A DNA stretch of 64,000 bases. It comes from Deltaproteobacteria bacterium. GTDB taxonomy: Bacteria > Myxococcota_A > Polyangia > Polyangiales > Ga0077539. Location of the stretch: contig JAUXYJ010000103.1 of the NCBI GenBank assembly GCA_030694465.1, forward strand, positions 91,057 to 155,056, written 5' to 3'. Both the position numbers and the translations under genes were made by a program. A model generated the notes under the pieces. That model was not told where the DNA came from. It was given only the letters and a program-made list of their open reading frames with translations, and did not search any database. The first letter of the stretch is position 1, and every line of letters starts with the position of its first letter. Positions 1 to 64,000 of this stretch are shown piece after piece.

Positions 1-1114
1 CTCCCAAGGGGCGCCATTTGCGGCCCCGATCGGACGCGCGAGGGCCTTTCGCAGGACCGTCGCCATCGGCGATCCGCAGACATCGCTTGAGCGTTTCTTC
101 ACGGTGCTCGCACACCACAAGCTCCTCGATCCTCGTGGACGCTTACGAGACGACACGCGGTTGATCGTGATGGGCGACTACTTTGACTGGGGAGCTCCGG
201 CGCAGAGACGCACCGCAGCGGCCGATGGGCTGCGCTTGCTCGCGTGGATCGCGATGCATCCTCCCGAACAGGTCATCGCGCTCACGGGCAACCACGACCT
301 CGCGCGCGTAGGCGAGCTCGCCCACTTCAGCGACGCGCTCTTTGCGCAGGCTCAGCGCGAAGCCGACCGCGCCTACCTCGACAAAGACCCCGAGCGCAAA
401 GAGGCGCTGTTTTGCGAAGACTACAACACCCCCTCATGGGAGCTAATCGCTAGGGATTTTTCAGTATTTCGTGAGACACAACGCACGTGGATTACCTCCC
501 TCTTGCGCGCCGGTCGCTTGCACCTCGCGTGGTCCGAGGGAGGCGTGCTGTTTACCCACGCCGGCGTCTCGCGCCGCGAGCTCACGGTGCTCGGCCTCGA
601 CCCCCAGGGACCGCAAGACCCTGACCGCATCGCGGATGGCCTCAACGCAGCCCTTCTCAAGGCCGTCAGGCGCTGGACCGAGGGCCCCCTGTACATCCCC
701 GACCTGCACCACCCCGGCGACCACCACGACGAGGGCGTAGGGATGCTCTATCACCGTTTTACCGTAGAGCCCGTGGCCCGACCTAAGCCCGAGAGCATGC
801 ACAGACGCACGAGTGTCTATGAGCTTCCGCGTGGTCTTTTGCAGGCAATTGGTCACGTGCGAGACAAGAAGTCTCGCGCGCTCTTGGGCCAAGACGTCTC
901 GCGCGCACACGATGGCCCTCTGCGACTCTTGCGCGTGAGTGACTCCGCGCTGCGCTACGGCCCACTCGAAGCGCCTTCGGACACAGTGCTCTCGGACGAC
1001 ACCGCGAGCGTGTGGCACCTCGACGGCGGCATGAGCCATGCTGATTTGACTGAGTATTCGCTGCTCGATGTGCACCAGCGTGCGTCCCTCACAACACTCG
1101 ATCGGGCGGATTGA
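1..1114 (+). CDS. Calcineurin-like metallophosphoesterase (5' partial; reading frame is open from window position 2)
   Basis: In-frame upstream translation ...RTVAIGDPQTSLERFFTVLAHHKLL has no stop back to nt 2. Phosphoesterase motifs: IVMGDYFDWG (motif II variant), GNHDL (motif III). Paralogous to 30427..31188. Confidence 0.6.
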   Translation, partial: SQGAPFAAPIGRARAFRRTVAIGDPQTSLERFFTVLAHHKLLDPRGRLRDDTRLIVMGDYFDWGAPAQRRTAAADGLRLLAWIAMHPPEQVIALTGNHDLARVGELAHFSDALFAQAQREADRAYLDKDPERKEALFCEDYNTPSWELIARDFSVFRETQRTWITSLLRAGRLHLAWSEGGVLFTHAGVSRRELTVLGLDPQGPQDPDRIADGLNAALLKAVRRWTEGPLYIPDLHHPGDHHDEGVGMLYHRFTVEPVARPKPESMHRRTSVYELPRGLLQAIGHVRDKKSRALLGQDVSRAHDGPLRLLRVSDSALRYGPLEAPSDTVLSDDTASVWHLDGGMSHADLTEYSLLDVHQRASLTTLDRAD

Positions 1115-1301
1115 GCGGCTCTTATTTTGAGTCACTGTTTGGTCACCCGAATCACACAAGCATCTCACCGAGCGCACACAGTGCCTTGGCTCGTGGGCTG
1201 TGACCTCTTTGTGACCAATTGAGCGCAGGCCCAACAACTCCGTGTGGGAGCACTAGATCTACGCGCTGCGAACTCTCTCACGGCGCAGGAGTGCATCTAC
1301 C

Positions 1302-2105
1302 TTGCTCGCCATCGTCAGCTTCTTCGTCGCGCACTGGCTCATTTCGGTCTTCTTTCAGACCTTCTTTCTCCATCGCTATGGGGCTCATCGCATGTTCACG
1401 ATGAGCCCTCGCATGGAGAAGGTGTTTCACGTGCTCACCTGGCTCGCGCAGGGCAGCAGCTATCTCAACCCTCGGGCGTACGCGATCTTGCATCGCGAGC
1501 ACCACGCGTTTAGCGACACGGTGCGCGATCCACATTCGCCGCATGTTTATCCCGATGTCTTCACGATGATGGGCAAGACCAAAGAGCGCTACCAGGGGCT
1601 CTTGATTGGCACGATCCGCAGTGAGCCTCGCTTCGAGGGCGGCGCGCCGTCGTGGCCTGCGCTTGACCGCATTGGGGATAGCTGGATCACGCGCATCGCG
1701 TTTGGTGTGGCCTACACCGCGGTGTACGTAAAGTTCGCTCCGCACTGGGCCTGGTTTGCGCTCTTGCCCGTGCACTACCTCATGGGCCCTGTGCACGGTG
1801 CGATCGTCAACTGGTGCGGACACAAGTACGGCTACCGCAATTTTGACGACGGCGACTGCAGCCGCAACACGCTGCCGTTTGACTTCTTGACCATGGGCGA
1901 GCTCTTTCAGAACAACCACCACAAGTTTGGAATGGCGCCTAATTTTGCAGCCCGCGCGTGGGAGATCGACCCCTCGTGGCCCATCATCAAGGCCCTGAAC
2001 TGGCTAGGCGTGATCAAGCTCTCGGACAACATCCAGGTCGCGCGCTGGAGCCCCGCCAACAAGCTCGCAGCCCACGAAATCACGAGCGAACCGCAGCGGG
2101 TGTGA
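1302..2105 (+). CDS. Membrane fatty-acid (acyl-CoA/acyl-lipid) desaturase
   Basis: Three His boxes HRYGAHR, HREHHAFSD, QNNHHKF; hydrophobic N-terminus; TTG start at 1302. Confidence 0.75.
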   Translation: MLAIVSFFVAHWLISVFFQTFFLHRYGAHRMFTMSPRMEKVFHVLTWLAQGSSYLNPRAYAILHREHHAFSDTVRDPHSPHVYPDVFTMMGKTKERYQGLLIGTIRSEPRFEGGAPSWPALDRIGDSWITRIAFGVAYTAVYVKFAPHWAWFALLPVHYLMGPVHGAIVNWCGHKYGYRNFDDGDCSRNTLPFDFLTMGELFQNNHHKFGMAPNFAARAWEIDPSWPIIKALNWLGVIKLSDNIQVARWSPANKLAAHEITSEPQRV

Positions 2106-2174
2106 GCCTCGAGAGCGCCCCCCCCCGGGATTCTCCCGATTGGCGATCGCGCACGAACCCCCTACGCTGCACGC

Positions 2175-3893
2175 ATGCGTACTTGCTCTGCACTTTGCTT
2201 CACGCTCACTCTCGCGATCACTGCCTGCTCGGATCCTCCGGCCCCCATGGCCGATCGCAACAGTGACGCATCCGGCGACGTCGCCGCCCCACCCAGCGAC
2301 GTCGCCGCTTTGGACGCCGTGATCGAAGATCGCGCGCCCCCGCCCATGCCCGTCTGCGGCAACGGCCGCGTTGAATCAGGCGAGGTCTGCGACGACGGCA
2401 ACATGCGCAGCGGCGACGGATGTCGCGATGATTGCCTGCGAATTGAGCCAGATTATGTATGCACCGTCGCGGGCATGCCATGCATGACCACCGCGGTCTG
2501 TGGCGACGGGCGCATCGGTGGACCCGAGCAGTGCGACGATCGCAACATGACCTCGGGCGACGGCTGCTCGGCCATGTGCACCCTCGAGCCTGGCTATGTG
2601 TGCCCACTGCAGGGCGTCGCGTGTCGCGCGGCCCGCTGCGGCGATGGCATCCGCGCCGACGTCGAGGCCTGTGACGACGGCAACATGGCCGCACGCGACG
2701 GATGCTCGCCCATGTGCCAACTCGAAGACGGTTTTGCCTGCACAATGCCAGGGATGCCGTGCGTCGCCATCCGCTGCGGCGACCGCATGACACAGGGCAA
2801 CGAGCAGTGTGACGACGGCAACAACCTCCCCGGGGACGGGTGCTTTGAGTGCCGCCGCGAGCCCACGTGCACCACGAGCGGCTGCACTACGCAGTGCGGT
2901 GACGGCGTGCTCTTGGCACCCGAGCAGTGCGACGACGGCAACACGCGCAACAACGACGGGTGCAGCGCGACGTGCATGACCGAGCCTGGCTACGCGTGCA
3001 TGATGATCCGCGCGGCCGAGCCCGCGACGGTGCAAGTTCCCATTGTGTATCGCGATTTTCGCGGGGCAGATCTCGCGGGCGGGCACCCGGACTTCGAGAG
3101 CTTTGGGGGCTCTGAGCGCGGCATCGTCACGGCGATGCTCACCGGCGGCAAGCCCACCTATGCGCGCGCGGCGGGCGGCTCGGCCACCACGAGCGGTCGT
3201 GCCGCGTTTGACCAATGGTACCGAGACACCGCCGGGGTCAACGTCACGCTCGTCGAGCGGCTCACGTTGACGAGGGTCTCTGCAGGGATTTATCGCTACA
3301 ACAACAGCGCGTTTTTTCCGCTGGATGGACGCGGTTGGATCGCGATGGGACGCGAGATGCCTCGCAACGACGGGCACAATTTTCACTTCACCAGCGAGCT
3401 TCGGTACTGGTTTCAGTACGCGGGCGGCGAGACGCTTGAGTTTACCGGCGACGACGACGTGTTTGTGTTTATCAACGGCCGTCTGGCCGTGGATCTCGGC
3501 GGAGTCCATGGCGCAGAGAGCGGCAGCGTCACGCTCAACCCCGCGACCGCGACGACGCTCGGGCTCACCGTGGGGCGCGTGTATGAGCTCGCGCTCTTTC
3601 AGGCCGAACGACACACCACCGAGTCGAACTATCGGCTCACGCTGGGTGGGTTTAACCTGCCGAGATCATTGTGTAATTCGGCCTGCGGAGATGGCGTGGT
3701 CACCCGCGACGAGGCCTGCGATGACGGCACCAACGACGGCCGCTACGGGGGCTGTCTGCCGGGCTGCCGCATGCGCGCGCCCTTCTGCGGCGACGGGATG
3801 CTTCAGCGTGACAGCGGCGAGCAGTGCGACGACGGCAACATGGTCAACGGCGACGGCTGCTCGACCCGCTGCGAAAACGAAACCATCGGTTAA
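2175..3893 (+). CDS. Lipoprotein with myxobacterial Cys-rich repeats (CGDG..CDDGN..GDGCS..C, DUF4215-type) flanking a fibro-slime/PA14-like domain
   Basis: Lipobox LAITAC. Eight or more repeats of the C-x-DG-x-CDDGN-x-GDGCS motif. Central VPIVYRDFRG...HPDFE segment is typical of the fibro-slime domain. Confidence 0.7.
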   Translation: MRTCSALCFTLTLAITACSDPPAPMADRNSDASGDVAAPPSDVAALDAVIEDRAPPPMPVCGNGRVESGEVCDDGNMRSGDGCRDDCLRIEPDYVCTVAGMPCMTTAVCGDGRIGGPEQCDDRNMTSGDGCSAMCTLEPGYVCPLQGVACRAARCGDGIRADVEACDDGNMAARDGCSPMCQLEDGFACTMPGMPCVAIRCGDRMTQGNEQCDDGNNLPGDGCFECRREPTCTTSGCTTQCGDGVLLAPEQCDDGNTRNNDGCSATCMTEPGYACMMIRAAEPATVQVPIVYRDFRGADLAGGHPDFESFGGSERGIVTAMLTGGKPTYARAAGGSATTSGRAAFDQWYRDTAGVNVTLVERLTLTRVSAGIYRYNNSAFFPLDGRGWIAMGREMPRNDGHNFHFTSELRYWFQYAGGETLEFTGDDDVFVFINGRLAVDLGGVHGAESGSVTLNPATATTLGLTVGRVYELALFQAERHTTESNYRLTLGGFNLPRSLCNSACGDGVVTRDEACDDGTNDGRYGGCLPGCRMRAPFCGDGMLQRDSGEQCDDGNMVNGDGCSTRCENETIG

Positions 3894-3908
3894 ATCCCTG
3901 CACATCGC

Positions 3909-5036
3909 GTGTACTCTCGCGCGATGACAACCGTGCACACCGTGGGCTCTCTCTCGCGCGCCATGGAGGCGATCGCGCCCACGCGCTTCGCCGCCTCGTG
4001 GGACAACGTGGGGCTCTTGGCCGGAGACCCTACGAGCACGATCACCTCGGTTTTGCTCTGCATTGACCTCACCCGCGAGGTCTTTGACGAGGCCTGCTCG
4101 CTCGGTGTGCAAGCGATCATTGCGTATCACCCGCCGCTGTTTAAGCCCCTCGCGCGGGTCACGCAGGGCTCGCTCATTTACGAGGCCATTCGGCACGACA
4201 TCGCGATCTATTCGCCGCACACGGCGCTCGACGCGGCCGACGGAGGGACCAACGATGTGCTCGCGGATTGCGTGGGAATCTCCAGGCACAATCGCACTTC
4301 TCTCGCCCCGCCTCCGAGCCGCGAGACCCACTGCAAGCTCGTCACGTTTGTCCCGCGCGACGCGCAAGACCGCGTGTGCGATGCGCTCTTTGCAGCGGGC
4401 GCCGGGGTGATCGGGCACTACACGCAGTGCTCGTTTCGCGTGGACGGACACGGGACTTTCTTGGGTGACCCTGCGCACACGAGCCCCGCCGTGGGCCAAG
4501 CCGGGCAGCGCGAGCGCGCCGAAGAGACCCGCGTCGAGGTGCTGGTCCCGCTGGCTCTTCGAGAGGCCATAGTGCAAGCGCTCTACGCAGCACACCCGTA
4601 CGAAACCCCTGCGTTTGACCTAGTAAAATTGCTCGACGAGCCCGAGCACAAGGGCTATGGCCGCGTGGGCTCGCTCACTGCGCCGACGCACTTTCGCGAA
4701 GTGCTGAGTGGGCTCAAGCAGGCGCTCGGCGTGAGCCATGTGTTGGTCGCCGGCCCCACCGATCGGGTGATCACGCGTGCCGCAGTGGGCGCGGGTTCGA
4801 CCGGCGAATACCTGGGCGCAGCCCTCGCGCAACGTGTGGATCTCTTTGTCTTGGGCGAGCTCAGACACCACGACGCCCTCCGCGCGGCGAGCGCTGGGCT
4901 GACCGTCGTGATGACCCTGCACTCGGTCTCAGAGCGCGCCACATTGCGCCATGTGCAATCGCGATTGCGCGCGGCCCTGCCTGAGCTGTCTCTGCACCTG
5001 AGCCAGCGCGATCACGATCCCCTGGTGATTTGCTAA
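3909..5036 (+). CDS. Nif3-family dinuclear metal-centre protein (YqfO/GTP cyclohydrolase 1 type 2 homologue)
   Basis: AASWDNVGLL and IIAYHPPLF motifs; length with central insert is typical of bacterial Nif3. Confidence 0.75.
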   Translation: MYSRAMTTVHTVGSLSRAMEAIAPTRFAASWDNVGLLAGDPTSTITSVLLCIDLTREVFDEACSLGVQAIIAYHPPLFKPLARVTQGSLIYEAIRHDIAIYSPHTALDAADGGTNDVLADCVGISRHNRTSLAPPPSRETHCKLVTFVPRDAQDRVCDALFAAGAGVIGHYTQCSFRVDGHGTFLGDPAHTSPAVGQAGQRERAEETRVEVLVPLALREAIVQALYAAHPYETPAFDLVKLLDEPEHKGYGRVGSLTAPTHFREVLSGLKQALGVSHVLVAGPTDRVITRAAVGAGSTGEYLGAALAQRVDLFVLGELRHHDALRAASAGLTVVMTLHSVSERATLRHVQSRLRAALPELSLHLSQRDHDPLVIC

Positions 5037-5078
5037 CGGTTCGCTCTTTGCACACCGCGCTCTCTTAGGACCCACCCC

Positions 5079-5879
5079 ATGAAATCCATTGCTCCTCGCC
5101 TCGCCCTCGCCGTGGTGCTTTTGCACGCTTCGCCGAGCCTCGCCCTGCGCATCGCGCCACCGCAGCCCATGCCCGTCCCAGTCACGCCGATGCCCTCGCC
5201 CAACCCGGTGCCCGTCGAGGTGATCGTCGTGCCGCCCGGCGGCGACCAGGGCCCCATGCCCTCACCCCAACCGCAGCCCGTGATGATCGAGCCCATCGTG
5301 GTGCAGCCCGCGATCACGCAGGCCCCCGTACGCCAGCCCCCGATCGCGCGCCCGATGGAGCCACCGCCCTGCCCCAGCGTGGGAGAAGAGTACATCCCGA
5401 GAGAGAGCGCCGAGCGATATCGCGAGCGATCCAACACGCTCTTTCTCGTTGGGAGCATTGGCTACGGCAGCGTCTCGGGCACCCTCCCGGTGGTGATCCC
5501 TGGAGTCACGCTGGGCGCATCGCTGCGCATTGTGCGCAGCGGTTGGCTCGTCGAGCCGAGCTTCGATGTGGTCTTCGATGGCCAGCGTCTGGGCAGCTCT
5601 GCGCCCTATCTCGAGATCAGACCGGCAGTGCGCGGAGGCTACACGGGCGCGATCACTCAGCACATCGCCCTGGGAATTCGCTTGGGATATGCGATGGACC
5701 TCGCCATCTCACGCTTTAACCCGCCGGGGCTTATTCACCAAGTCGAGCTCTCGCCGCACCTCACGATTGTCACCGACCGCGGCGTGATCCTCGAGCCCTT
5801 CTTGGCCGCCGGCGTGCAGATCGCCAACCCGATCACACCCATCGCAGTGCTCGGCCTCCGTGTGGGCACGATGCTGTAA
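5079..5879 (+). CDS. Secreted Pro-rich protein with beta-rich C-terminal half
   Basis: Signal peptide MKSIAPRLALAVVLLHASPSLA; PxP repeats; alternating hydrophobic C-terminus. Confidence 0.45.
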   Translation: MKSIAPRLALAVVLLHASPSLALRIAPPQPMPVPVTPMPSPNPVPVEVIVVPPGGDQGPMPSPQPQPVMIEPIVVQPAITQAPVRQPPIARPMEPPPCPSVGEEYIPRESAERYRERSNTLFLVGSIGYGSVSGTLPVVIPGVTLGASLRIVRSGWLVEPSFDVVFDGQRLGSSAPYLEIRPAVRGGYTGAITQHIALGIRLGYAMDLAISRFNPPGLIHQVELSPHLTIVTDRGVILEPFLAAGVQIANPITPIAVLGLRVGTML

Positions 5880-6049
5880 CAGCCTGTGAATTTGCAGGCG
5901 CATCGAGAGGCGCGAGAATCCGAAGTCGCAATCTTCGTGCGGGTGACTCGTGGCCAAGCTAGCGTGGCTGTGCGTCGGGGGATCGAGACCTCTTCGCAGC
6001 AGCGGGGCGCGAGGTGACCAGAGCCCCCCTGACATTGGGCGAGGTCACC

Positions 6050-6274
6050 ATGGATGATTGGATAGCGAAAATGCAGACGAAAGTGAAGTTGCGAGCCAAT
6101 CCTTCCTTCGACATCCGCAAACGCATCCAGCTCTCTGAGGCCGACATCTGCCCGCAGGGACGGCCCACCTGCCGATGTCTTGAGATGCGCGCGCAGATCT
6201 GGACTGCGCCTCCGAGCGGCTCGTACCTCTTCAGCGCGGCCTACTCCCATGGCGGCGACGTGAGGTTTCACTGA
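6050..6274 (+). CDS. Small hypothetical protein, stop overlaps start of downstream Cys-rich lipopeptide (TGATG)
   Basis: ORF MDDWIAKMQTKVK...; 1-nt overlap with next ORF; lower local GC; no homology recognised. Confidence 0.3.
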   Translation: MDDWIAKMQTKVKLRANPSFDIRKRIQLSEADICPQGRPTCRCLEMRAQIWTAPPSGSYLFSAAYSHGGDVRFH

Positions 6275-6561
6275 TGCTTCGCCCAGTGATTTCGCTGCTC
6301 GTTCTCGCGTGGGCCTTCGTCGGCTGCGGCGAGTCCGTGGCACCGCAGGTGTGCGATGGGCCCTGTGTCACCGACGCGGCGACGCAGCCCGATGTGGCGC
6401 CATCCCCAGCAACATGCCCCGCAGAGCGGCCTGTGGTCGGAAGCATGTGCAGCCCTTCATTGGGCGGCGAGGTCTGTTTCTACGGTCGTGAGATTACTTA
6501 CACTTGCATTTGCCGCTGCTTCGACGCTGGCTGCTTCTGGATCACCTGCGACAGCGCTTAA
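6274..6561 (+). CDS. Small secreted Cys-rich lipopeptide (95 aa, 9 Cys), copy 1
   Basis: Signal/lipobox LLVLAWAFVGC; ends CRCFDAGCFWITCDSA. Confidence 0.55.
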   Translation: MLRPVISLLVLAWAFVGCGESVAPQVCDGPCVTDAATQPDVAPSPATCPAERPVVGSMCSPSLGGEVCFYGREITYTCICRCFDAGCFWITCDSA

Positions 6562-6585
6562 CTCACCTCAGCCCATGAGCCCATC

Positions 6586-6879
6586 GTGACATTTCGCCCA
6601 GTGATTTCGCTGCTCGTTCTCGCGTGGGCGTTTGTCGGTTGCGGCGAGTCCGTGGCACCGCAGGTGTGCGATGGGCCCTGTGTCACCGACGCGGCGACGC
6701 AGCCCGATGTGGCGCCATCCCCAGCAACATGCCCCGCAGTGCGGCCTGTAGTCGGAAGCATGTGCAGCGCTTCACTAAACGGCGAGTACTGTCAATACGG
6801 TCGTCGTCCAATTATTATTAGTTGCCGTTGCCGCTGCTTCGACGCTGGCTGCTTCTGGATCAGCTGCGACAACGATTAA
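6586..6879 (+). CDS. Small secreted Cys-rich lipopeptide (97 aa), copy 2, paralogue of 6274..6561
   Basis: Residues 3-55 identical to copy 1 except one substitution (AERP vs AVRP); C-terminal 16 aa nearly identical; central 20 aa diverged. Confidence 0.55.
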   Translation: MTFRPVISLLVLAWAFVGCGESVAPQVCDGPCVTDAATQPDVAPSPATCPAVRPVVGSMCSASLNGEYCQYGRRPIIISCRCRCFDAGCFWISCDND

Positions 6880-6888
6880 CTCACCTCA

Positions 6889-6906
6889 CCCGGCGACGTC
6901 GCCGGG
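6889..6906. repeat. Perfect 18-nt palindrome CCCGGCGACGTCGCCGGG between convergent genes (hairpin; terminator-like)
   Basis: Self-complementary sequence 10 nt after the TAA of 6586..6879 and 11 nt before the stop of 6917..7225(-). The same 16-mer core recurs at 16789, 17637, 44213 and 55922. Confidence 0.45.
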
Positions 6907-6916
6907 TCGCGCGCGC

Positions 6917-7225
6917 TCAGTCCAATCGGCAGCCCTCGCGCTGTGAGATCCAGCGGGCGCGGGCTCCCCACGAGAGCACCGCTTGCGTCTCGACTTCGCG
7001 CCGCGCGTGGTCCACGCGCACCGTGCGCAGGTTGGGGTTGGCCCGGGTCCAGCGCAGGCAAAACGCCTCGTCTTTGTGCATCACAAAGACACACGAGCAC
7101 ATCTCTTTGGCCGCGTACGACGTGAGCAGCGCGAGGTCGTGGTTGTTGTACGGGCGCGGGTCGCCGGGGCAGCCCGCGAGCACGAGCGCCACCGAGGCCA
7201 GCGCTGCACGCAACAGAGTCTTCAT
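6917..7225 (-). CDS. Small lipoprotein (102 aa)
   Basis: Lipobox VLAGC; start overlaps stop of the upstream serine hydrolase gene by 4 nt (ATGA). Confidence 0.5.
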   Translation of the reverse strand: MKTLLRAALASVALVLAGCPGDPRPYNNHDLALLTSYAAKEMCSCVFVMHKDEAFCLRWTRANPNLRTVRVDHARREVETQAVLSWGARARWISQREGCRLD

Positions 7226-8376
7226 GGTGCCACCGCCATCGCCGCTGCAATAAACCCAGCAAAGTCAAAGCCCCGAACGCGATCGTCCGCGGTGCGCACG
7301 ATGACCAATTCGCGCGAGGGGATCACCGTGATCGACTGACCCCAGTGCCCGCGCGCTGCGTAGGTGTCCTCGGGGACTCCGGGCCACGGCGTCGTGACGC
7401 CCTGCTCGGGCACTGGTCGGTTGAGCCAAAACTGCCGGCCCTGCACGTCGTCGGCGTCTGCATCGAGCCTGCGAATTCGCTGCGGAGCGCTCACCTCGGT
7501 CGACGTGCGCACCCACCCCTCGGGCAGGATGCGTTGATCTCGCCAGCAGCCATCGCGCAGCAAGAAGTAGCCAAAGCGCGCGAGGTCTCGCGGCGTGGCG
7601 TACCAGTACGAAGAGCCGATGGGCGTGCCGCTCGCGTCGCGCTCGAGCGTGGCCGAGGTGATCCCGAGCGGATCAAACACATATCGCCATGGATATTCGC
7701 TGTCTTCGCCCGCTGCGCTGTACGCGCGATCGACCGCGCGCGAGAGCAAGTTTGTGTCGCCCGACGAGTACATGTACGTCGTCCCTGGGCGGTCACGAAA
7801 AGGGTGCGAGCCCACAAAGCCCGCGGCGTCGTGGTGGCCCACGCCGTAGAGCATCGCGAGGACCGAGCTCTCTTGGTTGGACGCGTTCTCGTAGGTCTCG
7901 CGCCAATCAAGACCGGTCGCGAACTCCATCGGGTGCTGCACCGTGAGCGCGCACATGTCCATGCGCAGATAGGGCATCCAGCGGCAGAGCGAATCGCTGA
8001 GATTGAGGTAGCCGCGACCGACCGCGATGCCTGTTAAAACATTGGTCAAGCTCTTGGTCATCGACCAGGTGTAGTGCGGCTGCTCGGCGGTCCATGTGCG
8101 CCCATAGCGCTCGTACACAAGCACGCCGCGATGGAGAATAAGCACCGAGTCCGTGCGCACGCCCAAGCGCTGGTCGTCTTCGCCCGTGAGCGTAAACACA
8201 CGCTGCTCGAGCGCTGCGATTTCGGTCGCCCGCGCGGCGCGGGTGGTCTCAATCGCGGACTCCCACTGCGCGTCGGGATAGCGCACGCCCGCAGGGCACG
8301 ACGACTGCGCGAGGGCGCTCGTGGGAGAGAGCGCGAGGGTCGCAATTGCTAGGTAAATTCCAGCTAAAATTCTCAT
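7222..8376 (-). CDS. Beta-lactamase/penicillin-binding-fold serine hydrolase, secreted
   Basis: Signal peptide; SxxK motif SMTKS; YSSG-like motif; class C/esterase-like length. Confidence 0.7.
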   Translation of the reverse strand: MRILAGIYLAIATLALSPTSALAQSSCPAGVRYPDAQWESAIETTRAARATEIAALEQRVFTLTGEDDQRLGVRTDSVLILHRGVLVYERYGRTWTAEQPHYTWSMTKSLTNVLTGIAVGRGYLNLSDSLCRWMPYLRMDMCALTVQHPMEFATGLDWRETYENASNQESSVLAMLYGVGHHDAAGFVGSHPFRDRPGTTYMYSSGDTNLLSRAVDRAYSAAGEDSEYPWRYVFDPLGITSATLERDASGTPIGSSYWYATPRDLARFGYFLLRDGCWRDQRILPEGWVRTSTEVSAPQRIRRLDADADDVQGRQFWLNRPVPEQGVTTPWPGVPEDTYAARGHWGQSITVIPSRELVIVRTADDRVRGFDFAGFIAAAMAVAP

Positions 8377-8933
8377 TCGAACACTCCCTGCATCAGCGGA
8401 ACCTGCAGCCCCAACGGGATGCTCGTGCAGGTCACCTGCGACAGCGACATGCGGGCCTCGAGCGATTGTGAGCGCACGCTGCCGTCGTCAAACCACCGCG
8501 CCGTGGGGCTCGTCGTGTGTGTGCGTGCAACAGTGCGCGTGGGCGTGGGCGCTCTGCGTGTGAGCTGCATCAAGAGCGTCGCGCCGGCGGGCAAAAGCAC
8601 AGACTCGGCGAGCGTAAAGAGCGCAAAGTTTCCGATGTTTCCGATCCAGACGCCTGAGAGCGCGCCCACGGCCATCGCGCCCCAGTGCAACGGAAGCGTC
8701 GCGACCACCGCGGGCCACAAGCGGTACGCGCCGGGCTCGTACTGGTTGGTCACAAAGCTCATCAAGCCCGAGACCGCCATCGGTGGCCCCAGCCCCATCA
8801 CCAAGAGCGCCGGGAGCCCTCCGCCCAAAAGATCAGGCGAAACCCTCGTCAACGCGGTCCCAAGGCCCACGGCAGCGGGCACCGTGATCACCGTCGCGGC
8901 CACCCCAGCGACCACACCGTCAAACACGGCCAT
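8373..8933 (-). CDS. Integral membrane protein (unknown function), first gene of a 3-gene minus-strand operon
   Basis: Multiple hydrophobic helices. Stop overlaps the hydrolase start (ATGA). The annotated ORF extends to 9287 but would overlap the cstA start; internal Met at 8933 chosen, and the real N-terminus may be longer. Confidence 0.4.
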   Translation of the reverse strand: MAVFDGVVAGVAATVITVPAAVGLGTALTRVSPDLLGGGLPALLVMGLGPPMAVSGLMSFVTNQYEPGAYRLWPAVVATLPLHWGAMAVGALSGVWIGNIGNFALFTLAESVLLPAGATLLMQLTRRAPTPTRTVARTHTTSPTARWFDDGSVRSQSLEARMSLSQVTCTSIPLGLQVPLMQGVFE

Positions 8934-9181
8934 CGCGCGTGGCGACCACCCGGGGCTCTCTGCGGTCTCTCGCGCGGTGAGCGACACGCGCGGATCCGAT
9001 GCGGGCGGTGGCGGCGCGATCACCTCGGCCGACGCCGTAGTGCTCGCACTCAGCGTCGCGGCCACCACCCCACACGCAAGCGCTCTTGTGACAGAGCTCC
9101 CAATGAATCTGTGATGCCAATGCACGCGCGCATCGAAGCACAGAGACCCGCCACGCGTCGAGATCGCGCACAAACTCTCAC

Positions 9182-9198
9182 ACGAATTTGCTGCAAAT
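9182..9198. promoter_or_regulatory. 17-bp palindrome GAATTTGC-T-GCAAATTC in cstA upstream region (candidate operator)
   Basis: Perfect 8-bp inverted repeat about 40 bp upstream of the cstA ATG in a divergent intergenic region. Confidence 0.3.
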
Positions 9199-9237
9199 TC
9201 ACCGCGCGAACTCACGCTACAGTCGCACGCAACCCCT

Positions 9238-11313
9238 ATGGTCTCTGCCGCCCCCGTGATGATCGGTGCGCTCTGTGTGCTCACCATCGCGTACCGATAT
9301 TATGCTGCGTTTATCGCGGCCAAAGTGCTCGTGCTCGACGGCGACGCGGTCACGCCCGCGCACCGGTTGAGCGACGGGCAAAACTTTGTCCCGACCAACA
9401 AGTGGGTGCTCTTTGGGCATCACTTTGCGGCCATCTCAGGATCGGGCCCGCTCATCGGCCCTACGCTCGCGGCGCAGTTTGGCTTTGCGCCGGGTTTTCT
9501 CTGGATTCTTGCAGGGGTTGTGCTCGCGGGCGCGGTGCACGATTTTGTGATCTTAGTCGCGAGTACACGCCGCGACGGGCGCTCTCTCGCAGAGCTCGCG
9601 CGCGAAGAGCTCGGCCCGGTCCCAGGGCTCGTCGCCATGATCGCCATCTTGACCATCGTGATCATCGCGATCGCGGGCCTCGGGATCGTGGTCGTGGGCG
9701 CCCTCGCCGAGTCCGCGTGGGGCACGTTTACCGTGGGCGCGAGCGTACCGATCGCGTTGGTCATGGGCGTGTGGGCCTACAAGATCCGCAAGGGCGCGAT
9801 TGTCGAGAGCACGATCTTTGGCATCATCGCCCTGCTCGTCGCGCTCGTCGTCGGAAAACACGTCCAAGACGGCCCCCTCGGCGCGCACTTTCGCTTTGAT
9901 CGACAGACCATCACCTACGCCATCGCGGCCTACGGTTTTTTCGCGAGCGTGCTGCCCGTATGGCTCTTGCTCTGCCCGCGAGATTATCTCTCGAGCTACC
10001 TCAAGATCGGCACGATCGCGCTGCTCGTCGTGGGGGTGATCGTGGTCAACCCGACGATCCAAGCGCCCATGATTTCGCAGTGGGTCCATGGAGGCGGGCC
10101 CATTGTGAAAGGCCCGCTGTTTCCGTTTGTGTTTGTGACCATCGCGTGCGGCGCGATCTCGGGATTTCATGGGCTGGTCTCGTCGGGGACCACGCCCAAA
10201 ATGATCTCGAACGAGCGTGACGCGCGCACCATCGGCTACGGCGCGATGCTCATGGAGGGCGTCGTCGGGCTCACCGCCCTCGTGGCGGCGACGTCGCTGC
10301 CCGTCAATGACTACCTCGCGATCAACACCGACCCGCTCGTGCCCATCGTCGCGACGAGCGCACATGGCCCCGGGTTTGTCTCAGACCGCGCGGCGCTCAC
10401 ACGCGTTGCGAGTGCTTTTTCGACCGCAGATCGACGCACCCTCGCCCTCACGGCCACCGACGCAGCGTCCCTCGGCGCGCTCGCGCAGCGACGTGTTCCG
10501 CTCTCGCGCGTGCTGTCGCTCAGCAACGGCTCGCTCGCCGCCGCGGGCTACCACGTCGACCCGCGCGAGCAAGACCCCACGAGCTTGTCCAACGAAGACT
10601 TCGCGCGCCTCGGGGTCTCGGTCACAGACCTCCCCGCCCTCGCCGCGAGCACGCACGAGCGCATCGCCGCGCGCACCGGCGGAGGCGTCTCACTCGCCGT
10701 CGGAATGGCGAGAATATTTGCAGGGCTCCCCTTCATCCGTGGCGCCAAGAACCTGCTCGCGTACTGGTACCACTTTGCCATCATGTTCGAGGCCCTGTTT
10801 ATCCTCACGACGATTGACACAGGCACCCGCGTGGGGCGCTTTCTCGTGCAAGAGTTCTTGGGCAAGCTCTGGGCACCACTGGGCCGTTCGGACAGCGTAT
10901 TTGCAGGCGCGCTCGCGACCGCCCTCGTCGTCGGAGGCTGGACCACCTTCTTGCTCACCGGCAGCGTGCAGACCATCTGGCCCATGTTTGGCATCGCCAA
11001 CCAGCTCTTGGCCGTCGTCGGGCTCACCGTCGGGACCACCGTGATTCTGCGCAAATCAGGCCACCGATACGCGTGGGTCACCGGGTTGCCCTTGCTCTTT
11101 GTCGGCACCACCACGGTCACCGCGGGCCTGCAGGGGATCCGCGACATCTACCTCCCGCTCACGCGCCGCGCTGACCCCGCCCTGCGCTTTCAGGGCTGGG
11201 TCGACACGGTGTTTACCTCGGTGCTCTTGCTCTGCGTCGCGATCATCGTGGGCTACGCCATCCCGACCTGGCTCAAGATCATCCGCACCGCGCGCAAGCC
11301 CGCGACCTCGTAG
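9238..11313 (+). CDS. cstA: Carbon starvation protein A (peptide/pyruvate transporter family)
   Basis: N-terminal region FGHHFAAISGSGPLIGP characteristic of CstA; polytopic membrane profile; 691 aa. Confidence 0.85.
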   Translation: MVSAAPVMIGALCVLTIAYRYYAAFIAAKVLVLDGDAVTPAHRLSDGQNFVPTNKWVLFGHHFAAISGSGPLIGPTLAAQFGFAPGFLWILAGVVLAGAVHDFVILVASTRRDGRSLAELAREELGPVPGLVAMIAILTIVIIAIAGLGIVVVGALAESAWGTFTVGASVPIALVMGVWAYKIRKGAIVESTIFGIIALLVALVVGKHVQDGPLGAHFRFDRQTITYAIAAYGFFASVLPVWLLLCPRDYLSSYLKIGTIALLVVGVIVVNPTIQAPMISQWVHGGGPIVKGPLFPFVFVTIACGAISGFHGLVSSGTTPKMISNERDARTIGYGAMLMEGVVGLTALVAATSLPVNDYLAINTDPLVPIVATSAHGPGFVSDRAALTRVASAFSTADRRTLALTATDAASLGALAQRRVPLSRVLSLSNGSLAAAGYHVDPREQDPTSLSNEDFARLGVSVTDLPALAASTHERIAARTGGGVSLAVGMARIFAGLPFIRGAKNLLAYWYHFAIMFEALFILTTIDTGTRVGRFLVQEFLGKLWAPLGRSDSVFAGALATALVVGGWTTFLLTGSVQTIWPMFGIANQLLAVVGLTVGTTVILRKSGHRYAWVTGLPLLFVGTTTVTAGLQGIRDIYLPLTRRADPALRFQGWVDTVFTSVLLLCVAIIVGYAIPTWLKIIRTARKPATS

Positions 11314-11315
11314 AC

Positions 11316-11331
11316 CGCCATGGCGGCCGCC
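11316..11331. terminator. Overlapping GC-rich palindromes (CCGCCATGGCGG / GGCGGCCGCC) just after cstA stop; candidate hairpin terminator
   Basis: Self-complementary 12-mer and 10-mer starting 3 nt after the TAG at 11313; no U-tract. Confidence 0.25.
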
Positions 11332-11426
11332 ATGGAAGCCGCCACCCCAACCGCCAGGGCTCACCTAAAATTCACCAATGATTTCAAGCCTATCCATCTG
11401 GCACATCCGCTGCACTTACCCAGCGC

Positions 11427-12197
11427 ATGAAGCTCATGTCTTGGCTCTCTCGGGGCTGTCTTGCCCTCTGGCTCTGCAGCGCGTGTGCGCCCCTGGATGA
11501 CCCAAACGGGGTCGATCAGCTCGCTGCCGAGATCGTCGGAGGCGTGCGCGACCGCGACCGCCACCCCGCGGTGCTCGCCCTTCTGGTGGGCGACGACGCG
11601 CTGTGCACCGCCACGCTCATCGCGCCCAACGCCGTGCTCACAGCGAGGCACTGTGTGAGCCGCACGGTCGAGCGAATCCTCTGTGATTCTGCGGGCAGAC
11701 AAGTGCTCTCGGACCTAGAACCGAGCACGCTCTCGCTGCGCTCAGGGGACGAAGTCTCGCGCAGCGTTGAGCTCGCGCGGGGGTCGCGTGTGCTCACGCC
11801 CAACACGCAGCGCTTGTGCGAGGCAGACATCGCCGTGGTGCTCTTAGACCGCGCCGTGCGGGGCATCGCGCCCATGCGTGTGGACCTCTCGTCACTGCCG
11901 CTGCGTACGCGCACCATGAGCGCGGTGGGCTTTGGCCAACGCGGCGCGACTGCACGTGCGCGCTCGGGGATCCGGTATTTTCGCGAGCGAATCACCGTGC
12001 TGAGCAGCTCGACACGCGAGCTCACGGGCTCTCGCGCGGTGTGCGCAGGGGACAGCGGAGGCCCCGCGATCGATCCACGCACGGGCTCGGTCGTGGGCGT
12101 CCTGTCGCGCGGGAGCGATCCGTGCACGGCGTCGGACGCGACGGCCGTATGGACAAGGCCCGCCGTCTTGCGCGACGTCTTGGCGAGGCTGCTGTGA
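11427..12197 (+). CDS. Secreted trypsin-like (S1) serine protease lipoprotein
   Basis: Lipoprotein signal LWLCSAC; catalytic His (TARHCV) and Ser (GDSGGPA) motifs; IVGG N-terminus. Confidence 0.7.
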   Translation: MKLMSWLSRGCLALWLCSACAPLDDPNGVDQLAAEIVGGVRDRDRHPAVLALLVGDDALCTATLIAPNAVLTARHCVSRTVERILCDSAGRQVLSDLEPSTLSLRSGDEVSRSVELARGSRVLTPNTQRLCEADIAVVLLDRAVRGIAPMRVDLSSLPLRTRTMSAVGFGQRGATARARSGIRYFRERITVLSSSTRELTGSRAVCAGDSGGPAIDPRTGSVVGVLSRGSDPCTASDATAVWTRPAVLRDVLARLL

Positions 12198-12204
12198 GTG
12201 CACG

Positions 12205-13653
12205 TTGCGCACTCGCACGCGATTAGGTAGTGCAGCACCCATGGCCAACGCCCCTACGCGCGCACAGATCGAGGCACTCGCCGCACGACTCTCGCCCAAC
12301 GTGGTCAGCACCGACGCGAGCGATCTTGTCACCTACGGGCGCGACTGGACCAAGGTCCACACGCCCGCGCCGAGCGCGATCTTGTTGCCACGAAGCACGC
12401 ACGAAGTCGCAGAAATTATGCGATTTTGTGACATCCATGAGCTCGCGGTCGTCCCGTCGGGTGGGCGCACAGGCCTCGCGGCGGGCGCGGTGGCAGCGCA
12501 CGGCGAGCTGGTGCTGTCGCTTGAGCGCATGCACGCGATGCACGAGGTCGACACGCTGGGACAGACCGTGCGGGTGCAAGCTGGGGCGGTCACCGAGGCG
12601 GTGCATCGGCACTGTGAGCCGCATGGGCTGACCTGGCCCGTGGACTTTGCGTCCAAGGGCAGCTCACAGGTCGGCGGAAACATCGCGACCAACGCAGGCG
12701 GGGTCAAAGTCATTCGCTACGGGCTCACGCGGCAGTGGGTGCTGGGCCTCGAGGTCGTGCTCGCCAACGGGACGGTGCTCTCGCTCAATGGCGCGCTCGA
12801 GAAGAACAACACCGGCGTGGACCTTCGGCAGCTGATGATTGGCAGCGAGGGCACGCTGGGGATTGTGACCGAGGCCACGCTCAAGCTCGCGCGCTTGCCC
12901 ACGCGGCTCGACGTGATGCTCTTCGCCGTGCGCGATCTTGATGCAGTGCTCTCGCTGTTTGCCGCAGCAAGAACGGGCCCGTTTGCGCTGAGCGCGTTTG
13001 AGTTCTTTACCGATCGCTGCCTCGCGAGGGTGCAGAGACACCGCACGATCCGCGCGCCCTTCGCGGACACGTCGCACTCGCACTATGTGCTGGTCGAGAC
13101 CGACAGCGCCGACCCCGAGGCGCTTGAGCTCTGGGTCGCCTCGCTCTTTGAGCGTGAGCTGATCACTGACGGGACGATGGCGCAGAACAGCTCGCAGGCC
13201 CGCAGCCTCTGGGAGCTTCGCGAGTCCATCAGCGAGTCGCTGAGCGGAACAGGGCTGCCGCACAAGAACGACATTGCGCTTCCCATCGCCGCGCTGCGCG
13301 AGTTTTGCGCGAGCCTCGATGCGCTCTTTGCGAGGCAATATCCAGAGTTTGAGATCTGTCTCTTCGGTCACATCGGCGACGGAAACCTCCACGTCAACGT
13401 GATGAAACCCGAAGCGATGTCTCGCGAAGAGTTCTTTGCGCGCACCTCCGAGGCGGACCACGCGATGTTTTCGCTAGTCAAATCGCACGGTGGAAGCATC
13501 TCGGCCGAGCACGGCGTGGGCCTACTCAAGAAGCCTTACCTTGGCTACAGCCGCACGCCCGAAGAGCTCATGGCCCTGCGCGCGATCAAGCAAGCGCTCG
13601 ACCCTAAGAGGATCTTAAACCCCGGCAAGATCTTTGATATCCCTGCAAAATAG
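12205..13653 (+). CDS. FAD-linked oxidase (GlcD / D-lactate / D-2-hydroxyacid dehydrogenase family)
   Basis: FAD-binding PCMH region VVPSGGRTGLAAGAV; C-terminal FAD-oxidase domain; start may be Met at 12241. Confidence 0.75.
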   Translation: MRTRTRLGSAAPMANAPTRAQIEALAARLSPNVVSTDASDLVTYGRDWTKVHTPAPSAILLPRSTHEVAEIMRFCDIHELAVVPSGGRTGLAAGAVAAHGELVLSLERMHAMHEVDTLGQTVRVQAGAVTEAVHRHCEPHGLTWPVDFASKGSSQVGGNIATNAGGVKVIRYGLTRQWVLGLEVVLANGTVLSLNGALEKNNTGVDLRQLMIGSEGTLGIVTEATLKLARLPTRLDVMLFAVRDLDAVLSLFAAARTGPFALSAFEFFTDRCLARVQRHRTIRAPFADTSHSHYVLVETDSADPEALELWVASLFERELITDGTMAQNSSQARSLWELRESISESLSGTGLPHKNDIALPIAALREFCASLDALFARQYPEFEICLFGHIGDGNLHVNVMKPEAMSREEFFARTSEADHAMFSLVKSHGGSISAEHGVGLLKKPYLGYSRTPEELMALRAIKQALDPKRILNPGKIFDIPAK

Positions 13654-13661
13654 CAGCGATT

Positions 13662-14309
13662 CTAGAGATCGTCCGAGCCGCGGGATGCGCTCGCTGGGGG
13701 TCGAATCCCCACCTCGAGCGAGCTCCACTCGGTGACCTTCCACAGGCCCTTGTCGTTGCGTTTGAGAGAGAGCGGTCTGGGCGAGTCGCTCCCCGTGGAG
13801 TGAACAAACACCTTGGCGCGGTCGCCTTGGATGGCATCTTTGGCCACGCGCACGGCCACGAGGTACGGCGCCTCGGGCAGCGCGTACGAGCTCAATGGGC
13901 TGGTATTTTGCAGGTAAGACGCCGCGATGTAGGGCTTGGCTGCTAGGCGCTCTCGGAGGGTCTGGATGATCGCCATGCGTGGACGGCGGCCCTTGTACGC
14001 GGCGGGGTCGTCATCGAGCAGCGAGGCATCCAGCGACACCGTGATCAACGGCAGCGTGTTGCGTGGGTCGCGCACATACGCGTTGAGCGCTGCCACAAAC
14101 GAAGCAGCGGCGCCCTGAGGAGAGACCGAGAGAGCGTCACGTTGCGTAAGAAATGGCTCGATGTTCGACGGGATGTGCGAGAGCACGACGGCGTGCTCGT
14201 GGGGATCGGTCTGGCTCATGGTTGCGAGGTCCTCTGGTGAGAGAGTGTACGCAAAGAGGAGACTCGTTTGGGGCCCAGCGCGCAACACATGGGCTTGCGC
14301 GCACATCAC
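13662..14309 (-). CDS. Hypothetical protein
   Basis: ORF only; likely real start at internal Met (about 14218), since the 5' end otherwise overlaps the PYP gene. Confidence 0.3.
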   Translation of the reverse strand: MMCAQAHVLRAGPQTSLLFAYTLSPEDLATMSQTDPHEHAVVLSHIPSNIEPFLTQRDALSVSPQGAAASFVAALNAYVRDPRNTLPLITVSLDASLLDDDPAAYKGRRPRMAIIQTLRERLAAKPYIAASYLQNTSPLSSYALPEAPYLVAVRVAKDAIQGDRAKVFVHSTGSDSPRPLSLKRNDKGLWKVTEWSSLEVGIRPPASASRGSDDL

Positions 14310-15110
14310 AGAGGGCGTGCGACAGAAGCTGCTCAGCGACAGCGTCTGTATGCCAGTCGGACTCTACGACTTACGCCCCCCGCGCTGCCACCCATTGTCG
14401 TGACCCAAGCACCCTCCATCGACTTACTTCAGCGACTCGGCGAGCTTGTCGCACAGCGTGATTCGCTTGAGCGCGAGATCGAAAAAATCCGCCGCGCGAT
14501 TGCGCTCGGGCCCACGTCAAACGACCGCTGGAGCGAGTCTCCGCCCGTCGCGACGGCGCGGATCCAGGGCGACAGCAGCAGCACGACCTCTCCCTATCAG
14601 CAAGCGCTGCGTCAAGCCGAAAACTTGCTACGTGTGGGCAATCCAGCGGTGTTTTTGCAGCAGGTTCAACCCGAACCCGCGCGAGTCGAGTCTCGTGTTG
14701 CGCCCCTCGCGGTCGAGGACCGCGCGTCGTTTGATCTAGGTCGAGTGAGGCAGCTGCGGACCGAAGAGCTCGACTCGCTCCCCTATGGGCTCATCGTGCT
14801 GGACAGCGAAGGCAGGGTGCTCTCTTACAACGACGCCGAGAGCCGAATGGCCAAGCTGCGACGCGAACAAGTGATCGGAAAAAACTTCTTCTCCGACGTC
14901 GCGCCGTGCACCCGGGTTCGCGAGTTCGAAGGGCGATTTAGGGCCTTTGTTCGAAGCGGCGGCGCGCGAATGCTCGAGACCTTTGACTTCGTGTTTCGCT
15001 TCGCACACGGCACGCAGCACGTGACCATTTTCATTGTCCCCGGCCGCGTGCGAGGGACCTTCAACGTCGCGATGACACGCCGTGCGATCGAGCCAAACGC
15101 CGTACCGTAG
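14268..15110 (+). CDS. pyp: Photoactive yellow protein (PYP)-domain protein with about 150-aa N-terminal coiled-coil extension
   Basis: C-terminal 125 aa align to Halorhodospira PYP. The chromophore-site block VIGKNFFSDVAPCT matches PYP VIGKNFFKDVAPCT, including the Cys that carries p-coumarate. Tyr42 and Glu46 equivalents are present in LSYNDAES. An alternative GTG start at 14400 avoids overlap with the upstream gene. Confidence 0.75.
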   Translation: MGPSAQHMGLRAHHRGRATEAAQRQRLYASRTLRLTPPALPPIVVTQAPSIDLLQRLGELVAQRDSLEREIEKIRRAIALGPTSNDRWSESPPVATARIQGDSSSTTSPYQQALRQAENLLRVGNPAVFLQQVQPEPARVESRVAPLAVEDRASFDLGRVRQLRTEELDSLPYGLIVLDSEGRVLSYNDAESRMAKLRREQVIGKNFFSDVAPCTRVREFEGRFRAFVRSGGARMLETFDFVFRFAHGTQHVTIFIVPGRVRGTFNVAMTRRAIEPNAVP

Positions 15111-15128
15111 TCCATTCGACCTGACAAA

Positions 15129-15527
15129 TTGCAGACAATTTCTATCTACCCTGAGGACCTTCTCTTGAGTGACACCGAGCTTGCACGTTTTGCAGCCGCG
15201 CACCCCTCTGTTCGCGCGGCGGCTATTCTCACTTCTGACGGCACACTGCGCGAGGCCATCTCTGAGCAAGACGAGACGCGCGATGCGCTCGCAGCGTTTG
15301 TCGTCGCGCTCGAGGCCCTCGCGGATCGCTCCATGTCCGAGCTCGGCGCTGGACGACTTCGGACCATGCTCTTTGACGCCGAAGGAGGCGCCTTGCTGGT
15401 CGTCCCCGCAGGCGATGATCACTTCGTCGCGGTGCTCATGAGCGACCCATACGCCCTCGGCGCCCTGTGGTCCGATGCTCGCGCGCTGGGTCTACGGCTG
15501 GCCCCTGTTCTCGGAGTCGCCGCGTGA
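15129..15527 (+). CDS. Roadblock/LC7 (MglB-like) domain protein
   Basis: Pattern V.AAAIL..DG.L...SELG.G.L..ML.DAEGGALLVVPAGDDHFVAVL is typical of Roadblock/LC7; 132 aa. Confidence 0.7.
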   Translation: MQTISIYPEDLLLSDTELARFAAAHPSVRAAAILTSDGTLREAISEQDETRDALAAFVVALEALADRSMSELGAGRLRTMLFDAEGGALLVVPAGDDHFVAVLMSDPYALGALWSDARALGLRLAPVLGVAA

Positions 15528-16108
15528 GCGCCCTCCGCCTCGGCCTCGCGGTGGTCTTGAGTGCCTCTGGCTGGGGCCTCGCGACCCAGCGCGCCATGCA
15601 CGCTCACCCCGCACACTCGCCTGCAATCATCCCCGCGAATTCACACTCGGAGCGCTCACAGCCTGCGCCGGATCTCTCTACCCTCACCCCACCAACGACA
15701 CCGGCGATTGTGCGCGAGGAGCCCACGCCTCAGCAGCTTCCCGTCGCGCCAGCACCCGTCGAAGCAGCACCCGTCGCGCTAGCACCCGCCCTGCGCGATG
15801 ACCCTGCAGGGATCGAGCTTCCGATCACACCCGAGGGGCAGATCGAAGCGAGCGCACTTCAGCGCGCGCGTTGGGTCGCCGAGCTCATCGCGCGTCCCCA
15901 CAGTGTGCACCGTCGACGCGTGCGCATCGAGGTCATCGCCGGAAGCGACAGCAGCGTTTCTGCCCAGCAAATCAGCCAAAACGTCTCGCAGCTCCTCCGC
16001 TCACACGGCGTGTGGAACGCTCAACTCGTCCACAGCGCGACCACTCTCGCGCCCGCGCAGACCTCGCGCGTAGTGCTCACTCCCCTCGCCCCTGGAGTCT
16101 CTCGATGA
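15524..16108 (+). CDS. Secreted Pro-rich protein of unknown function
   Basis: GTG start overlapping the Roadblock stop (GTGA); signal peptide VSALRLGLAVVLSASGWGLA; PxxP-rich N-terminal half. Confidence 0.45.
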   Translation: MSALRLGLAVVLSASGWGLATQRAMHAHPAHSPAIIPANSHSERSQPAPDLSTLTPPTTPAIVREEPTPQQLPVAPAPVEAAPVALAPALRDDPAGIELPITPEGQIEASALQRARWVAELIARPHSVHRRRVRIEVIAGSDSSVSAQQISQNVSQLLRSHGVWNAQLVHSATTLAPAQTSRVVLTPLAPGVSR

Positions 16109-17055
16109 GCCTCATGGATCTCTTCGCCATCGCCACAGGCGCCCTCGGCACGACCGCGGTGGGCTACCTCGTCGCAGCACGACAATCACAACGCGCGCTG
16201 GACCGAGAACAGATTCTGCAAGCCAATTTGCAGATCCAATTGCGATCATTGCAGACAGATCTGATGCACGCCGAGCGGCAACACAGCGTGCTCTCGATGC
16301 GAATGGGGCTGTCTGGCACGAGCCCGGTGAGCGCCGACGCGATCTTGAGCGAGCTGGCCTCGGGGCAGCAGCTCGACGCCGTGTGTTTGGCCGATGCCGA
16401 GGGGCTGCCGTGGGGGTGCGCGGGCGACCGAGAGCTCGCGCTTGAGCTCGCAGCGCTCGCTCCGTGGATGCTCGCGCCGGGTGCGTTGGAGGCGTCATCG
16501 CGGCTGCGGGTGCTCGGCGCTTCGGGAGCGACACTGTTTGCGCTGCGCTGTGTTTATCAAGGCCGCGTGATGATTTTGGCTGGGGTTCATGCCGTGCGAA
16601 CGATCGACTCGTTTGCTTTTGAGCGTGCAGCGCTCTTGCTTGAGCGAGGTCAGCGCGCGAGCGTTGAGCCCGCGCCTGTGTTGCCTCAAAGCGTCACGCT
16701 CTCGCTCTCGCAAGACCCAGCACTCGACGCCCGAATGCGTACGGTGGCTGCACGCGCCCTCTGGGTCGGAACACGAGCCTGCGGAGACCCCGGCGACGTC
16801 GCCGGAATGCAAACGCGTTGCGGCTGGCTCGCAGAAATCTTGGAGAGGGCCGCTCGCACAGGCCTCAGCAGCCCCGTGGCCATCGTCCTGCAGCGCGAAC
16901 ATGACACGCTCGTTCAGTTTGGTGAAGGCGCAGGATTTCAGGGCGGAGCGCTGTTGCCGCAGCGACAGATTTCGCGCGCAGAGTTGCATCGCATCGAAGC
17001 TGTGTTGCGCAGGCTGCACCACGAGACGCGCAGCGGCGAGCGCGCGGCGGCCTAG
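16105..17055 (+). CDS. Membrane-anchored coiled-coil protein with a second Roadblock/LC7-like domain
   Basis: ATG overlaps the upstream stop (ATGA); N-terminal TM helix LFAIATGALGTTAVGYLV; coiled-coil; segment AVCLADAEGLPWGCAG...LFALRCVYQGRVMILAGV is Roadblock-like. Confidence 0.5.
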   Translation: MSLMDLFAIATGALGTTAVGYLVAARQSQRALDREQILQANLQIQLRSLQTDLMHAERQHSVLSMRMGLSGTSPVSADAILSELASGQQLDAVCLADAEGLPWGCAGDRELALELAALAPWMLAPGALEASSRLRVLGASGATLFALRCVYQGRVMILAGVHAVRTIDSFAFERAALLLERGQRASVEPAPVLPQSVTLSLSQDPALDARMRTVAARALWVGTRACGDPGDVAGMQTRCGWLAEILERAARTGLSSPVAIVLQREHDTLVQFGEGAGFQGGALLPQRQISRAELHRIEAVLRRLHHETRSGERAAA

Positions 17056-17116
17056 TTTTCGCGCACAACAATCGCCGCGATCACACGAGCGAGTGCGCTA
17101 GGGTCCGAGCACACCC

Positions 17117-17635
17117 ATGAGCGACATACTCTTGCACCGCGGCGCGCGCTGGGATCTTGTGGCCCGCGAAGAGCCCTCTCGGGGCAACCCTGATCACAGA
17201 CGCGAGCTGGTGATTCACCCGGGCTCGGTGGTGATCTTGCCGTTGCTCGACGACGACCGGGTTGTGCTCATCCGCAACGAGCGCGTCTCGGCCGGGCGCG
17301 CGCTCATTGAGCTCCCCGCCGGAACCAGAAATCCCAGCGAATTGCCTTACGATTGCGCGCTCCGTGAGCTCACCGAAGAGACAGGGTACCGCTGCGAAGC
17401 GCTCACTCCGTTGACTCGGTTTTTTATCGCGCCGGGCGTGACCGACGAAGAGATGCACGTCTTTGTCGCCAAGGGACTCTCACCTGGGCCACAACGGCTC
17501 GAAGACGACGAGCGGATCACCGTGCTTTTGGCCTCGTGGAGTGAGTGTCTCGCGATGATTCAGCGAGGCCAAATCGAGGACGCAAAGTCGGTCGCGGCGC
17601 TCTTGCACTACGTCACATTTGTGCGCTCTCGCTAA
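17117..17635 (+). CDS. NUDIX hydrolase (ADP-ribose pyrophosphatase-like)
   Basis: Nudix box ELPAG...RELTEETG. Confidence 0.75.
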   Translation: MSDILLHRGARWDLVAREEPSRGNPDHRRELVIHPGSVVILPLLDDDRVVLIRNERVSAGRALIELPAGTRNPSELPYDCALRELTEETGYRCEALTPLTRFFIAPGVTDEEMHVFVAKGLSPGPQRLEDDERITVLLASWSECLAMIQRGQIEDAKSVAALLHYVTFVRSR

Positions 17636-17636
17636 T

Positions 17637-17652
17637 CCGGCGACGTCGCCGG
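17637..17652. repeat. Second intergenic copy of the palindrome CCGGCGACGTCGCCGG between convergent genes
   Basis: Lies 2 nt after the TAA of the NUDIX gene and 14 nt before the stop of 17666..19609(-). Confidence 0.45.
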
Positions 17653-17665
17653 GTGCAGCCCTGGA

Positions 17666-19609
17666 CTAAGCGGGGCTCGCCACCGGTGGCATCAAGCGTC
17701 GCGATGCCTCGGCGAACGAGAGAGAGGCCTCTTCGCGACCGAGCGCACGATAAAACGTGGACAACAGCGAGAGCGCGGCCACTTCACCCGCTCCTTCGCG
17801 GCGAGAACGCGCGGTCGCGAGCGCCGCGAGCGTAGAGCGCACTGCGCGTCCCATATCACCCGTCGAGGCCTGCGCGAGAGCAGCCGTGAGCAAGGTCTTC
17901 GCGTCTTGGTGATCCTCTGGCCCACGCGCGTCCGCGAGCTGAAGCGCTCTTTGGACATTGCCCCGGACGAGGGCCGCCAACGTGCGCAGTCGCTGCGCGC
18001 CCTCGGGGTCGTCCTGTGCGTCGAGCTGGCCCGCGGCGCTCTCAAGGCTCACCGCGTCAAGCGGCTTAGAGCGTGACGGCCGCGAGAGTCCACCCGTGAC
18101 GGTGACCGAGACCACTGGCCCCATGTCATCCAGGATCGCCCGCGCGATCGTCGCGACCTCAAGCGAGTTAAACTCTCGGCGCGCCAACACGAGGTATCTG
18201 AGCGCGGTGGTCTTGAGCCCCGCCTTGTCGGCCGTGGCAGCAGCCTGCGCAAACGTGCGGGCGGCCTCGGTCGCTTGCTGTGCACCCAGCAGCCGCTCAC
18301 CCTGCGCAGCGAGCGCAACGGCTCCCGAATGCAGCACCTCGACGGCGCGGATCGAGGGGGCTCCTGCAGCGATGCGCACAGACTCATCGATCCGGACGCG
18401 CTCGTTGCTGTCATGCACAAGAGCCTGCGAAATAAGGGTCGAGAGCAAGCTCTGTGGGTCTTGCCCAAACAGCCCGCGCAACAGCGCCGCGGCGGTCGCG
18501 AGGCTGCGCCCGTCACCGAGCGCGGTGAGCGTCGCCAAGGCCGCGCGAAGCGGCATGTCCATGTCCTCGATTCGCGCGTTGATGGCCACACGCGGAGAGT
18601 CTTTGCGCCGCAGAACGGGCCGCTCTCGCTTGCGCCATTGCCCTTCTTTGAGCACCAGGGACCCGAGCTGAATGGCCGCGCGGACCGCGTGCGCGATGCG
18701 CCCAGGCAGCATTTCACCTTTGCGCGCGAGTCGTCGCTCAATGCGAGGGTCCGTGGGCTCACCAAGGATCTGCCTCACCAGCGCGCGGGCGTCATAGTCG
18801 CGGAGGGCGCCCAGGGTGATCCCCTCAGGCGGTACCCGGAAGGTCATCTCCATGGGGCGGCTCACGCGCACGATCACGGTGCGCCGTCGGCCCAGCTCTT
18901 CGGCGATCGGAACAAACGTGCGGGCACTCTCGGGCAACGGATCCGCGATCACCCACGCGTCCGCCGGTGCTCCCTGAAGCGCGCGCTCTACGCTGGCGAG
19001 TGAGCCATGAAGAATATCGCTCGGCAGGTACACCGCGGCACGCCCGACGCGCCGAGCGGCTTCTTCAATCACCCGCGACGCGCCCGCACCGGGCTCTGCA
19101 TGAACAATCACTGGGCAGCTCCGCTCGATGCACGCGAGGAGCGCGCTCACTTCGCGGTTGCGTGCGACCAGAGCGGGGCGCAACGGGAGGGTCCTGACAC
19201 GCTCACGTGCTTCGGCACGGCTTGCAAACTCCGGGGCCATCGCGACCGCGTAGCAAGGCAATTTCCAAGTCGGACGCGATTTAGGTTTAACCACAAAGAG
19301 TTCGCGTTCGAGTCTCCTGTGTGCGCCGGCTTCGAGCAAGAGTTCGCCCTCTTCGGCCGCACACGCGAGGGCGACGGCGCGCTCACGGGCCCGCTGCGTA
19401 AACTCAGACTCTAGCGCCACAGCGCCAGCGATCCCCTGCTGAAGCAAGGGTGTGAGCTTGCAGAGCTGTGCAGCAGCGTCACTGGGATTGAGGGTCTCGA
19501 AGAAGTACGACTCGAGACAATCCGCCCAGCTTGCGGGGGCACCTAGCACTGCACGGGCTTCAACGAGAACGTCGTCTTGGCCGCGGAGAACAACGATCCA
19601 CGAGTCCAT
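17666..19609 (-). CDS. Large hypothetical protein with degenerate P-loop-like segment and TPR-like C-terminus
   Basis: 647 aa; segment IVHAEPGAGASRVIEEAARRVG resembles a Walker-A region lacking the Lys; Ala/Leu-rich helical repeats at the C-terminus; downstream of pspA on the same strand. Confidence 0.4.
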   Translation of the reverse strand: MDSWIVVLRGQDDVLVEARAVLGAPASWADCLESYFFETLNPSDAAAQLCKLTPLLQQGIAGAVALESEFTQRARERAVALACAAEEGELLLEAGAHRRLERELFVVKPKSRPTWKLPCYAVAMAPEFASRAEARERVRTLPLRPALVARNREVSALLACIERSCPVIVHAEPGAGASRVIEEAARRVGRAAVYLPSDILHGSLASVERALQGAPADAWVIADPLPESARTFVPIAEELGRRRTVIVRVSRPMEMTFRVPPEGITLGALRDYDARALVRQILGEPTDPRIERRLARKGEMLPGRIAHAVRAAIQLGSLVLKEGQWRKRERPVLRRKDSPRVAINARIEDMDMPLRAALATLTALGDGRSLATAAALLRGLFGQDPQSLLSTLISQALVHDSNERVRIDESVRIAAGAPSIRAVEVLHSGAVALAAQGERLLGAQQATEAARTFAQAAATADKAGLKTTALRYLVLARREFNSLEVATIARAILDDMGPVVSVTVTGGLSRPSRSKPLDAVSLESAAGQLDAQDDPEGAQRLRTLAALVRGNVQRALQLADARGPEDHQDAKTLLTAALAQASTGDMGRAVRSTLAALATARSRREGAGEVAALSLLSTFYRALGREEASLSFAEASRRLMPPVASPA

Positions 19610-19650
19610 GGTGTCTGAGTCCTGTTCGATCGACGCGAGCGCTAAGAAAA

Positions 19651-20331
19651 CTACTTCTTCAACCGCGCTTTGAGCGCCGCGATGTCATCGTCGAGCTGGT
19701 CTTTGCTCTCGCCTTTTTCAAGACGCCGAAACCTCTCTTCGAGGTCTGCTTTCTTGGGATCGTCCAAGATCGTGTGCGCCTCGGCCTCGGCTTCGAGCCC
19801 CTCGACGCGCTCCTGCAGCTCTTTAAAGCGTGCGAGCGCGGGCGTCGGGGCGCCTGCGTCGTCGCCAACGCCGTCGCCCGTTGTGCTGCGCGCTTTGACG
19901 ACCGCGGCAGCGAGTGACGCGCGGCGGGCTTTGAGCTCTTCGACCTTTTTCTCGAGCAAATCGATGGAGCTCTTGATGTCGTCTGACATCGCCGCTTGTT
20001 GGCTCCGCAGACGATCGGCGTCGACCGCGTCAGTCTCGGACTTCTTCTTGCGGCGCAGGGCCTCGCGGGCGAGCTCTTCGTCGCCGTGCTCGAGCGCCAG
20101 CATCGCCTTGTTCTCCCAAGACTCAGACTCTTTGACGTGTTCGGCGACTTTGCGCTCAAGCTGCTTGACCGAAGCCAAGGCTTGCACATGCTCTTGTCGG
20201 GCATTTTTCAGCTCGCTCAGCATGTCTTCGATGGTCTGCGCGATGATCTTCGCGGGGTCCTCGGCCTTGTCAATAAAGCTATTGATGTTGGCCTTGAGTG
20301 AGCGTCCGAAGCGATCGAGAATTCCCATGAC
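19651..20331 (-). CDS. pspA: PspA/IM30 family phage-shock protein A
   Basis: MGILDRFGRSLKANINSFIDKAEDPAKII... is the conserved PspA N-terminus; coiled-coil throughout. The annotated ORF starts upstream at 20412 but Met at 20331 matches the family N-terminus. Confidence 0.8.
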   Translation of the reverse strand, partial: VMGILDRFGRSLKANINSFIDKAEDPAKIIAQTIEDMLSELKNARQEHVQALASVKQLERKVAEHVKESESWENKAMLALEHGDEELAREALRRKKKSETDAVDADRLRSQQAAMSDDIKSSIDLLEKKVEELKARRASLAAAVVKARSTTGDGVGDDAGAPTPALARFKELQERVEGLEAEAEAHTILDDPKKADLEERFRRLEKGESKDQLDDDIAALKARLKK

Positions 20332-20557
20332 TCTGAATGCCTCCTGAGGGAGCAAAAAAACAATGAAGGTGGTGGTGAACCGCGGACCTGTAGAACCACC
20401 CAGACAGCACAACCGGTGTTGTTCTACGTGAGTTTGAGCCGGTCACACACCGTGAACCACGCAGCCTACAAGCGTGAGCGGTTGTAGCACAGACACTTCA
20501 TGCACGTTGTGGTGGTAGCAAACGAGCGAGCCGTGCAATCATCCGGCGAATTCTACG

Positions 20558-21538
20558 ATGTTGACGGGACAGAAGATTTTTCTTTCGGGCGGGGCGGGTT
20601 TCATTGGATCGCGGCTGGTCAAACAGCTCGCAGACCACAACGAGTGCATTGTCTACGACCTCATGCGCCGCAACGCGCTCGGCGACGAGGGCATGGACAA
20701 GCACCCAAACGTCAAGGTCATCCAAGGCGACGTCTGTGACCGCGCCAAGATGACCGAGGCCATGCGCGGTGCAGACTATGTCGTGCATTTGGCCTCGATT
20801 GCCGGCGTCGACACGGTGCTGAAAAACCCCGTTCCGACCATGGAAATCGCTCTTGAGGGCACCATGAACGCCCTGCGCGCGGCGCGAGACGGCGGGACGT
20901 GTAAGCGCTTTGTCGACTTCAGCACGTCAGAGGTCTTTGGGACCCACGCCTACCGCGTGAGCGAGACCGACGTCACCACGCTCGGCGCCGTGGGCGAAGC
21001 GCGCTGGACGTACGCCGTCGCCAAGCTCGCGACCGAGCACCTCGCGCACAACTATCACCAGCAATTTGGGCTGCCGACGGTCAGTATCCGGCCCTTCAAC
21101 GTGTTTGGCCCTGGGCAGATCGGCGAGGGGGCAATTCACGCGTTTGTCACCCGCGCCATCCGTGGCGAGACGCTCAGAATTCACAACGACGGCGACCAGA
21201 TCCGCGCGTGGTGCTTCATCGATGACATGGTCGAGGCAGTGCTGCTCGCGATGGAGCGCCCCGAAGCGATCGGCCAGGCGTTTAACATCGGAAACGCGCG
21301 CTCGTCGGTCACCATCTATCAGCTCGCGCGCTTGATCGTGAGGCTCTCGGGCTCGTCCTCTCCCATCGAGTTTGTCCCGTGGGACTTCGCCGACGTCGAG
21401 CTCAGGATCCCTTCGACCACCAAAGCGCAGAATCTCTTGGGATTTCGCGCACAGACAGACCTCGAAGACGGCCTCCTTCGCACCATCGCGTGGTACCGCA
21501 AGAAGATCGAACGCGACGCCGCAGCCGCTGCAGGCTGA
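20558..21538 (+). CDS. NAD-dependent epimerase/dehydratase (extended SDR)
   Basis: GGAGFIGS Rossmann motif; YxxxK region. Confidence 0.8.
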   Translation: MLTGQKIFLSGGAGFIGSRLVKQLADHNECIVYDLMRRNALGDEGMDKHPNVKVIQGDVCDRAKMTEAMRGADYVVHLASIAGVDTVLKNPVPTMEIALEGTMNALRAARDGGTCKRFVDFSTSEVFGTHAYRVSETDVTTLGAVGEARWTYAVAKLATEHLAHNYHQQFGLPTVSIRPFNVFGPGQIGEGAIHAFVTRAIRGETLRIHNDGDQIRAWCFIDDMVEAVLLAMERPEAIGQAFNIGNARSSVTIYQLARLIVRLSGSSSPIEFVPWDFADVELRIPSTTKAQNLLGFRAQTDLEDGLLRTIAWYRKKIERDAAAAAG

Positions 21539-21592
21539 GCCTCGCTATTTCCCTCAAAGACCCACCAGAGACGCGCGAAAGCGAATCGCCCC

Positions 21593-22765
21593 ATGAGCCT
21601 CGACGAGCAAACCATCGACCTGTCGCAGATCGCAGCCGATGGCTGGTACGACCAGCTCGTAGACTCGTCTCCTGCGCTGGCGCGCCTCGCGACCGCGCTC
21701 GGCGATGGCCTGCTCGCGCTCTCGCTCGTCGCTGGATTTCGCATCGAATCTGCGGTGACAGAGCGCACGACCGAGGCCCTCCAAGAGCTCCGTTGGCACA
21801 AGAGCCAAGAGCTCTCACCGACGCTCGCCTCGCTCACCGAAGAGCTCCGCGTGAGCCGTGACCAAGACCCTGCGACGACACCCGCTCAGGTCAACTTTCG
21901 TGGCCCTATCGCGACACTCCGCACAGAGGTCCTTGCCTCGCTCGTCGGCGAGGCCGAGAGCGCCGTGTCCGCCGAGGACGTCTCGCGCTCGCCCGAGACC
22001 CTGCGCGCGTTCATCGGTGCGCGGTCGGCGCTGCTCGCGCCCTTGTTTGGCCTGGGTCTGCGGACGCTACGGCTTTCAGCCGAGGGCGACGCGCGTGTCG
22101 TTGTGGCCCATGACAACATCGAAGAGGTCGTCCCGCTCAAGCAGCTCCGGCGCTTTTTGCGGCAGCGCGTCGTCGAGGTGCTTCAACAGAGCGCGGGTCG
22201 TTCGCAGGTCGCGATTGAGCTCGCTCAGGCAGATTTGGCCCAAATCGCGCTCGACGAAGGTCGACCCCAAGAGGTCGTCGCGAGGCTTATCAGCTGGATC
22301 GCGCCCTTGTCGGTCTACCATCGCAGCCCTGAAGGCCAGGCGCTCGACCCCAGCGTCCGCGCACGGCTTGCCCGTGCGTTGGGAGCGCTCGCGCAAGCCT
22401 ATGGCCAGCTCGGTCGCCTCGATGAACAGCACGAGACCCTGCGTTTGTCCCTGCAATATGCGCTCGATGGCGAAGCTGCCGGGCCGCTGTTTTTAGCGCT
22501 CGGACACACGTTTTTGTCCCAGGCGCGTTTTGGCGAGGCCATCGGTCCGTTTCGTCGCGCCCGCACGTTGAAAGTAGACGAGGCTCTGGTGCTTCCGCCT
22601 CTCGCGCGGGCTCTTCATGGCGCAGGCCGCTCGGTCGCCGCCCTCGCGTGCGTCCGATCGCTCAGCACACGCACTGCCGAAGACGACGCGCTCTTGCAGA
22701 CCCTCCATGACGCGCTTGGCGAGCCAGCGAGCGCGCTCGATGCGCACATGGCGCGCCAGCACTGA
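21593..22765 (+). CDS. Hypothetical protein, helical/TPR-like C-terminus
   Basis: ORF with Ala/Leu-rich helical repeats; no catalytic motifs. Confidence 0.35.
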   Translation: MSLDEQTIDLSQIAADGWYDQLVDSSPALARLATALGDGLLALSLVAGFRIESAVTERTTEALQELRWHKSQELSPTLASLTEELRVSRDQDPATTPAQVNFRGPIATLRTEVLASLVGEAESAVSAEDVSRSPETLRAFIGARSALLAPLFGLGLRTLRLSAEGDARVVVAHDNIEEVVPLKQLRRFLRQRVVEVLQQSAGRSQVAIELAQADLAQIALDEGRPQEVVARLISWIAPLSVYHRSPEGQALDPSVRARLARALGALAQAYGQLGRLDEQHETLRLSLQYALDGEAAGPLFLALGHTFLSQARFGEAIGPFRRARTLKVDEALVLPPLARALHGAGRSVAALACVRSLSTRTAEDDALLQTLHDALGEPASALDAHMARQH

Positions 22766-22772
22766 GACTCTG

Positions 22773-24353
22773 TTAGCTCTGCAAATACGCAAGCGGATCG
22801 ATCTTCATCCGTGCACAGAGCTTGCGCGCTCGGTCCGAGTGGTTGGTCTTGGCTCCCTGCGCGCTGTCACCGTCGAAGAGCCAACGGCCTGCCTCGGCCA
22901 ACGAGCGCGAGCGCCTGAGCGCTTCAAGCACCAGCGCATGCTGCACGCGCTCGACGCGATGCAACGAAGCGGGGGCGTTCTCAGCGCCTTGCTGCGCAGC
23001 GTATGAGGGCGCGAGCCCGCCACCGGTGGCTGGCGCCCACAGCTCTGAGAGTCGTGTGATTTCGCTGGCGACATCGTCGGTATCAATCAGCCCTTCGCTC
23101 GCGCTCGCGCACATCCGCAGCACCGATTGGGACAGGTCGCGAAAGTTGTGTGGCCAGCGCGCTTGCTCGCTCCGCGCGAACGCCAAATAGGTCTTGAGCC
23201 CTGCGCGAGAGAACCGCACTTGGCGCTTGTACGTGTCGGCGAAGCGCTCAAGCTCAAAGCGCAGGTTCTCTTCGATGTCTTCGCGTCGCTCGCGCAAGGG
23301 CGGAAGACAAAAAGACCACGTCGAGATCCGCGCCAAGAGGTCATCGCGAAAGCGTCCCGCCTGCACTTCGACACGCAGATCACGGTTGGTCCCGCACACC
23401 AGCGCAAACCGCGAGTGCACGGGCGTGTCTGCACCCACCGGAAAAAACCGCCCCTCTTCGATCGCGGTCAACAGCACGGCCTGCTCTTCGAGCCCAAGCT
23501 CGCCGACCTCGTCGAGAAACAGCATGCCCTCGTCCGCGGCCAGCAAATAGCCTTTGCGATCGCGCTCTGCGCCCGTGAACGCCCCGCGCTTGTGGCCAAA
23601 GAGAGCGCTCTCTCGGAGCGCCCCACGCAGCGTCGCGCAGTTGACCTCGACAAGCGGACCATCGAGCGCGCCACGTGCCTTTCTAAGCGCGTAGATCCTG
23701 CGCGCCAGTGCGCTCTTGCCCACGCCCGTCTCGCCCCACAGGAGCAGCGGGACGGGCGGCCCCAGCGCCGCGCGCTCAAGCGACGCGATGAGCCCCGCGA
23801 AGACCTCGGAGCGCGTCTCGATGCCCATCTTGAGCAGCGACTGCCCTTCGAGCTGCTGGGTGTGTCTTCGCCGCGCGATGGCCGGATAGCGCGAGAGATC
23901 GAGGTCCACGATGTCGAGGGGGCCCGGGGGACCGTCGCGTTTTCCGGGGCGGGTCTGCACCAAGCGCGCGGGAGCAAAACGCTCGCTGACGAGCAGGTAC
24001 CAGACGATCTGCATCACGTGTGTCCCAGTCGTGAGGTGCACGTAGTACTCGCAGCGGTCGTCCCAGGTCTGCGCACGACAGAACTCGTAGAAGCGCTCAT
24101 AGACTTCTTCGAAATCCCAGGGATTTTCTAGGGGAATGGGCACCCTCTCGACCTGCACCGACGGCGCGAGCTTCTTGAGATCTCGCACGAGCGCCACCGC
24201 ATACTCAGAGGTCTTGTCTTGCTCGAGCACGATCAGCCGGTCGACCGCGAGGAGGTCTGGCCGTCGCACACACTGCAGCGTCGGTCGCCACTGGCCCGGG
24301 GCGTCGAGCTTGGCCCCCAGCACCGAGATCATCACGCGCTCACGTGTCTTCAT
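22773..24353 (-). CDS. rtcR: Sigma-54-dependent transcriptional regulator RtcR (CARF-type N-terminal sensor domain + AAA+ sigma54-interaction domain + HTH)
   Basis: N-terminus matches E. coli RtcR: NPWDFEEVY, TTGTHVMQIVWYLL...PARLVQ, DLDLSRYPAIA. Sigma-54 domain: GETGVGKS, ESALFGHKRGAFTGA. Divergent from rtcB. Confidence 0.85.
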   Translation of the reverse strand: MKTRERVMISVLGAKLDAPGQWRPTLQCVRRPDLLAVDRLIVLEQDKTSEYAVALVRDLKKLAPSVQVERVPIPLENPWDFEEVYERFYEFCRAQTWDDRCEYYVHLTTGTHVMQIVWYLLVSERFAPARLVQTRPGKRDGPPGPLDIVDLDLSRYPAIARRRHTQQLEGQSLLKMGIETRSEVFAGLIASLERAALGPPVPLLLWGETGVGKSALARRIYALRKARGALDGPLVEVNCATLRGALRESALFGHKRGAFTGAERDRKGYLLAADEGMLFLDEVGELGLEEQAVLLTAIEEGRFFPVGADTPVHSRFALVCGTNRDLRVEVQAGRFRDDLLARISTWSFCLPPLRERREDIEENLRFELERFADTYKRQVRFSRAGLKTYLAFARSEQARWPHNFRDLSQSVLRMCASASEGLIDTDDVASEITRLSELWAPATGGGLAPSYAAQQGAENAPASLHRVERVQHALVLEALRRSRSLAEAGRWLFDGDSAQGAKTNHSDRARKLCARMKIDPLAYLQS

Positions 24354-24502
24354 TAAGATAGAAAGATATATCGATACAGATATACTAAGTGATTTTTCTC
24401 TGCATTTTTATGCTGATGAGGCTCTGGCATGGTCCGTGAAGTGAACTCTGGCATCAACGCGGCTCGAAGGGAGCACGCGGTGACACGAAAGGCAGAGCGA
24501 CC
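24354..24502. promoter_or_regulatory. rtcR-rtcB divergent intergenic region; AT-rich block (about 40% GC over 70 bp) with duplicated CTCTGGCAT motifs; expected site of RtcR UAS and sigma-54 promoter
   Basis: ttaagatagaaagatatatcgatacagatatactaagtgatttttctctgcattttta is atypically AT-rich for this genome. Two TGGCAT elements fall at 24424 and 24450, but no clean TGGCAC-N5-TTGC was found. Confidence 0.35.
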
Positions 24503-25765
24503 ATGAAGATCCACACGACCCCCAACCAGAAGAATGTGCGCATTTTTGCAGAGAATCTCGAGGCCAGCGCGCTCGCGCAGATCGAGAACATCGCGATGCT
24601 TCCCTCGATCGTGGGCGACCTCGCGTTGATGGCCGACGCGCACACGGGCAAGGGTGTGCCCATCGGGACGGTGTTTGCGACCGAGGATCTCGTGGTGCCC
24701 GATGTGATCTCAGGAGACATCGGGTGCGGGATGGTGCTGATGAAGACCACGCGCCGCGCCGAGGAGCTCAACGCGCGTTCGGTGCGCCATTTGCTTCAGA
24801 AAGTGAACAACCGGGTCTGCAAAAACATCCACCATCACGGGTCGAGCGAGCTCACCGCGATGCTGCCCAGCGTTGTCGACCGCGCAGAGCCCGTGGTGGC
24901 CAAGAGCGCTGAGCGTGCCGCGCGACAGCTCGGGACGCTCGGTGGCGGAAACCACTTTATCGAGCTTCAGCGCGACGAAGAGGGCATGTTGTGGGTGATG
25001 GTTCACTCGGGATCGCGTGGTCTTGGCCAGGCGGTCAACGGGTACTATCACGACGCTGCGTTGGCGCTCTGCGAGCGATTGGGCGCGAGTTATCCTCAGG
25101 GATTTCCCTATCTATTGGTAGACACCGACGAGGGCCGAGGGTACTTGGCCGAGCAGGCTTATTGCTTGCGTTATGCCGAGGCGAACCGTGAGCTCTTGCG
25201 GCGCGCGTGTGAAGAGAGCCTGCGCGAAGAGATCGGTGATTTTGAGGTCTCGCTTGTGGTCCAAACGCATCACAACTTTCTCTCGAAAGAGCGCTGGGAC
25301 GATCGTGATGTGTTTGTCCACCGCAAGGGTGCCGTCGCGGCCCCCGCGGGCGCCTTCGTGACCATCCCTGGCTCGATGGAAACATCCAGCTTTTTGTGCC
25401 GCGGAACAGGCTCTGCGCTCTCGCTCGGTTCGGTCTCTCACGGGGCTGGGCGCGCCAAGAGCCGCGGACAGATGACCCCCAAGGTCTATCTCAAGGACGA
25501 CAACGGTGAGGTGTTTCGAGACAAGGGCGGCTACGCGCGTGTCGATCGCCCCGCGACGGACGAGGCGCGCCGCGTCGCTGCAAAAGAGATGATCCTCGAG
25601 ATGGAAGCCAAGGGGATCACATTGGTCACGCACGACACCACCGGCGTGATCGATGAGCGCGCGCATGGCTACAAAGACGTCACACACGTGATCAACGCGC
25701 AGCGAGAGCTGCTCGAAGTGGTCACCGAGCTGTGGCCCCTGGGTGTCGTAAAGGCGCCCAACTAA
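24503..25765 (+). CDS. rtcB: RNA-splicing ligase RtcB (3'-phosphate/5'-OH RNA ligase)
   Basis: DAHTGKG, DIGCGM, GNHFIE, SHGAGR motifs; 420 aa. Confidence 0.9.
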   Translation: MKIHTTPNQKNVRIFAENLEASALAQIENIAMLPSIVGDLALMADAHTGKGVPIGTVFATEDLVVPDVISGDIGCGMVLMKTTRRAEELNARSVRHLLQKVNNRVCKNIHHHGSSELTAMLPSVVDRAEPVVAKSAERAARQLGTLGGGNHFIELQRDEEGMLWVMVHSGSRGLGQAVNGYYHDAALALCERLGASYPQGFPYLLVDTDEGRGYLAEQAYCLRYAEANRELLRRACEESLREEIGDFEVSLVVQTHHNFLSKERWDDRDVFVHRKGAVAAPAGAFVTIPGSMETSSFLCRGTGSALSLGSVSHGAGRAKSRGQMTPKVYLKDDNGEVFRDKGGYARVDRPATDEARRVAAKEMILEMEAKGITLVTHDTTGVIDERAHGYKDVTHVINAQRELLEVVTELWPLGVVKAPN

Positions 25766-25873
25766 ACGAGCGAATCACGGGAGAAATTCGGTGCTTCGCC
25801 GTCTTATATTTTCATAAGCTACTTTCGCGAGAGCAGATCAGGACACACCCTCGCGCGCACTGGTTTTTAACGA

Positions 25874-27775
25874 ATGAACAATGATTCACAACGACGCGAA
25901 ACACGCGAGGTCGTCGGACGCGTACTGATTAACCCACGAGGGTTTGGTTTTCTTGAGGTCGAGAGCGATGGCGAAGAGTCCCTGCGGGCTTTTATCGCGC
26001 CACCTGATCTCAACGCGTATCTCTTGGACGACGTGATCGCGGCCACGCTTGAGCAGAGCAAAGACGGCCGCTGGTCTGCACACAACCTGCAGCTCTACGA
26101 GCGCCCACGGACCGAGCTCGTGGGCGAGGTGGTTCAGCGCCGCGGGGTCTTCTCACTGCGGGTCGATCGCGAGGTGAGCAACACCGATTGGCCGCTGGAT
26201 TCACGAGGTCAATCGCTTGTCGTAGGCGAGACCATTGTGGCCCGCATTCACGACCGCACCGCGGTCTTGTTGCGCCAACTTGAGGCCGACGACGAGCCCT
26301 CTCTCGCGAGGGTCATCGCGCGACACCGTATCGCCACCGAGTGGAGCCCGCAGGCCCTCGCCCAAGCCCGCACGCTCTGCCAAAAGCCACACACGCTAGG
26401 GCACCGTCGGGATCTTCGCGACGTGCCAACGGTCACCATCGACGCCCCCAGCACGCGGGACATCGACGACGCCATCTCGGTGATCGCGGCCGACCGCAGC
26501 GGCGCGCTCCGGTTGCTGGTCTCGATCGCAGACCCGAGTGACTTTATCGCGCAAGACAGCCCGCTCGATCGCGAGGCCGAGCAGCGCGCGACGAGCACTT
26601 ATCTCGCAGGCCGAACGCTGCCGATGTTGCCAGACGAGCTGAGCTCAGGGCACCTCTCGCTGTTGCCTGGACTTGACCGCTGCGCGCTCACCGCAGAGCT
26701 GCGCATCGACGCCGAAGGGCACGTGATCGCGGTGGACGTGTACGAGAGTCTTATCTGTTCGCACGCGCGGCTGAACTACACCGAGAGCGCGGCCTTCTTG
26801 GACCACAACGAGGTGAGCGAAGCCATGGAGCCGGTGCGCGCGGCGATGCCGTGGTTTCGTGCAGCGGGAGCGCGCTTGGGCGCCGCGAGGGCGCGCCGCG
26901 GCGGGGTGCGCATCGCGCAGGACGAGGCCAAGATCACGGTGGACCCCGCGACGGGACAAGCGAGCGCGATTGAGGCCCACAGGCCCAACAGCGCACACTT
27001 GCTCATCGAGCGGTTTATGGTCGCGGCGAACGAGGCGATCGCGCAGTGGCTCACCGACCGCGGAGTGCCCGCGCTGCTGCGGGTGCATGACGTTCCGCGC
27101 GCCGACGTGGTGGGCGATCTCGCTGAAATCGCTGAGAATTTTGGCTACGCTGCGGGTTTCGGAAATGTGCTCACCCCGCGCTCGCTCGCGGCGTTTGACG
27201 CACAGATCGAGGGCTCTCCCATGGAGCCGGCGATCCGAAGTGTCTTGCTGCGCTCGCTGGGCCCTGCGCGCTATCAGGTGACCCCATCGCAGCACTTTGG
27301 GCTCGGCGCGCCGCTGTATCTGCACTTTACCTCCCCGCTGCGGCGCTACGCGGACTTCATTGTTCATCGCAGTATCAGAGCGTTTTTGCAGGGAGAACGT
27401 CGCTGGACCTACAACGATCCCGAGCTTGAGTCCCTCGCACAGCACATCAACGCCCGCGCACGCAACGCGGCCAACGCCGAGCGTGACCGACGCAAGATGC
27501 TCAACGCGCAGTACATGTCTGATCGTATTGGTCAGCAATTTAGCGCACGAATCACGCGCTTGCGCTCGTTCGCGATGGTCGCCCAGCTCGACGCGAGCTT
27601 CATCGAGGGGAGCATCAACGTCGAGAGCATGTCGGGCGGTCCCTACACTCTCGACGATCGAGAGACACATCTACGTGGAGAAACACGGACCTTTACGATC
27701 GGTCAGGCGGTCACCATCGAGGTGCTCTCGGCAGACACTGCCCTCGGTCGTGTTGAGTTTGCGTTGGTCAAATAG
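25874..27775 (+). CDS. rnr: Ribonuclease R / RNase II-family 3'-5' exoribonuclease
   Basis: RNB-domain motifs RDIDDAISV; N-terminal cold-shock-like domain and C-terminal S1-like domain. Confidence 0.8.
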   Translation: MNNDSQRRETREVVGRVLINPRGFGFLEVESDGEESLRAFIAPPDLNAYLLDDVIAATLEQSKDGRWSAHNLQLYERPRTELVGEVVQRRGVFSLRVDREVSNTDWPLDSRGQSLVVGETIVARIHDRTAVLLRQLEADDEPSLARVIARHRIATEWSPQALAQARTLCQKPHTLGHRRDLRDVPTVTIDAPSTRDIDDAISVIAADRSGALRLLVSIADPSDFIAQDSPLDREAEQRATSTYLAGRTLPMLPDELSSGHLSLLPGLDRCALTAELRIDAEGHVIAVDVYESLICSHARLNYTESAAFLDHNEVSEAMEPVRAAMPWFRAAGARLGAARARRGGVRIAQDEAKITVDPATGQASAIEAHRPNSAHLLIERFMVAANEAIAQWLTDRGVPALLRVHDVPRADVVGDLAEIAENFGYAAGFGNVLTPRSLAAFDAQIEGSPMEPAIRSVLLRSLGPARYQVTPSQHFGLGAPLYLHFTSPLRRYADFIVHRSIRAFLQGERRWTYNDPELESLAQHINARARNAANAERDRRKMLNAQYMSDRIGQQFSARITRLRSFAMVAQLDASFIEGSINVESMSGGPYTLDDRETHLRGETRTFTIGQAVTIEVLSADTALGRVEFALVK

Positions 27776-28778
27776 CCGAAGGGTTGCGCAGTGAGCGCGC
27801 GATCTCACGCATACCGTCCTCGAGCGTGATCTTGGGCTTCCAGGCGAGCTCAGCTTGCGCGCGGGCCGACGAGACCATCGCGTCGCGCATGAGAAAATTC
27901 ACGGCTTCTTCGGTCGCAGGTGGCTCGCGACCGAGCAACCGCGCGCCACGGGCGACCATCGCGAACAGCGGGCGCAAGAGCGCTGCAGGCGCGGTGCGGA
28001 CCTTGGGCACCCCGATCAGCGCGGCCAAGCGGGTGAAGTACTCGAGGTTGCTCGTGCGCACGCCGTCGGTGACGTTGAAGGCACGCCCCCACGCGTCGCG
28101 TGTGACCGCGGCGACGAGCGCGTCTACGAGGTTCTCGAGGTGCACGTGGTTGATCAAACCGCGCCCCCCGTCGGGAAGCACAAAGAGCCCCTTACGCAGC
28201 ATATCCACAGGCCGAATCACCCACGGAACGCTCCCCACCCCGTACACATCGCCCGGACGAATGACCAACGCGCGCTGGCCGCGCTCAGCCGCCGCGAGCA
28301 CCTCGTGATCGCTCCGTAATTTGGTCTCGCAGTACGCGTTGCCCTCGCCCCGAAACGGCCCCTCTTCGGTGACGCCCTCGGGATACGTAAACCCGTACAC
28401 CATCACGCTCGAGAGATGGACCATCGCGACGCCGTGGTGAGCCGCTGCCGCGAGGACGTTGCGTGTCCCTCCGACGTTGATGCGCTCGTAGTGTGCGAAG
28501 TCACCGCCCTCGCCCACGACCGCCGCGGTGTGCACGACAAGCTCAGCCCCCTCGAGCGCGTTGCGCACGCTGTCGCTCGAGCACACGTCGCCGACCTCAG
28601 CGAGAACACCCTGCGATTTTGCACGCAAGACTGCATTCTTAGACATGTCGAGCCCGTGCACGATCGCGCCCATCGCGGAGAACCGACGTGCCAACGCCAA
28701 GCCAATAAATCCGCCCACGCCCGTGAGAACTACCTTGCGCCCGTTGAGGTTCATCAGGACGCCGAGCGTGCACCACAA
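27768..28778 (-). CDS. NAD-dependent epimerase/dehydratase (SDR)
   Basis: VLTGVGGFIG Rossmann motif; 3' end overlaps the rnr stop by 8 nt (convergent). Confidence 0.75.
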   Translation of the reverse strand: MWCTLGVLMNLNGRKVVLTGVGGFIGLALARRFSAMGAIVHGLDMSKNAVLRAKSQGVLAEVGDVCSSDSVRNALEGAELVVHTAAVVGEGGDFAHYERINVGGTRNVLAAAAHHGVAMVHLSSVMVYGFTYPEGVTEEGPFRGEGNAYCETKLRSDHEVLAAAERGQRALVIRPGDVYGVGSVPWVIRPVDMLRKGLFVLPDGGRGLINHVHLENLVDALVAAVTRDAWGRAFNVTDGVRTSNLEYFTRLAALIGVPKVRTAPAALLRPLFAMVARGARLLGREPPATEEAVNFLMRDAMVSSARAQAELAWKPKITLEDGMREIARSLRNPSAI

Positions 28779-28808
28779 TGCGCGCGGCGCACAGACGCTG
28801 CGTGGGCC

Positions 28809-29813
28809 TTAGGCGGTCGGGTGTGTCCGTCTACGACCGCGTCGCGTCGAGTCGCCACGCGCGGCACAGGCGAGGAGCGTGCGACCGAGGGCTTTTTCGT
28901 CCGCTGTGAGTCCGCGGTCGAGCACGGCAGCCATCGCGTTTGCGCTGCCAAAGCGCTCGGCGGGGTCCATCGCGAGCGCGCCATCGATCACCCGCGCGAG
29001 CGCAGTGGGCATGCCTTCGCGGGCTCTCTCGGCGCGTGGGCGGGGCGCGTGGAGGTAGGCGTGTGTGCGATCGCTCGCAGAGACTAGGTCGGCCAAGAGC
29101 CTGCGACCCGCGATGATTTCCCAGAGAACGACCCCGAGGGCGTAGAGATCGGCGCGCGTAGAGTGAGGTCGACCTGCGAGGACCTCGGGGGCGAGGTAGC
29201 CGAGTTTTCCGACCGTGGTGCCTGGGGTTGTCGTGCGAGCAAACGTGAGGGCGCGCGCGAGTCCGAAGTCTGCCAAGCGCGAGACACCCGACGAATCGAC
29301 GAGCACATTTGCAGGCGAAAGATCCCGATGCAGCACCGGGCCCACCTTGCCTCGGGTCGCCCGTCCATGGTGCAACGCGTCGAGCGCATCCAGCACATCC
29401 AGCGCGAGCATCGCGGCCGCGAGGGCGGGCAAACTGCGCGAGGGCGCGACGAAGTGTCTCGCGCTCACGCCATCGACCCAATCGAGCGCCAAGAACGGGC
29501 CCTGTTGGTCGACTCCGTGGGCGAGGTACTGCACGACCTTCGGGTGCGAGAGCGTGGCGTGCACGCGGCATTCGTCATCAAAGAGCCGCAAGATCTCGGT
29601 ATTGGACGACAAGTTGGGCAGCACGCGTTTGACAGCGACCGAGCGCCCTGTGGTCTGCGCACGACCGCGAAATACCGCAGCCATTGCGCCAGATCCTGCG
29701 CGCTCAAGGCTCACAATGGGCTCGTCTCCGATCCATACGGCGTCGGCAATACTCACAACGTCGCCCTTAACAGCTCTGCGAGATTTTCTGCAAATGACCT
29801 GCGGACCCTGCAC
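28809..29813 (-). CDS. Ser/Thr protein kinase (kinase domain only)
   Basis: VAVK, HRDLSPANVLV, DFGLAR, APE motifs. Confidence 0.8.
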   Translation of the reverse strand: MQGPQVICRKSRRAVKGDVVSIADAVWIGDEPIVSLERAGSGAMAAVFRGRAQTTGRSVAVKRVLPNLSSNTEILRLFDDECRVHATLSHPKVVQYLAHGVDQQGPFLALDWVDGVSARHFVAPSRSLPALAAAMLALDVLDALDALHHGRATRGKVGPVLHRDLSPANVLVDSSGVSRLADFGLARALTFARTTTPGTTVGKLGYLAPEVLAGRPHSTRADLYALGVVLWEIIAGRRLLADLVSASDRTHAYLHAPRPRAERAREGMPTALARVIDGALAMDPAERFGSANAMAAVLDRGLTADEKALGRTLLACAARGDSTRRGRRRTHPTA

Positions 29814-29853
29814 AGACGTCGCACGCTCGATCGTGGCATGCTCACTTCAAGCG

Positions 29854-30267
29854 ATGATCACCAAGACACTCCGCAACGCACACTTCGCGCTCTTGCTTTG
29901 CACCGCCTTCACTGCATTCGCGTGTCGAAAGCCCGCGAGCGATCACGCGCCCGCTGCGCCCGCTGCACCGACGGCGTCTGCAAATGAAGCGACCGTTGCG
30001 CCGGGCCAGACGCTCACGGTCCACGTAGATGGCTCGGGCTATCACCCTGCGCGGGTGATGGCCACGGCCGGCTCGGACATCACACTGTCGTTTGTGCGCA
30101 CGACCGATGAGAGCTGCGGGCAGGAGCTTAAGATCCCGTCGCAGAATCAGACGTACACGCTGCCGCTCAACCAACCTGTACGTGTTGCGCTGCAGGTGCC
30201 CGCGAGCGGCGAGCTGGGTTTTACGTGCGGCATGGACATGTACCGTGGGGCAGTGGTGGTCCGCTGA
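29854..30267 (+). CDS. Cupredoxin-like-domain lipoprotein
   Basis: Internal ATG at 29854 gives signal/lipobox FTAFAC. The C-terminal beta-sandwich pattern ...ITLSFVRTTDESCGQELKIP...GELGFTCGMDMYRG resembles the cupredoxin-like PF13473 family. The longer ORF from 29215 overlaps the kinase on the opposite strand and is rejected. Confidence 0.45.
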   Translation: MITKTLRNAHFALLLCTAFTAFACRKPASDHAPAAPAAPTASANEATVAPGQTLTVHVDGSGYHPARVMATAGSDITLSFVRTTDESCGQELKIPSQNQTYTLPLNQPVRVALQVPASGELGFTCGMDMYRGAVVVR

Positions 30268-30426
30268 GTTATGGGCTGCAATGTCACCGTGCGAGTTTCT
30301 CGATGCGATCCTGCAATCTTAGCTGCTATGGAAAATCTGTTATCGCCACCTTCCGTGATTGTGGGATAGGTTGTTGTCTGTTCACTCACTAATTTCTGAA
30401 CGTCCTTCACGAGAATTTACGCACGC

Positions 30427-31188
30427 ATGGTTGGTCGCACCTTCGTCATCGGAGACATCCACGGTGAGCTCGCGATGCTCGACCAACTGCTGGGGCAATT
30501 TCCTGAGCTCGAACCAGAAGACACCCTGCTTTTTCTCGGAGACTACGTCGATCGTGGGCCGGACTCACGGGGTGTGGTCGCGCGGGTTCGCGAGATCGAA
30601 GCGACGGCCAAACACAAGGTGGTCGCGCTCCGTGGCAACCACGAAGACCTCTGGATTGACTGCTACGAGCGCACGCCGCATTTGGGCTTTTTGCTCCCGC
30701 GCGCAAACGGTTGCCCTGACACGTATCGATCGTTTGTGGGCGGAGAGCGATTGCCGCTCGACTCAGGGCTACCGCACGACGAAATCGCGCAGATGTGCAA
30801 CGTGCGCGGCTGGTTTCCTGCAGACGTCCTGGAGTGGTTTAAAGCGCGCCCGTGCTGGTACGAAGACGAGCACGCGATCTACGTGCACGCGGGTCTCGAC
30901 GGTGACGTCGATGACTGGAAGCACCCGCGCGACGGCCGTGAGCCACCCCTGCTCTGGATGCGCGAGATCAGTTTTTACCGAACATACCGCGGAAAACGCG
31001 TGATCTTTGGCCACACCCCCGTCACCGAGCTCCCCATCGATCACCTTGGGCTGATCTCGCGATGGCTCGATGATCCGGGCGATGTCTGGGAGCGCGGGGA
31101 CCTTATTGGCCTCGACACTGGCGCGGGCAAAGGCGGACACCTGAGCGCGATCGAACTACCCTCTGGGCGCATCTACGAAGGCCGCTAG
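30427..31188 (+). CDS. PPP-family Ser/Thr phosphatase / metallophosphoesterase
   Basis: GDIHG, GDYVDRG, GNHE motifs in canonical order. Confidence 0.75.
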   Translation: MVGRTFVIGDIHGELAMLDQLLGQFPELEPEDTLLFLGDYVDRGPDSRGVVARVREIEATAKHKVVALRGNHEDLWIDCYERTPHLGFLLPRANGCPDTYRSFVGGERLPLDSGLPHDEIAQMCNVRGWFPADVLEWFKARPCWYEDEHAIYVHAGLDGDVDDWKHPRDGREPPLLWMREISFYRTYRGKRVIFGHTPVTELPIDHLGLISRWLDDPGDVWERGDLIGLDTGAGKGGHLSAIELPSGRIYEGR

Positions 31189-31451
31189 CGCGCACGCGTG
31201 CGAAGGTGTAGACCTCGCGATGGTCTTGTGATTTCGCTAGCGCTTCTTCGATTCATCGCCCTGTCACTCTGCGCGGGGCTGCTCTTCGTCGAGCACGTTC
31301 GATTGAGCCGTAGAGTGGTCTCACGTTGGCCGATCTGGGTGCCCTTTGCGCCGATGGTGCTTGCTTGGCGACGCGGCGAGCGCATCACGGCGGCGATCAG
31401 CGCATCCCTCGCGCTTGGGTACGGGCTGCTCTTGCTGTGGCCTTAGGGACC

Positions 31452-32273
31452 TCACGCATAGACCGAACGAACTGGATTTTTGCTTAGAAATTCACGAACA
31501 AGGTCACGCACCCGGTCGGGCTGCTCGACGCTCGACAGGTGACCCGCGTCGGCCATGAGCGCGTGTTGCGCGCCGACGATGCCATCGACAATGCTCTTGC
31601 TGTGCGGGGCGGGCAGGGCGCGATCTGCGCCGCCCTCGATCACCAGCGTGGGGCACGTAATACGCTTGAGCTGCGGACGCAGATCCGTGCGATTGGCCAC
31701 GGCGTCTACCGCGTAGAAGAGCCCACGACGGTCCATGGATTTCCACCGGTCTTTGAAGCGCTCGACCTCATGGGGTGCGCTGCGCATAAACGTCTCAGAG
31801 AACATCAACGGCACCACGGTCTTGGCCACTGGCTCAGTCACGCCCACTGCGAGCACCGATGCCGCGAGAGCCATGTACTTCGCGCGGTTAAAAGCCGACT
31901 CGCGCGCTGCGCTGCTGTTGAGAATCACCAGCGCATCGACGCGTGAACGGTAGTGAATCGCCGCACGCATCGCGGTAAATCCACCCTGCGAGAGACCCAC
32001 CATGGTGGCGCTACGAACCCCTGCGTGATCGAGGACTGCAACAGCATCTTGGGCTTGGTCTTCTTGGGTAAATCGCTTGCTGGGCGCGCTGGAACGACCA
32101 TGTCCCCGGAGCTCTAAATGCAGCACCCGGTGGTCGTGCGCGAGGTCCTGGGCGAGGTGAGCAAACATCGCGGCGTCGCACAAAAGACTGGGCATCAGCA
32201 ACACGCAGTGTGCGTCACGTGGGCCAAGGTCGTCGTAGTGAAGTGTGCACGTAGAGCGCTGAACCAGAGGCAT
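31452..32273 (-). CDS. Alpha/beta-hydrolase fold protein
   Basis: GLSQGG nucleophile elbow; HG oxyanion region near the N-terminus. Confidence 0.7.
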   Translation of the reverse strand: MPLVQRSTCTLHYDDLGPRDAHCVLLMPSLLCDAAMFAHLAQDLAHDHRVLHLELRGHGRSSAPSKRFTQEDQAQDAVAVLDHAGVRSATMVGLSQGGFTAMRAAIHYRSRVDALVILNSSAARESAFNRAKYMALAASVLAVGVTEPVAKTVVPLMFSETFMRSAPHEVERFKDRWKSMDRRGLFYAVDAVANRTDLRPQLKRITCPTLVIEGGADRALPAPHSKSIVDGIVGAQHALMADAGHLSSVEQPDRVRDLVREFLSKNPVRSVYA

Positions 32274-32301
32274 GGTGCAGAGCTTTATCGCGTTGTGCCG
32301 C

Positions 32302-33549
32302 TCAGTACAAAACGCGCGTACGGATGTCTGTCGTGAGCGCTGCGATGGCCTGCGCGACCGATTGCGCGACGTCTTTCTCGATGTCCATCACGAGATAGCC
32401 GATGGCGGCGTCCGTCGAGAGCACCTGTGAAGCGATGTTGGCGCCGAGCTCAGAGACGATGTTGTTGATGTCACGGAGCACACCCGGGACATTGCGATGG
32501 ACGTTGAGCACGCGATGCGTCCCTGACGAGGGCGGCATCTCGATTTGCGGAAAGTTCACTGCGCCCGTGGTCGCTCCATTGCGCACGTATTTGAGCAACG
32601 AGCTGCCCACTTCGACGCCGATCGAGGCCTGGGCTTCGACCGTTGAGCCTCCGATGTGCGGGGTCAAGATCACGTTCGAGAGCCCACGAAGCGCCGAGAC
32701 AAACCCATCAGAATTGCTCTCGGGCTCTTCGGGGTAGACGTCAACAGCGGCCCCCGCGAGCTGCCCCGACGCGAGCGCTTGCGCCAACGCAGGGATCACC
32801 ACCACGGTGCCTCGGCTCGCGTTGAGCAGGTAGGTGCCTTTGCGCATGTACGCGATCTCTCGCTCGCCGATCATCTCGTGTGTCTGTGGCGTCGCGGGCA
32901 CGTGCAGCGTGACAAAGTCACTCTTGCTCATGAGCTCTTCGAGAGAGGTCACTGCGTGGTTGTTTCCCATGGGGAGTTTGGTCGCGACGTCGAAGAAGAG
33001 CACACGAAGCCCGAGCGCTTCGGCCAGGACGCCGACCTGCGAACCGATGTGGCCGTAGCCGACGATTCCTAGGGTTTTTCCGCGGACTTCGAAGCAGCCT
33101 TGCGAGACCTTTCGCCACTGACCAGCGTGTACTTCGCGTGAGCGATCCCCCAGCTGGCGCGCGAGCGCGACGACCTCGGCCACGATCAGCTCGGCCACCG
33201 AGCGCGTGTTGCTAAACGGCGCGTTAAACACCGGGACGCCCAGCGCGTTGGCCGCCTTGAGGTCCACCTGGTTGGTCCCAATGCAGAAGCACCCCACGCC
33301 AAGCAACCCCGGCGCGGCCGAGAGCACCCGCTGGGTGAGCTGCGTCTTGCTGCGGATCCCCACGAGGTGCGCGCTCGCGATCCGCGCGCAGAGCTCGTCT
33401 TCTTTGAGCGCGCCGCTGACTGCGTCGACGTCAAAGCCCTCGTTCTTCAGCAAATCTACAGCTGAATGATGAATGTTCTCTAACAAGAGCACACGCAAGG
33501 GTCCGTCCGCGCGGTGCAGTTCACTCAGTGTCGGCGTGTAGTCGGTCAT
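32302..33549 (-). CDS. serA: D-3-phosphoglycerate dehydrogenase with C-terminal ACT domain
   Basis: 2-hydroxyacid dehydrogenase NAD motif GIVGYGHIGSQVG; catalytic R/E/H region; C-terminal ACT-like segment. Start set at Met (MTDYTPTL...) rather than the ORF maximum. Confidence 0.8.
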   Translation of the reverse strand: MTDYTPTLSELHRADGPLRVLLLENIHHSAVDLLKNEGFDVDAVSGALKEDELCARIASAHLVGIRSKTQLTQRVLSAAPGLLGVGCFCIGTNQVDLKAANALGVPVFNAPFSNTRSVAELIVAEVVALARQLGDRSREVHAGQWRKVSQGCFEVRGKTLGIVGYGHIGSQVGVLAEALGLRVLFFDVATKLPMGNNHAVTSLEELMSKSDFVTLHVPATPQTHEMIGEREIAYMRKGTYLLNASRGTVVVIPALAQALASGQLAGAAVDVYPEEPESNSDGFVSALRGLSNVILTPHIGGSTVEAQASIGVEVGSSLLKYVRNGATTGAVNFPQIEMPPSSGTHRVLNVHRNVPGVLRDINNIVSELGANIASQVLSTDAAIGYLVMDIEKDVAQSVAQAIAALTTDIRTRVLY

Positions 33550-33704
33550 CGTGGGCACAGCGCATAACACACTCGCGCGCCTGCAGGTGTGAGCGCCCCC
33601 CGAGGGCTCTGATGGGGCCCCAAAATCCATCGAATTCACTGTGACAGACAATGTCCTCATGCAATTGCGTGCTCTGCCTAACTAGGTCACGATGGATCTT
33701 GTCG

Positions 33705-35183
33705 ATGAGCACCGAGACCATGCAAAAACCCACACAACTTCAGGATCACGGGGCCGCCAACGCGCGTCCCTTGGCCGAGCCTACCCGAGGGGTCCTCGCT
33801 CGCTACCAGAGCGCGGGCCTCTCGCGTGAAGTCCTGTGGCACGAGAGCGGTCTTGAGATGACCCAGCGCTTGCTCGCCACGCTGGCGACCCAGCTGCGGC
33901 AAGGGACTCCGGCAGCGCTCGCGCTCAACCTCGCGCTCGAAGACAGCTACACACGCACCCATGCCCCCCCTGCGCAGCGCGAGGGCTGGATCGCGTGCGC
34001 GCTCAGTGCGCTGTGCCGCGACCTCGCACGCGAAGCGCTGAGCGCTGGGTCCGAACACGCCATGGCACACGCGCTGATGGACCTGCGGCCGCTGCTCAGA
34101 GCTTCGCGAGAGAGCATCGCGCAGACGCTGCCTGAGAGCGCCAGAGAGCCTCTTGTGAGCGCAGCAAGACGGGTGCTCGCCGAGATCCACGAGGTCGCTC
34201 TCGCGACCGATGGCGTGCCTCCAGTGGCCTCTTCGCTCTTTGGCCACCTGCGACACGGTGTCTCGCAGTTGCGAACGCACGAGACCATGGCTGCGATCGC
34301 GCAGGCCTCGGTCCTGCGCGCCGATCGCGCCGAGCACAGTGATACCGAGGGCGCGTGGGTTCGCGCTCCGCAGCCGGTGCGCGAGGCCGTTGTCACCGCT
34401 GCCCTCTGCGAGGGAGCGCTGGCCCTGGCCCGCGCGAGCGCTCGAGAGTGGGCGCGCACACCCGAGGCGAGCCTCGCGCTCGCCCGATGTGCAGTGGCGC
34501 TCTTGGGCGCGGCCGCGACGAGCCACACATGGCTCTTGAGCGCCCACACCCCCGAGCCCACCGGGACACCCACTGCAACGGCCACTGCGCGCACGACACA
34601 CAGCGCGTTGGCGAGTGTTTCACCTGAGATTGTCACCGAGGCAGCGATCGCCTCCCCATCCCCCATTGGCACGGAGTCCACCATGAGTCAGCAAAGCAAC
34701 CCAGTCAGCCCCGCGCGCAAAGCACCCCAGCTTCTTGAGACCCTCGAGCACGACGCACAAGACGCAGCGTGGCGCTTGGCGGGCTCTCAGTTTGTCAAGC
34801 TCATGCGCGACCCCCTGGTGGGGCTGCTCTCGCGCCATCTTGCACCAGGCGACGAGTCCATGCGCGGGCGAATCGCGAGCTTTTTGGACACCGAGCTCGG
34901 CACCTCGCTGCTCTCGGCGATGCTCTCGGCGGCCCTCGGCTCGTTGCCTCGTGCTGCGGGCCCGGTGCCTGACCGGCTCGCGCGCGAGCTGCGGGTGCGT
35001 GCGATGACCGACGCGGGCGACGTGGTCGCAGATTTGGTCATGGGGCCGCTGCGCCAAGTGATGGCCCTCTATCTTCAGGATCCCTCGTTTGTGGGCGCGA
35101 TCGCGCCCTCCCTCGAAGCGCCTCGCGCGGTCGCGCAGAGCGAGAGTGTCGCGATGGCCAGCGAGCACACGGTCGCGCGCTGA
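33705..35183 (+). CDS. Hypothetical Ala-rich protein
   Basis: ORF only; consistent codon bias; no motifs recognised. Confidence 0.35.
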   Translation: MSTETMQKPTQLQDHGAANARPLAEPTRGVLARYQSAGLSREVLWHESGLEMTQRLLATLATQLRQGTPAALALNLALEDSYTRTHAPPAQREGWIACALSALCRDLAREALSAGSEHAMAHALMDLRPLLRASRESIAQTLPESAREPLVSAARRVLAEIHEVALATDGVPPVASSLFGHLRHGVSQLRTHETMAAIAQASVLRADRAEHSDTEGAWVRAPQPVREAVVTAALCEGALALARASAREWARTPEASLALARCAVALLGAAATSHTWLLSAHTPEPTGTPTATATARTTHSALASVSPEIVTEAAIASPSPIGTESTMSQQSNPVSPARKAPQLLETLEHDAQDAAWRLAGSQFVKLMRDPLVGLLSRHLAPGDESMRGRIASFLDTELGTSLLSAMLSAALGSLPRAAGPVPDRLARELRVRAMTDAGDVVADLVMGPLRQVMALYLQDPSFVGAIAPSLEAPRAVAQSESVAMASEHTVAR

Positions 35184-35414
35184 GACCTCACGGACCGACG
35201 GGGTGGGCGGCAAGATTGCCGAGGCGATCCCAGAGAAATTCGCACGGCAGCGCGGAGAGCGTGTGCCTAGATGTGCAGTGTTTTCACGGGGTTTTCGCGT
35301 CACGCTTGGTGACGGCGACGGGAGCGCCTCGGACGAAGCTGCGATCGAGAGCCACACACTAGCGTGGTGACGCGAGGAGGTGTTACACCGGCAACCTCCT
35401 CGAAGATCTCGCTC

Positions 35415-36014
35415 ATGGCCAAGTCACCCCAAGACAAGCACGCGCACATTCTCGAGCTCTTAGAGCGCGGGAGTGTCTACATCCATCTGGACCCACGCCG
35501 CCCTGGGGTCTCTGTGCCGCAATGGCTACGAGATCGACATCAGCTCGTGTTGCAAATTGGTCTGAATTTTCCAATTCCAATTCGCGATCTCGAGATCGAC
35601 GACGAGGGCGTGCGGTGCACGCTGTCGTTTAACCGCCAGCCGACGTTCTGCGAGCTCCCCTGGACCGCCGTGTACGCGCTCGTGGGGGACGATGGTCAGG
35701 TGACCGTTTTTCCGGGAGAGTTGCCCTCGGAAATGTCCGGGGAGCAAGACAGCAAAGAGCTCGGCGCACCACAAGCAGTGCGCACACGCAAGCCTCCCAA
35801 GGACAAGACTGCGACCCCTCGCAAGAAGCCCTCGCCCGCGCTTGAGCTCGCCCCGACCCCGTTGGTCCTCGACGAGAGCCCCGCGATGCAGGCGGCTGTC
35901 GCGAGCGAGAAGCCCAGCCTGCACAGCGAGCCATCCAGCGCGAGTGACGACGCGCCCAAGCGCTTGACCCGGAGCGGTCGAGAGGTGCCCGCGTGGCTCC
36001 GCGTGGTCAAATAG
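35415..36014 (+). CDS. SspB-like (ClpXP adaptor-like) protein
   Basis: N-terminal about 110 aa follow the SspB fold pattern (HxxLDPRRPGVSVP...QLVLQIG...RDLEIDDEGVRCTLSFNRQP..C.LPWTAVYAL). The C-terminal tail is acidic/Pro-rich. Assignment is by pattern only. Confidence 0.4.
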   Translation: MAKSPQDKHAHILELLERGSVYIHLDPRRPGVSVPQWLRDRHQLVLQIGLNFPIPIRDLEIDDEGVRCTLSFNRQPTFCELPWTAVYALVGDDGQVTVFPGELPSEMSGEQDSKELGAPQAVRTRKPPKDKTATPRKKPSPALELAPTPLVLDESPAMQAAVASEKPSLHSEPSSASDDAPKRLTRSGREVPAWLRVVK

Positions 36015-36107
36015 CGAATGATTGCAGGGAGTTAGCCGCGAAGCCTTGAGCGCTCTGGGGGGCAAACGACAGAGCATGGCTTGTGCGTTGCTCGTCGCGG
36101 GAGGGGT

Positions 36108-36896
36108 TCAGCTCGCGGGCTCGTCGAGGTCTTCGGCTAGGTAGGCCAAGATCACTTCGTCGAGTGACTTTTCGCTCATGAGACCATCGCCAAAGATGTT
36201 GGCTGGGGTCCCTTCGGGCTTGCCGCGAAACGAGCTCAAGATCTCAGGGGATCTCACCGCTTGGTAGTGGCCGCTGGCCCCTGTGGGGCGCGCTGGAGGC
36301 GAGGACGGGCGCACAGGCGTCGCGGTCGCGGTCGCGCGCAGGGAGGGCAGCTGAAGAGCAGGGCGGCTCGCGGTCCCTTGGTCTGCGCTGGGTGCTGGGG
36401 GCAGCGCGCTCGCAGGACTCGAGGGAGGCGCTGGCGCGGGCTCACTCGGGGCCGAGAGCGCCTGGGACACCAGGTCGCCGCTCACCGATGGGCCAGCTTT
36501 GTCCGGGACGCTCGCATCGAACAAGTGATCAAACTGGCCGTCACGCAGGGCAATGAACATCGCCTTGTGTTGATCCTGCATGATTTTTTTCACCAAGACG
36601 GCCATGTCTGGCACGCCCACGAGCTCGCTGTACGTGGTCTTGGTGCTCTTGAGAATACGGCCGCCATCTGCGAACAGATGCGTCATGACGTGCGGGTGAT
36701 TGACACCCGAGTCCTCGGTCTGGATATGAAACACCCTGCCCTTGTGGCGGACATTGGTGTTGTATCCAAGGAGCGGTGATGGACCCTTGGTCATGGGACC
36801 CACGACGATACCACGGAGATTGCCGCGGTAATCAATGAAGCTACGCCGAAGCAGCGATCCTTGACGATTGTCCCGGGAGGCACTGGGCGCGCGCAA
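36108..36896 (-). CDS. Hypothetical protein, last gene of the Hsp70 operon
   Basis: Conserved-looking N-terminal block GYNTNVRHKGRVFHIQTEDSG...HVMTHLFADGGRIL, then a Pro/Ser/Ala-rich tail; 17 nt downstream of the J-domain gene. Confidence 0.4.
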   Translation of the reverse strand: MRAPSASRDNRQGSLLRRSFIDYRGNLRGIVVGPMTKGPSPLLGYNTNVRHKGRVFHIQTEDSGVNHPHVMTHLFADGGRILKSTKTTYSELVGVPDMAVLVKKIMQDQHKAMFIALRDGQFDHLFDASVPDKAGPSVSGDLVSQALSAPSEPAPAPPSSPASALPPAPSADQGTASRPALQLPSLRATATATPVRPSSPPARPTGASGHYQAVRSPEILSSFRGKPEGTPANIFGDGLMSEKSLDEVILAYLAEDLDEPAS

Positions 36897-36912
36897 GGTG
36901 CGAGTTTGAAGA

Positions 36913-37452
36913 TCATGGTTTGCTCAGCGAGTCGATGCGTTTGGCCAGCTCATCAAAGCGGGGCGAGTTGCCTTTGGAGCGCGCGAGCATCAGATGCATG
37001 CGGGCCGCTTTAAAATCATTGCGGTCGAGCGATTCGACGGCTTTGTCAAAGAAGGCGCGGGCAGCTGGAGGGATCGCGGCGTCGACGATTGTGGCGTCCC
37101 CTTCGGCGAACATTTCGTCAGGGCTTAGCCTGAGCGCGCCGCGGCGACGTGCGGCGTCAAAGCGCGCGCGGAGGGTAGCGTGCATCAACACACGGTAGGC
37201 CTCGCTTCCGCGCTTAAAGATCTGCAGGGCGTAGGACTTTTGCTCGGGTTCGTCCTGAAAGCGGTCTGGATGATAGTGCAGCGCGAACAGATGAAACGCA
37301 TCGCGAATTTGCTCAGAGTCTGCGTTGTCAGCCACGGACAAGAGCGCGTAATAGTCCAGCGTCTCGAGCTGACCGAGCGTATCGCGCACCGTAGAGTCGT
37401 CTGCGTCGGTCATGGTGTGAGTGTCCTGCTGCCCTGAGAGCGCAGCGCTCAA
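36913..37452 (-). CDS. J-domain (DnaJ-like) co-chaperone, J-domain only
   Basis: DYYALLSV...YHPDR (HPD motif) J-domain; start overlaps the Hsp70 stop (ATGA). Confidence 0.75.
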   Translation of the reverse strand: MSAALSGQQDTHTMTDADDSTVRDTLGQLETLDYYALLSVADNADSEQIRDAFHLFALHYHPDRFQDEPEQKSYALQIFKRGSEAYRVLMHATLRARFDAARRRGALRLSPDEMFAEGDATIVDAAIPPAARAFFDKAVESLDRNDFKAARMHLMLARSKGNSPRFDELAKRIDSLSKP

Positions 37453-40400
37453 TTGCGTTGGCGTTGGGCCATGTCAGCGGTCTGTCCCGCTGTTGGCATC
37501 GTCAAGAGGTTGATCCGCGCCTCAGTGCTGATGCCCGTGAGGGTGTCACGTGCGCGGACCTGGAGGGTCCCATCGGCGTCGAGCTCGAAGGTCACTTCGA
37601 TGGTGACATCGCCACGATTTGCAGGGCGAAGACCTGAGAGTTCTAGCTCTCCGAGGGGCTGATTTTCACCAAATCGGGCAGACTCACCCTGCGCAATCCG
37701 GATGCGGACCTCTTGCTGGTTGTCGTACGCGGTCGCAAACGCGCGGGTCTGCTCGAGCGGGATGGTGGAGTTGCGAGCGATCACAGTCTGGCTCAACCCA
37801 CCGACGGTCTCGACGCGGAGGCTCTGTGGGGTCACGTCGAGCAAGAGCGGCGTGTGCGCAGGGGCGTCAAAGCGGGGGGCGTTGGGGGCGGGCATCGTTC
37901 CCATGGGGCGCGTGGGCGCCGGCATGGGGTCGGGCAACGGCGGCAACGTGGCCTGCGGCGGCGCGTAGGGCGCGGGAGCGCTGGACTGGGCAAAGGGCAG
38001 CGGGGCTCCTGTACCTCCGGAGGCGCCCGAAGGGGGCAGGGGCTTGAGGGGAGCGGTCGCGACCGCCGACTGCAACGCGGCAGGGGGCGTGTACACTGCA
38101 AACGGCGCAAGCGGCGGCGCAAGCGGCGGCGCTGGTAGCGGATCGAAATCCGGCATCGGGAGCAAGGGAGGCGCGGGCTCGGCGTCAAAACCGAGCTCAT
38201 CCGCCGAGAGCCCCTTCGAGGACATGAGCATCGAGCCCGGCTCGGTCTCAAACGTCGCGGTGTGCACCTGGCTACGTAGGGGCGGCGGGGGTTGCGCGAT
38301 CGAAGGGGTTGGCGGCGGCGGCGGGGTCGCGGCGATCATCACGGCTGTGCGGCGGCCCACTGCGTTTGCCGAGGCTGGCGTGGGCGGAGGCAGCGGAGGG
38401 GGCGCGAAGGGAGCGGGGGGCGTGAAGGCGCGTGGGCGACTGGGGACCGCGGCAGGGAGGTCTTCGTCAGCCTCGGTGATGAGCGTAGAGATGCGCTTGA
38501 GTGTCGTGACGCTCTCGGGCGGCTCCTCGAAGGATGGCGTCGACACGAGGCTTGGGAGGTTAGCGCCGATGGAAGGTTGCGTGCGGATCGCCGAGGTCGC
38601 GGGGAGCCCAGGGGGCTGAGCCCCGCCGAGTCCTCGGGTGTCTACCGATGGAAACGTCGGCAAATTCGACTCGATTTTGGCTTTGTCTGAGCTTCCACTC
38701 ACGCTCGGTGGCTTGGGCGGCGACATCGCCGGCAGGTCACTGAGTGCGTTGGGTGGGGCGCTTCGAGCTGACGGCCCCATCGATGCGGTGGAGGTGCGCG
38801 GACGCAGCGCCGGCACCGCCACGGGCATGTCGGTAAGCTTCGGTAGCTTGGCTTCGATGCGTGAGGACACCTTGGGGAGCAGCTCGCTCGAGGCCCGCAT
38901 GGAGGTCGGCTCGTCGCCGTAATCGTCCATAATCGCAGGAAAATCACGGACCTTGGTGTTATCCAACTCGTCGTCGTCGAAGTCCGTCGCCAGGGGCGGC
39001 TGGGACTGTCCGGTCGACCATGAGAGGTCTCCAGTGCGCGGGGGGGCGATGCTCGATGAAGCGCCATGAGGGGCCGGCGGGGGGGTCGCAGCCGAGGAGT
39101 GCGTGATCGTTCGGGTGCGCATCCGTGGCGTGGGCGAGCTGGGCGGCTGGGCGGCAGGGCTGACCTTGGGCAGGTCTGAGTGCCCTTCGCCGAGCGACGA
39201 GACAACGGCTCCGAGGCCTTGGGGCTCGGTGGTCATTCGACCGCGCTGTACGGGCGCGGCGGGCAACGCGACCGAGGGCGCCGCGTCGAGGTCCAGGTCG
39301 ATCTTGACGGCAGGCAAACCGCTGACTGAGAGGGCCGCGGGCGCTTGCATCCGAGGGATGGCTGGGAGGTCTGAAAACGTCCCGCCAGGGCTGCCTTGGA
39401 GAGCCGGGAGATCCGCGACCGAGGCAGGTCTAGGGGCTTCGCCGCCGAAGACGGCAGTGCCCGCCACAGGGCTACCGTCGGGGCGCCGGAGAGCAGGCAA
39501 GCTCGTGTTGGACTGGGCCAAGTTGGGATCCAGTCCGTATGCGGGCGTGCCCATGGGCGGACGCGGGGGAGTGCCTCGGGCGGCGTTGACGCTTGGGTCT
39601 GTGGGCGCTGGGGCTCCGGGGGCAGCGCCGCCAAAGATCGAGGACGCGTAGGCTGCGCCAGAGCGCCCGGGCGAGATCGCGGGGAGCGCGGATTCGGAGA
39701 TGGACGGAGAGCGCGGCGCGACGGGCTGTTTGAGCAGCGCGTTGGCGTCTTGGTCGCTCGCGCTGGCGCCTGGAGGGGGCGCGGAGGGGAGCTTTCCGGA
39801 GCGCGAATGGCCGGTGATTTTAGTGCGTTTTCCGCCGAGAGCTTCGGCCAAAATCGCGGCCCCTGTCGCGACGACGGTCTCGGGCGGGAGCGCGGTGTGC
39901 GGCTCGGCTTTGAAGAAGTCTCGGACGGCTTTGCGCACGAGGGGCATCTGCGAAGAGCCCCCGACAAGAATCACTGCACCAAAATCAGCGGGCTTGAGTC
40001 CGGCGAGCTTGAGCGCTTCGGCGCACACGTCGATCGTGCGTTGCACATAGGGCTGGGCGACCTTTTCGAACTCTCCGCGGGTCACCCGCGTGCGAAATTC
40101 GAGCGCACGCCCGCCAGGGCCCGTCGCGATATTCGGGATGCGAATTTGCGAGGATTCCATGCTCGAGAGGTCGATTTTGGCTTGCTCCGCAGAGGCCCTC
40201 AGGATCTCGAACACGCGTCGGTCTTTGACCGCGTCAATCCGAAGCGTCTTGGTGGCGGCGTCCGCGAGCCCCTCGGTCATCGCGAGGTCAATGTCATCGC
40301 CGCCCAAGAACGTATCGCCGGCGGTGGCGAGGACCTCGAAGACGTTTCCAGAGAGCTCGAGCAGCGTGACGTCAAAGGTACCGCCACCGAAGTCAAAGAC

Positions 40401-40976
40401 GGCGATGCGCTCACGGGTTCCGCGGCCGTAGCCGTACGCGAGCGCGGCGGCGGTGGGCTCGTTAAGAATTCGTGCGACGTCAAAGTCAGCGATTTGCCCC
40501 GCAAGCTTGGTCGCGCTGCGCTGGAGCTCGTTGAAGTTCGCCGGGACGGTGATCACCGCGCGCCCGATCGGTTGTCCCAGCGCGGCCTCGGCGACACGCC
40601 GGACCTCGCGGAGCACCAGCGCCGAGAGCTCAGGGAGCGTGTGCGTCCCTGCGCGTGTGCGCACGAGCACCGCTTGGTCAGGGCCGCGCTCTAAGCGAAA
40701 CGCAAACCGCGCCGCGGCACGCCGGACTTCTTCGGTGTCAAACGGGCGCCCCATCAGGCGTTTGACCGAAAACACAGTGTTCTCGGGGTCCATCGCCCGT
40801 GCGGCCTTGGCCGGTGCGCCGATCAACGTGCGTCCATCTGGACCAAACGAGATCACGCTCGGGACAAGCGCGAACCCCTCGGGGTTGGTTAGCACCCGCG
40901 GTTGTCCACCTTGTGCGACCGCAACCACTGAGTTGCTCGTGCCAAGGTCGATGCCCACTGCGACCGGATTGCTCAT
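37449..40976 (-). CDS. Atypical Hsp70-family chaperone: NBD (about 380 aa) + about 620-aa Pro/Ala/Ser-rich low-complexity linker + C-terminal SBD-beta, no helical lid
   Basis: N-terminus: GIDLGTSNSVVAV, ILNEPTAAALAYG, VFDFGGGTFDV, LVGGSSQMP. C-terminus: LLDVTPQSLRVETVGG...RNSTIP...VTFELDADGTLQVRARD is a canonical SBD-beta. The interdomain LLLDV linker motif is displaced to after the long insertion. Confidence 0.8.
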   Translation of the reverse strand: MSNPVAVGIDLGTSNSVVAVAQGGQPRVLTNPEGFALVPSVISFGPDGRTLIGAPAKAARAMDPENTVFSVKRLMGRPFDTEEVRRAAARFAFRLERGPDQAVLVRTRAGTHTLPELSALVLREVRRVAEAALGQPIGRAVITVPANFNELQRSATKLAGQIADFDVARILNEPTAAALAYGYGRGTRERIAVFDFGGGTFDVTLLELSGNVFEVLATAGDTFLGGDDIDLAMTEGLADAATKTLRIDAVKDRRVFEILRASAEQAKIDLSSMESSQIRIPNIATGPGGRALEFRTRVTRGEFEKVAQPYVQRTIDVCAEALKLAGLKPADFGAVILVGGSSQMPLVRKAVRDFFKAEPHTALPPETVVATGAAILAEALGGKRTKITGHSRSGKLPSAPPPGASASDQDANALLKQPVAPRSPSISESALPAISPGRSGAAYASSIFGGAAPGAPAPTDPSVNAARGTPPRPPMGTPAYGLDPNLAQSNTSLPALRRPDGSPVAGTAVFGGEAPRPASVADLPALQGSPGGTFSDLPAIPRMQAPAALSVSGLPAVKIDLDLDAAPSVALPAAPVQRGRMTTEPQGLGAVVSSLGEGHSDLPKVSPAAQPPSSPTPRMRTRTITHSSAATPPPAPHGASSSIAPPRTGDLSWSTGQSQPPLATDFDDDELDNTKVRDFPAIMDDYGDEPTSMRASSELLPKVSSRIEAKLPKLTDMPVAVPALRPRTSTASMGPSARSAPPNALSDLPAMSPPKPPSVSGSSDKAKIESNLPTFPSVDTRGLGGAQPPGLPATSAIRTQPSIGANLPSLVSTPSFEEPPESVTTLKRISTLITEADEDLPAAVPSRPRAFTPPAPFAPPPLPPPTPASANAVGRRTAVMIAATPPPPPTPSIAQPPPPLRSQVHTATFETEPGSMLMSSKGLSADELGFDAEPAPPLLPMPDFDPLPAPPLAPPLAPFAVYTPPAALQSAVATAPLKPLPPSGASGGTGAPLPFAQSSAPAPYAPPQATLPPLPDPMPAPTRPMGTMPAPNAPRFDAPAHTPLLLDVTPQSLRVETVGGLSQTVIARNSTIPLEQTRAFATAYDNQQEVRIRIAQGESARFGENQPLGELELSGLRPANRGDVTIEVTFELDADGTLQVRARDTLTGISTEARINLLTMPTAGQTADMAQRQRN

Positions 40977-41572
40977 GACTGTTCTTCTCGCTCAACTTCA
41001 AACTGTACCGTGAGAGCCCGCTCAATGGCGTCAAGTTCGTCCGCAATCCAGCGTCGGACACTCGACTCAAAGGGCCACATAAAACCGTAATCTGGCCCAG
41101 CAAAACGCCGGACCATGTGCGCCGCGACGGCCGGGCTGCGGGCTGCCTCGATCCCCTCGCGCTGCGCGATGCATCGCAACGAGACCGCGTAGGCTTCCCA
41201 CTCCAGCCGCGCGCGTCCATAGGCCAAGCCCATCGGAAACGGGAGCAAGAGATAGATCAGCGCCATCAAGACCCAGCCGAATCGCTCGAATTGCGCCACA
41301 TGGACGAGCTCGTGCTCGAGCACTTCCCATCGGTCGCCTGCCGAGCGCTCGGCCCAGTCGCGAGGAACAAAGATCCCGCGACCGAGGGTAGTGACATATT
41401 CTGTCATGTACGATCGCATCCCTCCCAGGGTCACTACGCGCAGGGCCTGGTCGATCCAGCGCTGGTGCCAAAACCCGTCTTTTTGCACGATGCGCACGCC
41501 CATGGCCTCACATCGCGCGAGGGTCGCGGCGAGGAGCACTTCGGGTGTGATCAGGGCATTGGGAGAAGGCAT
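40973..41572 (-). CDS. HExxH-motif protein (putative Zn-dependent peptidase-like), first gene of the Hsp70 operon
   Basis: HELVHVAQFE motif followed by a hydrophobic helix; stop overlaps the Hsp70 start (ATGA). Confidence 0.4.
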   Translation of the reverse strand: MPSPNALITPEVLLAATLARCEAMGVRIVQKDGFWHQRWIDQALRVVTLGGMRSYMTEYVTTLGRGIFVPRDWAERSAGDRWEVLEHELVHVAQFERFGWVLMALIYLLLPFPMGLAYGRARLEWEAYAVSLRCIAQREGIEAARSPAVAAHMVRRFAGPDYGFMWPFESSVRRWIADELDAIERALTVQFEVEREEQS

Positions 41573-41599
41573 GTCGAGTCAGTGAAGTGATCAGGGGGT

Positions 41600-42562
41600 C
41601 TAAAATGAGTGAGACGCGCGGAGCCAGGGCCAGACCGAGATGGGTCCGTACGCGAGCAGCGAGCGCTCGCCGCCGATGATTAACAGGCCGACATCTACGG
41701 CGCTCTTGCGGCCAAAGAGTCTGGCCCCGAGGAGGCCATAGGGCATCACGCGGGGCTGCGAATTTCCGAGCAGAGAGCGCAGGGCGGTGCGGGCGGCTTG
41801 CTCTTGCGCGAGCTCTCCCAGCACCACGACCTGGGCCAACAATTTGACGCCTTCGGTCACGCGCAGGTCAAACGACGCGTGCGCGAGTCCCCAGAGGCCG
41901 CCCAAGAGCGCGCGCTGGCCCACGTGGACGCCTACGTGCACGCCTCCGCCCTCACCGCCGACGGACAAGAGCGGCCCGGCGGCCCACCACGGACCGCCAC
42001 CTCCCCAGGTGAATCCCAAGAAATCCGTAGCGCCCGGCCCCGGATGGATCGGCACCTGGGTCATCCCCCACAGCGCCAAGGCCCACGCGCGCTCTCGCAC
42101 GAGCGCGACGCGCACATCGGCGCTGAGCCCGACGAGCGCAAACGGGAGCCCCACGCCCACGTCGACACGTCGATGGAGCCCGCGGCGCACCGCGACCCAG
42201 CCCAACAGCGAGCCCAGCTCAAGGGTGTTGTCGTGGGCGTAAGGGAGCCGGGCGGTGGGCATCGCGAAGGTGGCGCCTTGGGCAGGGTCGGTGGCCTCGG
42301 GCGGTCGGGACACGACGAGCTCTTGCGCGTCGAGTGGGCCAAACGCAGGGGGACGGTCGCTCTGAATTGGCGCGTTGGGCGGCGTGTTGGGCGGCGTCGG
42401 AGTAGACTCAGGTGCACGTGGGGGCAGAGGCAAGTCAGCGCGTGGGCGATCGGTCGGAGGCTGAGTCCACGGGACATTTTGCCCGAAGCCGCGCGCAGGG
42501 GCGCAGAGGCACAGACTGCCTACGACCCCCGCCAGGACGCTGCTCACACGAGATTGCACCAA
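41600..42562 (-). CDS. Secreted hypothetical protein (Pro-rich N-terminus, Gly-rich beta-rich C-terminus)
   Basis: Signal peptide; ends in aromatic residue (SHSF), suggestive of an outer-membrane beta-barrel. Confidence 0.35.
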   Translation of the reverse strand: MVQSRVSSVLAGVVGSLCLCAPARGFGQNVPWTQPPTDRPRADLPLPPRAPESTPTPPNTPPNAPIQSDRPPAFGPLDAQELVVSRPPEATDPAQGATFAMPTARLPYAHDNTLELGSLLGWVAVRRGLHRRVDVGVGLPFALVGLSADVRVALVRERAWALALWGMTQVPIHPGPGATDFLGFTWGGGGPWWAAGPLLSVGGEGGGVHVGVHVGQRALLGGLWGLAHASFDLRVTEGVKLLAQVVVLGELAQEQAARTALRSLLGNSQPRVMPYGLLGARLFGRKSAVDVGLLIIGGERSLLAYGPISVWPWLRASHSF

Positions 42563-42620
42563 GAACGCTCAGCACAATCATGCGCGATCTTAGGGATGCG
42601 TGGCAAAATTGCGGTGATCG

Positions 42621-43886
42621 TTAGGGTCGCGTGTGACCGTCGCCGTAGACCACAAACTTCTCTGCGGTGAGCTCGCGCAGGCCCATGGGTCCCCAGGCGT
42701 GCATGCGGCTGGTCGAGATTCCGATCTCGGCGCCGAGGCCGAGCTGACCCCCGTCGTTAAAGCGCGTAGACGCGTTGAGCAGCACACACGACGCGGTGAC
42801 CTCGCGAAGAAATCGCTCGCCCGCGTCGGGGTCGCCCGTGACAATCGCTGCGGTGTGCTCGGAGCCATGCTTGGCGATGTGCGCGAGGGCTTCGTCGAGT
42901 GAGTCCACCACGCGCACCGCGAGATCGAGCGAGAGAAACTCGCGGTCCCAGTCTTCGGGCTCAGCCGGGACACACGCGATCTTCGAAGCGGTGAGCGCTG
43001 CGTGAGCTCGCGCGTCGCAGTGAAGCGTGACGCCCGCGTCGCACAACGCGCGCGCGATAAAAGCAAACGCGTCCCCGCTGTCTTGCAGTACGGCCTGGTG
43101 CACGAGCCAAGTCTCTGCCGCGTTGCACACCCCGGGGCGCTGCGTCTTGGCGTTGACTAAGATCGCGGCGGCCATCTCACGTGGGGCGCTCGCGTCCACA
43201 AATACGTGGCAAATTCCCTGGCCATGTCGGATCACCGGGACCCGCGCGTGCTCATCGACCATGGCCATGAGCGAGGCACCTCCGCGCGGGATGCAGAGGT
43301 CCACGAGGCCCGTCGCGCCAAGCAGCTCTGCGACACGCTCGCGTGAGGTGTCATCGATGAAGAGCACTGCGTCCATGGGCGCCTTGGCCTGGGCGAGCGC
43401 ATCGCGGACGATCTTGGCGAGGGCGCGGTTGCTCTCGAGGGCCTCGCGGCCTCCGCGCAGCACCAGCGCGTTGCCGCTCTTGATCGCGAGGGCGGCACAC
43501 TCGACGGTCACATTGGGGCGCGCCTCGTAGACCACGGCGAGCACGCCAAGGGGTACGCGTCGCTTGCAAATTCGCAGACCGTTGGGGCGCGTTCCCATCT
43601 CGCGGAGCTCTCCGAGGGGGTCCGCGAGCGAGGCTACATCGCGCACGCTCTCGGCCATCACGTGCACTCGCGCGGGGTCTAAGCGCAGCCGGTCGAGCAT
43701 GGCCTCTCCCATGCCGCTCTCACGAGCGCGGGCCATGTCCTGAGCGTTGTGCGCGAGGATTGTGGACACGTTGGCGTCGAGCGCGTCAGCGATGGACTCG
43801 AGCACGGCGTCACGCTGTGGGCCGCTGAGGGTCGCGAGGACGCGGGATGCAGCACGGGACAGGACAAGGTTTTCGCGAATTGACAT
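42621..43886 (-). CDS. proA: Gamma-glutamyl phosphate reductase
   Basis: Aldehyde dehydrogenase fold with ProA-specific N-terminus (MSIRENLV...LESIADAL) and catalytic Cys region; start set at internal Met. Confidence 0.8.
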   Translation of the reverse strand: MSIRENLVLSRAASRVLATLSGPQRDAVLESIADALDANVSTILAHNAQDMARARESGMGEAMLDRLRLDPARVHVMAESVRDVASLADPLGELREMGTRPNGLRICKRRVPLGVLAVVYEARPNVTVECAALAIKSGNALVLRGGREALESNRALAKIVRDALAQAKAPMDAVLFIDDTSRERVAELLGATGLVDLCIPRGGASLMAMVDEHARVPVIRHGQGICHVFVDASAPREMAAAILVNAKTQRPGVCNAAETWLVHQAVLQDSGDAFAFIARALCDAGVTLHCDARAHAALTASKIACVPAEPEDWDREFLSLDLAVRVVDSLDEALAHIAKHGSEHTAAIVTGDPDAGERFLREVTASCVLLNASTRFNDGGQLGLGAEIGISTSRMHAWGPMGLRELTAEKFVVYGDGHTRP

Positions 43887-44005
43887 GGTAAACGAGGCCG
43901 GGACTGTGCGAGCGATCGGGGCATGTGACAAGTGCAGAGCGCGCGATGAGATCACCAAGCGCGAGAGAGCCATGTAGGATTTGGCGCAAAGGATCGTAAG
44001 GCGAC

Positions 44006-45148
44006 GTGATGACACTTTTGAGCAGTCCGAGGCGGTTTGCACGTGGACTACGGAGCGCAGCGCTGGCGTGCGCGGCGCTGTCGCTCTCGTGTGCTCCGGG
44101 GACCGATTTTTTTATCTCGGTGCAGGGGATCCCAGGCGGGGCGTTTTTGGGAGCGTGGGTTTCGCCTGATGGATCGCAGGCGTTTTTGGCCGGAGGGCTC
44201 GTCGGTGTCGACCCGGCGACGTCGCCGGATCCCATGGCCATGGGGCGCTTGGTGCGCTATCGGCAGGGTCGCTTTGAGACGCTCTGTCGCACGCCCTCGG
44301 TGCTGTGGTGGGTCTTTGGCGTCGATGGGGTCGTGTTTGCGAGCGGCGAAGACGGGATGGTCTTGCGCTACGACGAGGCGCGTGGGTGCGTGCGTCTGCC
44401 CTTGGGAGGGAGCTGGCCGCGCGGGCTCCCGACCCTCTGGGGCGTGTGGGGACCGAGCGCAAATGACCTCACGTTTGTGGGCGGCAGCGCGCTCCCTGAT
44501 GGCCCACGGGGAGTGCTCTTGCGCTACGATGGTGCTGCGTTTACGCAGGCGGTTCTTCCGTCGGCGATGCAAGACGTGAACCTCTACAAGCTCGCGCCCT
44601 CGGCCAGCGGGCTCTTTGTTGTGGGCGCGCGTGGGACCATCGCGCGGCGCCCTCTGGCGGGAGGAGAGTTTGCGATCGAGCCCGTCCCGAGGCTCGGCGG
44701 AGACGACCTGCTCTTCACGGTCGCGTGCCCGCAGACGGGCTCTGAGGACTGCATCGCGGTCGGAGGCGTTGGCATCGGGCGCGTGCTGCGGCGCGGCGCG
44801 GCGGGCGCATGGACCCTTGACCCGATCAGCGAAGAAAACGCTGGGCTCAATGGCGTATGGATCGGTACAGACCGGCGCGCTTTTATCGTGGGAAATCAGG
44901 GCACCACGTTGTTTACAGACAGCACCGGAGCGCAGCCCACGTTGCGTCCTCCGATGCCCGCGGTGCGTGATCCATTGCACGCGGTGGCGGGCGGTGGCGG
45001 GCTCGTGATCGCGGTCGGCGGCGAGCTCTTTGACTCGCGCCCCAGCCAGCGCGGGACGATCTTGCTGCGCGGGCCACAGCGCGGGGGCTTTGTCTTCGAT
45101 GGCATGCCAGTCGCGTCTACGGGCGCGCTGAGAGAGGCACTCCCGTGA
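44006..45148 (+). CDS. Lipoprotein, probable beta-propeller-like repeats
   Basis: Lipobox LSLSCAPG; repeated G..VW/VF....G blocks; contains an in-frame copy of the 16-nt palindrome (codes PATSP). Confidence 0.4.
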   Translation: MMTLLSSPRRFARGLRSAALACAALSLSCAPGTDFFISVQGIPGGAFLGAWVSPDGSQAFLAGGLVGVDPATSPDPMAMGRLVRYRQGRFETLCRTPSVLWWVFGVDGVVFASGEDGMVLRYDEARGCVRLPLGGSWPRGLPTLWGVWGPSANDLTFVGGSALPDGPRGVLLRYDGAAFTQAVLPSAMQDVNLYKLAPSASGLFVVGARGTIARRPLAGGEFAIEPVPRLGGDDLLFTVACPQTGSEDCIAVGGVGIGRVLRRGAAGAWTLDPISEENAGLNGVWIGTDRRAFIVGNQGTTLFTDSTGAQPTLRPPMPAVRDPLHAVAGGGGLVIAVGGELFDSRPSQRGTILLRGPQRGGFVFDGMPVASTGALREALP

Positions 45149-45738
45149 GCGAGAGCGTCGCGATACGTGCGAGGCTGATCGGTGATTTGTTAGACGAAAT
45201 CCTCGATGAAATTGAGAGCGATCCCGCGACACGCTCGCTGATCCAGGTCGAGCGGCATCGACAGACGCGCGAGCTCGAGCGCAGGCTCGTCCTCCGAGAT
45301 GCGCGGAGCCTCGTGATGGAAGCGCTGCAGGATTACTGTCGTGAGTTCGTCGAGCGCGCGGTGGCGCGGGACCTCTGCACGGTGGACTGGCTCGACAACG
45401 AGACCCGGCTTTTTTGCAACGAAAAGTGCGATGGCTGCAAGGGCTTAGGGACGGTCTCGGGCGATCGCGTGTGTGGCTGCGCGAGCCCTTGGCCAGGGTC
45501 GCTCTATCGTCTTGCGAGGATGCTCGGGTTGCCGCCGGCCAAGATCCTCGCGCAAGAGCGCATCGACCGTGGGCGCTTCAGAGACACGGTGGGCGTGGTG
45601 TATGTCCCGTCACTTGATGGGCAAATTCGCAGCGTGAGTCGCCCTGGCACGTTTGGGGATCTCAAGATGTGGGTGCTGCGTCAAGACCCCGCGATGCCCG
45701 GCGTGCGGTGGCCTCGGTTGGTGCGCTCGGCAGAGTAG
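45145..45738 (+). CDS. Hypothetical protein, translationally coupled to the upstream lipoprotein
   Basis: GTGA overlap; CxxC...C.C cysteine cluster (CNEKCDGCKGLG...CGC). Confidence 0.35.
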   Translation: MSESVAIRARLIGDLLDEILDEIESDPATRSLIQVERHRQTRELERRLVLRDARSLVMEALQDYCREFVERAVARDLCTVDWLDNETRLFCNEKCDGCKGLGTVSGDRVCGCASPWPGSLYRLARMLGLPPAKILAQERIDRGRFRDTVGVVYVPSLDGQIRSVSRPGTFGDLKMWVLRQDPAMPGVRWPRLVRSAE

Positions 45739-45741
45739 CGC

Positions 45742-47150
45742 TTAGCTCCCCGCGGGGGTGAGCCACACGTAGCCCGCGAGGCCTTCAGAGACGTAGCCGC
45801 TGCCGATCGCGCTGTCGCGCTCGGCGGTCGAGGTTGTGTAGAAGTGATCCTCGCGCAAGACCAGGCGGTAGAGCGGCACTGCGCCGCACGCAGGGCTGGT
45901 CGAGATGAAGCCCATGGGGCCCTCGACACGCACGCCCTCGCACGCGGGGTCGGCAGTGTAAAAGTGCCAACCGGCGGGTGTCACGCAGCGCATAAACGGC
46001 ACAAGCCCCGGCGCAGCGCCGCTGTAGAGATAGTAAAAATTCTCGTATTCGCGGCGAAAACCACAGCAAACAGACTCGGCAAGGCTCGTCGTGTAGAAGT
46101 GCTCGCCGGTGGACAAGTGCACCGAGCGGTGTACGCCCGTGCGGCATCCCGCGGTCTCGTCGCAGCGCCCGTCGCAGTTGTCGTCCACGAGGTTGCAGCT
46201 CTCTGCCGGTCGCAGCCCACAGCCGCCACAGTGGCTCGGGTCGGTGCGGGTGTTGACCTCGCAGCCGTTGCTTCCGTTGCCATCGCAGTCGGCAAAACCG
46301 GCGCTGCAGCTGCTCACGGTACACACGCCCCCGGTGCACGCACCCGAGCCATTGGCAAACGCACAGGCCCGCCCACATCCGCCACAATGCGTGGGTACTT
46401 CGAGGGATTGTTCGCACCCATCGCTCGCGCTCCCGTTGCAGTCTCCGAAGCCTCGGGCGCACGTCGCGACCCCGCATCGCCCCGCGGTGCACACCCCCGT
46501 CGATTGCGCAGGCGCACAGCGTTGACCACACGCGCCGCAGTGCTCGACGCTCGATTGCAGCGCTTGTTCACACCCATCGCTCGCGAGCCCGTTGCAGTCG
46601 GCGAACCCGGCCGTGCACCCCGCCAGCGCGCAGCGTCCAGCCATGCATGTGCCCATCCCGTTGGCCGGAGCGCACGCGCGACCGCACGAGCCACAGTTCG
46701 CGAGGCTGCTCGCGACGTCGGTCTCGCAGCCATCGTCGACGCGGCCATTGCAGTCGCCACGGCCGGCCAAGCAGGTCGAGTTGCACACGCCCGCGACGCA
46801 CGTGCCCATCGCGCCCCCGAGGCCGCGGCAGGTGACATCACAGTCCCCACAATTTCGGCTGTCACGCTGCAAATCTACGCAGATTGTCCCACACAGGCGC
46901 AGCCCCGCGGCGCACAGCGCGGGCACCACGTCGGCCGACTGTGCGTCAAGAGGAGGCATGACGGCGACGTCGCCGGGGGGCATCACGCGGTCCATCGCGA
47001 AGCCGTCTTGCCCGAGCGCCGCGTCGGTCTGTCCGTCGCTGCGCACGACGTCGGGCCCGGCGGGATTGACACCGATCGCGCAGCCCGCGGACATGAGGGC
47101 CAGGACGCTTACGCGCGCACGCAGAGAGAGTACCGACGAGAGGCTCATGG
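45742..47150 (-). CDS. Cys-rich repeat lipoprotein (HCGxCG / GF.DC.G...GCE repeats) with C-terminal HFYT-motif repeats
   Basis: Real start at Met with lipobox LMSAGC, about 47150. The ORF tool extends to 47958 but that part overlaps the + strand hydroxylase gene. Four 45-aa Cys repeats; three HFYTT/HFYTA motifs at the C-terminus. Confidence 0.55.
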
Positions 47151-47205
47151 GGAGAGATAGTAGTTTGCTCTTCGCGTGAGAAGCCACTGATCGCCGGGCG
47201 CGAGT

Positions 47206-48360
47206 GTGCGAGCATCGCTTTGGGCGACCATGCAACTTGACGCATCGGCTTACTACGCGCTGGGGGTCCCGTTTGCGCTGGGGGTGGCAGCCTGGGATCA
47301 CCGCGCGTGTCGCAAGCGGGGTGAGCGTGGGTGGACCGCGAGCTCTGCGATTTCGCACCTGAGCACGAGCATGGGCGAGGTGCTCTTGGGGCTGTTTTTG
47401 GCGCCGTTTTTGTTTTGGATCTATGGGTTTGCGCTCACCCATTTTGCGCTCGTTCGGTGGGCGCCAGGCTCGGTGGCTCCGTGGGTGCTCGCGTTCTTGT
47501 TGGGTGACCTCTGTTACTACCTCAACCACCGCGCGGGGCACCGCGTAGGGCTGCTCTGGGCCGTGCACAGCGTGCATCACCAGAGCGATGAGTTTCACCT
47601 CGCGATCGCGCTGCGACACCCGTGGCTGAGCGACGTGTTCGCGTGGCCTTTTTACGCTCCGTTGCCCTTTCTTGGCGTGCCCCCCGAGCACTTCTTTCTC
47701 GCGATCTCTGCGATCTCGTACTACTCGCTCTCGATCCACTCGCACACGTTCGCGTGGCACGGGCTCTGGGCCTTTGTCACACCGCGGACACACCAGCTCC
47801 ATCACTGCCAAAATCGCCCCTACGTGGGCCAAAACATGGGCGCGATGTTCACCCTCTGGGACCGCGCGTTTGGCACCCACCGTGACCCAGACCCCGCGAT
47901 CCCGCCACGCTTCGGGACCGCGCGAGGCTACCAGACCCACAACGGCGCACGTGCTCAATGGCTGCCGATGCGCGAGCTTCTGTGGGTCGCTGCGCGAGCC
48001 CCCTCGTGGCGTGAGCGCGCGAAGGTTGTCCTTGGCCCGCCGGGTTATCTCCCGCCCGGGGTCACGCTGCCCGCGCCCTCTGTGGCCTCGCGCGACGACG
48101 AGATCCCGCTGCGTGTGCGCGTGTACGCGGTGTCACAGTTTGTCATCGCGTCCGTGTTTGCCCTGTGGATTCTCTGGTTTCGTGACCATCACAGCTGGCG
48201 CCTGCGCGCGCTCGGCACGCTGTGGCTTATGTGCACACTGTACACACTCGGAGCTCTGCTCGACCAAACACCACGCGCAAAGTCCCTCGAGCGCGCGCGG
48301 ATTGCGCTCACCGCACTCTTGCTTGTAGGCTGGTATTTATCAGCACATTTGCGATTTTAA
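47206..48360 (+). CDS. Fatty acid hydroxylase / sterol desaturase superfamily membrane protein
   Basis: His boxes HRAGHR, HSVHHQSDEF, HQLHHC; polytopic; extra C-terminal TM region. Confidence 0.7.
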   Translation: MRASLWATMQLDASAYYALGVPFALGVAAWDHRACRKRGERGWTASSAISHLSTSMGEVLLGLFLAPFLFWIYGFALTHFALVRWAPGSVAPWVLAFLLGDLCYYLNHRAGHRVGLLWAVHSVHHQSDEFHLAIALRHPWLSDVFAWPFYAPLPFLGVPPEHFFLAISAISYYSLSIHSHTFAWHGLWAFVTPRTHQLHHCQNRPYVGQNMGAMFTLWDRAFGTHRDPDPAIPPRFGTARGYQTHNGARAQWLPMRELLWVAARAPSWRERAKVVLGPPGYLPPGVTLPAPSVASRDDEIPLRVRVYAVSQFVIASVFALWILWFRDHHSWRLRALGTLWLMCTLYTLGALLDQTPRAKSLERARIALTALLLVGWYLSAHLRF

Positions 48361-49352
48361 GTGAGCTGTCCGCCGCAGCTTGACCCGGTCCCCGCGGTAC
48401 ACCCGAAGCAGTGATTGCCCGTCGCGATCACGCGGCCCGCGAGCTTGTCCAACGAGACCGTGGCGAGCGTGGCCTGCTGCGCGTGTAGCTCGAGATCGAG
48501 CATCTGGTTAAAATCACAGTCAAACAAGCGGCCATCCCACGAGACACTCAGGGTGTTGCGGCACATGAGCGACGGGATGGTCGCGAGGTTAAACGCGCTC
48601 TCCAGCGCGCCCTGGTACTCGTCGTGCTGTCCAGTGCGCACGAGCCAGTCTTTGAAGCGGCGGATGGGCATGTTGGTGATCACGTAGAGCGCGTCAAACG
48701 TGATCCCGTGTTGGCTCTTGAGCTCTTGGCGGTACTGCCCTTCGAGGGCGCTCTGCGCGCCAGGGAGATAGGCCCCGACGGGGTTGTGCACGAGCGCGAG
48801 GGCTCGGTCTGCGCGCCCCTGACCGTAGCCCACAGCGTTGAGCGCGCGGAGCCCTGCGATGCTCTTGTCAAACACGCCGCGGCCACGTTGACGATCGGTC
48901 GCGTCTTGCTCAAAGTGCGGTAGAGAGCACACAACGTCGACGCTTTGATCAGCAAAAAAGCTGACTAAGTCTTCGTACCCGGACTCAAACTGGATCGTGA
49001 GGTTGTGTCTTACAATCACCTGCGCACCGGCCGCGCGAGCCCGGCGAACCATCCATCGAAAATGAGGGTTCATCTCGGGTGCGCCGCCAGTGAGATCCAG
49101 GGTCTTGATCTCGTGCTGCTCGAGGGCTGCGATGCACTGCCGTGCGGTCTCTTCGGTCATGATCTCGGTGCGCGCAGGACCGGCGTCGACGTGACAGTGC
49201 TTGCACGCTTGGTTGCAGAGCTTGCCGACATTGACCTGCAAAATCTCTACGCGTTTCGCGCTGAGAGGGCGGCCATCTTGCCGCTCGATGCGTTGCGCAA
49301 ATCGGTCCGTGGGGTCTGTAAAATTGCTTTGGCCAACGACTGGCAGCTGCAT
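48357..49352 (-). CDS. ArsS-like radical SAM protein (radical SAM + C-terminal Cys-rich DUF3641-type domain)
   Basis: CNQACKHCHV (CxxxCxxC) cluster; C-terminal Cys-rich tail CFGCTAGTGSSCGG. Start set at Met (MQLPVVG); the ORF could extend to 49637. Confidence 0.6.
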   Translation of the reverse strand: MQLPVVGQSNFTDPTDRFAQRIERQDGRPLSAKRVEILQVNVGKLCNQACKHCHVDAGPARTEIMTEETARQCIAALEQHEIKTLDLTGGAPEMNPHFRWMVRRARAAGAQVIVRHNLTIQFESGYEDLVSFFADQSVDVVCSLPHFEQDATDRQRGRGVFDKSIAGLRALNAVGYGQGRADRALALVHNPVGAYLPGAQSALEGQYRQELKSQHGITFDALYVITNMPIRRFKDWLVRTGQHDEYQGALESAFNLATIPSLMCRNTLSVSWDGRLFDCDFNQMLDLELHAQQATLATVSLDKLAGRVIATGNHCFGCTAGTGSSCGGQLT

Positions 49353-49535
49353 GATCCTGTTCTTTCGAGGGCGCTCAAGCTCGACGATCCCTAAGTCAGT
49401 GAGGGCGTCGGTCGAGCCATTCATAGTGCCACTACGGAGCCCATTGGCTCGCAGTTTCGCGAGCAGAAATACTCTGGCGAATGTGCGCGTGGGCACTACC
49501 GCGAGGCGCGCCGTGTCCAGTATGGTCTCGGCCCT

Positions 49536-50372
49536 GTGAACACTCCCGCTGATGCTCAGACTCATGACCTCCTCGTGCGTGGCGTTCGACTGAGATACCA
49601 AGACGTTGGTACAGGTCCGCTGCTTGTATTGCTCCATGGATTTCTCGTCGCGGGGCGCTGCTGGAGCAGCGTCGTCCCTGCGCTGAGTGAGAAGTTTCGA
49701 GTGATTATTCCGGATCTTCCGGGCTTTGGAGAGAGCGAAAAACCCGCGGACTTTGACTACACGCGCGAGGGCTTTGCCGAGACCATTCTAGACCTCTTGG
49801 CGGGGCTCGACGCGCCCCGCGCCCACGTGTGCGGTCACTCGATGGGCGGCGCGATCGCCCTCACCCTCGCAGCAGATCATCCCGAACGCGTGGACCGCTT
49901 GGCGGTGATCAACTCGGTGTCCTACCCGTTTAAGCCACCCTTTACCGGTCGCCTCGTTCAGCTCCCGGGCATCGGCCCCTTTGTGTTTAAAAAGCTCTAC
50001 ACGCGGCCGGTCTTCAAAGACTACTTTCGCAAGAGCGTGTACGCCCCGGGCTTCGTCATGGACGAAGAGGCGTTTGAGTACTTCTATCGCTGTTTTGACA
50101 GGCCCGACGCGCGCGACGCGGCCTACCGTGCGCTCCCCGCTGCGACGGACTTGTCTTCGCTTACACCCAAGGTCACGCGTGTCCGCGCGCCCACGCTGAT
50201 CGTGTGGGGCGAGCTTGACCCGATGTTTCCTGTGAGCTTCGCGCAGAGACTCCACAGGGACATTTTGGGTAGCGAGCTGCACACGCTCCCAGGCTGCGGT
50301 CATGCGCCCCCCGAAGAGCAACCCGCGCGCACCGCCGAGCTGCTCATCGAGCACTTTTCGCAGACGAAATAG
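49536..50372 (+). CDS. Alpha/beta-hydrolase
   Basis: LLHGF oxyanion region, GHSMGG nucleophile elbow. Confidence 0.75.
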   Translation: MNTPADAQTHDLLVRGVRLRYQDVGTGPLLVLLHGFLVAGRCWSSVVPALSEKFRVIIPDLPGFGESEKPADFDYTREGFAETILDLLAGLDAPRAHVCGHSMGGAIALTLAADHPERVDRLAVINSVSYPFKPPFTGRLVQLPGIGPFVFKKLYTRPVFKDYFRKSVYAPGFVMDEEAFEYFYRCFDRPDARDAAYRALPAATDLSSLTPKVTRVRAPTLIVWGELDPMFPVSFAQRLHRDILGSELHTLPGCGHAPPEEQPARTAELLIEHFSQTK

Positions 50373-50376
50373 CAGG

Positions 50377-52572
50377 CTATCGCCGGTAATGCCGTCGCAT
50401 CGCGCGGGCTCGTTCGCGATTACGCGCCGCGAGGAGCTCTTTGGTGGCGCTCAGAAAGACGCCGTCGCACCGAGCGTCTTCGAGGGGCACCGGGTCGTGC
50501 GTGTAGCCTAGCGCGATGTACTGCGCGCACGGTGTGACTGGCTCACCGGCGCGGTCTTGGCAGCATCGCACCCCCTCAAGAAACGGTTCACTGGTCCGGC
50601 TCAGCCGCCACGGCGTTCGCTCGGTGTCCAAGACCGCGTGCACGACCGAACCGTTGGCCAGAGTGACTGCAAAATCGCGCACCCTCTGGGGTCGCCGAAG
50701 AAACGAGGTGAGACTCGCAAGGCGCCACGTGTGGGGCAATCCTGCAGGGACACAGAAGAGCCCAAACGAGCGCACTTCACCGGTCCACCACAGCTCGCCG
50801 AGCACACCCTGTGGACGAAAATGAACCGACCGCGCCCCCGCGAGGTCGTCGAACTGTACCGCGCGCAGAACCCAGGGTCCGCCTTCGCGGTTCGCAGGGC
50901 ACAGGAGCTGCGAAGAGACCGCCGGGCTGCCCTGACGCTCCACGGTCACGGCGACCCGCTCAGGCGCCCCTGGGAGCACCATCGGGTCAAACCATGACCA
51001 CCCTCGGAGGCGCTCAATGGCGAGCTCATCGAGGGTGTACCCGAGCTCGGTAAGAGGAGCCCTCGGAAAGGACGAGAGACAGAACACCTGGGGCCGATCC
51101 CCTAGCGTAAGGGTCTGCCCCGAGAGCACGACACGGCTCAAGCGCCCCGAGTGGTTTCCCAGCAAAAAGACAGTCGAACTGGGATGTTCACACGCGGTGG
51201 TGAGCGTCCCTCGGCCAGCGGCTAGCTCAAGAGAGAAAGGGACACTTCCAAAGCTGCCCGTCCCGTCCAGCGCGAGCGTGTTGCTCTCTCCCTCGATGTT
51301 CCACTGCAATCGCACCGAGTCAAACGTGCGCGTAGCCCGCGCGACATGCAGCGAGGGGTCCGTGCTCACAATCGTGAGCGTCGCGTCGCTGTCGTCTAAC
51401 GCTGGAATTTCGCTCGATCCTGAGCGCCACAAGAGCTCCGTCGTGGGCGCATGGTGCATGCTTCGAGAGATCACTCCTGAGGGCTGCGTAGCGCGCATGG
51501 ACGAGTCCGCCACAAAGCTCGACTCGTTTACGCGCGGGGTCATCGGGACACAGCAGCGTGTCTCTGTGCTCACATCTGCGCTGCACACGCGGCTGGGATC
51601 AAGCCCCAACCGGCGCACCAGGGCGACGGACATTTCACGAAACGCGCGCGGACGTGACAGTCGCAGTCTGTCTGCAAAAATACTGGGTGATAGAACCTGA
51701 AGGCTCGGCTCACTGCATGAGACCTCGACGCCGATCGGGTCAAGACGGAGCCCCTCTCGCACGAGGGCCTCGCGCTGGTGAGCGAGCTCAAAGGGCAGCC
51801 ACCGTGAGATCCCTCGTGGCAGCAATCGTCCTGAGATCATTGCGCCGTCTACGCGAGGATTGAAGATCCTCGTCTCGTACGACAGGCCCCCCGCAACCAC
51901 GAGCAACGAGCCCAGCGTGACGAGCCCATGAACGTGCGCAGCGGGTCGCGGTTTTCGCCAACTTCGAACCGCAAATACCAGCGGAATCATTGACAGAACG
52001 AGCGTCACAAGGTCTGCGATGGCGCGCCCCCGTGAGCTCGTTGTCTCTCCGAAGAGCATCGCGAGCACTGCGCCGCCGCCCAACACCGAGACAGCGAGAG
52101 CGCCCAGCACGCGGATGGACTGGGACTGCAACGAGAGCACCCGGACCTGCGCAAGAGGGGTCCACGCGATGCCCTCTTGGTCCGACGCGATGCGGCCATG
52201 AAATACCCTCGTGTGGCCAAGCTCCGTCACCAAGACGGTGCCATCACGATGCGGCGAGACGAAGCTCATGGGGATCTCAAGGCAGCTGCCCTCGCTCTGC
52301 TCGCCGTCGGTCGCCACACGTGCGGCCCCCACCTGAACTCCGTCGACGAGCGCGCGAATGGCCACGGCGCCGTCCGTGTTTTGCACACGAACGCGGAGGA
52401 CATCCCGTGGCCACGCGGCGACGACGTGTTCGGACGAGGCGCGCTCACCGAGCACGATCTCAACGCGCGATCTTGAATCTTTGCGAGTCTGCGTGTTCAT
52501 GGGCGGGGGGGACTCTCGGCCGACATCATGGGCTAGAACTTTAGCGAATTTGCGAGATTTTTCTCGCTGCAA
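50377..52572 (-). CDS. Large hypothetical membrane-anchored protein
   Basis: 731-aa ORF with internal TM helices; follows tadA on the same strand. Confidence 0.35.
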   Translation of the reverse strand: MQREKSRKFAKVLAHDVGRESPPPMNTQTRKDSRSRVEIVLGERASSEHVVAAWPRDVLRVRVQNTDGAVAIRALVDGVQVGAARVATDGEQSEGSCLEIPMSFVSPHRDGTVLVTELGHTRVFHGRIASDQEGIAWTPLAQVRVLSLQSQSIRVLGALAVSVLGGGAVLAMLFGETTSSRGRAIADLVTLVLSMIPLVFAVRSWRKPRPAAHVHGLVTLGSLLVVAGGLSYETRIFNPRVDGAMISGRLLPRGISRWLPFELAHQREALVREGLRLDPIGVEVSCSEPSLQVLSPSIFADRLRLSRPRAFREMSVALVRRLGLDPSRVCSADVSTETRCCVPMTPRVNESSFVADSSMRATQPSGVISRSMHHAPTTELLWRSGSSEIPALDDSDATLTIVSTDPSLHVARATRTFDSVRLQWNIEGESNTLALDGTGSFGSVPFSLELAAGRGTLTTACEHPSSTVFLLGNHSGRLSRVVLSGQTLTLGDRPQVFCLSSFPRAPLTELGYTLDELAIERLRGWSWFDPMVLPGAPERVAVTVERQGSPAVSSQLLCPANREGGPWVLRAVQFDDLAGARSVHFRPQGVLGELWWTGEVRSFGLFCVPAGLPHTWRLASLTSFLRRPQRVRDFAVTLANGSVVHAVLDTERTPWRLSRTSEPFLEGVRCCQDRAGEPVTPCAQYIALGYTHDPVPLEDARCDGVFLSATKELLAARNRERARAMRRHYRR

Positions 52573-52577
52573 CCGCG

Positions 52578-53030
52578 TCAGGGGGCTCTGCGCTTGCGGT
52601 CTCGCAGTGCCTTAAAGAAGCGCTGAAGGATCTGCGAACACTCTTCGACAAGGATGTCCGAAGTGCACGCAAATCGGTGATTGAGCCGAGGGTCATCGCC
52701 GATGGAATACAAGCTCCGCACGGCGCCCGCTTTTGGGTCATCGCAGCCCCAGACCACACGCTTGACGCGTGCGTTGACCAGCGCGCCCGCACACATAGGG
52801 CACGGCTCAAGCGTGACGTACACGGTGACATCGTCGAGCCGCCATGACTTGCGATCCATCGAGAGCGCGCGCAGCGCGAGGAGCTCGGCGTGTGCCGTCG
52901 GGTCATCCAAGAGTTCTCGGAGGTTGTGCGCACGCGCGACGATTGCGCCGCGGTCTTCTACGATCACCGCGCCCACCGGGACCTCGCCACGTGCTTGCGC
53001 GAGAGCGGCTTGCGCGAGCGCTTCGCGCAT
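52578..53030 (-). CDS. tadA: tRNA-specific adenosine deaminase
   Basis: HAE...PCPMCAGA CDA zinc motifs; 151 aa from Met MREALAQA. The ORF maximum to 53285 overlaps the thioesterase gene. Confidence 0.8.
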   Translation of the reverse strand: MREALAQAALAQARGEVPVGAVIVEDRGAIVARAHNLRELLDDPTAHAELLALRALSMDRKSWRLDDVTVYVTLEPCPMCAGALVNARVKRVVWGCDDPKAGAVRSLYSIGDDPRLNHRFACTSDILVEECSQILQRFFKALRDRKRRAP

Positions 53031-53059
53031 GAAGAACTCGTCGCGCTCGATCGAGTCGG

Positions 53060-53509
53060 TCACGCAGACACCCCGCGACGCTTGATGTTGTACACGCCGC
53101 GCCCCTCGGCGATCGTGTGCGTAGGGTCGCTGGGATGATAAGCACGCATGGCGGTGACCCCGACGAGGTTTCCGCTGCGAATGACCTGGGCTTCTGCGAT
53201 TAAGCGCTCGCTGCGACCAGGGCGAAGATAGTCCACGCGCATGTCGATCGTGGACACTTTGTCCGTAGGCTGGACCGTAGACCACACCGCCGCGCCGCCA
53301 CAGGTGTCGAGCAACGTCGCGATGAGCCCGCCATGCAGCGCGGGCGGAGTGCGTGTCGAATCACCGATAAATTCAACGCGAAATGGCAGCGAGAGCGTCG
53401 CGTGCCCCGACGTGAGCGCGTCGACTTCGATCCCCAAAAACGCGTTAAACGGCACCAATTCGCTCATAAACCGACGCACCTGCGCGAGAATCTCGTCCGT
53501 GATTTCCAT
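53060..53509 (-). CDS. Hotdog-fold thioesterase (PaaI/YbgC-like)
   Basis: HGG...D pattern (LHGGLIATLLDTCGG); about 149 aa from Met MEITDE. Confidence 0.6.
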   Translation of the reverse strand: MEITDEILAQVRRFMSELVPFNAFLGIEVDALTSGHATLSLPFRVEFIGDSTRTPPALHGGLIATLLDTCGGAAVWSTVQPTDKVSTIDMRVDYLRPGRSERLIAEAQVIRSGNLVGVTAMRAYHPSDPTHTIAEGRGVYNIKRRGVSA

Positions 53510-53570
53510 GAGAATCGCTGGGTTATACCGTTGTGCGACAACCGAGGTATAAGCTCGGTTCCGGGTCACT

Positions 53571-55238
53571 GTGAATCTGTTGCGTTTTGTCGTGCTTGTT
53601 GGGGTCCTCGTGTTTGTGCACGAGCTCGGGCACTTCATTGTGGCGCGGCTGTTTGGCGTGAAAGTGCTGCAGTTTTCGCTGGGATTTGGCCCACGGATCT
53701 TTGGCATCCAGATGCGCGAGACCGAGTACCGCGTGGGGATTTTGCCCCTCGGTGGCTTTGTCACGATGCTCGGCGAGAACCCCGAGGACCCAGTCCCCGA
53801 TCGCGATCGCGCACGGAGCTTTGCAACACAGTCGGTGCTTCGCCGCTCGCTGATCGTGCTGGCGGGGCCGCTGATGTCGCTGACATTTCCGCTCTTTCTC
53901 TACTTCGTCGCGGGGTTAGGGCAGACGCATCTGTCGCCTCCGACGATCGGCACGGTCGTCCCAGGACACCCAGCAGAGGGACGCCTTCTGCCTGGCGATG
54001 TCGTGCTCGCGATCAATCAACACGAAGTGCGCACCTTCGCGGATATTCGCGAGCGAATCGCTGCGACTCCGGGCCGCCCGATGCGGTTTCGCGTTCAGCG
54101 CGGAGAGCAGACCCTCGAGACCAGCGTCACTCCGCTGTCGATCAAGATCGAGGGCCCGCTCGACACTGTCGAGTACGTCGGACGCGCCGGAATCAGCCCA
54201 GGATTTACAATCCCTGTGATCGCCGTGCGCTCAGAGCGATCGCAGGCAGCGGTCGCAGGGCTTCGCTCGTTTGACCTGATATTTGCCTACGCAGGTCGAC
54301 CCGTTCGGCGCTGGATTGAGCTCGAACACTCGCTAGAGCGCTCACGCGGATCGACGGTCCCAGTGAGCTTCGCGCGACCCGTCGCGGTCAACGCTGCGCT
54401 CGAGGGGCTGTGCGATCTCGAGGTGCTCGAGCCAGGGCTCGCGATGCTCACGCCCGAGCCCGGAGAGGGCGACGTCGCGTCACGAACTGGCATCGAATCC
54501 ACGGATTTGTACGTTGCGGATGTGCCCGTTCAGAGCCCCGAGTACGAGATGGGCCTGCGGCGTGGCGACAAGATTTTGCTGGTCAATGGCGTGGCTCCTC
54601 CCTCATGGGAGGCTGTGCGTGAGTCGCTCTTAGAGCACCCCGATCGGCCTCACAGCGTGTCGTTTCGGCACGAGGGTCGAGAGGTCGTCGGAGGCTTCGC
54701 GCTTGGGTACGAGACCCTCACGGACGAGTTTGGCCAGCGCTCACGTCGCCCGAGTTTTCGAAGCAATCACTGGGCTCCAGCGGTCACCGAGCCGCTGATC
54801 CCAAACCCGCGGCTGCTGCGCTCAGCGATCGAAGATGCGTTTGCAGAGACCGCACGCGCGCTGAGCTATTTGTCTCTCGCGATCATCCGCGGGCTCCAGG
54901 GCCGAGTCCCCGCGAGCACGGTCGGAGGGCCCATCGCGATCTACGACGCGAGCGCGTCCACCGCGAGCGAAGGGACCGCTGGATTTCTGCGGCTCATGGC
55001 GCTGATTTCGATCAACCTTGGGCTGCTCAATTTGTTGCCCATCCCTACGCTCGACGGTGGGCATTTGCTCTTCTTTGCGATCGAGGGAGTGCGTGGTCGT
55101 CCGCTCTCTCTGCGCGTGCGTAGGCTCGCCGCCCTCGCGGGGCTCATCGCCCTGCTGGCCCTGATGACCCTCGCCCTCAAGAACGATCTGCAGCGCAAAT
55201 GGCAGGGCGCCGAGCTCCCGACAGTGTCTGCTCGCTGA
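53571..55238 (+). CDS. rseP: Site-2 protease, M50 family (RseP-like) with PDZ domains
   Basis: HELGHF zinc motif in first TM; C-terminal LDGG motif; GTG start. Confidence 0.8.
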   Translation: MNLLRFVVLVGVLVFVHELGHFIVARLFGVKVLQFSLGFGPRIFGIQMRETEYRVGILPLGGFVTMLGENPEDPVPDRDRARSFATQSVLRRSLIVLAGPLMSLTFPLFLYFVAGLGQTHLSPPTIGTVVPGHPAEGRLLPGDVVLAINQHEVRTFADIRERIAATPGRPMRFRVQRGEQTLETSVTPLSIKIEGPLDTVEYVGRAGISPGFTIPVIAVRSERSQAAVAGLRSFDLIFAYAGRPVRRWIELEHSLERSRGSTVPVSFARPVAVNAALEGLCDLEVLEPGLAMLTPEPGEGDVASRTGIESTDLYVADVPVQSPEYEMGLRRGDKILLVNGVAPPSWEAVRESLLEHPDRPHSVSFRHEGREVVGGFALGYETLTDEFGQRSRRPSFRSNHWAPAVTEPLIPNPRLLRSAIEDAFAETARALSYLSLAIIRGLQGRVPASTVGGPIAIYDASASTASEGTAGFLRLMALISINLGLLNLLPIPTLDGGHLLFFAIEGVRGRPLSLRVRRLAALAGLIALLALMTLALKNDLQRKWQGAELPTVSAR

Positions 55239-55239
55239 C

Positions 55240-57102
55240 TCACCTGCGGGGCGTGAGATAGCGATTGAACAAATGAAACTCGATCTCGTTCGTCGCGCCG
55301 GGGTCGACCATTTGCATCCCCGAAAACACACGGCGAACGCACGCGACCAGCGCAGGCCGCGCGCGCGTGGTGTCTCCGCGCGGGGTCACAGTCTCGACGG
55401 CTCCCTGGCCATTGAGCGAGAGCTCAAAGTCCATGCCCCAGCCCTGCTCGTTGCCCTCTCCGTCGCCTGGGCGCACTTGGCTCGCACAGCGACTCAGCGC
55501 GGGCAGCGCGGGCTGCAGATTCGCGCGCGCATCGGTCCCCGTGCGGTTTGGAAACCGCCCCCCCGAGTACGTCGTGCGCACCGCGCCAAGCCCCGCAGCG
55601 CCTCGCGCACGCAGTGTGCCGAGGCCGCTCTCGGGGCGGTCGTCCGAGCCTACGCGACTACGCGCTGTGCGAGCGATGCGAGCCAACGCGGCGGAGGTGC
55701 GCGCGCGCACGTCGGTGACTTCGGGAGGCTCTTCGGGCGCGGTGGGCGAGGCGTTCTGGGGCGGAGCACTAGGAGATTCGTGATTCGTTTGAGCAACTTG
55801 CGTAGGTGTCTCGGCAGGCGCCATAGGCGGCTCGGGCACGTCGAGAGTCTGCGCCACAGGAGCCGAAGCGTCTTGGCTCACAGCCGGCGTGTAGGTGCTC
55901 GTGACGTGTAGACTGCGTGTCCCGGCGACGTCGCCGGTTGTGGTCACCTCGAGCGAACGCGAGCCTCCCCGGAGCCCAAACCCGAGCGCTACGCCCGCGA
56001 GCGAGAGCACGCCCGCCGCAGCCCAAGGGAGCCACTTGCGCGGGGTCGTTGTCGCTGTCGTGGGCGCGCTGCCCGGCGGCGCGGCGGTCACGGTGGGGCT
56101 CACGGCGCGGGGCCCAAAGGGGTCGTTGGGGGGAGTGCTTCGCGGCGCGGGTGTCACCAGCAGACCGGTCGCAGCCATGGTGTGAGCGAGGGCGATGTCG
56201 CCGCGAGGAGCGCTGCTGAGCGTGGTGGCCGAGACGCTGCGCACGACGAAAGGCTCAAGCGCTTTCATTAGCGAATCTGCAGTGTCAAAGCGTACAGAGA
56301 GGTCTCTGGCCATCGCGCGTTCGATCACAGCGGCGAAGCCTTGAGGGAGATCTGCGCGCAGGGACGCGAGCGGCTCGGGGGTCTCTTCGAGGATGGCAAA
56401 CAGCAGCGCGTGATAGTTGGTCGCGCGAAAAGGCAGCTGTCCCGTGAGCATCTCATAGAGCATCACGCCGACCGAGTACACATCGGTGCGCGCGTCCACG
56501 GCGCGACCACGGGCCTGCTCGGGAGACATGTACGCGGGCGTGCCGAGCACGGCGCCAGTGCTCGTGAGCTTTGCGTGTGCGCCGCTCTCGGTAAACCGCG
56601 CGATGCCAAAGTCCAACACTTTGACCACGTCGTAGACACCCGAGACCTGGGTCAAGAACACGTTGTCGGGCTTGATGTCACGATGAACAATCCCTGCATG
56701 ATGCGCGGCGCGCAGCGCTGCGAGCACCTGCGAGGCGATCCAAGCTGCGCGTTCGGGCGACAGGGGGCCATTGCAGTCGAGCTCGTGCGCGAGCGACCCG
56801 CCCTCAAGCAGCTCCATCACCAAGAACACGCCCTCGGGGCCCGCACCGAAGTCGGTCACCGCGATGATATTGGCGTGACCGAGCGAAGCCGCTGACTGCG
56901 CTTCACGCTGAAATCTCGCTACGATTTCTGGGTTCTCAGCGTAGGCAGGGAGCAAGACCTTGACGGCGACTCGCCGCCCGAGTCCCTCTTGAATGGCCTC
57001 GTAGACCGCGCCCATTCCGCCCTCACCGAGCTTGCGCACCACGCGATATTTCTGCCCAATGAGCTGTCCAGTCAGTGCGTCTTTGTCGGTCATTTGGCTC
57101 AC
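55240..57102 (-). CDS. Ser/Thr protein kinase with TM segment and extracytoplasmic C-terminal domain
   Basis: GEGGMGAVY, VAVK, HRDIKPDNVFL, DFGIAR, SPEQ motifs; TM WLPWAAAGVLSLAGVALGF. Confidence 0.8.
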   Translation of the reverse strand: MSQMTDKDALTGQLIGQKYRVVRKLGEGGMGAVYEAIQEGLGRRVAVKVLLPAYAENPEIVARFQREAQSAASLGHANIIAVTDFGAGPEGVFLVMELLEGGSLAHELDCNGPLSPERAAWIASQVLAALRAAHHAGIVHRDIKPDNVFLTQVSGVYDVVKVLDFGIARFTESGAHAKLTSTGAVLGTPAYMSPEQARGRAVDARTDVYSVGVMLYEMLTGQLPFRATNYHALLFAILEETPEPLASLRADLPQGFAAVIERAMARDLSVRFDTADSLMKALEPFVVRSVSATTLSSAPRGDIALAHTMAATGLLVTPAPRSTPPNDPFGPRAVSPTVTAAPPGSAPTTATTTPRKWLPWAAAGVLSLAGVALGFGLRGGSRSLEVTTTGDVAGTRSLHVTSTYTPAVSQDASAPVAQTLDVPEPPMAPAETPTQVAQTNHESPSAPPQNASPTAPEEPPEVTDVRARTSAALARIARTARSRVGSDDRPESGLGTLRARGAAGLGAVRTTYSGGRFPNRTGTDARANLQPALPALSRCASQVRPGDGEGNEQGWGMDFELSLNGQGAVETVTPRGDTTRARPALVACVRRVFSGMQMVDPGATNEIEFHLFNRYLTPRR

Positions 57103-57134
57103 AGAACTCTACGCTCTTGCTGAAGGAGGGGTCG

Positions 57135-57938
57135 TCAAGGCAACGCGTCGCTGCAGCAACGAAAGCCTGCCTCGTAGCTTCGAAACGTCGCCGGATGCGC
57201 GGGGTTTACAAAGCTACAGCTTGGCGGCGTGGACCCAAAGCATCCGGCCCAATAGCACCCCTTCATCACGTGGCTGTAGTTTGTGCTGTTTGGGATCGTA
57301 CGGACGACCCACTCGGCGACGTTGCCGGTGAGGTCATGCGCGCCCTCGGGCGAGACACAGCCCTCTCGCAGACCGCTGGGATCTGCCTGATAGAGTCGCT
57401 CTGCTTCGAGCATCGCCGCGGCGCTTGGGTACGTCCCTAGGGCGCTCCACGAGGGCGACCTCCACGTGCGGTCATCGGTGCATCGACCACGGACGTAGCG
57501 CTCGCCATAGGGATAGTTTTGCGCAGTAGGTCCACGGCACGCGCGCGTCCACTCGACGTCGGTGCACATCCGTTTGCCCCGCGCAGAGCACCAGCGCTCG
57601 CCCTCGATGGCCGTGCGAAAAGCCAAAGGAAACGCGCCACGCACGTTGGGCGCTTCGTAGCGATCTACGCAAAACGTCTGCACATGCACCATGTCATCGG
57701 GACACGCGAGGCGCACATCCGAGCTCACGACCGTGCCGTCGGTGGCGTCGACTGCGGAGTGATCGGTGCTGGCATCTTGCGCTAGAATATCCTGCGATTC
57801 TTCAGGTGAATCACGGAGCACAAGAGTGTAGTCGTCGAGCGCATCGGGGCGCTCTGAGGGCGTCGTCGCGCAGGCCCCTGCGAGCACACAGATCATGCAC
57901 ACGAGGCGTGACATCAGCGCGCGCGGCGATACGACCAT
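57135..57938 (-). CDS. FGE-sulfatase (formylglycine-generating-enzyme-like) domain lipoprotein
   Basis: Lipobox VLAGC; RGGSW-type core with HDLTGNVAEWV and GFRCC motifs; 32 nt upstream of the kinase on the same strand. Confidence 0.7.
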   Translation of the reverse strand: MVVSPRALMSRLVCMICVLAGACATTPSERPDALDDYTLVLRDSPEESQDILAQDASTDHSAVDATDGTVVSSDVRLACPDDMVHVQTFCVDRYEAPNVRGAFPLAFRTAIEGERWCSARGKRMCTDVEWTRACRGPTAQNYPYGERYVRGRCTDDRTWRSPSWSALGTYPSAAAMLEAERLYQADPSGLREGCVSPEGAHDLTGNVAEWVVRTIPNSTNYSHVMKGCYWAGCFGSTPPSCSFVNPAHPATFRSYEAGFRCCSDALP

Positions 57939-58008
57939 GGCGTGGACTCAAGAGCATACGTTGTTGTCAGGCGACCGTCTGTGCTCAGAGAGTGCTACAC
58001 CGTGGCGG

Positions 58009-59163
58009 GTGAAGACCAAGCTCGCGTTCTGTGTGCTCGCGGTCACAATGATCAGCGAAAATCCAGGAACAATCGCCGCACAAGCGAGCCCCTCGGGGCG
58101 CTCATTGCGTGCGCCACGGGGACGCTCTCCGATGGGTGAGACGTTCGCGCGAGGGGTCGCGTACGCGCATGACTGGAGCATGCGAGGTCGTCAGGGATAC
58201 GGCACCGCGGCGGACCGCGCGACGCTCACACAGGTTCGCACAAGCGGAGCCAACTGGATCTCGGTGATGCCCTATGCGGTCTTGCCTCACGCGCAGGCGA
58301 CGACCTTCGTAGGGGGGTGGGCGATGCCCGGCGGAGAGCGAGACGCGCTGCTAGAACGCACGATCCGCGACGCACACCAGCGTGGTCTTCGCGTGATGCT
58401 CAAGCCACACGTCTGGGTCCCGCGATCGTGGCCAGGAGAGCTCGGTCGCACAGGACCGATCGCAGTGCAGCAGGCCATCGCGTGGCGAGCCGTCGTCGAG
58501 CACTACGCGGACCTCGCGGCGCGCACACACTGCGAGGCGTTTGCGATGGGGACCGAAATGGACGGCATCGCGGCGAATGCTCAGAGCGAGTTTCGCGCGA
58601 TGATCGCTGCGGTTCGTGCACGCTACACAGGCACGCTCACCTACTGCGCAAACTGGAACAGCTATCACCGTGTCGCGTTCTGGGATGCCCTCGATGTGAT
58701 GAGCATCCAGGACTACGCCCCCCGCGCACAGGGGGCAGTCACCGCCGAGGCGCTCGACGCCCTCGAGGCTCAGACCTCGCGAGTGCTGAGCGAGTACGCA
58801 CGCGCGGCGAGCGCGGCGAGCAAGCCACTGTGGCTGACCGAGGTGGGATTTCGCTGTGATTCTGACGCACTTGCGCACCCTTGGCGCTGGCCTCAGCGCG
58901 AGGACCGATGCGCGGATTGCGGTGTTCAGTCACGCGCCCTCGAGGCGACCTTGCGCGTCGCGGCACGCACGCCCGGCATCCGTGGAGTCTTCTTGTGGAA
59001 GTGGTTCTCGTCCGGCGGAAGCGAAGACGAAGGCGCGTGTGGATTTGCACTCAACGCACCCGAAACGCAGCAGACCATCGCGCAGTGGTTTGGAGGTCGC
59101 GTCACACCGACCCCACCGACCCCAGCGACTCTCTCGCCCCCCTCGCTCGCGCGCGATTTTTAA
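58009..59163 (+). CDS. Secreted TIM-barrel glycoside-hydrolase-like protein (GH5-clan / GH113-like)
   Basis: GTG start gives signal peptide VKTKLAFCVLAVTMI...AQA; candidate acid/base and nucleophile glutamates in GTEMD and LTEVGF. Family assignment is tentative. Confidence 0.35.
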   Translation: MKTKLAFCVLAVTMISENPGTIAAQASPSGRSLRAPRGRSPMGETFARGVAYAHDWSMRGRQGYGTAADRATLTQVRTSGANWISVMPYAVLPHAQATTFVGGWAMPGGERDALLERTIRDAHQRGLRVMLKPHVWVPRSWPGELGRTGPIAVQQAIAWRAVVEHYADLAARTHCEAFAMGTEMDGIAANAQSEFRAMIAAVRARYTGTLTYCANWNSYHRVAFWDALDVMSIQDYAPRAQGAVTAEALDALEAQTSRVLSEYARAASAASKPLWLTEVGFRCDSDALAHPWRWPQREDRCADCGVQSRALEATLRVAARTPGIRGVFLWKWFSSGGSEDEGACGFALNAPETQQTIAQWFGGRVTPTPPTPATLSPPSLARDF

Positions 59164-59185
59164 CTGCGCGAGGGTGTGATGTCGC

Positions 59186-62100
59186 TCAGTTGCTGTGCGT
59201 ACCAGCGCACGAGATCAACCACTCAGCGATTGGACCCAGAGGGACCAGCTGATTTTGGTACTCGGCTTGGATGTACCAGCGGCTTCGAAGCGGCGAATAG
59301 ATCAGCGAACCCGAGTCGCCGAGGCCCGTGTAGCCACCGGCCATTCCCGTAAACGAGGCGATCACGGACGGCGTCCCTGTGATGGGCTGGCGCACAATCG
59401 CGGTGGGCGATTGGATGTAGACCAAGTTGGTCTGTGTGCCTTGCGTCTCAGCGACTCCGTACGCTGCCCACGACTCGTTGTTGCTGTGTGTCGGCGCAGC
59501 AAAAGCGCCAAGATCGCTGACGCGGCCTGTGCTGATCTCGATGCTGTAGAGCCGGCTGTTGGTGAACAGCACGAGCCGCCCCCAGCCGTTGAAGATCATG
59601 TTCGCGTTCGAGCCTGAGTTGGTCGTGACCGTGATGGGCGGAGAGAGCATCACGCCTGCACCTGTGGGCTGCAGGTTGAACTCGTTGAGCGGGCGGATCT
59701 GGTTGACCACCGTGGCCGCGGACGAGTAGCTCACGACAGGCAATCCATTCGCAAAAAGCCCATAGAGCGTGCTTGTTCGAAGATCGGTAAACAGGTGGTC
59801 TCCGTAGGTCCCAGCCTGCGTCGCGCTCGCCAGCGTCAGGGTCGCGGCCGCTGGGATCAACATCGTTGCCGAGTCTCCGTTGAGCACAACCCGCGAGTAG
59901 TGAAGACCCATGCCGCCACGGTCGTCGCCGGTGACCGTGTTGACCTCGATGTTGTTGCAGCCCACCGCGCTCAGCGAGGTGATGCGATAGTTTCCGGCGG
60001 CCGAGTCAAAGGTCATCGGGCAGCTCGTGAGCGACTCGTCGCCGCTCCCAAACTGGCTAGTGCCTTCGAAGTGCACAAACCATCGCCCGAGCGACGGAGA
60101 AACCACGAAGCTCGCGGCGTCCGAGAGGTTCGTAAACGCAGCCACGGTCAAGATCGCACCATCGGTCACGCGCAGTCGGCTGATGGTCGTACTGCTCGCG
60201 ACGTAGACAAGCTGCAGCGCGCCTGCGTCAATCTCGGCGACGCCCCACGTCGCCCAGTTTTCAGTGTAGCTGCGCGTGGGCTGCGGGCGTGTGCCGCGGT
60301 TTACGACGTTGCCCGAGGGCAACAAGATCTCGGTGATCTGTGTGCCGCTGTGGATCACGACGCGTCCGCTGCCGTTGTAGATGGCGTTTTGCGTGGTGCC
60401 CATCGCGCCGACGATGGCAATGGGCGCCGAGAGCATGATGGGGTTCGAGGGGTTCCAGGCGCCGTCATAATCGAGGCGAAAGAGCCGATCGACGCTGACG
60501 TTCTGGTAGGGCTGCAGCGGGCCTGTCGCGGTACCAAGCACATAGCTCTGCCCCGCACCCAAGTCCGAGACCAGACCATCATGGACGCTCGCGACACGCG
60601 CGCTGGGTGTGATTGTGCTGTTGGGTGTTCGAGTCGCGCTCGCGTCTCCCATCACGAAGACGTTGCTTGCGCTCAGCGCGATCCCGCCTCGTTGGTCGCC
60701 CCCTGAGATCTCAATGTTCGAGCTCAGACAGGCGCTCGTAGAGAGAGATCCGATTGCAAAATTGCTGAGACAAGCCCCCAACTGACAGCTCTCTCCGGGG
60801 GCACACGTGCGGCCACACGCGCCACAGTTCGCCGCGCTCGTGTTGATGTCTACGCACACGGCGCCGCAACGGATTTGCCCACCCGAACATGCACTCATGC
60901 ACGTCCCCGAGATGCACGATTGTCCCGCTGCACACGCGTTGCCGCATGCACCACAGTGCACGAGATCTGACTGCAAATTTGCACATCGACCAGGAGCAGG
61001 GCCGCAAAATGTCGACGGCGCTCCGCACGTCGGTGAGCACGTCGCTGCCACACACGAGACCGCGCCACCAAGGGGCGGCGAGCAGCTCGCGCCACACGCA
61101 CCGCAGTGCGCGATCGACGCAGAGAGGTTGGTCTCACAGCCATTGGCGGCGTTGCCGTCACAGTCTCCGAAGCCCGCGTTGCACCGAAGAACACACGACC
61201 CCGCGCTGCACGTTGGGCTCTGGTTTGGGCCCGCCACACACGCCCGCCCGCACGCGCCACAGTGGCTCAAATTGCTGGCGATCGAGGTCTCACAGCCGTT
61301 GGCCGCGTTGCCGTCACAGTTGCCAAAATTGGCGTTGCACGCGATCGTACAGCTCGAAGCGGCACACGCCGCAGAAGCGTTGGGAGCGCTCGCACAAGTG
61401 CGCCCACACGCACCACAGTGGGTAGGCGTGTTGGTGGTGTTTACGCAGGTGCCACTGCAGTTCACCGTGGGCGCGGTGCAGGTCGTCGTGCACATCCCCA
61501 TGCTGCACATCTGGCCGGCGGGGCAGGCGTTGTCACACATGCCACAGTGGCGGCTGTCGGACTGCGGATTGACGCACGAACCACTGCAAAATTGCTGCGA
61601 TGCAGCGCAAATCGACTCACACATTCCGCCGGTACAGCGCTGTCCGGCTGCACAGGCAGAACCACAGCGCCCACAGTTAGCGCTGTCGGTCGCGAGTGAG
61701 ACACACATGTCACTGCACACCGATTGTCCCGCAGGACAGTCGGGCACACAGGAGCTCATTTCACATCGCTCGCGCGTGCCGCACGCGATGCCACAGCCAC
61801 CACAGTTCATTCGGTCCGAAGTGCTGTCGGTACACGCCCCCGCGCATCGACGTTGTCCCGCCGTACAGGGCGAGACGCACGCTCCCTCTTCGCAGATTTG
61901 CCCCAGCGTACAGCGCTGATCGCACCCTCCACAGTGCAGCACGTTGCTGCTCTGATCGATGCAGGCCTCGCCACAAGCGCGCAACCCAATGGGGCAGTCA
62001 ATGCTCGCCTCCATGGCCACGTCTTCCATCGAAGCGTCTGGGCCAGAGTCTACCGAGACGACGTCCGAGACATCGGGCGGCACGTCCGCGTCGGGCAGAA

Positions 62101-62248
62101 CGTCAGGGCTCGTCGCACGATCTGCGACGGCGTCCGAGCGCAATACGTCCGTGGGCGGTGGTGGCGAGGTACACGCAGTGGTCGCGAGCGTCGCCGCAAG
62201 CGTAGCCACCGCGCTCAGGGGAGTGAGCGAAGGCCGACAATACTTCAT
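59186..62248 (-). CDS. Giant Cys-rich repeat lipoprotein (about 12 x HCGxCGxxC repeats) with tandemly duplicated C-terminal domain
   Basis: Lipobox LATTAC; 38-aa repeats with HCGGCG / GFGDCDGNAANGCE signatures related to 45742..47150; C-terminal 530 aa are an internal two-fold repeat. Confidence 0.6.
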   Translation of the reverse strand: MKYCRPSLTPLSAVATLAATLATTACTSPPPPTDVLRSDAVADRATSPDVLPDADVPPDVSDVVSVDSGPDASMEDVAMEASIDCPIGLRACGEACIDQSSNVLHCGGCDQRCTLGQICEEGACVSPCTAGQRRCAGACTDSTSDRMNCGGCGIACGTRERCEMSSCVPDCPAGQSVCSDMCVSLATDSANCGRCGSACAAGQRCTGGMCESICAASQQFCSGSCVNPQSDSRHCGMCDNACPAGQMCSMGMCTTTCTAPTVNCSGTCVNTTNTPTHCGACGRTCASAPNASAACAASSCTIACNANFGNCDGNAANGCETSIASNLSHCGACGRACVAGPNQSPTCSAGSCVLRCNAGFGDCDGNAANGCETNLSASIAHCGACGASCSPPLGGAVSCVAATCSPTCGAPSTFCGPAPGRCANLQSDLVHCGACGNACAAGQSCISGTCMSACSGGQIRCGAVCVDINTSAANCGACGRTCAPGESCQLGACLSNFAIGSLSTSACLSSNIEISGGDQRGGIALSASNVFVMGDASATRTPNSTITPSARVASVHDGLVSDLGAGQSYVLGTATGPLQPYQNVSVDRLFRLDYDGAWNPSNPIMLSAPIAIVGAMGTTQNAIYNGSGRVVIHSGTQITEILLPSGNVVNRGTRPQPTRSYTENWATWGVAEIDAGALQLVYVASSTTISRLRVTDGAILTVAAFTNLSDAASFVVSPSLGRWFVHFEGTSQFGSGDESLTSCPMTFDSAAGNYRITSLSAVGCNNIEVNTVTGDDRGGMGLHYSRVVLNGDSATMLIPAAATLTLASATQAGTYGDHLFTDLRTSTLYGLFANGLPVVSYSSAATVVNQIRPLNEFNLQPTGAGVMLSPPITVTTNSGSNANMIFNGWGRLVLFTNSRLYSIEISTGRVSDLGAFAAPTHSNNESWAAYGVAETQGTQTNLVYIQSPTAIVRQPITGTPSVIASFTGMAGGYTGLGDSGSLIYSPLRSRWYIQAEYQNQLVPLGPIAEWLISCAGTHSN

Positions 62249-62321
62249 AGCCCACGAGTATGTACCGAGACCGCTAAGATCCCACGCTGTTGTGCGTGAT
62301 TCGCTTCACAATTTGCAGCGC

Positions 62322-62975
62322 CTACGTGTGTGTGCTGTCCCCAGAAGGGGGCACCGATTCGGGCAGCGTGGGCGAAAACAGAGGGCCTGGGATGGTCAAA
62401 ATGGTTCGACCTGCGGCCGTGTTGAGAAGAATCGCGAACGCGAGATAGAGCGCGATGAGCCCAAGCAAGACCGTCGCCAGCGCGATGGGCATGGCGAACG
62501 CGGCAGAGTGTGTGAGCTCTTTTGCGATGCGACAGCCAAAGAGCACGTCGATGTCGAGCAAGAACGCAAACAAGAGCTTGGAGTAAAATCCAAACGCGAA
62601 CGTGAGCACGACGAAAATCACCGCGAAGCAGAGGTCAATGCTGAGGGCGACCGTGGGATCGGGCAGACGTCCCTCCGAGAGCCCCGAGAGGACGTGCCAG
62701 TTGATCACCCAGTTGAACGCGAAGGTGGTGAAGAGCGTTCCGCCCAAGAGGTTCTTGTTGACCAGGGCCATCATGCCGGCCAAAAACTGACATCCGCCAC
62801 CAAAGAGCAGGCAATACATCGCCGCCGTGCGAAACGCCGCGGGGGTCAACGCTTGGCCAAACGCGATGGGGAGCAGCGCTGCACAGCCCACCGCGAGGCC
62901 CAAGAGCCCAAGCGGTGTGGGCTCTGCAAAGACAGGGACAGGAGGCGAGGCGGCGGAGGGTTGGCTCGATTGCAT
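62322..62975 (-). CDS. GPR1/FUN34/YaaH (SatP) family acetate/succinate channel
   Basis: NPTPLGLLGLAVG...FGG..Q...G signature; six TM helices; start set at Met MQSSQP. Confidence 0.65.
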   Translation of the reverse strand: MQSSQPSAASPPVPVFAEPTPLGLLGLAVGCAALLPIAFGQALTPAAFRTAAMYCLLFGGGCQFLAGMMALVNKNLLGGTLFTTFAFNWVINWHVLSGLSEGRLPDPTVALSIDLCFAVIFVVLTFAFGFYSKLLFAFLLDIDVLFGCRIAKELTHSAAFAMPIALATVLLGLIALYLAFAILLNTAAGRTILTIPGPLFSPTLPESVPPSGDSTHT

Positions 62976-63140
62976 GGTGCGAGCGGTGTACCTCACGCGT
63001 CGAAGCTCGTAGAAGAGTTTGGTCACAGGTTTGTACGAAGCGGCTAGGACCCCAAGCAGGCCGATCGCTGAGCCTCGACCTCGCTGAAAGAGGGCATGCA
63101 GCTCTCTCCCACGCTCAGCACACGAAAGTGAGAATATGTT

Positions 63141-63329
63141 ATGAAAAACTGGATGACCGCGCGTTGGCTTCGTATCGCTGTAGTGAGCGCGGCTGGGATG
63201 CTTGTTGGCGGCGGGAGCCTCGCGACCTATCGCTACGTCACGGCTGCAGACGACTGCTGCCAAGAGGGCGCCCCCTGCTGCTACCCAGGTTCGCCCTGCT
63301 GCGCACGCAACCGAGCCCACCGAAGCTGA
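63141..63329 (+). CDS. Small membrane-anchored peptide with three CC pairs (DDCCQEGAPCCYPGSPCC)
   Basis: ATG preceded by an AT-rich region and GAAAGTGAG. Hydrophobic segment IAVVSAAGMLVGGG. Ends 10 nt before the ECF sigma start. Confidence 0.4.
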   Translation: MKNWMTARWLRIAVVSAAGMLVGGGSLATYRYVTAADDCCQEGAPCCYPGSPCCARNRAHRS

Positions 63330-63339
63330 GCGCGGATTG

Positions 63340-63894
63340 ATGGTGGAGCGAGCGCCGAACGAAGCAGAACTCGACGCGCTCATGGCGCGGCTGTCCAATG
63401 GCGATCGCTCAGCGTTTGATCCACTGTTTTCGGCGCTCTATCCACGCGCGCTCCGGGTGGCGCGTCGTCGCGTAGACTCTGCGCGGGCCGAAGACGTCGC
63501 GCAGACCGCGATGCTCAAGGTGTTCGCGCGTGCGGCCGAGTTTGAAGCAGGGCGCCCCGTGCTCCCTTGGTTTTACATGGTGGTCGCCAACGAGGTGCGC
63601 GCGGTCACTCGCGGCGCGATGGTTCGAGCCCAGACAACGCTCGAGCGTGAAGACGGAAGCAGCAGAGATTTGACTGACTCAAACGCAGACCCCGAGACCG
63701 AAGCTACCTGGCGTGAGCTCAGCCGCGCGCTCGAGTCCGCGGTCGCCAATTTGGACGCCACGGCAGCCGAAGCGATCTACGCGGTGCTCGGCCGCGGCGA
63801 GCGCCCCGTGGTCGAGTCACCTGCGTTTAGAAAGCGTGTCTCGCGTGCGTACGCAAAACTTCGGACGGCCTTGGGAGGCGCCTATGGAAACTGA
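63340..63894 (+). CDS. ECF (group IV) sigma-70 factor
   Basis: Region 2 (FDPLFSALYPRALRVARRRV...DVAQTAMLKVF) and region 4 HTH-like C-terminus; 184 aa. Confidence 0.7.
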   Translation: MVERAPNEAELDALMARLSNGDRSAFDPLFSALYPRALRVARRRVDSARAEDVAQTAMLKVFARAAEFEAGRPVLPWFYMVVANEVRAVTRGAMVRAQTTLEREDGSSRDLTDSNADPETEATWRELSRALESAVANLDATAAEAIYAVLGRGERPVVESPAFRKRVSRAYAKLRTALGGAYGN

Positions 63895-64000
63895 ACTGTC
63901 TCTTCGCAAATCGGCTCTGCGCGCGTACGAGCTCGGACGACTCCGGCGCGCTGCACTCAACGCCACGATGCTCGCCTCGCTCGTCGGTGTGATCGCGATG
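63884..64000 (+). CDS. Putative anti-sigma factor (3' truncated by window end)
   Basis: ATG overlaps the sigma stop (ATG...TGA, 11-nt overlap); METELSLRKSALRAYELGRL followed by a hydrophobic stretch. Confidence 0.3.
   Translation, partial: METELSLRKSALRAYELGRLRRAALNATMLASLVGVIAM

Follow-up and report, generated by a model that had tools for sequence, protein, structure and literature searches.

What are two adjacent small genes that share most of their DNA and yet differ sharply in one short patch? The question is raised by a locus in a 64 kb stretch of Myxococcota DNA (64,000 nt, the whole stretch that was analysed; hereafter the window), where the original prediction had placed two adjacent 95/97-aa ORFs for duplicated, diversifying peptides. 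Both ORFs are indeed present as tandem copies (Table 1). A repeat finder resolves them into units 6278-6489/6593-6804, 93% identical at a spacing of 315 nt, and units 6485-6573/6803-6891, 84% identical at 318 nt; the 13 nt past the stop codon are also the same in both copies.

Table 1. Features of the tandem lipoprotein locus (positions in the window)
Feature	Coordinates	Strand	Description
S8 protease gene 3' remnant	6014..6274	+	last 74-86 codons; C-terminal beta-rich domain
Copy 1, 95-aa prolipoprotein MDP3278952.1	6274..6561	+	ATG start; ORF, lipobox rule
Copy 1 patch	6454..6509	+	residues P61-I79; loops between Cys59, Cys68 and Cys78
Inter-copy spacer	6562..6585	+	alignment of six junctions
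Copy 2, 97-aa prolipoprotein MDP3278953.1	6586..6879	+	GTG start, no clear SD
Copy 2 patch	6769..6827	+	residues A62-R81; includes AT-rich rare-codon run
GC-rich hairpin CCCGGCGACGTCGCCGGG	6889..6906	.	terminator-like, no T run; RNA fold -17 kcal/mol, z = -1.35

The encoded products are predicted to be exported Cys-rich lipoproteins anchored by lipid, with mature forms of 78-79 aa, rather than the "lipopeptides" or diffusible peptides that had been proposed. A PROSITE-type lipoprotein rule (K/R in the n-region, an uncharged h-region, a lipobox [LIVMFWSTAG]2-[LIVMFYSTAGCQ]-[AGS]-C, and the Cys at position 15-35) identifies a signal peptide and lipobox in both copies, as well as in the two homologous proteins P0003 and P0006, with the Cys at position 18/19. 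In copy 1, the lipobox reads AFVG followed by Cys18 (6325-6327); a Pro/Asp/Ala-rich linker containing CDGPC comes next, followed by a C-terminal domain of 48 aa that holds 8 Cys. Besides the lipobox Cys, 10 further Cys are conserved in both copies, and both ORFs are intact. Copy 2 may be poorly expressed, given its GTG start without an SD. The hairpin separates the convergent 3' ends of copy 2 and a minus-strand lipoprotein gene (6917-7225); a terminator scan made no call there, and an Rfam scan of 5000-8000 returned no family. A 29-nt near-identical copy of this hairpin occurs in contig L003, from the same sample.

The sequence comes from a metagenome-assembled genome, and conceivably the assembler joined strain variants of a single gene, or the ORFs are not genes at all. 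Over positions 1-6307 of the window, an independent Logan assembly made from the same run (SRR13727538) shows 100% identity; it ends 30 nt into the repeat, although a break at that point is as expected of a true repeat. The copies are, moreover, separated by a unique 24-nt spacer, their 5' junctions differ, and the locus lies in a 313 kb contig. A tandem second copy also occurs in an unrelated JGI contig (L002), and the protein is conserved (dN/dS <1) in four sequences that stem from three other samples. The tandem structure is thus unlikely to be an assembly artefact, and we regard error of either kind as very improbable.

Turning to the genomic context, the ORF immediately upstream had been described as a third small Cys-containing ORF, coupled to copy 1 through TGATG. 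Its coupling holds, since its TGA stop overlaps the ATG of copy 1, but it is the tail of a subtilase and not an independent peptide. The remnant shares 61% identity over 94 aa with the C-terminus of the upstream ORF of L002 and 53% identity with protein P0007 of L003, and these two can in turn be aligned with the last ~170 residues of the Peptidase_S8 proteins (735/760 aa) encoded in contigs L014/L013. The full-length homologous subtilases match PF00082. Candidate starts for the remnant are GTG 6014, ATG 6050 (with GAGG 7 nt upstream) and ATG 6071, the last being the NCBI call for a 67-aa hypothetical protein (MDP3278951.1). It comprises post-catalytic sequence only, and no S8 catalytic (Asp/His/Ser) sequence was found anywhere in the 64 kb window.

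The related contigs retain more of this arrangement. The S8 protease gene, whose product is exported or anchored to the membrane, is intact in L013 and L014, frameshifted in L003 and 5'-cut in L002, and in all four a small lipoprotein gene lies directly 3' of it on the same strand. In L002 and L003 the two genes meet in a TGATG overlap with the signal-peptide start, and in L013 and L014 the lipoprotein gene begins 13-80 nt past the subtilase. The lipobox ORF downstream in L013 has AIGC and a DVPPPTDVAPP linker, its Cys-rich part falling beyond the contig end; that of L014 encodes 168 aa with 10 Cys, and was rejected as a family homologue (hhalign probability 0.6%). The L013 subtilase itself has a lipobox and that of L014 a near-lipobox, so that protease and partner would share a compartment. 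L002 runs into a second tandem copy, the two copies having identical 5' ends, with a clear 35-nt copy of the subtilase tail just upstream of the second. In L001, a 14-codon trace of the subtilase tail precedes the homologue gene; this homologue sits 1.6 kb from an Rhs-core fragment. Within the window, the spacer between the copies can tentatively be read as a degenerate copy of the subtilase tail (CCCATG-7nt-CGTGA), from which an ~11-nt deletion would have removed the native SD and ATG. The other neighbours encode a NIF3 protein, a 266-aa exported protein, a beta-lactamase-family hydrolase and a small lipoprotein. The recurrence of a subtilase followed by a lipoprotein identifies the window locus as an orphaned cassette, consisting of a protease remnant and two partner copies, and points to a protease partner (inhibitor, immunity protein or substrate) more than to a toxin or signal acting alone.

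The lipoproteins form a lineage-restricted orphan family. A search of ~15 billion proteins gave only two full homologues besides the copies, P0003 and P0006, for a family of four. Both homologues retain all 11 Cys. The same inter-cysteine loops are the most variable, in sequence and in length, across 4/4 members, and the C-terminal CxCRC..GCFW..CD is fixed in 4/4; a conserved frame with a variable loop is an already familiar pattern. Between organisms, conservation is lowest in the linker, which contains indels. Relative to these outgroups, the patches of copy 1 and copy 2 are each other's nearest relatives, so that the copies are not ancient, stable paralogues. All polarisable derived states sit in copy 2, which is the derived copy: it has SCRC and CDND in place of the TCIC and CDSA shared by copy 1 and both outgroups. 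Peptide-profile scans of GTDB genomes, JGI metagenome contigs and IMG/VR gave no match, nor did tblastn and a Cys-motif scan reveal a further member in the 64 kb window. Scans of the peptides and the upstream ORF against Pfam, NCBIfam, PADLOC and PHROGs returned nothing significant (Pfam/NCBIfam E<=1), and a PDB sequence search with peptide and subtilase-tail profiles gave chance matches only (E>=0.3). Confidence in the structure models is low (pLDDT 57 and 48); mature residues 1-25, in the linker, have pLDDT <50 and are predicted to be disordered, and the model of copy 1 places the patch on the first beta-hairpin and at the beginning of strand 3. Foldseek with this weak model found no match at E<=0.001. 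The closest genomes, identified through the NIF3 neighbour (48-53% identical), have no flanking genes in common with the window.

The differences between the copies are tightly clustered. Of 31 differing alignment columns, 23 fall within one 60-column window and 8 among the 236 columns outside it, a clustering as extreme as none of 100,000 permutations (P<1e-5). Codons 4-61 carry four synonymous differences and one nonsynonymous difference, and the last 16 codons three nonsynonymous differences, each of a single nucleotide; the patch contains nine replaced codons with 18 nt changes (two each on average), an extra codon CCA and a doubly changed synonymous Leu codon. Apart from two neighbouring inter-cysteine loops and the final few residues, the copies are nearly the same. 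By hand count, the patch has 8 transitions and 12 transversions, with all 12 substitution types present. It is not, as had been claimed, completely different: the copies share 11 of the ~20 aligned residues, both Cys among them, and at 10 of these 11 the codon is identical as well, rare ones included (TCA, GGT, CGT, ATT, TGT); this speaks against a patch older than the flanks. The AT-rich stretch noted in copy 2 is present as ccaattattattag at 6808-6821 (codons CCA ATT ATT ATT AGT), in a run of codons that are rare in this genome (relative usage ATT 0.21, AGT 0.05, CTA 0.03). One promoter-like match from a promoter scan falls within the AT-rich patch and is probably spurious; the reference GC3 is 0.76, and GC3 does not tell coding from non-coding sequence in this genome. 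As for a conversion donor, the 64 kb window holds no second copy of either patch at <=3 mismatches. A DGR variable protein was rejected: 3/20 patch substitutions (with copy 1 as template) or 7/20 (with copy 2 as template) lie at adenines, and both repeats are coding genes.

Amino-acid change is packed into the patch, and silent change is spread more evenly. Silent divergence at conserved codons is 1/11 (9%) in the patch versus 4/54 (7%) in the flanks, and amino-acid replacement is 9/20 (45%) versus 2/56 (4%); the contrast in replacement to silent change is significant by a one-sided Fisher test (P=0.036). With the flank dS of 0.09, neutrality predicts 4.2 nonsynonymous differences in the patch, where 16 are observed, and these represent 16/21 of all nonsynonymous changes as compared with ~22% under uniformly relaxed constraint. 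Between organisms, the flanks show a dN/dS of 0.2-0.4, that is, purifying selection. These comparisons of patch and flanks suggest that diversifying or positive selection changed the patch, and to this extent the claim of a diversifying, non-neutral duplication is borne out; because patch-only dN/dS is only ~1.2 (Nei-Gojobori, 13.5 silent sites), positive selection is suggested rather than demonstrated. By the same method, dS is 0.38 for the patch alone versus 0.09 for the flanks, which is also compatible with a mosaic in which the patch is older and gene conversion has homogenised the flanks.

A non-adaptive history could produce much of the same pattern. The copies would then be redundant leftovers from the loss of the protease, their flanks alike through conversion or recent duplication, and the patch would comprise the least constrained loops, where differences pile up, or persist because sequence divergence blocks conversion. 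The protease has indeed been deleted, copy 2 is without a good start and SD and holds every polarisable derived state, and the identical 5' ends of the L002 copies fit concerted evolution; yet both window ORFs are intact and keep 11 Cys. Likewise, the patch is also least conserved between organisms, with changes in length, and its dN/dS is near neutral, but the excess of nonsynonymous change in the patch is not that of uniformly relaxed constraint, the codons identical at kept residues speak against an older patch, and the replaced codons average two changes. We consider this history somewhat unlikely.

We propose instead, with a probability of roughly 0.4, that the locus is an orphaned subtilase-lipoprotein cassette whose lipoproteins are the cognate partner of the protease, inhibitor- or immunity-like. 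As a structural and genomic description of the locus this is highly probable; the inhibitor or immunity function is tentative. All of the protease gene bar the last 74-86 codons has been lost, and the partner gene has been duplicated in tandem. The near-identity of the flanks would stem from recent duplication or gene conversion, and the divergence of the patch from an excess of amino-acid-changing, often multi-nucleotide, substitutions. Judging from sequence features, the proteins would be exported by Sec, lipidated on Cys18/19 and stabilised by up to five disulfides, giving a small beta-hairpin domain on a ~30-residue Pro-rich linker tether. The variable loops, perhaps with the C-terminal tail, may form the contact surface toward the protease. 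The lipoprotein would bind the protease tightly, most probably as a cognate inhibitor or an "immunity" protein that shields the producer's envelope, and the two copies would represent two binding specificities. Library, PDB and Foldseek searches (the last with the weak model) showed no sequence or fold likeness to a known inhibitor, chaperone or immunity family, and the copies may be leftovers, since the cognate protease is missing at the locus.

Protein protease inhibitors are a classical case of a fixed disulfide scaffold with hypervariable contact loops, an observation attributed to Laskowski and to Hill and Hastie in 1987. Kazal and similar "standard mechanism" inhibitors are disulfide-rich and have hypervariable reactive-site loops. 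Like Kazal-like inhibitors, the copies are tandem duplicates with a small, presumably rigid Cys scaffold and with change focused in a putative contact loop, the remainder being conserved; unlike them, they are lipid-anchored, with no Pfam or PDB inhibitor match. Membership in the Kazal, SSI, I9, ecotin and similar families was rejected, there being no Pfam/NCBIfam match at E<=1 and none in the PDB below E=0.3. Closer precedents for the gene order are found elsewhere. In Aeromonas sobria, ORF2 is encoded just downstream of the subtilase ASP, and its C-terminal region binds around the catalytic site, acting as a temporary inhibitor and chaperone (PMC5638518); in M. xanthus, secretion of the subtilisin-like PopC is inhibited by PopD, with which it forms a complex (PMC6434023). 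As in the cassette, a small partner gene lies directly 3' of an S8 subtilase gene in one transcription unit, and the ASP/ORF2-like order, with the partner 3' of the S8 gene on the same strand, is found in L002, L003, L013 and L014, with a remnant of it in the window. In contrast to ORF2 and PopD, which it does not detectably resemble in sequence, the partner here is a 10-Cys lipoprotein, duplicated, that persists without the protease. Orphan immunity modules of polymorphic toxin loci (Rhs, CDI and T6SS) resemble the cassette in having a 3' fragment of the upstream gene before a small gene, and in forming tandem arrays; such a retained fragment occurs in the window, before the second copy of L002 and in L001. 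They differ in that the upstream gene here is a subtilase and no recognised toxin, with a C-terminus that is conserved rather than polymorphic, and no delivery system is linked.

The original prediction had regarded the products as toxin-, bacteriocin- or signal-like, a role that could be accommodated if the lipoproteins were precursors. The subtilase would cut the Pro/Asp-rich linker and free the ~48-residue disulfide-rich C-terminal domain as a diffusible signal, bacteriocin or toxin, with the conserved N-terminal part as leader and the hypervariable loops conferring target specificity. A conserved N-terminal part, variable core and conserved Cys frame make up such an architecture, and conopeptide and RiPP precursor families have a similar conserved leader and variable core; the "leader" here is, however, an ordinary Sec/SPII signal. 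A dedicated S8 protease beside a precursor gene is typical of peptide maturation, but that protease is missing at the window locus. The linker is predicted to be disordered, and SitA lipoproteins are thought to be freed from their anchor by proteolysis in the disordered region past the lipobox (PMC8546572); against this, the linker of the copies is the least conserved part, with indels and no evident conserved cleavage motif. No exporter, modification or immunity genes lie near the copies. Maturation of this kind is unlikely, and with the context indicating a protease partner, a free bacteriocin or signal peptide is the less likely product.

Other families were compared on the same grounds. 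SitA proteins are polymorphic Myxococcota lipoproteins with a disordered region past the lipobox and a ~375-aa family-specific escort domain (PMC8546572). The copies are likewise Myxococcota lipoproteins with a disordered post-lipobox region, but SitA combines its escort domain with a C-terminal nuclease and a downstream sitI, and the mature copies are far shorter. A SitA toxin identity was rejected, as the copies have no toxin domain and the next downstream gene is convergent, with no sitI. Entericidin-type tandem lipoproteins were likewise rejected: there is no Pfam match, and the tandem arrangement is the sole resemblance. Conopeptide superfamilies share with the copies a signal and N-terminal region that are conserved, a mature part that is hypervariable but has fixed Cys codons, and many multi-nucleotide, transversion-rich changes; these are eukaryotic venom peptides secreted free, whereas the copies are bacterial, lipid-anchored and protease-associated. 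A RiPP or bacteriocin precursor was rejected because the neighbours include no modification, exporter or immunity genes, the N-terminus is an SPII signal, and the one linked enzyme, found at other loci, is an S8 protease.

Possibly, the cassettes of this Myxococcota lineage combine weapon and immunity between bacteria: the subtilase, anchored in the envelope, would attack neighbouring cells, kin would be guarded by a disulfide-rich mini-inhibitor on a lipid anchor, and cells without the protease would retain and multiply orphan inhibitors whose contact loop diversifies to track the protease variants of rivals. This is a speculative and improbable extension; if correct, the locus would be an immunity array against a proteolytic toxin, and not a nuclease or lytic one. 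For annotation, the upstream "hypothetical protein" should be corrected to a pseudogene fragment of a subtilase. The copy pair approximates a natural loop-swap experiment, with near-identical scaffolds and different loops. If the partner or inhibitor reading is correct, these mini-proteins would constitute an undescribed bacterial family, disulfide-rich, lipid-anchored and protease-binding, with a naturally variable contact loop and a fold that could be used as a compact binding scaffold, and they would bear on the control of, or resistance to, envelope proteases in predatory and social Myxococcota.

Two tandem genes, copies 1 and 2, encode small predicted lipoproteins that differ mainly within one hypervariable segment (the patch), the rest being referred to as flanks. 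The original prediction of adjacent 95- and 97-residue ORFs with near-identical flanks was borne out by the ORF coordinates, direct repeats and codon alignment. A repeat finder returned one pair in register at 6278–6489/6593–6804 (93% identical, spacing 315 nt) and a second at 6485–6573/6803–6891 (84% identical, spacing 318 nt), the spacings differing because of an extra CCA codon in copy 2. Codons 4–61 hold only five differences, four synonymous and one E/V; within codons 62–81, nine codons are replaced (through 18 nucleotide changes), one is inserted and a Leu codon is altered at two positions; and the final 16 codons contain three single-nucleotide replacements (T/S, S/N and A/D), followed by 13 nt 3′ of the stop codon that are the same in both copies. 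A single 60-column interval contains 23 of the 31 differing alignment columns, with 8 among the 236 elsewhere, a clustering reached in none of 100,000 permutations. The localized divergence between the two genes is thus real and statistically solid; the patches are about 50% identical and not, as had been claimed, completely different. The AT-rich string in copy 2 lies at 6808–6821 and comprises codons rare in this genome. An assembly or gene artefact is highly improbable: contig L012 (Logan run SRR13727538) is 100% identical to window 1–6307 and ends 30 nt into the repeat, where a k-mer assembler is expected to stop at a true repeat.

Coordinates of the subtilase remnant and the tandem lipoprotein genes in the window
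Feature	Position	Strand	Description
Subtilase 3′ remnant	6014–6274	+	86-codon ORF, overlaps copy 1 by TGATG
Copy 1	6274–6561	+	95 aa, ATG start
Copy 2	6586–6879	+	97 aa, GTG start

Both products conform to the PROSITE-type prokaryotic lipoprotein rule, confirming the anticipated signal peptide and lipobox: the n-region contains Arg, the h-region is uncharged, and the lipobox AFVG|C places its Cys at position 18/19. The mature proteins (78 and 79 aa for copies 1 and 2, with ten further Cys) comprise a Pro/Asp/Ala-rich linker of ~30 residues containing CDGPC and a 48-residue C-terminal domain with the pattern C-x10-C-x8-C-x9/10-C-x-C-x-C-x4-C-x4-C. In the NCBI annotation they are hypothetical proteins (MDP3278952.1 and MDP3278953.1) from a 313-kb contig of a "Deltaproteobacteria bacterium" MAG, and neither matched Pfam, NCBIfam, PADLOC, PHROG or PDB sequences. 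All 11 Cys are kept in the four family proteins (copies 1 and 2 and the homologues P0003 and P0006), among which the C-terminal C-x-C-R-C-..-G-C-F-W-..-C-D is nearly invariant, and dN/dS between organisms is 0.2–0.4 in the 5′ part and 0.05–0.2 in the tail; the copies are therefore real, constrained coding genes. An AlphaFold2 model from the four-sequence alignment was weak (pLDDT 57), with a disordered linker and four β-strands in the C-terminal 35 residues, and a Foldseek search with this model found nothing.

Turning to the origin of the patch, the flanks served as a clock (Nei–Gojobori dS 0.09, dN 0.016), under which about four nonsynonymous differences are expected in the patch by neutrality, versus about 16 seen plus an indel (Poisson P ~1e-5). 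A McDonald–Kreitman-style table gave nine replaced versus one silent-changed codon in the patch and two versus four in the flank (one-sided P = 0.036; P = 0.017 with the tail included). Alternatively, the patch could be older, with flanks homogenized by gene conversion, producing a conversion mosaic over an unconstrained loop. Patch-only Nei–Gojobori estimates lean this way, with four silent changes on 13.5 sites and dS 0.38, although two of the four stem from path averaging in multi-hit codons and the numbers are small; on the same small numbers, the dN/dS comparison proposed with the original prediction yields an excess of replacement but a patch-only ratio of just 1.2. Conversion predicts many silent differences at conserved patch residues, yet the copies use the same codon at 10 of 11 such residues, and these shared codons include the rare TCA, TGT, GGT, CGT and ATT. 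Silent divergence at conserved codons is 9% in the patch, the same as in the flanks (7%), and 38–68% between organisms. Accelerated amino-acid change in a putative contact loop is the more likely cause of the divergence, and conversion the less likely one. The patch makes up 22% of sites but holds 16 of 21 nonsynonymous changes, and on this basis uniform relaxation of copy 2 was rejected. Of the patch substitutions, eight are transitions and 12 are transversions, and in three codons every position has changed; the substitutions are not adenine-specific, which excludes a DGR, and no donor sequence for the patch was found in the window. Where the outgroups P0003 and P0006 polarize changes, copy 2 is the derived copy (TCIC to SCRC; CDSA to CDND). 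Each patch is far more similar to the other than to the corresponding segment of P0003 or P0006; the copies are therefore not ancient paralogues, a possibility raised at the outset.

The ORF upstream of copy 1, originally described as a third small Cys-containing ORF coupled through TGATG, exists with its overlap, but is the C-terminal tail of a subtilase and not an independent peptide. It shares 61% identity over its full length with the C-terminus of the ORF preceding P0006 in contig L002, which ends with the same overlap. A search with that ORF returned P0007 (177 aa) on contig L003, where the gene is followed by TGATG and a signal-peptide start (MKFAVILLA...) before the contig ends. A metagenome scan with a profile of the subtilase-tail sequences found contigs L013 and L014, where these ~170 residues make up the C-terminal domain of proteins of 760 and 735 aa, respectively, that match Peptidase_S8 (E 2e-25 and 5e-19). 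The L003 S8 gene call (4237–5313) and ORF 5367–5900 constitute one subtilase in two frames, and P0007 was rejected as a genuine 177-aa protein, being a frameshift artefact. This frameshift splits L003 4237–5900 into 358- and 177-aa ORFs; the second frame holds the serine motif GQSSFATAV, at a point preceding the called start, and the catalytic Asp position of the L013 and L014 enzymes aligns with Glu. These features of L003 could reflect a pseudo-protease, sequencing error or misalignment. The L013 subtilase carries a lipobox (AFGC); ~80 nt beyond it, an ORF opens with MRTLWLRSAFFPIALWAIGC and has a DVPPPTDVAPP linker before the contig stops. In L014, a 168-aa lipoprotein with ten Cys, lacking detectable homology to the family of the copies, begins 13 nt past the subtilase. 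These contig comparisons (L002, L003, L013 and L014) therefore define a conserved unit in which an S8 protease gene precedes a gene for a small lipoprotein.

No S8 catalytic sequence occurs anywhere in the 64-kb window, and the protease gene has been deleted except for its last 74–86 codons, which NCBI calls as a 67-aa hypothetical protein. Where the gene body would be expected stands a 266-aa ORF (5079–5879, +). It has a signal peptide and a Pro-rich segment, and its C-terminal half is rich in Gly and Val; no family match was found, and it is also present on the independent Logan contig. Short remnants of the subtilase tail are found ahead of the second copy in L002 (35 nt) and of the single copy in contig L001 (14 codons), and such a trace possibly makes up the window spacer before copy 2. 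In the interval 6562–6592, the GTG start of copy 2 lacks a Shine–Dalgarno sequence, and the spacer looks like the tail (CCCATG-7nt-CGTGA) after loss of ~11 nt, a deletion that would have taken out the original Shine–Dalgarno spacer and ATG. Translation of copy 2 may be weak. That the pair is a non-adaptive leftover is doubtful.

The genomic context favours reading the lipoprotein as the subtilase's partner. Small partners that bind subtilases have precedents: in Aeromonas sobria, the gene immediately 3′ of the protease gene encodes ORF2, whose C-terminal region sits at the active site of ASP and which serves as both temporary inhibitor and chaperone (PMC5638518). Tentatively (probability roughly 0.35–0.4, from four family sequences and weak structural models), we propose that the lipoproteins are tight-binding inhibitor- or immunity-type proteins, the type that best fits a disulfide frame, taken as rigid, with a hypervariable loop, the predicted co-localization with a lipobox-bearing protease, and a partner kept and multiplied after protease loss. 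The main rival, close to the original idea, is that the lipoprotein is a protease substrate releasing a free Cys-rich peptide, which we consider unlikely. The copies lack the defining features of SitA toxins (PMC8546572), entericidins, RiPP precursors and DGR targets. The description as a diversifying small secreted peptide was partly right; the locus is better described as an orphaned subtilase-partner cassette.

Elsewhere in the neighbourhood, gene 2175–3893 (+) encodes a predicted lipoprotein of 572 aa in which seven DUF4215 units (the myxobacterial Cys-rich repeat) flank a PA14 domain; its internal repeats can be seen in the DNA as well. The myxobacterial TraA receptor has the same building blocks as this large surface-protein architecture. 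Convergent with the peptide locus, 6917–9287 (−) holds three genes with 4-nt stop/start overlaps. Their products are a membrane-like protein of 304 aa, a serine hydrolase of the β-lactamase family that carries a signal peptide (384 aa; PF00144, E 4e-27) and a lipoprotein of 102 aa that has four further Cys. A 29-nt GC-rich palindromic element (CCCGGCGACGTCGCCGGG plus flank) 3′ of copy 2 (6887–6915) occurs once in the 64-kb window; an inverted version with a single mismatch follows an 80-aa gene at L003 1866–1894. The element is possibly a terminator common to both sites, or REP-like. L003 derives from the same run as L012, and the common hairpin hints at the same or a close genome, in which L003 could represent another and more complete locus.

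Only two further members, P0003 (Logan DRR668358, L001) and P0006 (JGI 3300079869, L002), turned up when 5.8 billion clusters were searched by word index and 1.84 billion representatives were scanned in full with HMMER; the lipoprotein family is extremely rare. On L001, 1.6 kb from P0003 and on the opposite strand, an ORF (1–252, −) opens with an RHS-repeat-associated core domain (TIGR03696, E 1e-15) and resembles an orphan Rhs C-terminal fragment. Judged by the NIF3 gene next to the locus, the nearest genomes are MAGs of Myxococcales and Polyangiaceae, sharing just ~53% identity. The family is new and of Myxococcota lineage, but its type is familiar: small exported proteins that are rich in disulfides, have a variable loop and are encoded beside a protease.

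What the first reader, a model, noticed from the sequence alone, without database searches (positions are those of the whole stretch)
6889..6906. Perfect palindrome CCGGCGACGTCGCCGG is massively over-represented (5 perfect copies plus partials; expected about 0.001)
The self-complementary 16-mer, containing an AatII site GACGTC, occurs perfectly at 6889-6906 (extended to 18 nt), 16789-16804, 17637-17652, 44213-44228 and 55922-55937. Degenerate copies lie at 2272-2287, 2296-2309 and 46962-46975, with a half-site at 57185. Given the base composition, one copy per 64 kb is already improbable.

Because it is a palindrome, it encodes GDVAG, PATSP or RRRRR depending on frame and strand, and all three are seen in CDS copies. 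This resembles a genome-wide repeated motif of the REP/uptake-sequence/protein-binding-site type that has invaded both intergenic and coding DNA.
Basis: seen in the sequence. Interest (0 to 1): 0.6.

Follow-up and report, generated by a model that had tools for sequence, protein, structure and literature searches.

The report
Lineage-specific iterated 16-bp DNA palindrome
An uncultured myxobacterium carries many identical copies of one 16-18 bp DNA palindrome, both between genes and written over existing protein-coding sequence, resembling the unexplained 'iterated palindromes' of cyanobacteria and the DNA-uptake signals of Neisseria and Haemophilus.

Summary
CCGGCGACGTCGCCGG occurs 5 times perfectly, and its 14-mer core 7 times, in 64 kb, against about 0.0004 expected. 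It is the most repeated long word in the window.

The window comes from a Myxococcota MAG (locus tags Q8Q09_). Six related loci (about 106 kb) lack even the 10-mer core.

- **Placement:** two copies fill the 30- and 38-nt spacers between convergent genes. The rest lie in annotated genes, mostly in linkers, in frame GDVAG (4 loci) or PATSP (1). RRRRR appears only in a spurious antisense ORF.
- **Origin:** at 44213 the palindrome aligns codon for codon with homologues, with no insertion. It puts Ser where 18 of 19 homologues have Leu/Val/Ile. This copy arose in place by substitution, not by transposition.
- **Spectrum:** perfect copies outnumber degenerate ones. Half-sites, GACGTC and CCGG are not enriched on their own.

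Best reading: a DNA-level signature palindrome that behaves like HIP1 or an uptake sequence but is twice as long and about ten times sparser. It is probably the site of an unidentified dimeric DNA-binding protein.

Genome-wide distribution, function and partner protein remain untested.

The parts
6889..6906 (.). Perfect copy, extended to the 18-mer CCCGGCGACGTCGCCGGG (a 20-nt palindrome at 6888-6907). It sits centrally in the 38-nt spacer between convergent genes: small lipoprotein 6586-6878 (+) and the 102-aa gene 6917-7225 (-).
   Evidence: Orthology of the 102-aa gene. Predicted RNA hairpin of 8 pairs with a 4-nt loop. The site lies at a synteny breakpoint relative to 5 relatives.
16790..16805 (.). 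Perfect copy inside the annotated CDS 16105-17055 (+) (Q8Q09_27475, hypothetical). Codon phase 2, encoding P-G-D-V-A-G.
   Evidence: The gene is called in both assemblies but has no homologues, so its coding status rests on annotation alone.
17637..17652 (.). Perfect copy in the 30-nt spacer between convergent genes: NUDIX 17117-17635 (+) and the TPR-like gene 17666-19609 (-).
   Evidence: The site lies at a synteny breakpoint, because in 5 relatives the TPR gene abuts dnaJ.
44213..44228 (.). Perfect copy inside the lipoprotein gene 44009-45148 (+) (Q8Q09_27595). Codon phase 1, encoding P-A-T-S-P-D. This copy was formed in place by substitution.
   Evidence: There is no indel against the nearest homologue. 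The codon alignment is GAC CCG GCG ACG TCG CCG GAT against GAT CCG GCA ATG GTT CCA GAT. Ser stands where 18 of 19 homologues have L/V/I.
55922..55937 (.). Perfect copy inside the Ser/Thr kinase gene 55240-57093 (-). Codon phase 2, encoding T-G-D-V-A-G, in the linker just after the predicted transmembrane helix.
46961..46976 (.). One-mismatch copy (perfect 14-mer at 46962-46975) in the DUF5648 lipoprotein gene 45742-47148 (-). Codon phase 2, encoding P-G-D-V-A-V, in the linker after the lipobox.
2272..2308 (.). Two degenerate copies 21 nt apart (2272-2287 with 1 mismatch, 2293-2308 with 2 mismatches). They lie in the post-lipobox linker of the DUF4215/PA14 lipoprotein gene 2175-3893 (+). Both are in phase 2, encoding SGDVAA and PSDVAA.

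Best explanation
This is a lineage-specific iterated palindrome that exists for its DNA sequence, not for the peptide it encodes. Its extended consensus is A-Y-CCGGCGAC|GTCGCCGG-R-T.

New copies arise in place. Pre-existing near-matches are converted to the perfect word by point substitutions, and those substitutions are fixed by a sequence-specific bias. That bias could be selection on the DNA motif, or a drive such as preferential uptake or recombination of DNA that carries the motif.

The symmetric site of about 20 bp, the lack of enrichment of half-sites alone, and the predominance of perfect copies point to recognition of duplex DNA by a dimeric protein encoded elsewhere in the genome.

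Copies persist only where they do little harm:
- in the promoter-free spacers between convergent genes, where the 7-8 bp hairpin with a 4-nt loop may also serve as a 3'-end structure on both strands;
- inside genes, in linkers or loops and in the frames built from well-used codons (GGC GAC GTC GCC, then CCG GCG ACG TCG CCG).

**Shown here:** the excess, the DNA-level identity, absence from relatives, in-place origin of one copy, the frame and location biases, and the mismatch spectrum. **Inferred:** the binding protein and the nature of the bias.
For: - **Excess:** 5 perfect copies against about 4e-4 expected. The word is the top repeated word in the window and is about 50-fold denser than in 2.6 Mb of control loci that each hold one copy.
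- **DNA level:** identical codons in every copy; copies in two frames and in non-coding DNA; codon usage predicts about 0.03 copies of the 12-mer core.
- **In-place origin:** at 44213 there is no indel against 19 homologues. 10 of 16 bases already match in the orthologous DNA of the nearest relative. Thr occurs in 0 of 19 homologues, and Ser replaces L/V/I found in 18 of 19.
- **Lineage-specific:** 0 copies of even GCGACGTCGC in 6 related loci, about 106 kb, whose orthologues are 52-84% identical.
- **Mismatch spectrum:** 5 perfect, 2 with one mismatch, 1 credible with two, and chance level at three.
- **Unit is the whole palindrome:** half-sites outside full copies number 6 against 4-6 expected. 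The flanks extend the symmetry: A in 8 of 14 half-sites at position -2 and a pyrimidine in 11 of 14 at -1.
- **Placement:** 2 of 7 loci fall in convergent spacers that make up 0.7% of the window (my binomial estimate, about 1e-3, from the gene calls). Coding copies sit in post-lipobox or post-TM linkers, and 4 of 5 independent coding loci are in the preferred-codon phase.
- **Published parallels:** uptake sequences favour frames with preferred codons and poorly conserved positions (PMC2817400). HIP1 occurs in all frames and in non-coding DNA (PMC5861425).
Against: - Only one copy could be tested for in-place origin.
- Only 79 kb of the genome was reachable, so 'genome-wide' is unproven. The 4.9 kb upstream and 9.9 kb downstream of the window hold no copy.
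- Density is about 1 per 9-13 kb, roughly ten times lower than HIP1 or uptake sequences.
- No cognate protein, methyltransferase or competence gene was identified.
- No close relative exists in the databases, so conservation (selection) cannot be separated from recent spread.
- Both intergenic copies lie at 3' ends and at synteny breakpoints, which could point to a different primary biology.
Confidence: 0.5

Rival explanations
1. The copies are a regional set of binding or recombination sites. They would be recognised by a ParB-, Noc- or MatP-like chromosome-organising protein, or by a site-specific recombinase, and would be clustered in this part of the chromosome rather than spread genome-wide. 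Such sites tolerate placement inside genes. Because a palindrome reads the same in both orientations, exchange between copies could invert or move segments.
For: - A perfect 16-bp palindrome repeated a handful of times over tens of kb, inside and outside genes, is the pattern I recall for parS-type sites (my own knowledge).
- All copies lie between 2.2 and 56 kb of the 79 kb seen; the flanks hold none.
- Both intergenic copies sit exactly at the two broken junctions of a gene order (CstA..102aa | 443aa..TPR | DnaJ-HSP70) that is shared by 5 relatives.
- The cumulative GC skew turns at about 36 kb.
Against: - Nothing in the window matches canonical parS beyond chance.
- No ParB, recombinase or nucleoid-protein gene was found in the window (gene).
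- The two other ends created by the same rearrangements carry no copy.
- Empty flanks of 5-18 kb are expected about 20% of the time at this density.
- The skew turn rests on a single gene.
- Functional protein sites are usually more degenerate than 5 perfect copies out of 8.
Confidence: 0.15
2. The copies are a miniature mobile element, either a REP-like hairpin moved by a RAYT transposase or a minimal MITE or excision footprint, that inserts copies of itself.
For: - It is a short GC-rich palindrome with hairpin potential.
- Two copies lie between convergent genes, a typical REP location.
- Perfect identity among copies suggests recent spread.
- The flanks share no homology.
Against: - The copy at 44213 is not an insertion.
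- At least 4 loci lie inside genes without breaking the frame, although 16 is not a multiple of 3.
- There is no GTAG-type head, no clustering into BIME-like arrays and no target-site duplication.
- No IS200/IS605-type gene lies in the 79 kb.
Confidence: 0.12
3. The element is primarily an RNA-level feature: a bidirectional 3'-end hairpin (a U-tract-less terminator or a block to 3' exonucleases) that this lineage has standardised. The coding copies would be by-products.
For: - Two copies fill short convergent spacers, a placement with probability about 1e-3.
- The 18-mer folds at -14 kcal/mol, z = -4.2.
- The same palindrome, flanked by A and T runs, looks like a classic terminator in unrelated viral contigs L153, L168 and L170.
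Against: - Five of seven loci lie inside genes, far from 3' ends.
- No U-tract follows the copies, and the terminator scan did not call them.
- With their flanks, the intergenic regions do not fold better than shuffles (z -0.7 to -1.4).
- A hairpin does not need sequence identity, yet the sequence is invariant.
- Other convergent spacers (93 and 263 nt) lack the motif.
Confidence: 0.1
4. The excess is a by-product of methylation-linked biased repair. A methyltransferase paired with a very-short-patch-type nuclease would keep restoring its site, inflating the frequency of the site and its context.
For: - The motif contains CCGG twice and GACGTC once, both common methyltransferase targets.
- Copies are made in place by substitution.
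- HIP1 is tied to orphan methyltransferases (PMC4390886).
Against: - GACGTC is at expectation and CCGG is under-represented (216 against 277), the opposite of what such repair predicts.
- To my knowledge methyltransferases recognise far shorter sites than the 14-20 bp that are specific here.
- No methyltransferase or Vsr gene lies in the window.
Confidence: 0.08
5. The copies reflect chance, codon usage, or a repeated protein motif (GDVAG) under selection.
For: GGC, GAC and GTC are the commonest or near-commonest codons for their amino acids, and GCC is the second for Ala. Elsewhere the word does arise from a repeated SAGDVAG protein domain (L051).
Against: - No shuffle out of 100 gave a copy.
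- Two copies are non-coding and one is in another frame.
- Codons are identical in every copy, including the flanking partial codons.
- Codon-product expectation is about 0.03.
- The host proteins are unrelated to each other.
Confidence: 0.01

Closest known systems
HIP1 (GCGATCGC), the highly iterated palindrome of cyanobacteria
   Same: Both are perfect palindromes far above k-mer expectation. Both occur in coding DNA (more than one frame) and in non-coding DNA with no shared flanks. Both act at the DNA level rather than as peptide or promoter motifs. In both, function and mode of spread are unresolved (PMC5861425, PMC4390886).
   Different: This motif is 16-20 bp rather than 8 bp. It occurs about once per 9-13 kb rather than up to once per gene. 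It is in Myxococcota rather than cyanobacteria. HIP1's internal methyltransferase sites (GATC, CGATCG) are absent. No cognate methyltransferase is known, and its shorter sub-words are not enriched. Cross-genome conservation, shown for HIP1, could not be shown here.
DNA uptake sequences (Neisseria DUS, Pasteurellaceae USS)
   Same: Both are lineage-specific over-represented words. For uptake sequences, published work discusses accumulation by molecular drive. They favour frames with preferred codons and poorly conserved positions (PMC2817400). From my own knowledge, they also often sit as inverted pairs at gene 3' ends. The copy at 44213 and the linker locations fit this pattern.
   Different: Known uptake sequences are asymmetric 9-12-mers at about 1 per kb and are shared across a family. 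This motif is a symmetric 16-mer, about ten times sparser, and absent from the nearest available relatives. No competence machinery or uptake bias is known for this organism.
REP/BIME elements with RAYT transposases
   Same: Both are short GC-rich palindromes that can form hairpins, and both are found between convergent genes.
   Different: REPs are imperfect, 20-40 nt, essentially extragenic, carry a conserved GTAG-type head, cluster together, and are mobilised as insertions. Here the copies are perfect, mostly lie in genes, occur singly, and at least one was made by substitution.
parS and other chromosome-organising protein sites (NBS, matS)
   Same: parS is also a 16-bp palindrome with a central ACGT. 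It is present in several near-identical copies and is tolerated inside genes.
   Different: The sequence is unrelated to the parS consensus outside the centre. No partner gene lies nearby. It is unknown whether the copies are regionally confined.

Membership tests
HIP1-type highly iterated palindrome | Perfect short palindrome far above k-mer expectation | tested here: met
   5 copies against 4e-4 expected. It is the top repeated word in the window.
HIP1-type highly iterated palindrome | Present in non-coding DNA and in several coding frames | tested here: met
   2 intergenic copies, phase 2 at 4 loci and phase 1 at 1 locus.
HIP1-type highly iterated palindrome | Sequence GCGATCGC (or a close variant), with cognate GATC/CGATCG methyltransferases | tested here: not met
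   The sequence is different and twice as long. No methyltransferase gene lies in the window. The rest of the genome could not be examined.
HIP1-type highly iterated palindrome | Density of the order of one per gene | tested here: not met
   7 core copies in 64 kb, and none in a further 14.8 kb.
HIP1-type highly iterated palindrome | Sites conserved between related genomes | tested here: inconclusive
   No copies in 6 related loci. These relatives are distant (orthologues 52-84% identical) and nothing closer exists in the databases.
DNA uptake sequence (DUS/USS) | Over-represented word that arises in place, in tolerant frames and positions | tested here: met
   Searches show one copy without an indel. 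Searches show the frame and linker bias.
DNA uptake sequence (DUS/USS) | Asymmetric 9-12-mer at about 1 per kb | tested here: not met
   The motif is a symmetric 16-mer. The half-site alone is not enriched. Density is about 1 per 9-13 kb.
DNA uptake sequence (DUS/USS) | Preferential uptake of motif-bearing DNA by the competence machinery | not testable with these tools
   This needs transformation or uptake assays, or at least the full gene content of the MAG.
REP/RAYT | Extragenic location | tested here: not met
   5 of 7 loci lie inside annotated genes.
REP/RAYT | Imperfect 20-40 nt palindrome with a GTAG-type head, often in clusters | tested here: not met
   The flanks give A-Y-CCGGCGAC with no GTAG. 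Copies occur singly except for one 21-nt tandem pair.
REP/RAYT | Copies are insertions, and a RAYT gene is flanked by REPs | tested here: not met
   There is no indel at 44213. No Y1-transposase was found in the 79 kb. The rest of the genome was not examined.
parS/ParB centromere sites | 16-bp palindrome matching TGTTNCACGTGNAACA | tested here: not met
   Only 2 matches at 3 mismatches, against 1.65 expected. Neither lies at a copy.
parS/ParB centromere sites | Clustered near parAB or the origin | not testable with these tools
   No parAB, dnaA or dnaN lies in the window. The position of the window in the chromosome is unknown.
Intrinsic terminator | GC-rich hairpin followed by a U-tract at a gene's 3' end | tested here: not met
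   The hairpin is present and 2 copies sit at 3' ends. There is no T-run and the scan did not call them. 5 loci are internal to genes.

The most novel reading that the evidence does not exclude
Myxococcota of this lineage have evolved their own 'self' signal. It is a symmetric site of about 20 bp, read by a dimeric protein and used in DNA uptake, recombination or chromosome organisation. It propagates by a drive strong enough to overwrite conserved residues in proteins, and its orientation-free copies also act as break-and-rejoin points for genome rearrangement, since both intergenic copies sit at synteny breakpoints. This would be the first uptake-sequence/HIP-like system outside the Neisseriaceae, Pasteurellaceae and cyanobacteria, and the first with a long palindromic word.
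Probability: 0.2. Interest if true: 0.75.

Novelty: new variant of a known kind. Interest (0 to 1): 0.5.

Why it matters
To my knowledge, hyper-abundant words with no flanking homology are understood in only two bacterial families, where they are uptake sequences. In cyanobacteria (HIP1) they remain unexplained after three decades.

An independent case in a distant phylum, with a much longer symmetric word, would help in three ways:
- It would show that the phenomenon is more general.
- It gives a site long enough to fish out its binding protein directly.
- It offers a clean example of DNA-level pressure overriding protein sequence: Ser at a position that is otherwise Leu, Val or Ile.

In practice, such a motif is a marker for binning and for spotting recently acquired DNA in these MAGs.

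Tried and rejected
- **Collection scans.** I scanned genome, viral and metagenome collections for the word. They served only as a background control, and the source genome was not recovered.
- **Sampling other parts of the genome through paralogues.** A search with the Stig1-repeat protein returned no protein from this MAG among the best 120.
- **Walking off the window.** This added 4.9 kb upstream and 9.9 kb downstream. Neither holds a copy.
- **Homologues of the gene hosting the 16790 copy.** None exist, so that copy could not be tested for an indel.
- **An ancestral hairpin downstream of the 102-aa gene.** One relative (L118) has CGACGTCG there, but four more relatives have unrelated or no spacers. 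I dropped the idea.
- **Canonical parS.** Absent.
- **Rfam and tRNA scans.** Nothing found.
- **Terminator consensus scan.** It does not call the copies.
- **Half-site enrichment.** Absent.
- **Enrichment or avoidance of short palindromes that might indicate a restriction-modification system.** GACGTC is neutral and CCGG mildly avoided.
- **Literature.** The sequence itself appears only in unrelated cloning primers. I found no description of such a repeat in myxobacteria.

Full report
**1.

CCGGCGACGTCGCCGG occurs perfectly at 6890, 16790, 17637, 44213 and 55922. None of 100 dinucleotide-preserving shuffles gave a copy. Markov-1 and Markov-3 expectations are 3.8e-4 and 6e-5. The 14-mer core occurs 7 times, adding 2273 and 46962. 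With up to 2 mismatches there are 10 matches against 0.21 expected. With 3 mismatches only three more appear, which is chance level.

The excess emerges only for long words. GACGTC is at expectation (34 against 30-35), and the 8-mer CGACGTCG is about 3-fold up, largely because of the full copies. No other 12-16-mer is comparably repeated, apart from words inside the DUF4215 protein repeats.

**2. Source and specificity**

Proteins of the window are annotated in an NCBI MAG labelled 'Deltaproteobacteria bacterium' (Q8Q09_27485, Q8Q09_27595; 313-kb contig). An independent Logan assembly of run SRR13727538 contains the same sequence. Gene content points to Myxococcota: DUF4215 and Stig1 cysteine-rich repeats, many Ser/Thr kinases, and an HSP70 with a long tail.

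Six related loci, about 106 kb in total, contain no copy of even the 10-mer core and no other iterated palindrome. Their orthologues are 52-84% identical. No closer relative exists in the protein database.

As an outside control I used 356 loci (2.6 Mb) from other organisms that each hold one copy. Only 5 hold a second. Those seconds are explained by a repeated SAGDVAG protein domain or by A-run/T-run terminators.

**3. Where the copies sit**

Two perfect copies (6890, 17637) fill the 38- and 30-nt spacers between convergent genes. All convergent spacers together make up about 0.7% of the window, so 2 of 7 loci landing there has a probability of about 1e-3 (my calculation from the gene calls).

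The other loci lie in annotated genes:

| Site | Host gene | Position in protein | Phase / peptide |
|---|---|---|---|
| 2272, 2293 | DUF4215 lipoprotein, 2175-3893 (+) | post-lipobox linker | phase 2, GDVA |
| 46961 | DUF5648 lipoprotein, 45742-47148 (-) | post-lipobox linker | phase 2, GDVA |
| 55922 | Ser/Thr kinase, 55240-57093 (-) | linker just after the transmembrane helix | phase 2, GDVAG |
| 16790 | orphan gene, 16105-17055 (+) | aa 229 of 316; no homologues, so not classed | phase 2, GDVAG |
| 44213 | lipoprotein, 44009-45148 (+) | homologous N-terminal stretch (aa ~70 of 379) | phase 1, PATSP |

The RRRRR reading exists only in an antisense ORF that overlaps the last gene, which has 391 homologues. 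Phase 2 uses GGC, GAC, GTC and GCC: the commonest or near-commonest codons for Gly, Asp and Val, and the second for Ala. Phase 3 would need five arginines, including rare codons.

**4. It acts at the DNA level**

Almost every GDVA peptide in any frame of the window is encoded by this same word. Codon-product expectation for the 12-mer core is about 0.03 copies. The host proteins are unrelated.

**5. How a copy arises**

The gene at 44009-45148 has many homologues. In a 20-sequence alignment the palindrome-encoded stretch VDPATSPDP aligns column for column with VDPAMVPDR of the nearest homologue, with no gap. Thr occurs in 0 of 19 homologues at its position. Ser stands where 18 of 19 have Leu, Val or Ile.

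The orthologous DNA reads GAT CCG GCA ATG GTT CCA GAT, against GAC CCG GCG ACG TCG CCG GAT here. That is 10 of 16 bases already matching, and the same length. This copy was therefore written over a near-match by substitutions, both synonymous and amino-acid-changing. It was not inserted. This is the behaviour reported for uptake sequences (PMC2817400), and it argues against a REP- or MITE-type element.

**6. Shape of the family**

- Perfect copies outnumber degenerate ones: 5 perfect, 2 with one mismatch, 1 with two. This implies recent spread or active maintenance.
- Half-sites outside full copies are at expectation, so the unit is the whole palindrome.
- The flanks extend the symmetry to A-Y-CCGGCGAC, with A in 8 of 14 half-sites at position -2 and a pyrimidine in 11 of 14 at -1. 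That is about one helical turn per half-site, as expected for a dimeric DNA-binding protein.
- The 18-mer can form a 7-pair hairpin with a 4-nt loop at -14 kcal/mol. The intergenic regions do not fold better than shuffles, and no U-tract follows.

**7. Interpretation**

The best-supported reading is a lineage-specific DNA signature palindrome. It behaves like HIP1 and like uptake sequences, but it is a member of neither family: it has a different sequence, twice the length, roughly a tenth of the density, a different phylum and no known partner.

I infer, but have not shown, recognition by a dimeric protein together with a fixation bias, either selection on the DNA motif or an uptake/recombination drive.

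The rivals I keep are:
- a regional cluster of protein or recombinase sites;
- a mobile mini-element;
- a standardised 3' hairpin;
- methylation-linked repair.

In favour of the first rival, both intergenic copies lie at the two broken junctions of a gene order shared by five relatives. That is only two cases, and the other two ends created by the same rearrangements carry no copy.

**8. Limits**

- Only 79 kb of the genome was reachable.
- Only one copy could be tested for an indel.
- No close relatives exist in the databases.
- Function and partner protein are unknown.

Noticed in passing
window 6274-6560 and 6586-6878 (+): A small cysteine-rich lipoprotein gene (about 95 aa, signal LLVLAWAFVGC) is duplicated in tandem. 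The two copies are about 88% identical at the DNA level. The independent Logan assembly breaks between 6307 and 6833, presumably because of this repeat.
   Followed up: partly
window 6890 and 17637; relatives L118, L119, L242, L243, L244: Five relatives share the gene order CstA..beta-lactamase-102aa | 443aa-epimerase-PspA-TPR | DnaJ-HSP70. In the window both junctions are broken and the blocks are inverted or separated. The two intergenic palindromes sit exactly at the 3' ends of the 102-aa gene and the TPR gene, which are two of the four new ends.
   Followed up: partly
window 22773-27775: An RtcR (sigma-54 activator) and RtcB RNA-repair pair is followed by an RNase II/R-family (RNB) gene. 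This lies inside a block of about 14 kb (22.7-36.9 kb) that separates genes which are adjacent in the relatives. The block has slightly lower G+C (0.62-0.64) and no palindrome copy.
   Followed up: no
window 37449-40976 (-) with 36913-37413 (-): An HSP70-like protein of 1175 aa has a long low-complexity C-terminal tail and is paired with a small DnaJ-domain protein. The pair is conserved next to the PspA/TPR genes in all five relatives. Its function is unclear.
   Followed up: no
viral loci L153 (715, 789), L168 (2754, 2828), L170 (1163, 1237): Three related viral or prophage contigs carry the same 16-mer twice, 74 nt apart. Each copy is flanked by AAAA and TTTT (AAAACCGGCGACGTCGCCGGTTTT), like a pair of bidirectional intrinsic terminators. 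This shows that the word serves as an ordinary terminator stem elsewhere.
   Followed up: partly
window, whole: CCGG is mildly under-represented (216 against 277 expected from trinucleotides, z about -3.7) and GGCC over-represented (431 against 353), even though the palindrome contains two CCGG sites.
   Followed up: no
window 32000-40000: The cumulative GC skew falls from 0 to -0.23 by about 36 kb and then rises. The 36-40 kb bin has skew +0.17. This may only reflect the composition of the HSP70-tail gene rather than a replication landmark.
   Followed up: no
window 2388-3829: The repeated 12-16-mers GACGACGGCAACA and TGCGACGACGGCAA come from the DUF4215 cysteine-rich repeats of one protein. 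They are an ordinary protein-repeat signal, in contrast with the palindrome.
   Followed up: yes
L246 (Logan SRR23086381) 2885-9083: A 40%-identical homologue of the window's 1020-aa Stig1-repeat protein lies directly beside dnaN and dnaA in another myxobacterial contig. It is probably a paralogue, so this says little about where the window lies in its chromosome.
   Followed up: no

Follow-up and report, generated by a model that had tools for sequence, protein, structure and literature searches.

Photoactive yellow proteins encoded beside Roadblock proteins in Myxococcota: a conserved gene trio and candidate light-signalling cassette

For over 30 years photoactive yellow protein (PYP) has served as a textbook photoreceptor, yet its downstream signalling partners are still to be found, which a 2025 survey of 984 PYPs terms 'an important gap'. 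What a PYP might signal to is the question raised by a locus in a 64-kb stretch of DNA (hereafter the window), in which four tightly packed genes, all confirmed as ORFs, occupy positions 14400-17055 of the forward strand: g1, an N-terminally extended PYP homologue (14400-15110; 236 aa from a GTG start at 14400); g2, a Roadblock/LC7 protein (15129-15527; 132 aa from a TTG at 15129, with an in-frame TTG at 15165 as alternative start); g3, an accessory protein with a signal peptide and a Pro-rich stretch (15524-16108; 194 aa); and g4, hereafter X, a membrane-anchored coiled-coil protein with tandem Roadblock-like domains (16105-17055; 316 aa). The order is thus PYP-Robl-g3-X, Robl being the Roadblock gene. 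The packing is operon-like, as a sequence-only reading of this DNA had proposed; the overlaps that it gave for the genes after the PYP are present at g2/g3 and g3/g4, as GTGA (15524-15527) and ATGA (16105-16108) respectively, and g1 and g2 lie 18 nt apart without overlap.

In profile searches g1 is recognised by the Pfam PAS model at E 2e-9 and by the NCBIfam model TIGR02373 (photo_yellow) at E 5.6e-25, the latter with 87.8 bits against an equivalog cut-off of 143.05 bits; this model is one of short, canonical PYPs, and the Persicimonas PYP is likewise marked '< cutoff' for it (PMC9664959). PDB PYP chains are matched at E 2e-17 with phmmer, and the H. halophila PYP shares 33-40% identity with g1 at a TM of about 0.8. 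The PYP domain proper (14730-15095, forward strand; aa 111-232) is modelled by AF2 with a pLDDT of about 90, and each of the top 40 Foldseek matches of the g1 model in the PDB is a PYP chain or one derived from PYP (TMt 0.71-0.86, about 0.8). Alignment to the H. halophila protein equates Tyr143 (TAC, 14826-14828) with Tyr42, Glu147 (GAG, 14838-14840) with Glu46 and Cys170 (TGC, 14907-14909) with Cys69, and these three equivalents are invariant across 84 family members. The stretch VIGKNFFSDVAPCT is found in g1, and Y42, N43, E46, F62, F63, A67, P68, C69 and I31/F96 are conserved in its alignment. All six residues listed for the PYP pocket, namely Ile31, Phe62, Val66, Ala67, Pro68 and Phe96 (PMC12826048), are identical in g1, and its S47, A50 and L52 agree with the published family consensus (PMC12826048); Phe occupies the positions of H. 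halophila Tyr94 and Tyr98. The intact chromophore site claimed for g1 is therefore borne out, with Tyr42, Glu46, Cys69 and the whole p-coumarate pocket present. Judged by these residues, g1 is a PYP family member with a complete p-coumaric-acid pocket, sharing with the H. halophila PYP the PAS fold, the three key residues and the pocket, and differing from it in falling under the TIGR02373 cut-off and in possessing an N-terminal extension of about 105 aa.

This extension comprises a helix (14415-14504, forward strand; aa 6-35) and a disordered Pro-rich linker (14505-14729, forward strand; aa 36-110) that leads to the PYP domain. AF2 models aa 11-30 with a pLDDT of about 96, and most of aa 41-110 stays below 50; the helix, of the L..ERD.LR.E type, is the conserved part of the extension, recurring across the 84 homologues. 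The extension had previously been described as a coiled coil of about 150 aa: an extension does exist, but it measures about 105-110 aa, 150 being reached only from TTG 14268, and AF2 yields one confident 30-aa helix and a disordered Pro-rich linker in place of a 150-aa coiled coil. The model thus predicts a conserved 30-aa N-terminal helix sitting on a flexible linker. As regards the start, the g1 ORF opens at TTG 14268, which is without support; homologues and the NCBI protein P0001 favour GTG 14400.

Neither an aromatic ammonia-lyase nor an AMP-dependent ligase is encoded anywhere in the 64-kb window, just as the sequence-only reading had noted for TAL and pCL genes, and in this the window cassette differs from the H. 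halophila pyp-pcl-tal operon. The PYP-like domain might instead sense, as a PAS domain, something other than light (redox state or a small ligand), or act as a purely structural adaptor, in a cassette unrelated to light, and the sub-cut-off TIGR02373 score, the Phe residues in place of Tyr94 and Tyr98 and the lack of TAL/pCL genes also beside 56 of 57 related cassettes point in the same direction. Neofunctionalised PYPs have moreover been proposed for other lineages (PMC9664959), and all 12 PYPs characterised so far belong to lineages outside the clade of g1. We nevertheless consider this reading quite improbable. Cys69, Tyr42, Glu46, Asn43, Ala67, Pro68, Phe62 and Phe63 are invariant or nearly so in 84 diverged members whose alignment has a mean column identity of 33% over its whole length, and such invariance of the pocket is hard to explain without a chromophore. 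Further, in one relative (locus L060) the opposite strand encodes an aromatic ammonia-lyase 33 bp upstream of the Robl-X-PYP cassette, which an acyl-CoA ligase gene adjoins as well; the lyase is of the tyrosine-ammonia-lyase type, with ASG as its MIO motif and the His-Leu selectivity motif in YHLATGVG. These flanking genes, which recall the pyp-pcl-tal operon, support p-coumarate as the chromophore. Of the 57 loci, this is the only one with a lyase gene beside the cassette, and only a few have a ligase gene up to 10 kb away; as published surveys find TAL in 5% and pCL in 32% of pyp operons, their absence at the window cassette is normal. The constant partners of PYP in the clade of g1 are Roadblock proteins, whereas those in the pyp-pcl-tal operon are pCL and TAL.

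The first of these partners, g2, scores 34.3 bits against Pfam PF03259 Robl_LC7 (gathering score 23), with the match spanning profile positions 7-90 of 91, and its identification as a Roadblock/LC7 protein is thereby upheld. As a single sequence it matches the Roadblock protein of PDB 7f8m at E 1.3e-5. The profile of the cassette Roadblock family reaches PDB Roadblock chains at best at about E 1e-14, recovers Asgard Roadblocks at E 1e-13 to 1e-14 and retrieves MglB weakly (E 4e-4); CvnB5 (3leq) and Rv3364c are also matched by the g2 profile. In sequence, the Asgard Roadblock proteins and those of the CvnB type are closer to g2 than MglB is.

X starts with a hydrophobic segment followed by R/K, an arrangement shared by almost all positional orthologues, and AF2 predicts a long helix (3-66) in a model of low overall confidence (mean pLDDT 51). 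It matches no family in Pfam or NCBIfam, compares weakly with Roadblock as a whole-protein profile, and has one distant relative only among 1.84 billion representative proteins. Its domain 1 (16333-16647, forward strand; aa 77-181) is predicted at moderate confidence (block-mean pLDDT about 55-83) to have an a-b-b-a-b-b-b-a topology, for which the best Foldseek match is M. xanthus MglB (6hjm; E 2e-5, TMt 0.63), followed by 3kye, Ragulator (LAMTOR) and the Rag C-terminal domain; in hhalign it aligns at E 4.4e-5 (P 69%) with the Roadblock family of the cassettes. Domain 2 (16687-17052, forward strand; aa about 195-316), with an AF2 pLDDT below 50, is assigned from profile comparison alone, in which it aligns with the same family (E 3.2e-5, P 73%) and with domain 1 (E 2.2e-7, P 94%, 115 columns). 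An earlier description of X as a TM/coiled-coil protein with one Roadblock-like domain was correct as to the anchor, the long helix and the Roadblock affinity, but hhalign points to two domains in tandem; likewise, although HMM libraries contain no match, AF2, Foldseek and hhalign recover the Roadblock fold. We conclude that X is a fast-evolving protein in which a membrane anchor at the N-terminus is followed by a coiled coil in the cytoplasm and a tandem pair of Roadblock-like domains.

The remaining gene, g3, encodes a signal-peptide-like N-terminus and a Pro-rich stretch, in line with its earlier description as a secreted Pro-rich protein. A sub-threshold match to Pfam CpaD (E 0.006) suggests that its C-terminal domain is possibly a degenerate OmpA_C/CpaD-like one. 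Positional counterparts are present only in L001/L067, L011 and L074, and its GC3 of 0.72 agrees with that of the neighbouring genes; g3 may be an accessory protein of the periplasm, specific to its lineage.

Whether related genomes retain the downstream ORFs had been set beforehand as a test of the sequence-only reading, and the outcome was strongly positive: at 57 non-redundant loci from Myxococcota and Blastocatellia a PYP of this kind lies beside an orthologous Roadblock gene and an X-like gene. A genome scan detected the Roadblock ORF on the same strand in all 57 (E 1e-14 to 1e-46), and the cassette genes usually overlap by 4 bp, as Robl and X commonly do. The gene order takes at least three forms, among them Robl-X-PYP, PYP-Robl-X and Robl-g3-X-PYP, and PYP, Robl and X are the sole families that recur across the loci. 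The linkage of the three is not accidental, and the trio is translationally coupled and has been kept together despite the shuffling of its order. In a quick NJ tree the cassette PYPs form one clade, in which 55 of the 57 members with enough flanking DNA are Roadblock-linked as against none of the 20 PYPs outside it; in L017 and L033, two members of the clade, no Roadblock gene lies nearer than 10 kb. Thus, g1 belongs to a distinct PYP clade whose members almost always stand beside a dedicated Roadblock protein and X. The sequence-only reading was also right that the arrangement had gone undescribed: in two large surveys of PYPs (2022, 2025) one PYP-Roadblock neighbour, that of Persicimonas caeni, is tabulated only in the supplements and goes undiscussed. 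The PYP-Roadblock module is real, conserved and essentially undescribed. Its carriers number at least 55 genomes at species level, most of them from Myxococcota, the phylum in which PYP is proposed to have originated.

In our assessment the four genes probably constitute a membrane-associated light-signalling cassette in which PYP acts through a Roadblock platform. We infer from gene linkage alone that PYP, the Roadblock protein and X interact physically. The three Roadblock domains, one from g2 and two from X, would assemble into a platform at the cytoplasmic side of the membrane, in the way that the Roadblock domains of MglB/MglC and Ragulator assemble, and the N-terminal helix of the PYP would attach the photoreceptor to it, plausibly through a pairing with the X coiled coil. 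Blue light would isomerise the thioester-bound p-coumarate of g1. Proton transfer from Glu46 and unfolding of the N-terminal cap are established for the H. halophila PYP, and the equivalent events in g1 could alter the seating of the PYP on the platform. The altered seating might then change how the platform binds or regulates a partner not encoded in the cassette, for which family precedent makes a small Ras-like GTPase the likeliest class; that such a GTPase target is encoded elsewhere is possible by analogy with that precedent.

A more specific reading, akin to the photo-input to a polarity or motility switch first suggested for this locus, is that a Ras-like GTPase of MglA type is the target of the Roadblock proteins, which would serve as its GAP or regulator in the manner of MglB. 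All characterised prokaryotic relatives of g2 (MglB, conservon CvnB and the Asgard Roadblocks) partner a small GTPase, M. xanthus MglB chains are the best structural matches of domain 1 of X, and gliding in Myxococcota is GTPase-controlled. However, no small GTPase is encoded in the 64-kb window or within 10 kb on either side of any of the 57 cassettes, a search for an MglA-like ORF (E<=1) at 90 loci, each with up to 10 kb of flank on either side, retrieved none, and GTPase families are absent from the recurrent neighbours of the cassettes; mglB, in contrast, is co-operonic with mglA, and cvnB with cvnD. The weak match of the g2 profile to MglB, and the lack in MglB of any counterpart to the membrane tether and tandem domains of X, also speak against a MglA/MglB-type wiring, which we regard as doubtful. 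The M. xanthus MglA/MglB/MglC proteins, from the same phylum, do resemble the cassette in the pairing of small Roadblock/LC7-fold proteins with each other, but there the GTPase gene is linked and both a membrane-anchored tandem-Roadblock partner and a photoreceptor are wanting.

Other known systems approach the cassette in part. The actinobacterial conservons (AGPS), in which four syntenic genes encode the HK-like CvnA, the Roadblock CvnB, the DUF742 protein CvnC and the GTPase CvnD (PMC13343842), similarly encode a sensor protein and a Roadblock protein together, and include a small single-domain ligand sensor, the GAF protein CvnF, as accessory (PMC13343842); the sensor of the cassette is instead a PYP, the phyla differ, and of the conservon components the Roadblock alone is present at the cassette, with no CvnA, DUF742 CvnC or CvnD GTPase. 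Ragulator (LAMTOR1-5) likewise brings together several membrane-tethered Roadblock domains, there as a docking platform for Rag GTPases, but it is eukaryotic, uses a lipid anchor where X has a transmembrane helix, and has no PAS-type sensor subunit, so that the analogy is structural only. A soluble PAS sensor encoded beside a membrane-anchored coiled-coil protein without its own sensor domain is also seen in CetB/CetA, and a similar sensor/membrane-transducer pairing in the Leptospira PYP found beside sensor-less chemoreceptors (PMC9664959); unlike the membrane partners in such pairs, X contains Roadblock domains and no MCP signalling domain.

Output might alternatively pass, not to a GTPase, but to a signalling enzyme encoded beside the cassette, such as a Ser/Thr kinase of eukaryotic type. 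Kinases occur at 14 of the 57 loci; in L005, L007 and L037 no more than 60 bp separate a Pkinase gene from the cassette, and in L002 the distance is at most 1.3 kb. They differ, however, in position, orientation and architecture, most lie 2-6 kb off, and the closest Pkinase gene in the window (28809-29813) is about 11.7 kb from the cassette. As Myxococcota genomes encode hundreds of eukaryotic-type Ser/Thr kinases, their frequency at the cassettes is near background, and we hold this route to be highly improbable. On this route, phosphorylation could target the conserved T-L-P-A-P-S motif at the N-terminus of the PYP.

For the whole PYP clade, the Roadblock platform reading supplies two constant, dedicated partner candidates, which opens the way to specific binding and knockout experiments. 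For the Roadblock/small-GTPase field, it would furnish the first Roadblock module whose physical input, light, is defined, and would add a new membrane-anchored tandem-Roadblock architecture; a compact light-dependent PYP-Roadblock interaction could also serve optogenetics. A bolder and on balance unlikely extension is that Robl-X-PYP is the native, perhaps ancestral, output of PYP in the phylum proposed as its origin, a light-gated Roadblock platform tethered to the membrane and switching a Ras-like GTPase encoded elsewhere; were it true, the trio would be the equivalent of Ragulator in bacteria, with a photoreceptor among its subunits, placing polarity, motility or development under blue light. 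Sorangium sp. So ce1099 (L037) and Persicimonas caeni are cultured carriers of the cassette.

The four genes lie head to tail on the plus strand, between positions 14268 and 17055 of the window. The open reading frame of the first (g1), which encodes an N-terminally extended PYP homologue, opens at 14268, and both the alignment of its homologues and an identical NCBI protein (P0001, 236 aa) place its start at the GTG at 14400. The gene for the Roadblock/LC7 protein (g2) begins with a TTG at 15129, 18 nt past the g1 stop, with an in-frame TTG at 15165 as an alternative start. It is followed by two translationally coupled genes: g3 (15524-16108), for a Pro-rich protein with a signal peptide, which overlaps g2 by GTGA (15524-15527) and takes the GTG as its start, and g4, whose ATG start lies in an ATGA overlap (16105-16108). 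All four genes have a third-position GC of 0.68-0.72, compared to 0.75-0.83 in the flanking ones. Scans for promoters, terminators, Rfam families and repeats around the operon returned nothing above background. Pfam identified a divergent DUF6935 gene upstream and a NUDIX gene 62 nt downstream, neither of which recurs at related loci in an all-against-all comparison of flanks.

The main result of our analysis is that the association of PYP with a Roadblock gene (Robl) and a g4-type gene (X), together termed the cassette, is conserved. In the neighborhoods of five g1 homologues the extended PYP gene is always adjoined by a Roadblock gene and an unannotated gene of 291-425 aa, in the shuffled orders Robl-X-PYP, Robl-(196 aa)-X-PYP and PYP-Robl-X. 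A family-alignment scan of GTDB, with one genome per species, returned 80 loci, and an HMM of six Roadblock partners identified 57 non-redundant loci with a same-strand Roadblock orthologue (E 1e-14 to 1e-46), usually 0.6-2 kb upstream of PYP, with the start of X typically 4 bp ahead of the Roadblock stop. In a neighbor-joining tree of PYP domains the Roadblock-linked PYPs form one clade of 61 leaves. The Roadblock gene is present for 55 of them; for four others the contig does not include the upstream DNA, and two (loci L017 and L033) are real exceptions, in which the cassette may have moved elsewhere or been lost. Outside this clade, none of 20 PYPs has a Roadblock gene; they comprise short PYPs, from Corallococcus among others, and PYP-V4R fusions from Acidobacteriota. 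The all-against-all flank comparison further revealed PYP, Robl and X as the sole families recurring throughout the loci. The linkage proposed from the window thus holds in its relatives for Robl and X, g3-like genes being found in a small subgroup only, and the window's own order, PYP-Robl-g3-X, was seen at no other locus. Most carriers are Myxococcota of the Polyangia type, among them the cultured Sorangium sp. So ce1099 (L037), and Blastocatellia are also represented. The PYPs of L017 and L033, which have no Roadblock gene within 10 kb, have shorter N-terminal extensions.

The g1 protein matches Pfam PAS (E 2e-9), the NCBIfam model TIGR02373 'photo_yellow' (E 5.6e-25; 87.8 bits, below the equivalog cut-off of 143) and over 30 PYP sequences in the PDB (E down to 2e-17), as well as the PYP domain of R. 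centenum Ppr. When mapped on the H. halophila PYP, using a reference sequence that agrees with the PDB alignments, g1 retains Ile31, Tyr42, Asn43, Glu46, Phe62, Phe63, Val66, Ala67, Pro68, Cys69 and Phe96. It has Ser, Ala and Leu at positions 47, 50 and 52, which differ from the atypical H. halophila residues and match the consensus among 984 PYPs (Dohmen et al. 2025, PMC12826048). The Tyr, Glu and Cys of the chromophore site show no variation in an alignment of 84 diverged g1 homologues. An AlphaFold2 model from that alignment has a pLDDT of about 90 over aa 111-232, and its best 40 Foldseek matches are all PYP or PYP-derived chains (TM 0.71-0.86, identity 32-40%). Hence, g1 belongs to the PYP family and its chromophore site is complete, as the sequence-only reading had proposed. 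The coiled-coil N-terminal extension of about 150 aa that it described proves shorter and simpler, with the model placing a single helix at aa 6-35 (pLDDT about 96) before a Pro-rich, low-confidence linker to aa 110. Directly before this conserved helix many extended PYPs open with a short motif, R-R-T-L-P-A-P-S-E-P, whose g1 counterpart is M-T-Q-A-P-S-I-D (window 14400-14425); this motif might serve in docking or as a phosphorylation site. The Robl-X-PYP cassette of L048 is directly adjoined by a second PYP (1017-3092), one that has a long C-terminal extension, and a PAS_4-V4R protein takes such a position in L002 (6938-8008, minus strand) and L005 (11188-12243), both of which also have a Pkinase-TPR gene nearby. 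In some genomes two PYP-type or PAS-V4R sensors may act together.

The Roadblock/LC7 assignment of g2 stands, since its Robl_LC7 match passes the gathering threshold of Pfam. A profile built from g2 plus five orthologues retrieved Asgard Roadblocks from the PDB with E-values of 1e-13 to 1e-14, as against 2e-7 for Rv3364c, 3e-7 for CvnB5 and 4e-4 for M. xanthus MglB; g2 is therefore best classed, on these profile scores, as a generic Roadblock protein rather than a close MglB orthologue. The profile also hit WD40 repeat proteins in the PDB with very low whole-sequence E-values but no accepted aligned stretch, a repeat-summing artefact that calls for caution when querying with the Roadblock family.

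For g4 no Pfam or NCBIfam family was found, a word-indexed search returned only g4 itself, an exhaustive phmmer search of 1.84 billion representative proteins yielded one distant relative, and a profile of seven positional X orthologues recovered the query and four Blastocatellia-type members, with nothing else. As the X family evolves too fast for sequence searches, its members were gathered by gene position. The g4 protein opens with approximately 25 hydrophobic residues and continues with Arg and Lys, a pattern shared by almost all positional orthologues, which suggests an N-out, C-in membrane anchor with everything after it in the cytoplasm. An AlphaFold2 model from a shallow alignment (mean pLDDT just 51) has a long helix at aa 3-66 and an a-b-b-a-b-b-b-a domain at aa 77-181 (block-mean pLDDT about 55-83), for which the best Foldseek match is M. 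xanthus MglB (E 2e-5, TMt 0.63), followed by other Roadblock, LAMTOR and Rag C-terminal domains. Profile comparison with Roadblock was non-significant for the whole-length alignment of seven X sequences (hhalign) and informative only with 52 positional orthologues split into two domains: aa 72-190 and aa 195-316 then each aligned over their full length with the cassette Roadblock family (E 4e-5 and 3e-5), and with each other (E 2e-7, probability 94%). Together, these results indicate that g4 comprises an anchor, a coiled coil and two tandem Roadblock-like domains, the second of them inferred from the profiles. Thus, the anchor, coiled coil and Roadblock fold read from the sequence are retained, with two such domains in place of one.

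The g3 protein has no significant family match. It combines a signal-peptide-like N-terminus and a Pro-rich segment with about 90 C-terminal residues that resemble CpaD and OmpA_C below threshold, and in pairwise comparison it is marginally similar to its counterpart in L001; an OmpA-like reading of this C-terminus is a lead only. Among the loci examined g3-like genes are confined to the window, L001/L067, L011 and L074, and lie between Robl and X (15524-16108 in the window, L001:4536-5126, L011:2611-3186 and L074:8278-8907). In their products a signal peptide and a Pro/Ala-rich linker precede a C-terminus with a degenerate OmpA_C-like pattern; this protein would be periplasmic and the remainder of the cassette cytoplasmic.

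A motif scan and Pfam searches of about 45 ORFs found no aromatic ammonia-lyase or AMP-dependent ligase in the window, in agreement with the initial remark that genes for tyrosine ammonia-lyase (TAL) and the p-coumarate ligase (pCL) are absent. This absence is normal, because published surveys find TAL in just 5% and pCL in 32% of pyp operons. In L060, from an uncultured Myxococcales MAG, genes for a TAL-type lyase of the HAL/PAL family (521 aa) and an acyl-CoA ligase (501 aa) lie at 2444-5487 on the minus strand and diverge from the cassette (Robl 5520-6056, X 6026-7141, PYP about 7138-7926), with 33 bp between the pair and the start of Robl. The MIO ASG motif is present in the lyase, as is the His-Leu motif YHLATGVG, the latter being diagnostic of tyrosine specificity, as with His89 of Rhodobacter TAL. 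At this single locus, the only one of 84 non-redundant loci with a lyase beside PYP, the predicted enzymes are what a p-coumarate-using photoreceptor would need.

The arrangement had been thought undescribed, and the literature bears this out. The terms 'roadblock' and 'LC7' are absent from the main text of both PYP surveys (789 homologues, PMC9664959; 984, PMC12826048), each of which has one Roadblock neighbor, in a supplementary table only; in both surveys it is that of one Persicimonas caeni locus (Robl 127 aa - hypothetical 349 aa - PYP 263 aa). A full-text search for PYP and roadblock together returned nothing relevant, and none of the biochemically characterized PYPs belongs to the Roadblock-linked clade. 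The cassette is built from known parts, and at the system level it comes closest to the MglA/B/C module and to the actinobacterial conservons, in which CvnF, an accessory sensor with a single GAF domain, has recently been reported (PMC13343842). Each of these carries a GTPase gene and the conservons encode a histidine kinase in addition, both of which the cassette lacks. The real interest of the cassette is that it supplies specific candidates for the long-missing signaling partners of PYP.

We consider it moderately probable that the cassette works as a module. The Roadblock domains of g2 and g4 would pair, as in MglB/MglC and Ragulator, into a platform at the cytoplasmic face of the membrane, with the conserved N-terminal helix docking PYP, plausibly onto the g4 coiled coil. 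Light-driven unfolding of the N-terminal cap is established for H. halophila PYP; here it would alter the docking, and therefore change what the platform binds. The more specific proposal of a photo-input to an MglA/MglB-type GTPase switch appears unlikely. By family precedent a Ras-like GTPase encoded elsewhere would be the best guess for the downstream partner, but gene context lends this no support: the motif scan and Pfam searches of about 45 ORFs found no small GTPase in the window, an approximate check with an MglA query found no MglA-like ORF at any locus examined, and the flank comparison gave no GTPase family among recurrent neighbors. Ser/Thr kinases are present in 14 loci and adjacent in only about four; together with hybrid histidine kinases and SDR genes, they were rejected as conserved partners, their position and orientation being inconsistent among loci.

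Elsewhere in the window, two large ORFs beside the cassette, of 647 aa (17666-19609, minus strand) and 390 aa (21593-22765, plus strand), have no Pfam family, and a PspA/IM30 gene (19651-20412, minus strand) lies between them. The region at 22773-27775 is an RNA-repair locus unrelated to the cassette, in which a gene for the sigma-54 activator RtcR is divergent from that for the RNA ligase RtcB, followed by one for an RNase II/R-type RNB protein. An Hsp70 ATPase domain (E 4e-149) occupies the N-terminal part of a 1175-aa protein (37449-40976, minus strand), whose approximately 600 further residues are without a Pfam match. Large repeat proteins are encoded at 2175-3893 and 59186-62248 (minus strand), respectively with DUF4215 repeats plus PA14 and, in a 1020-aa protein, with five STIG1-like repeats.
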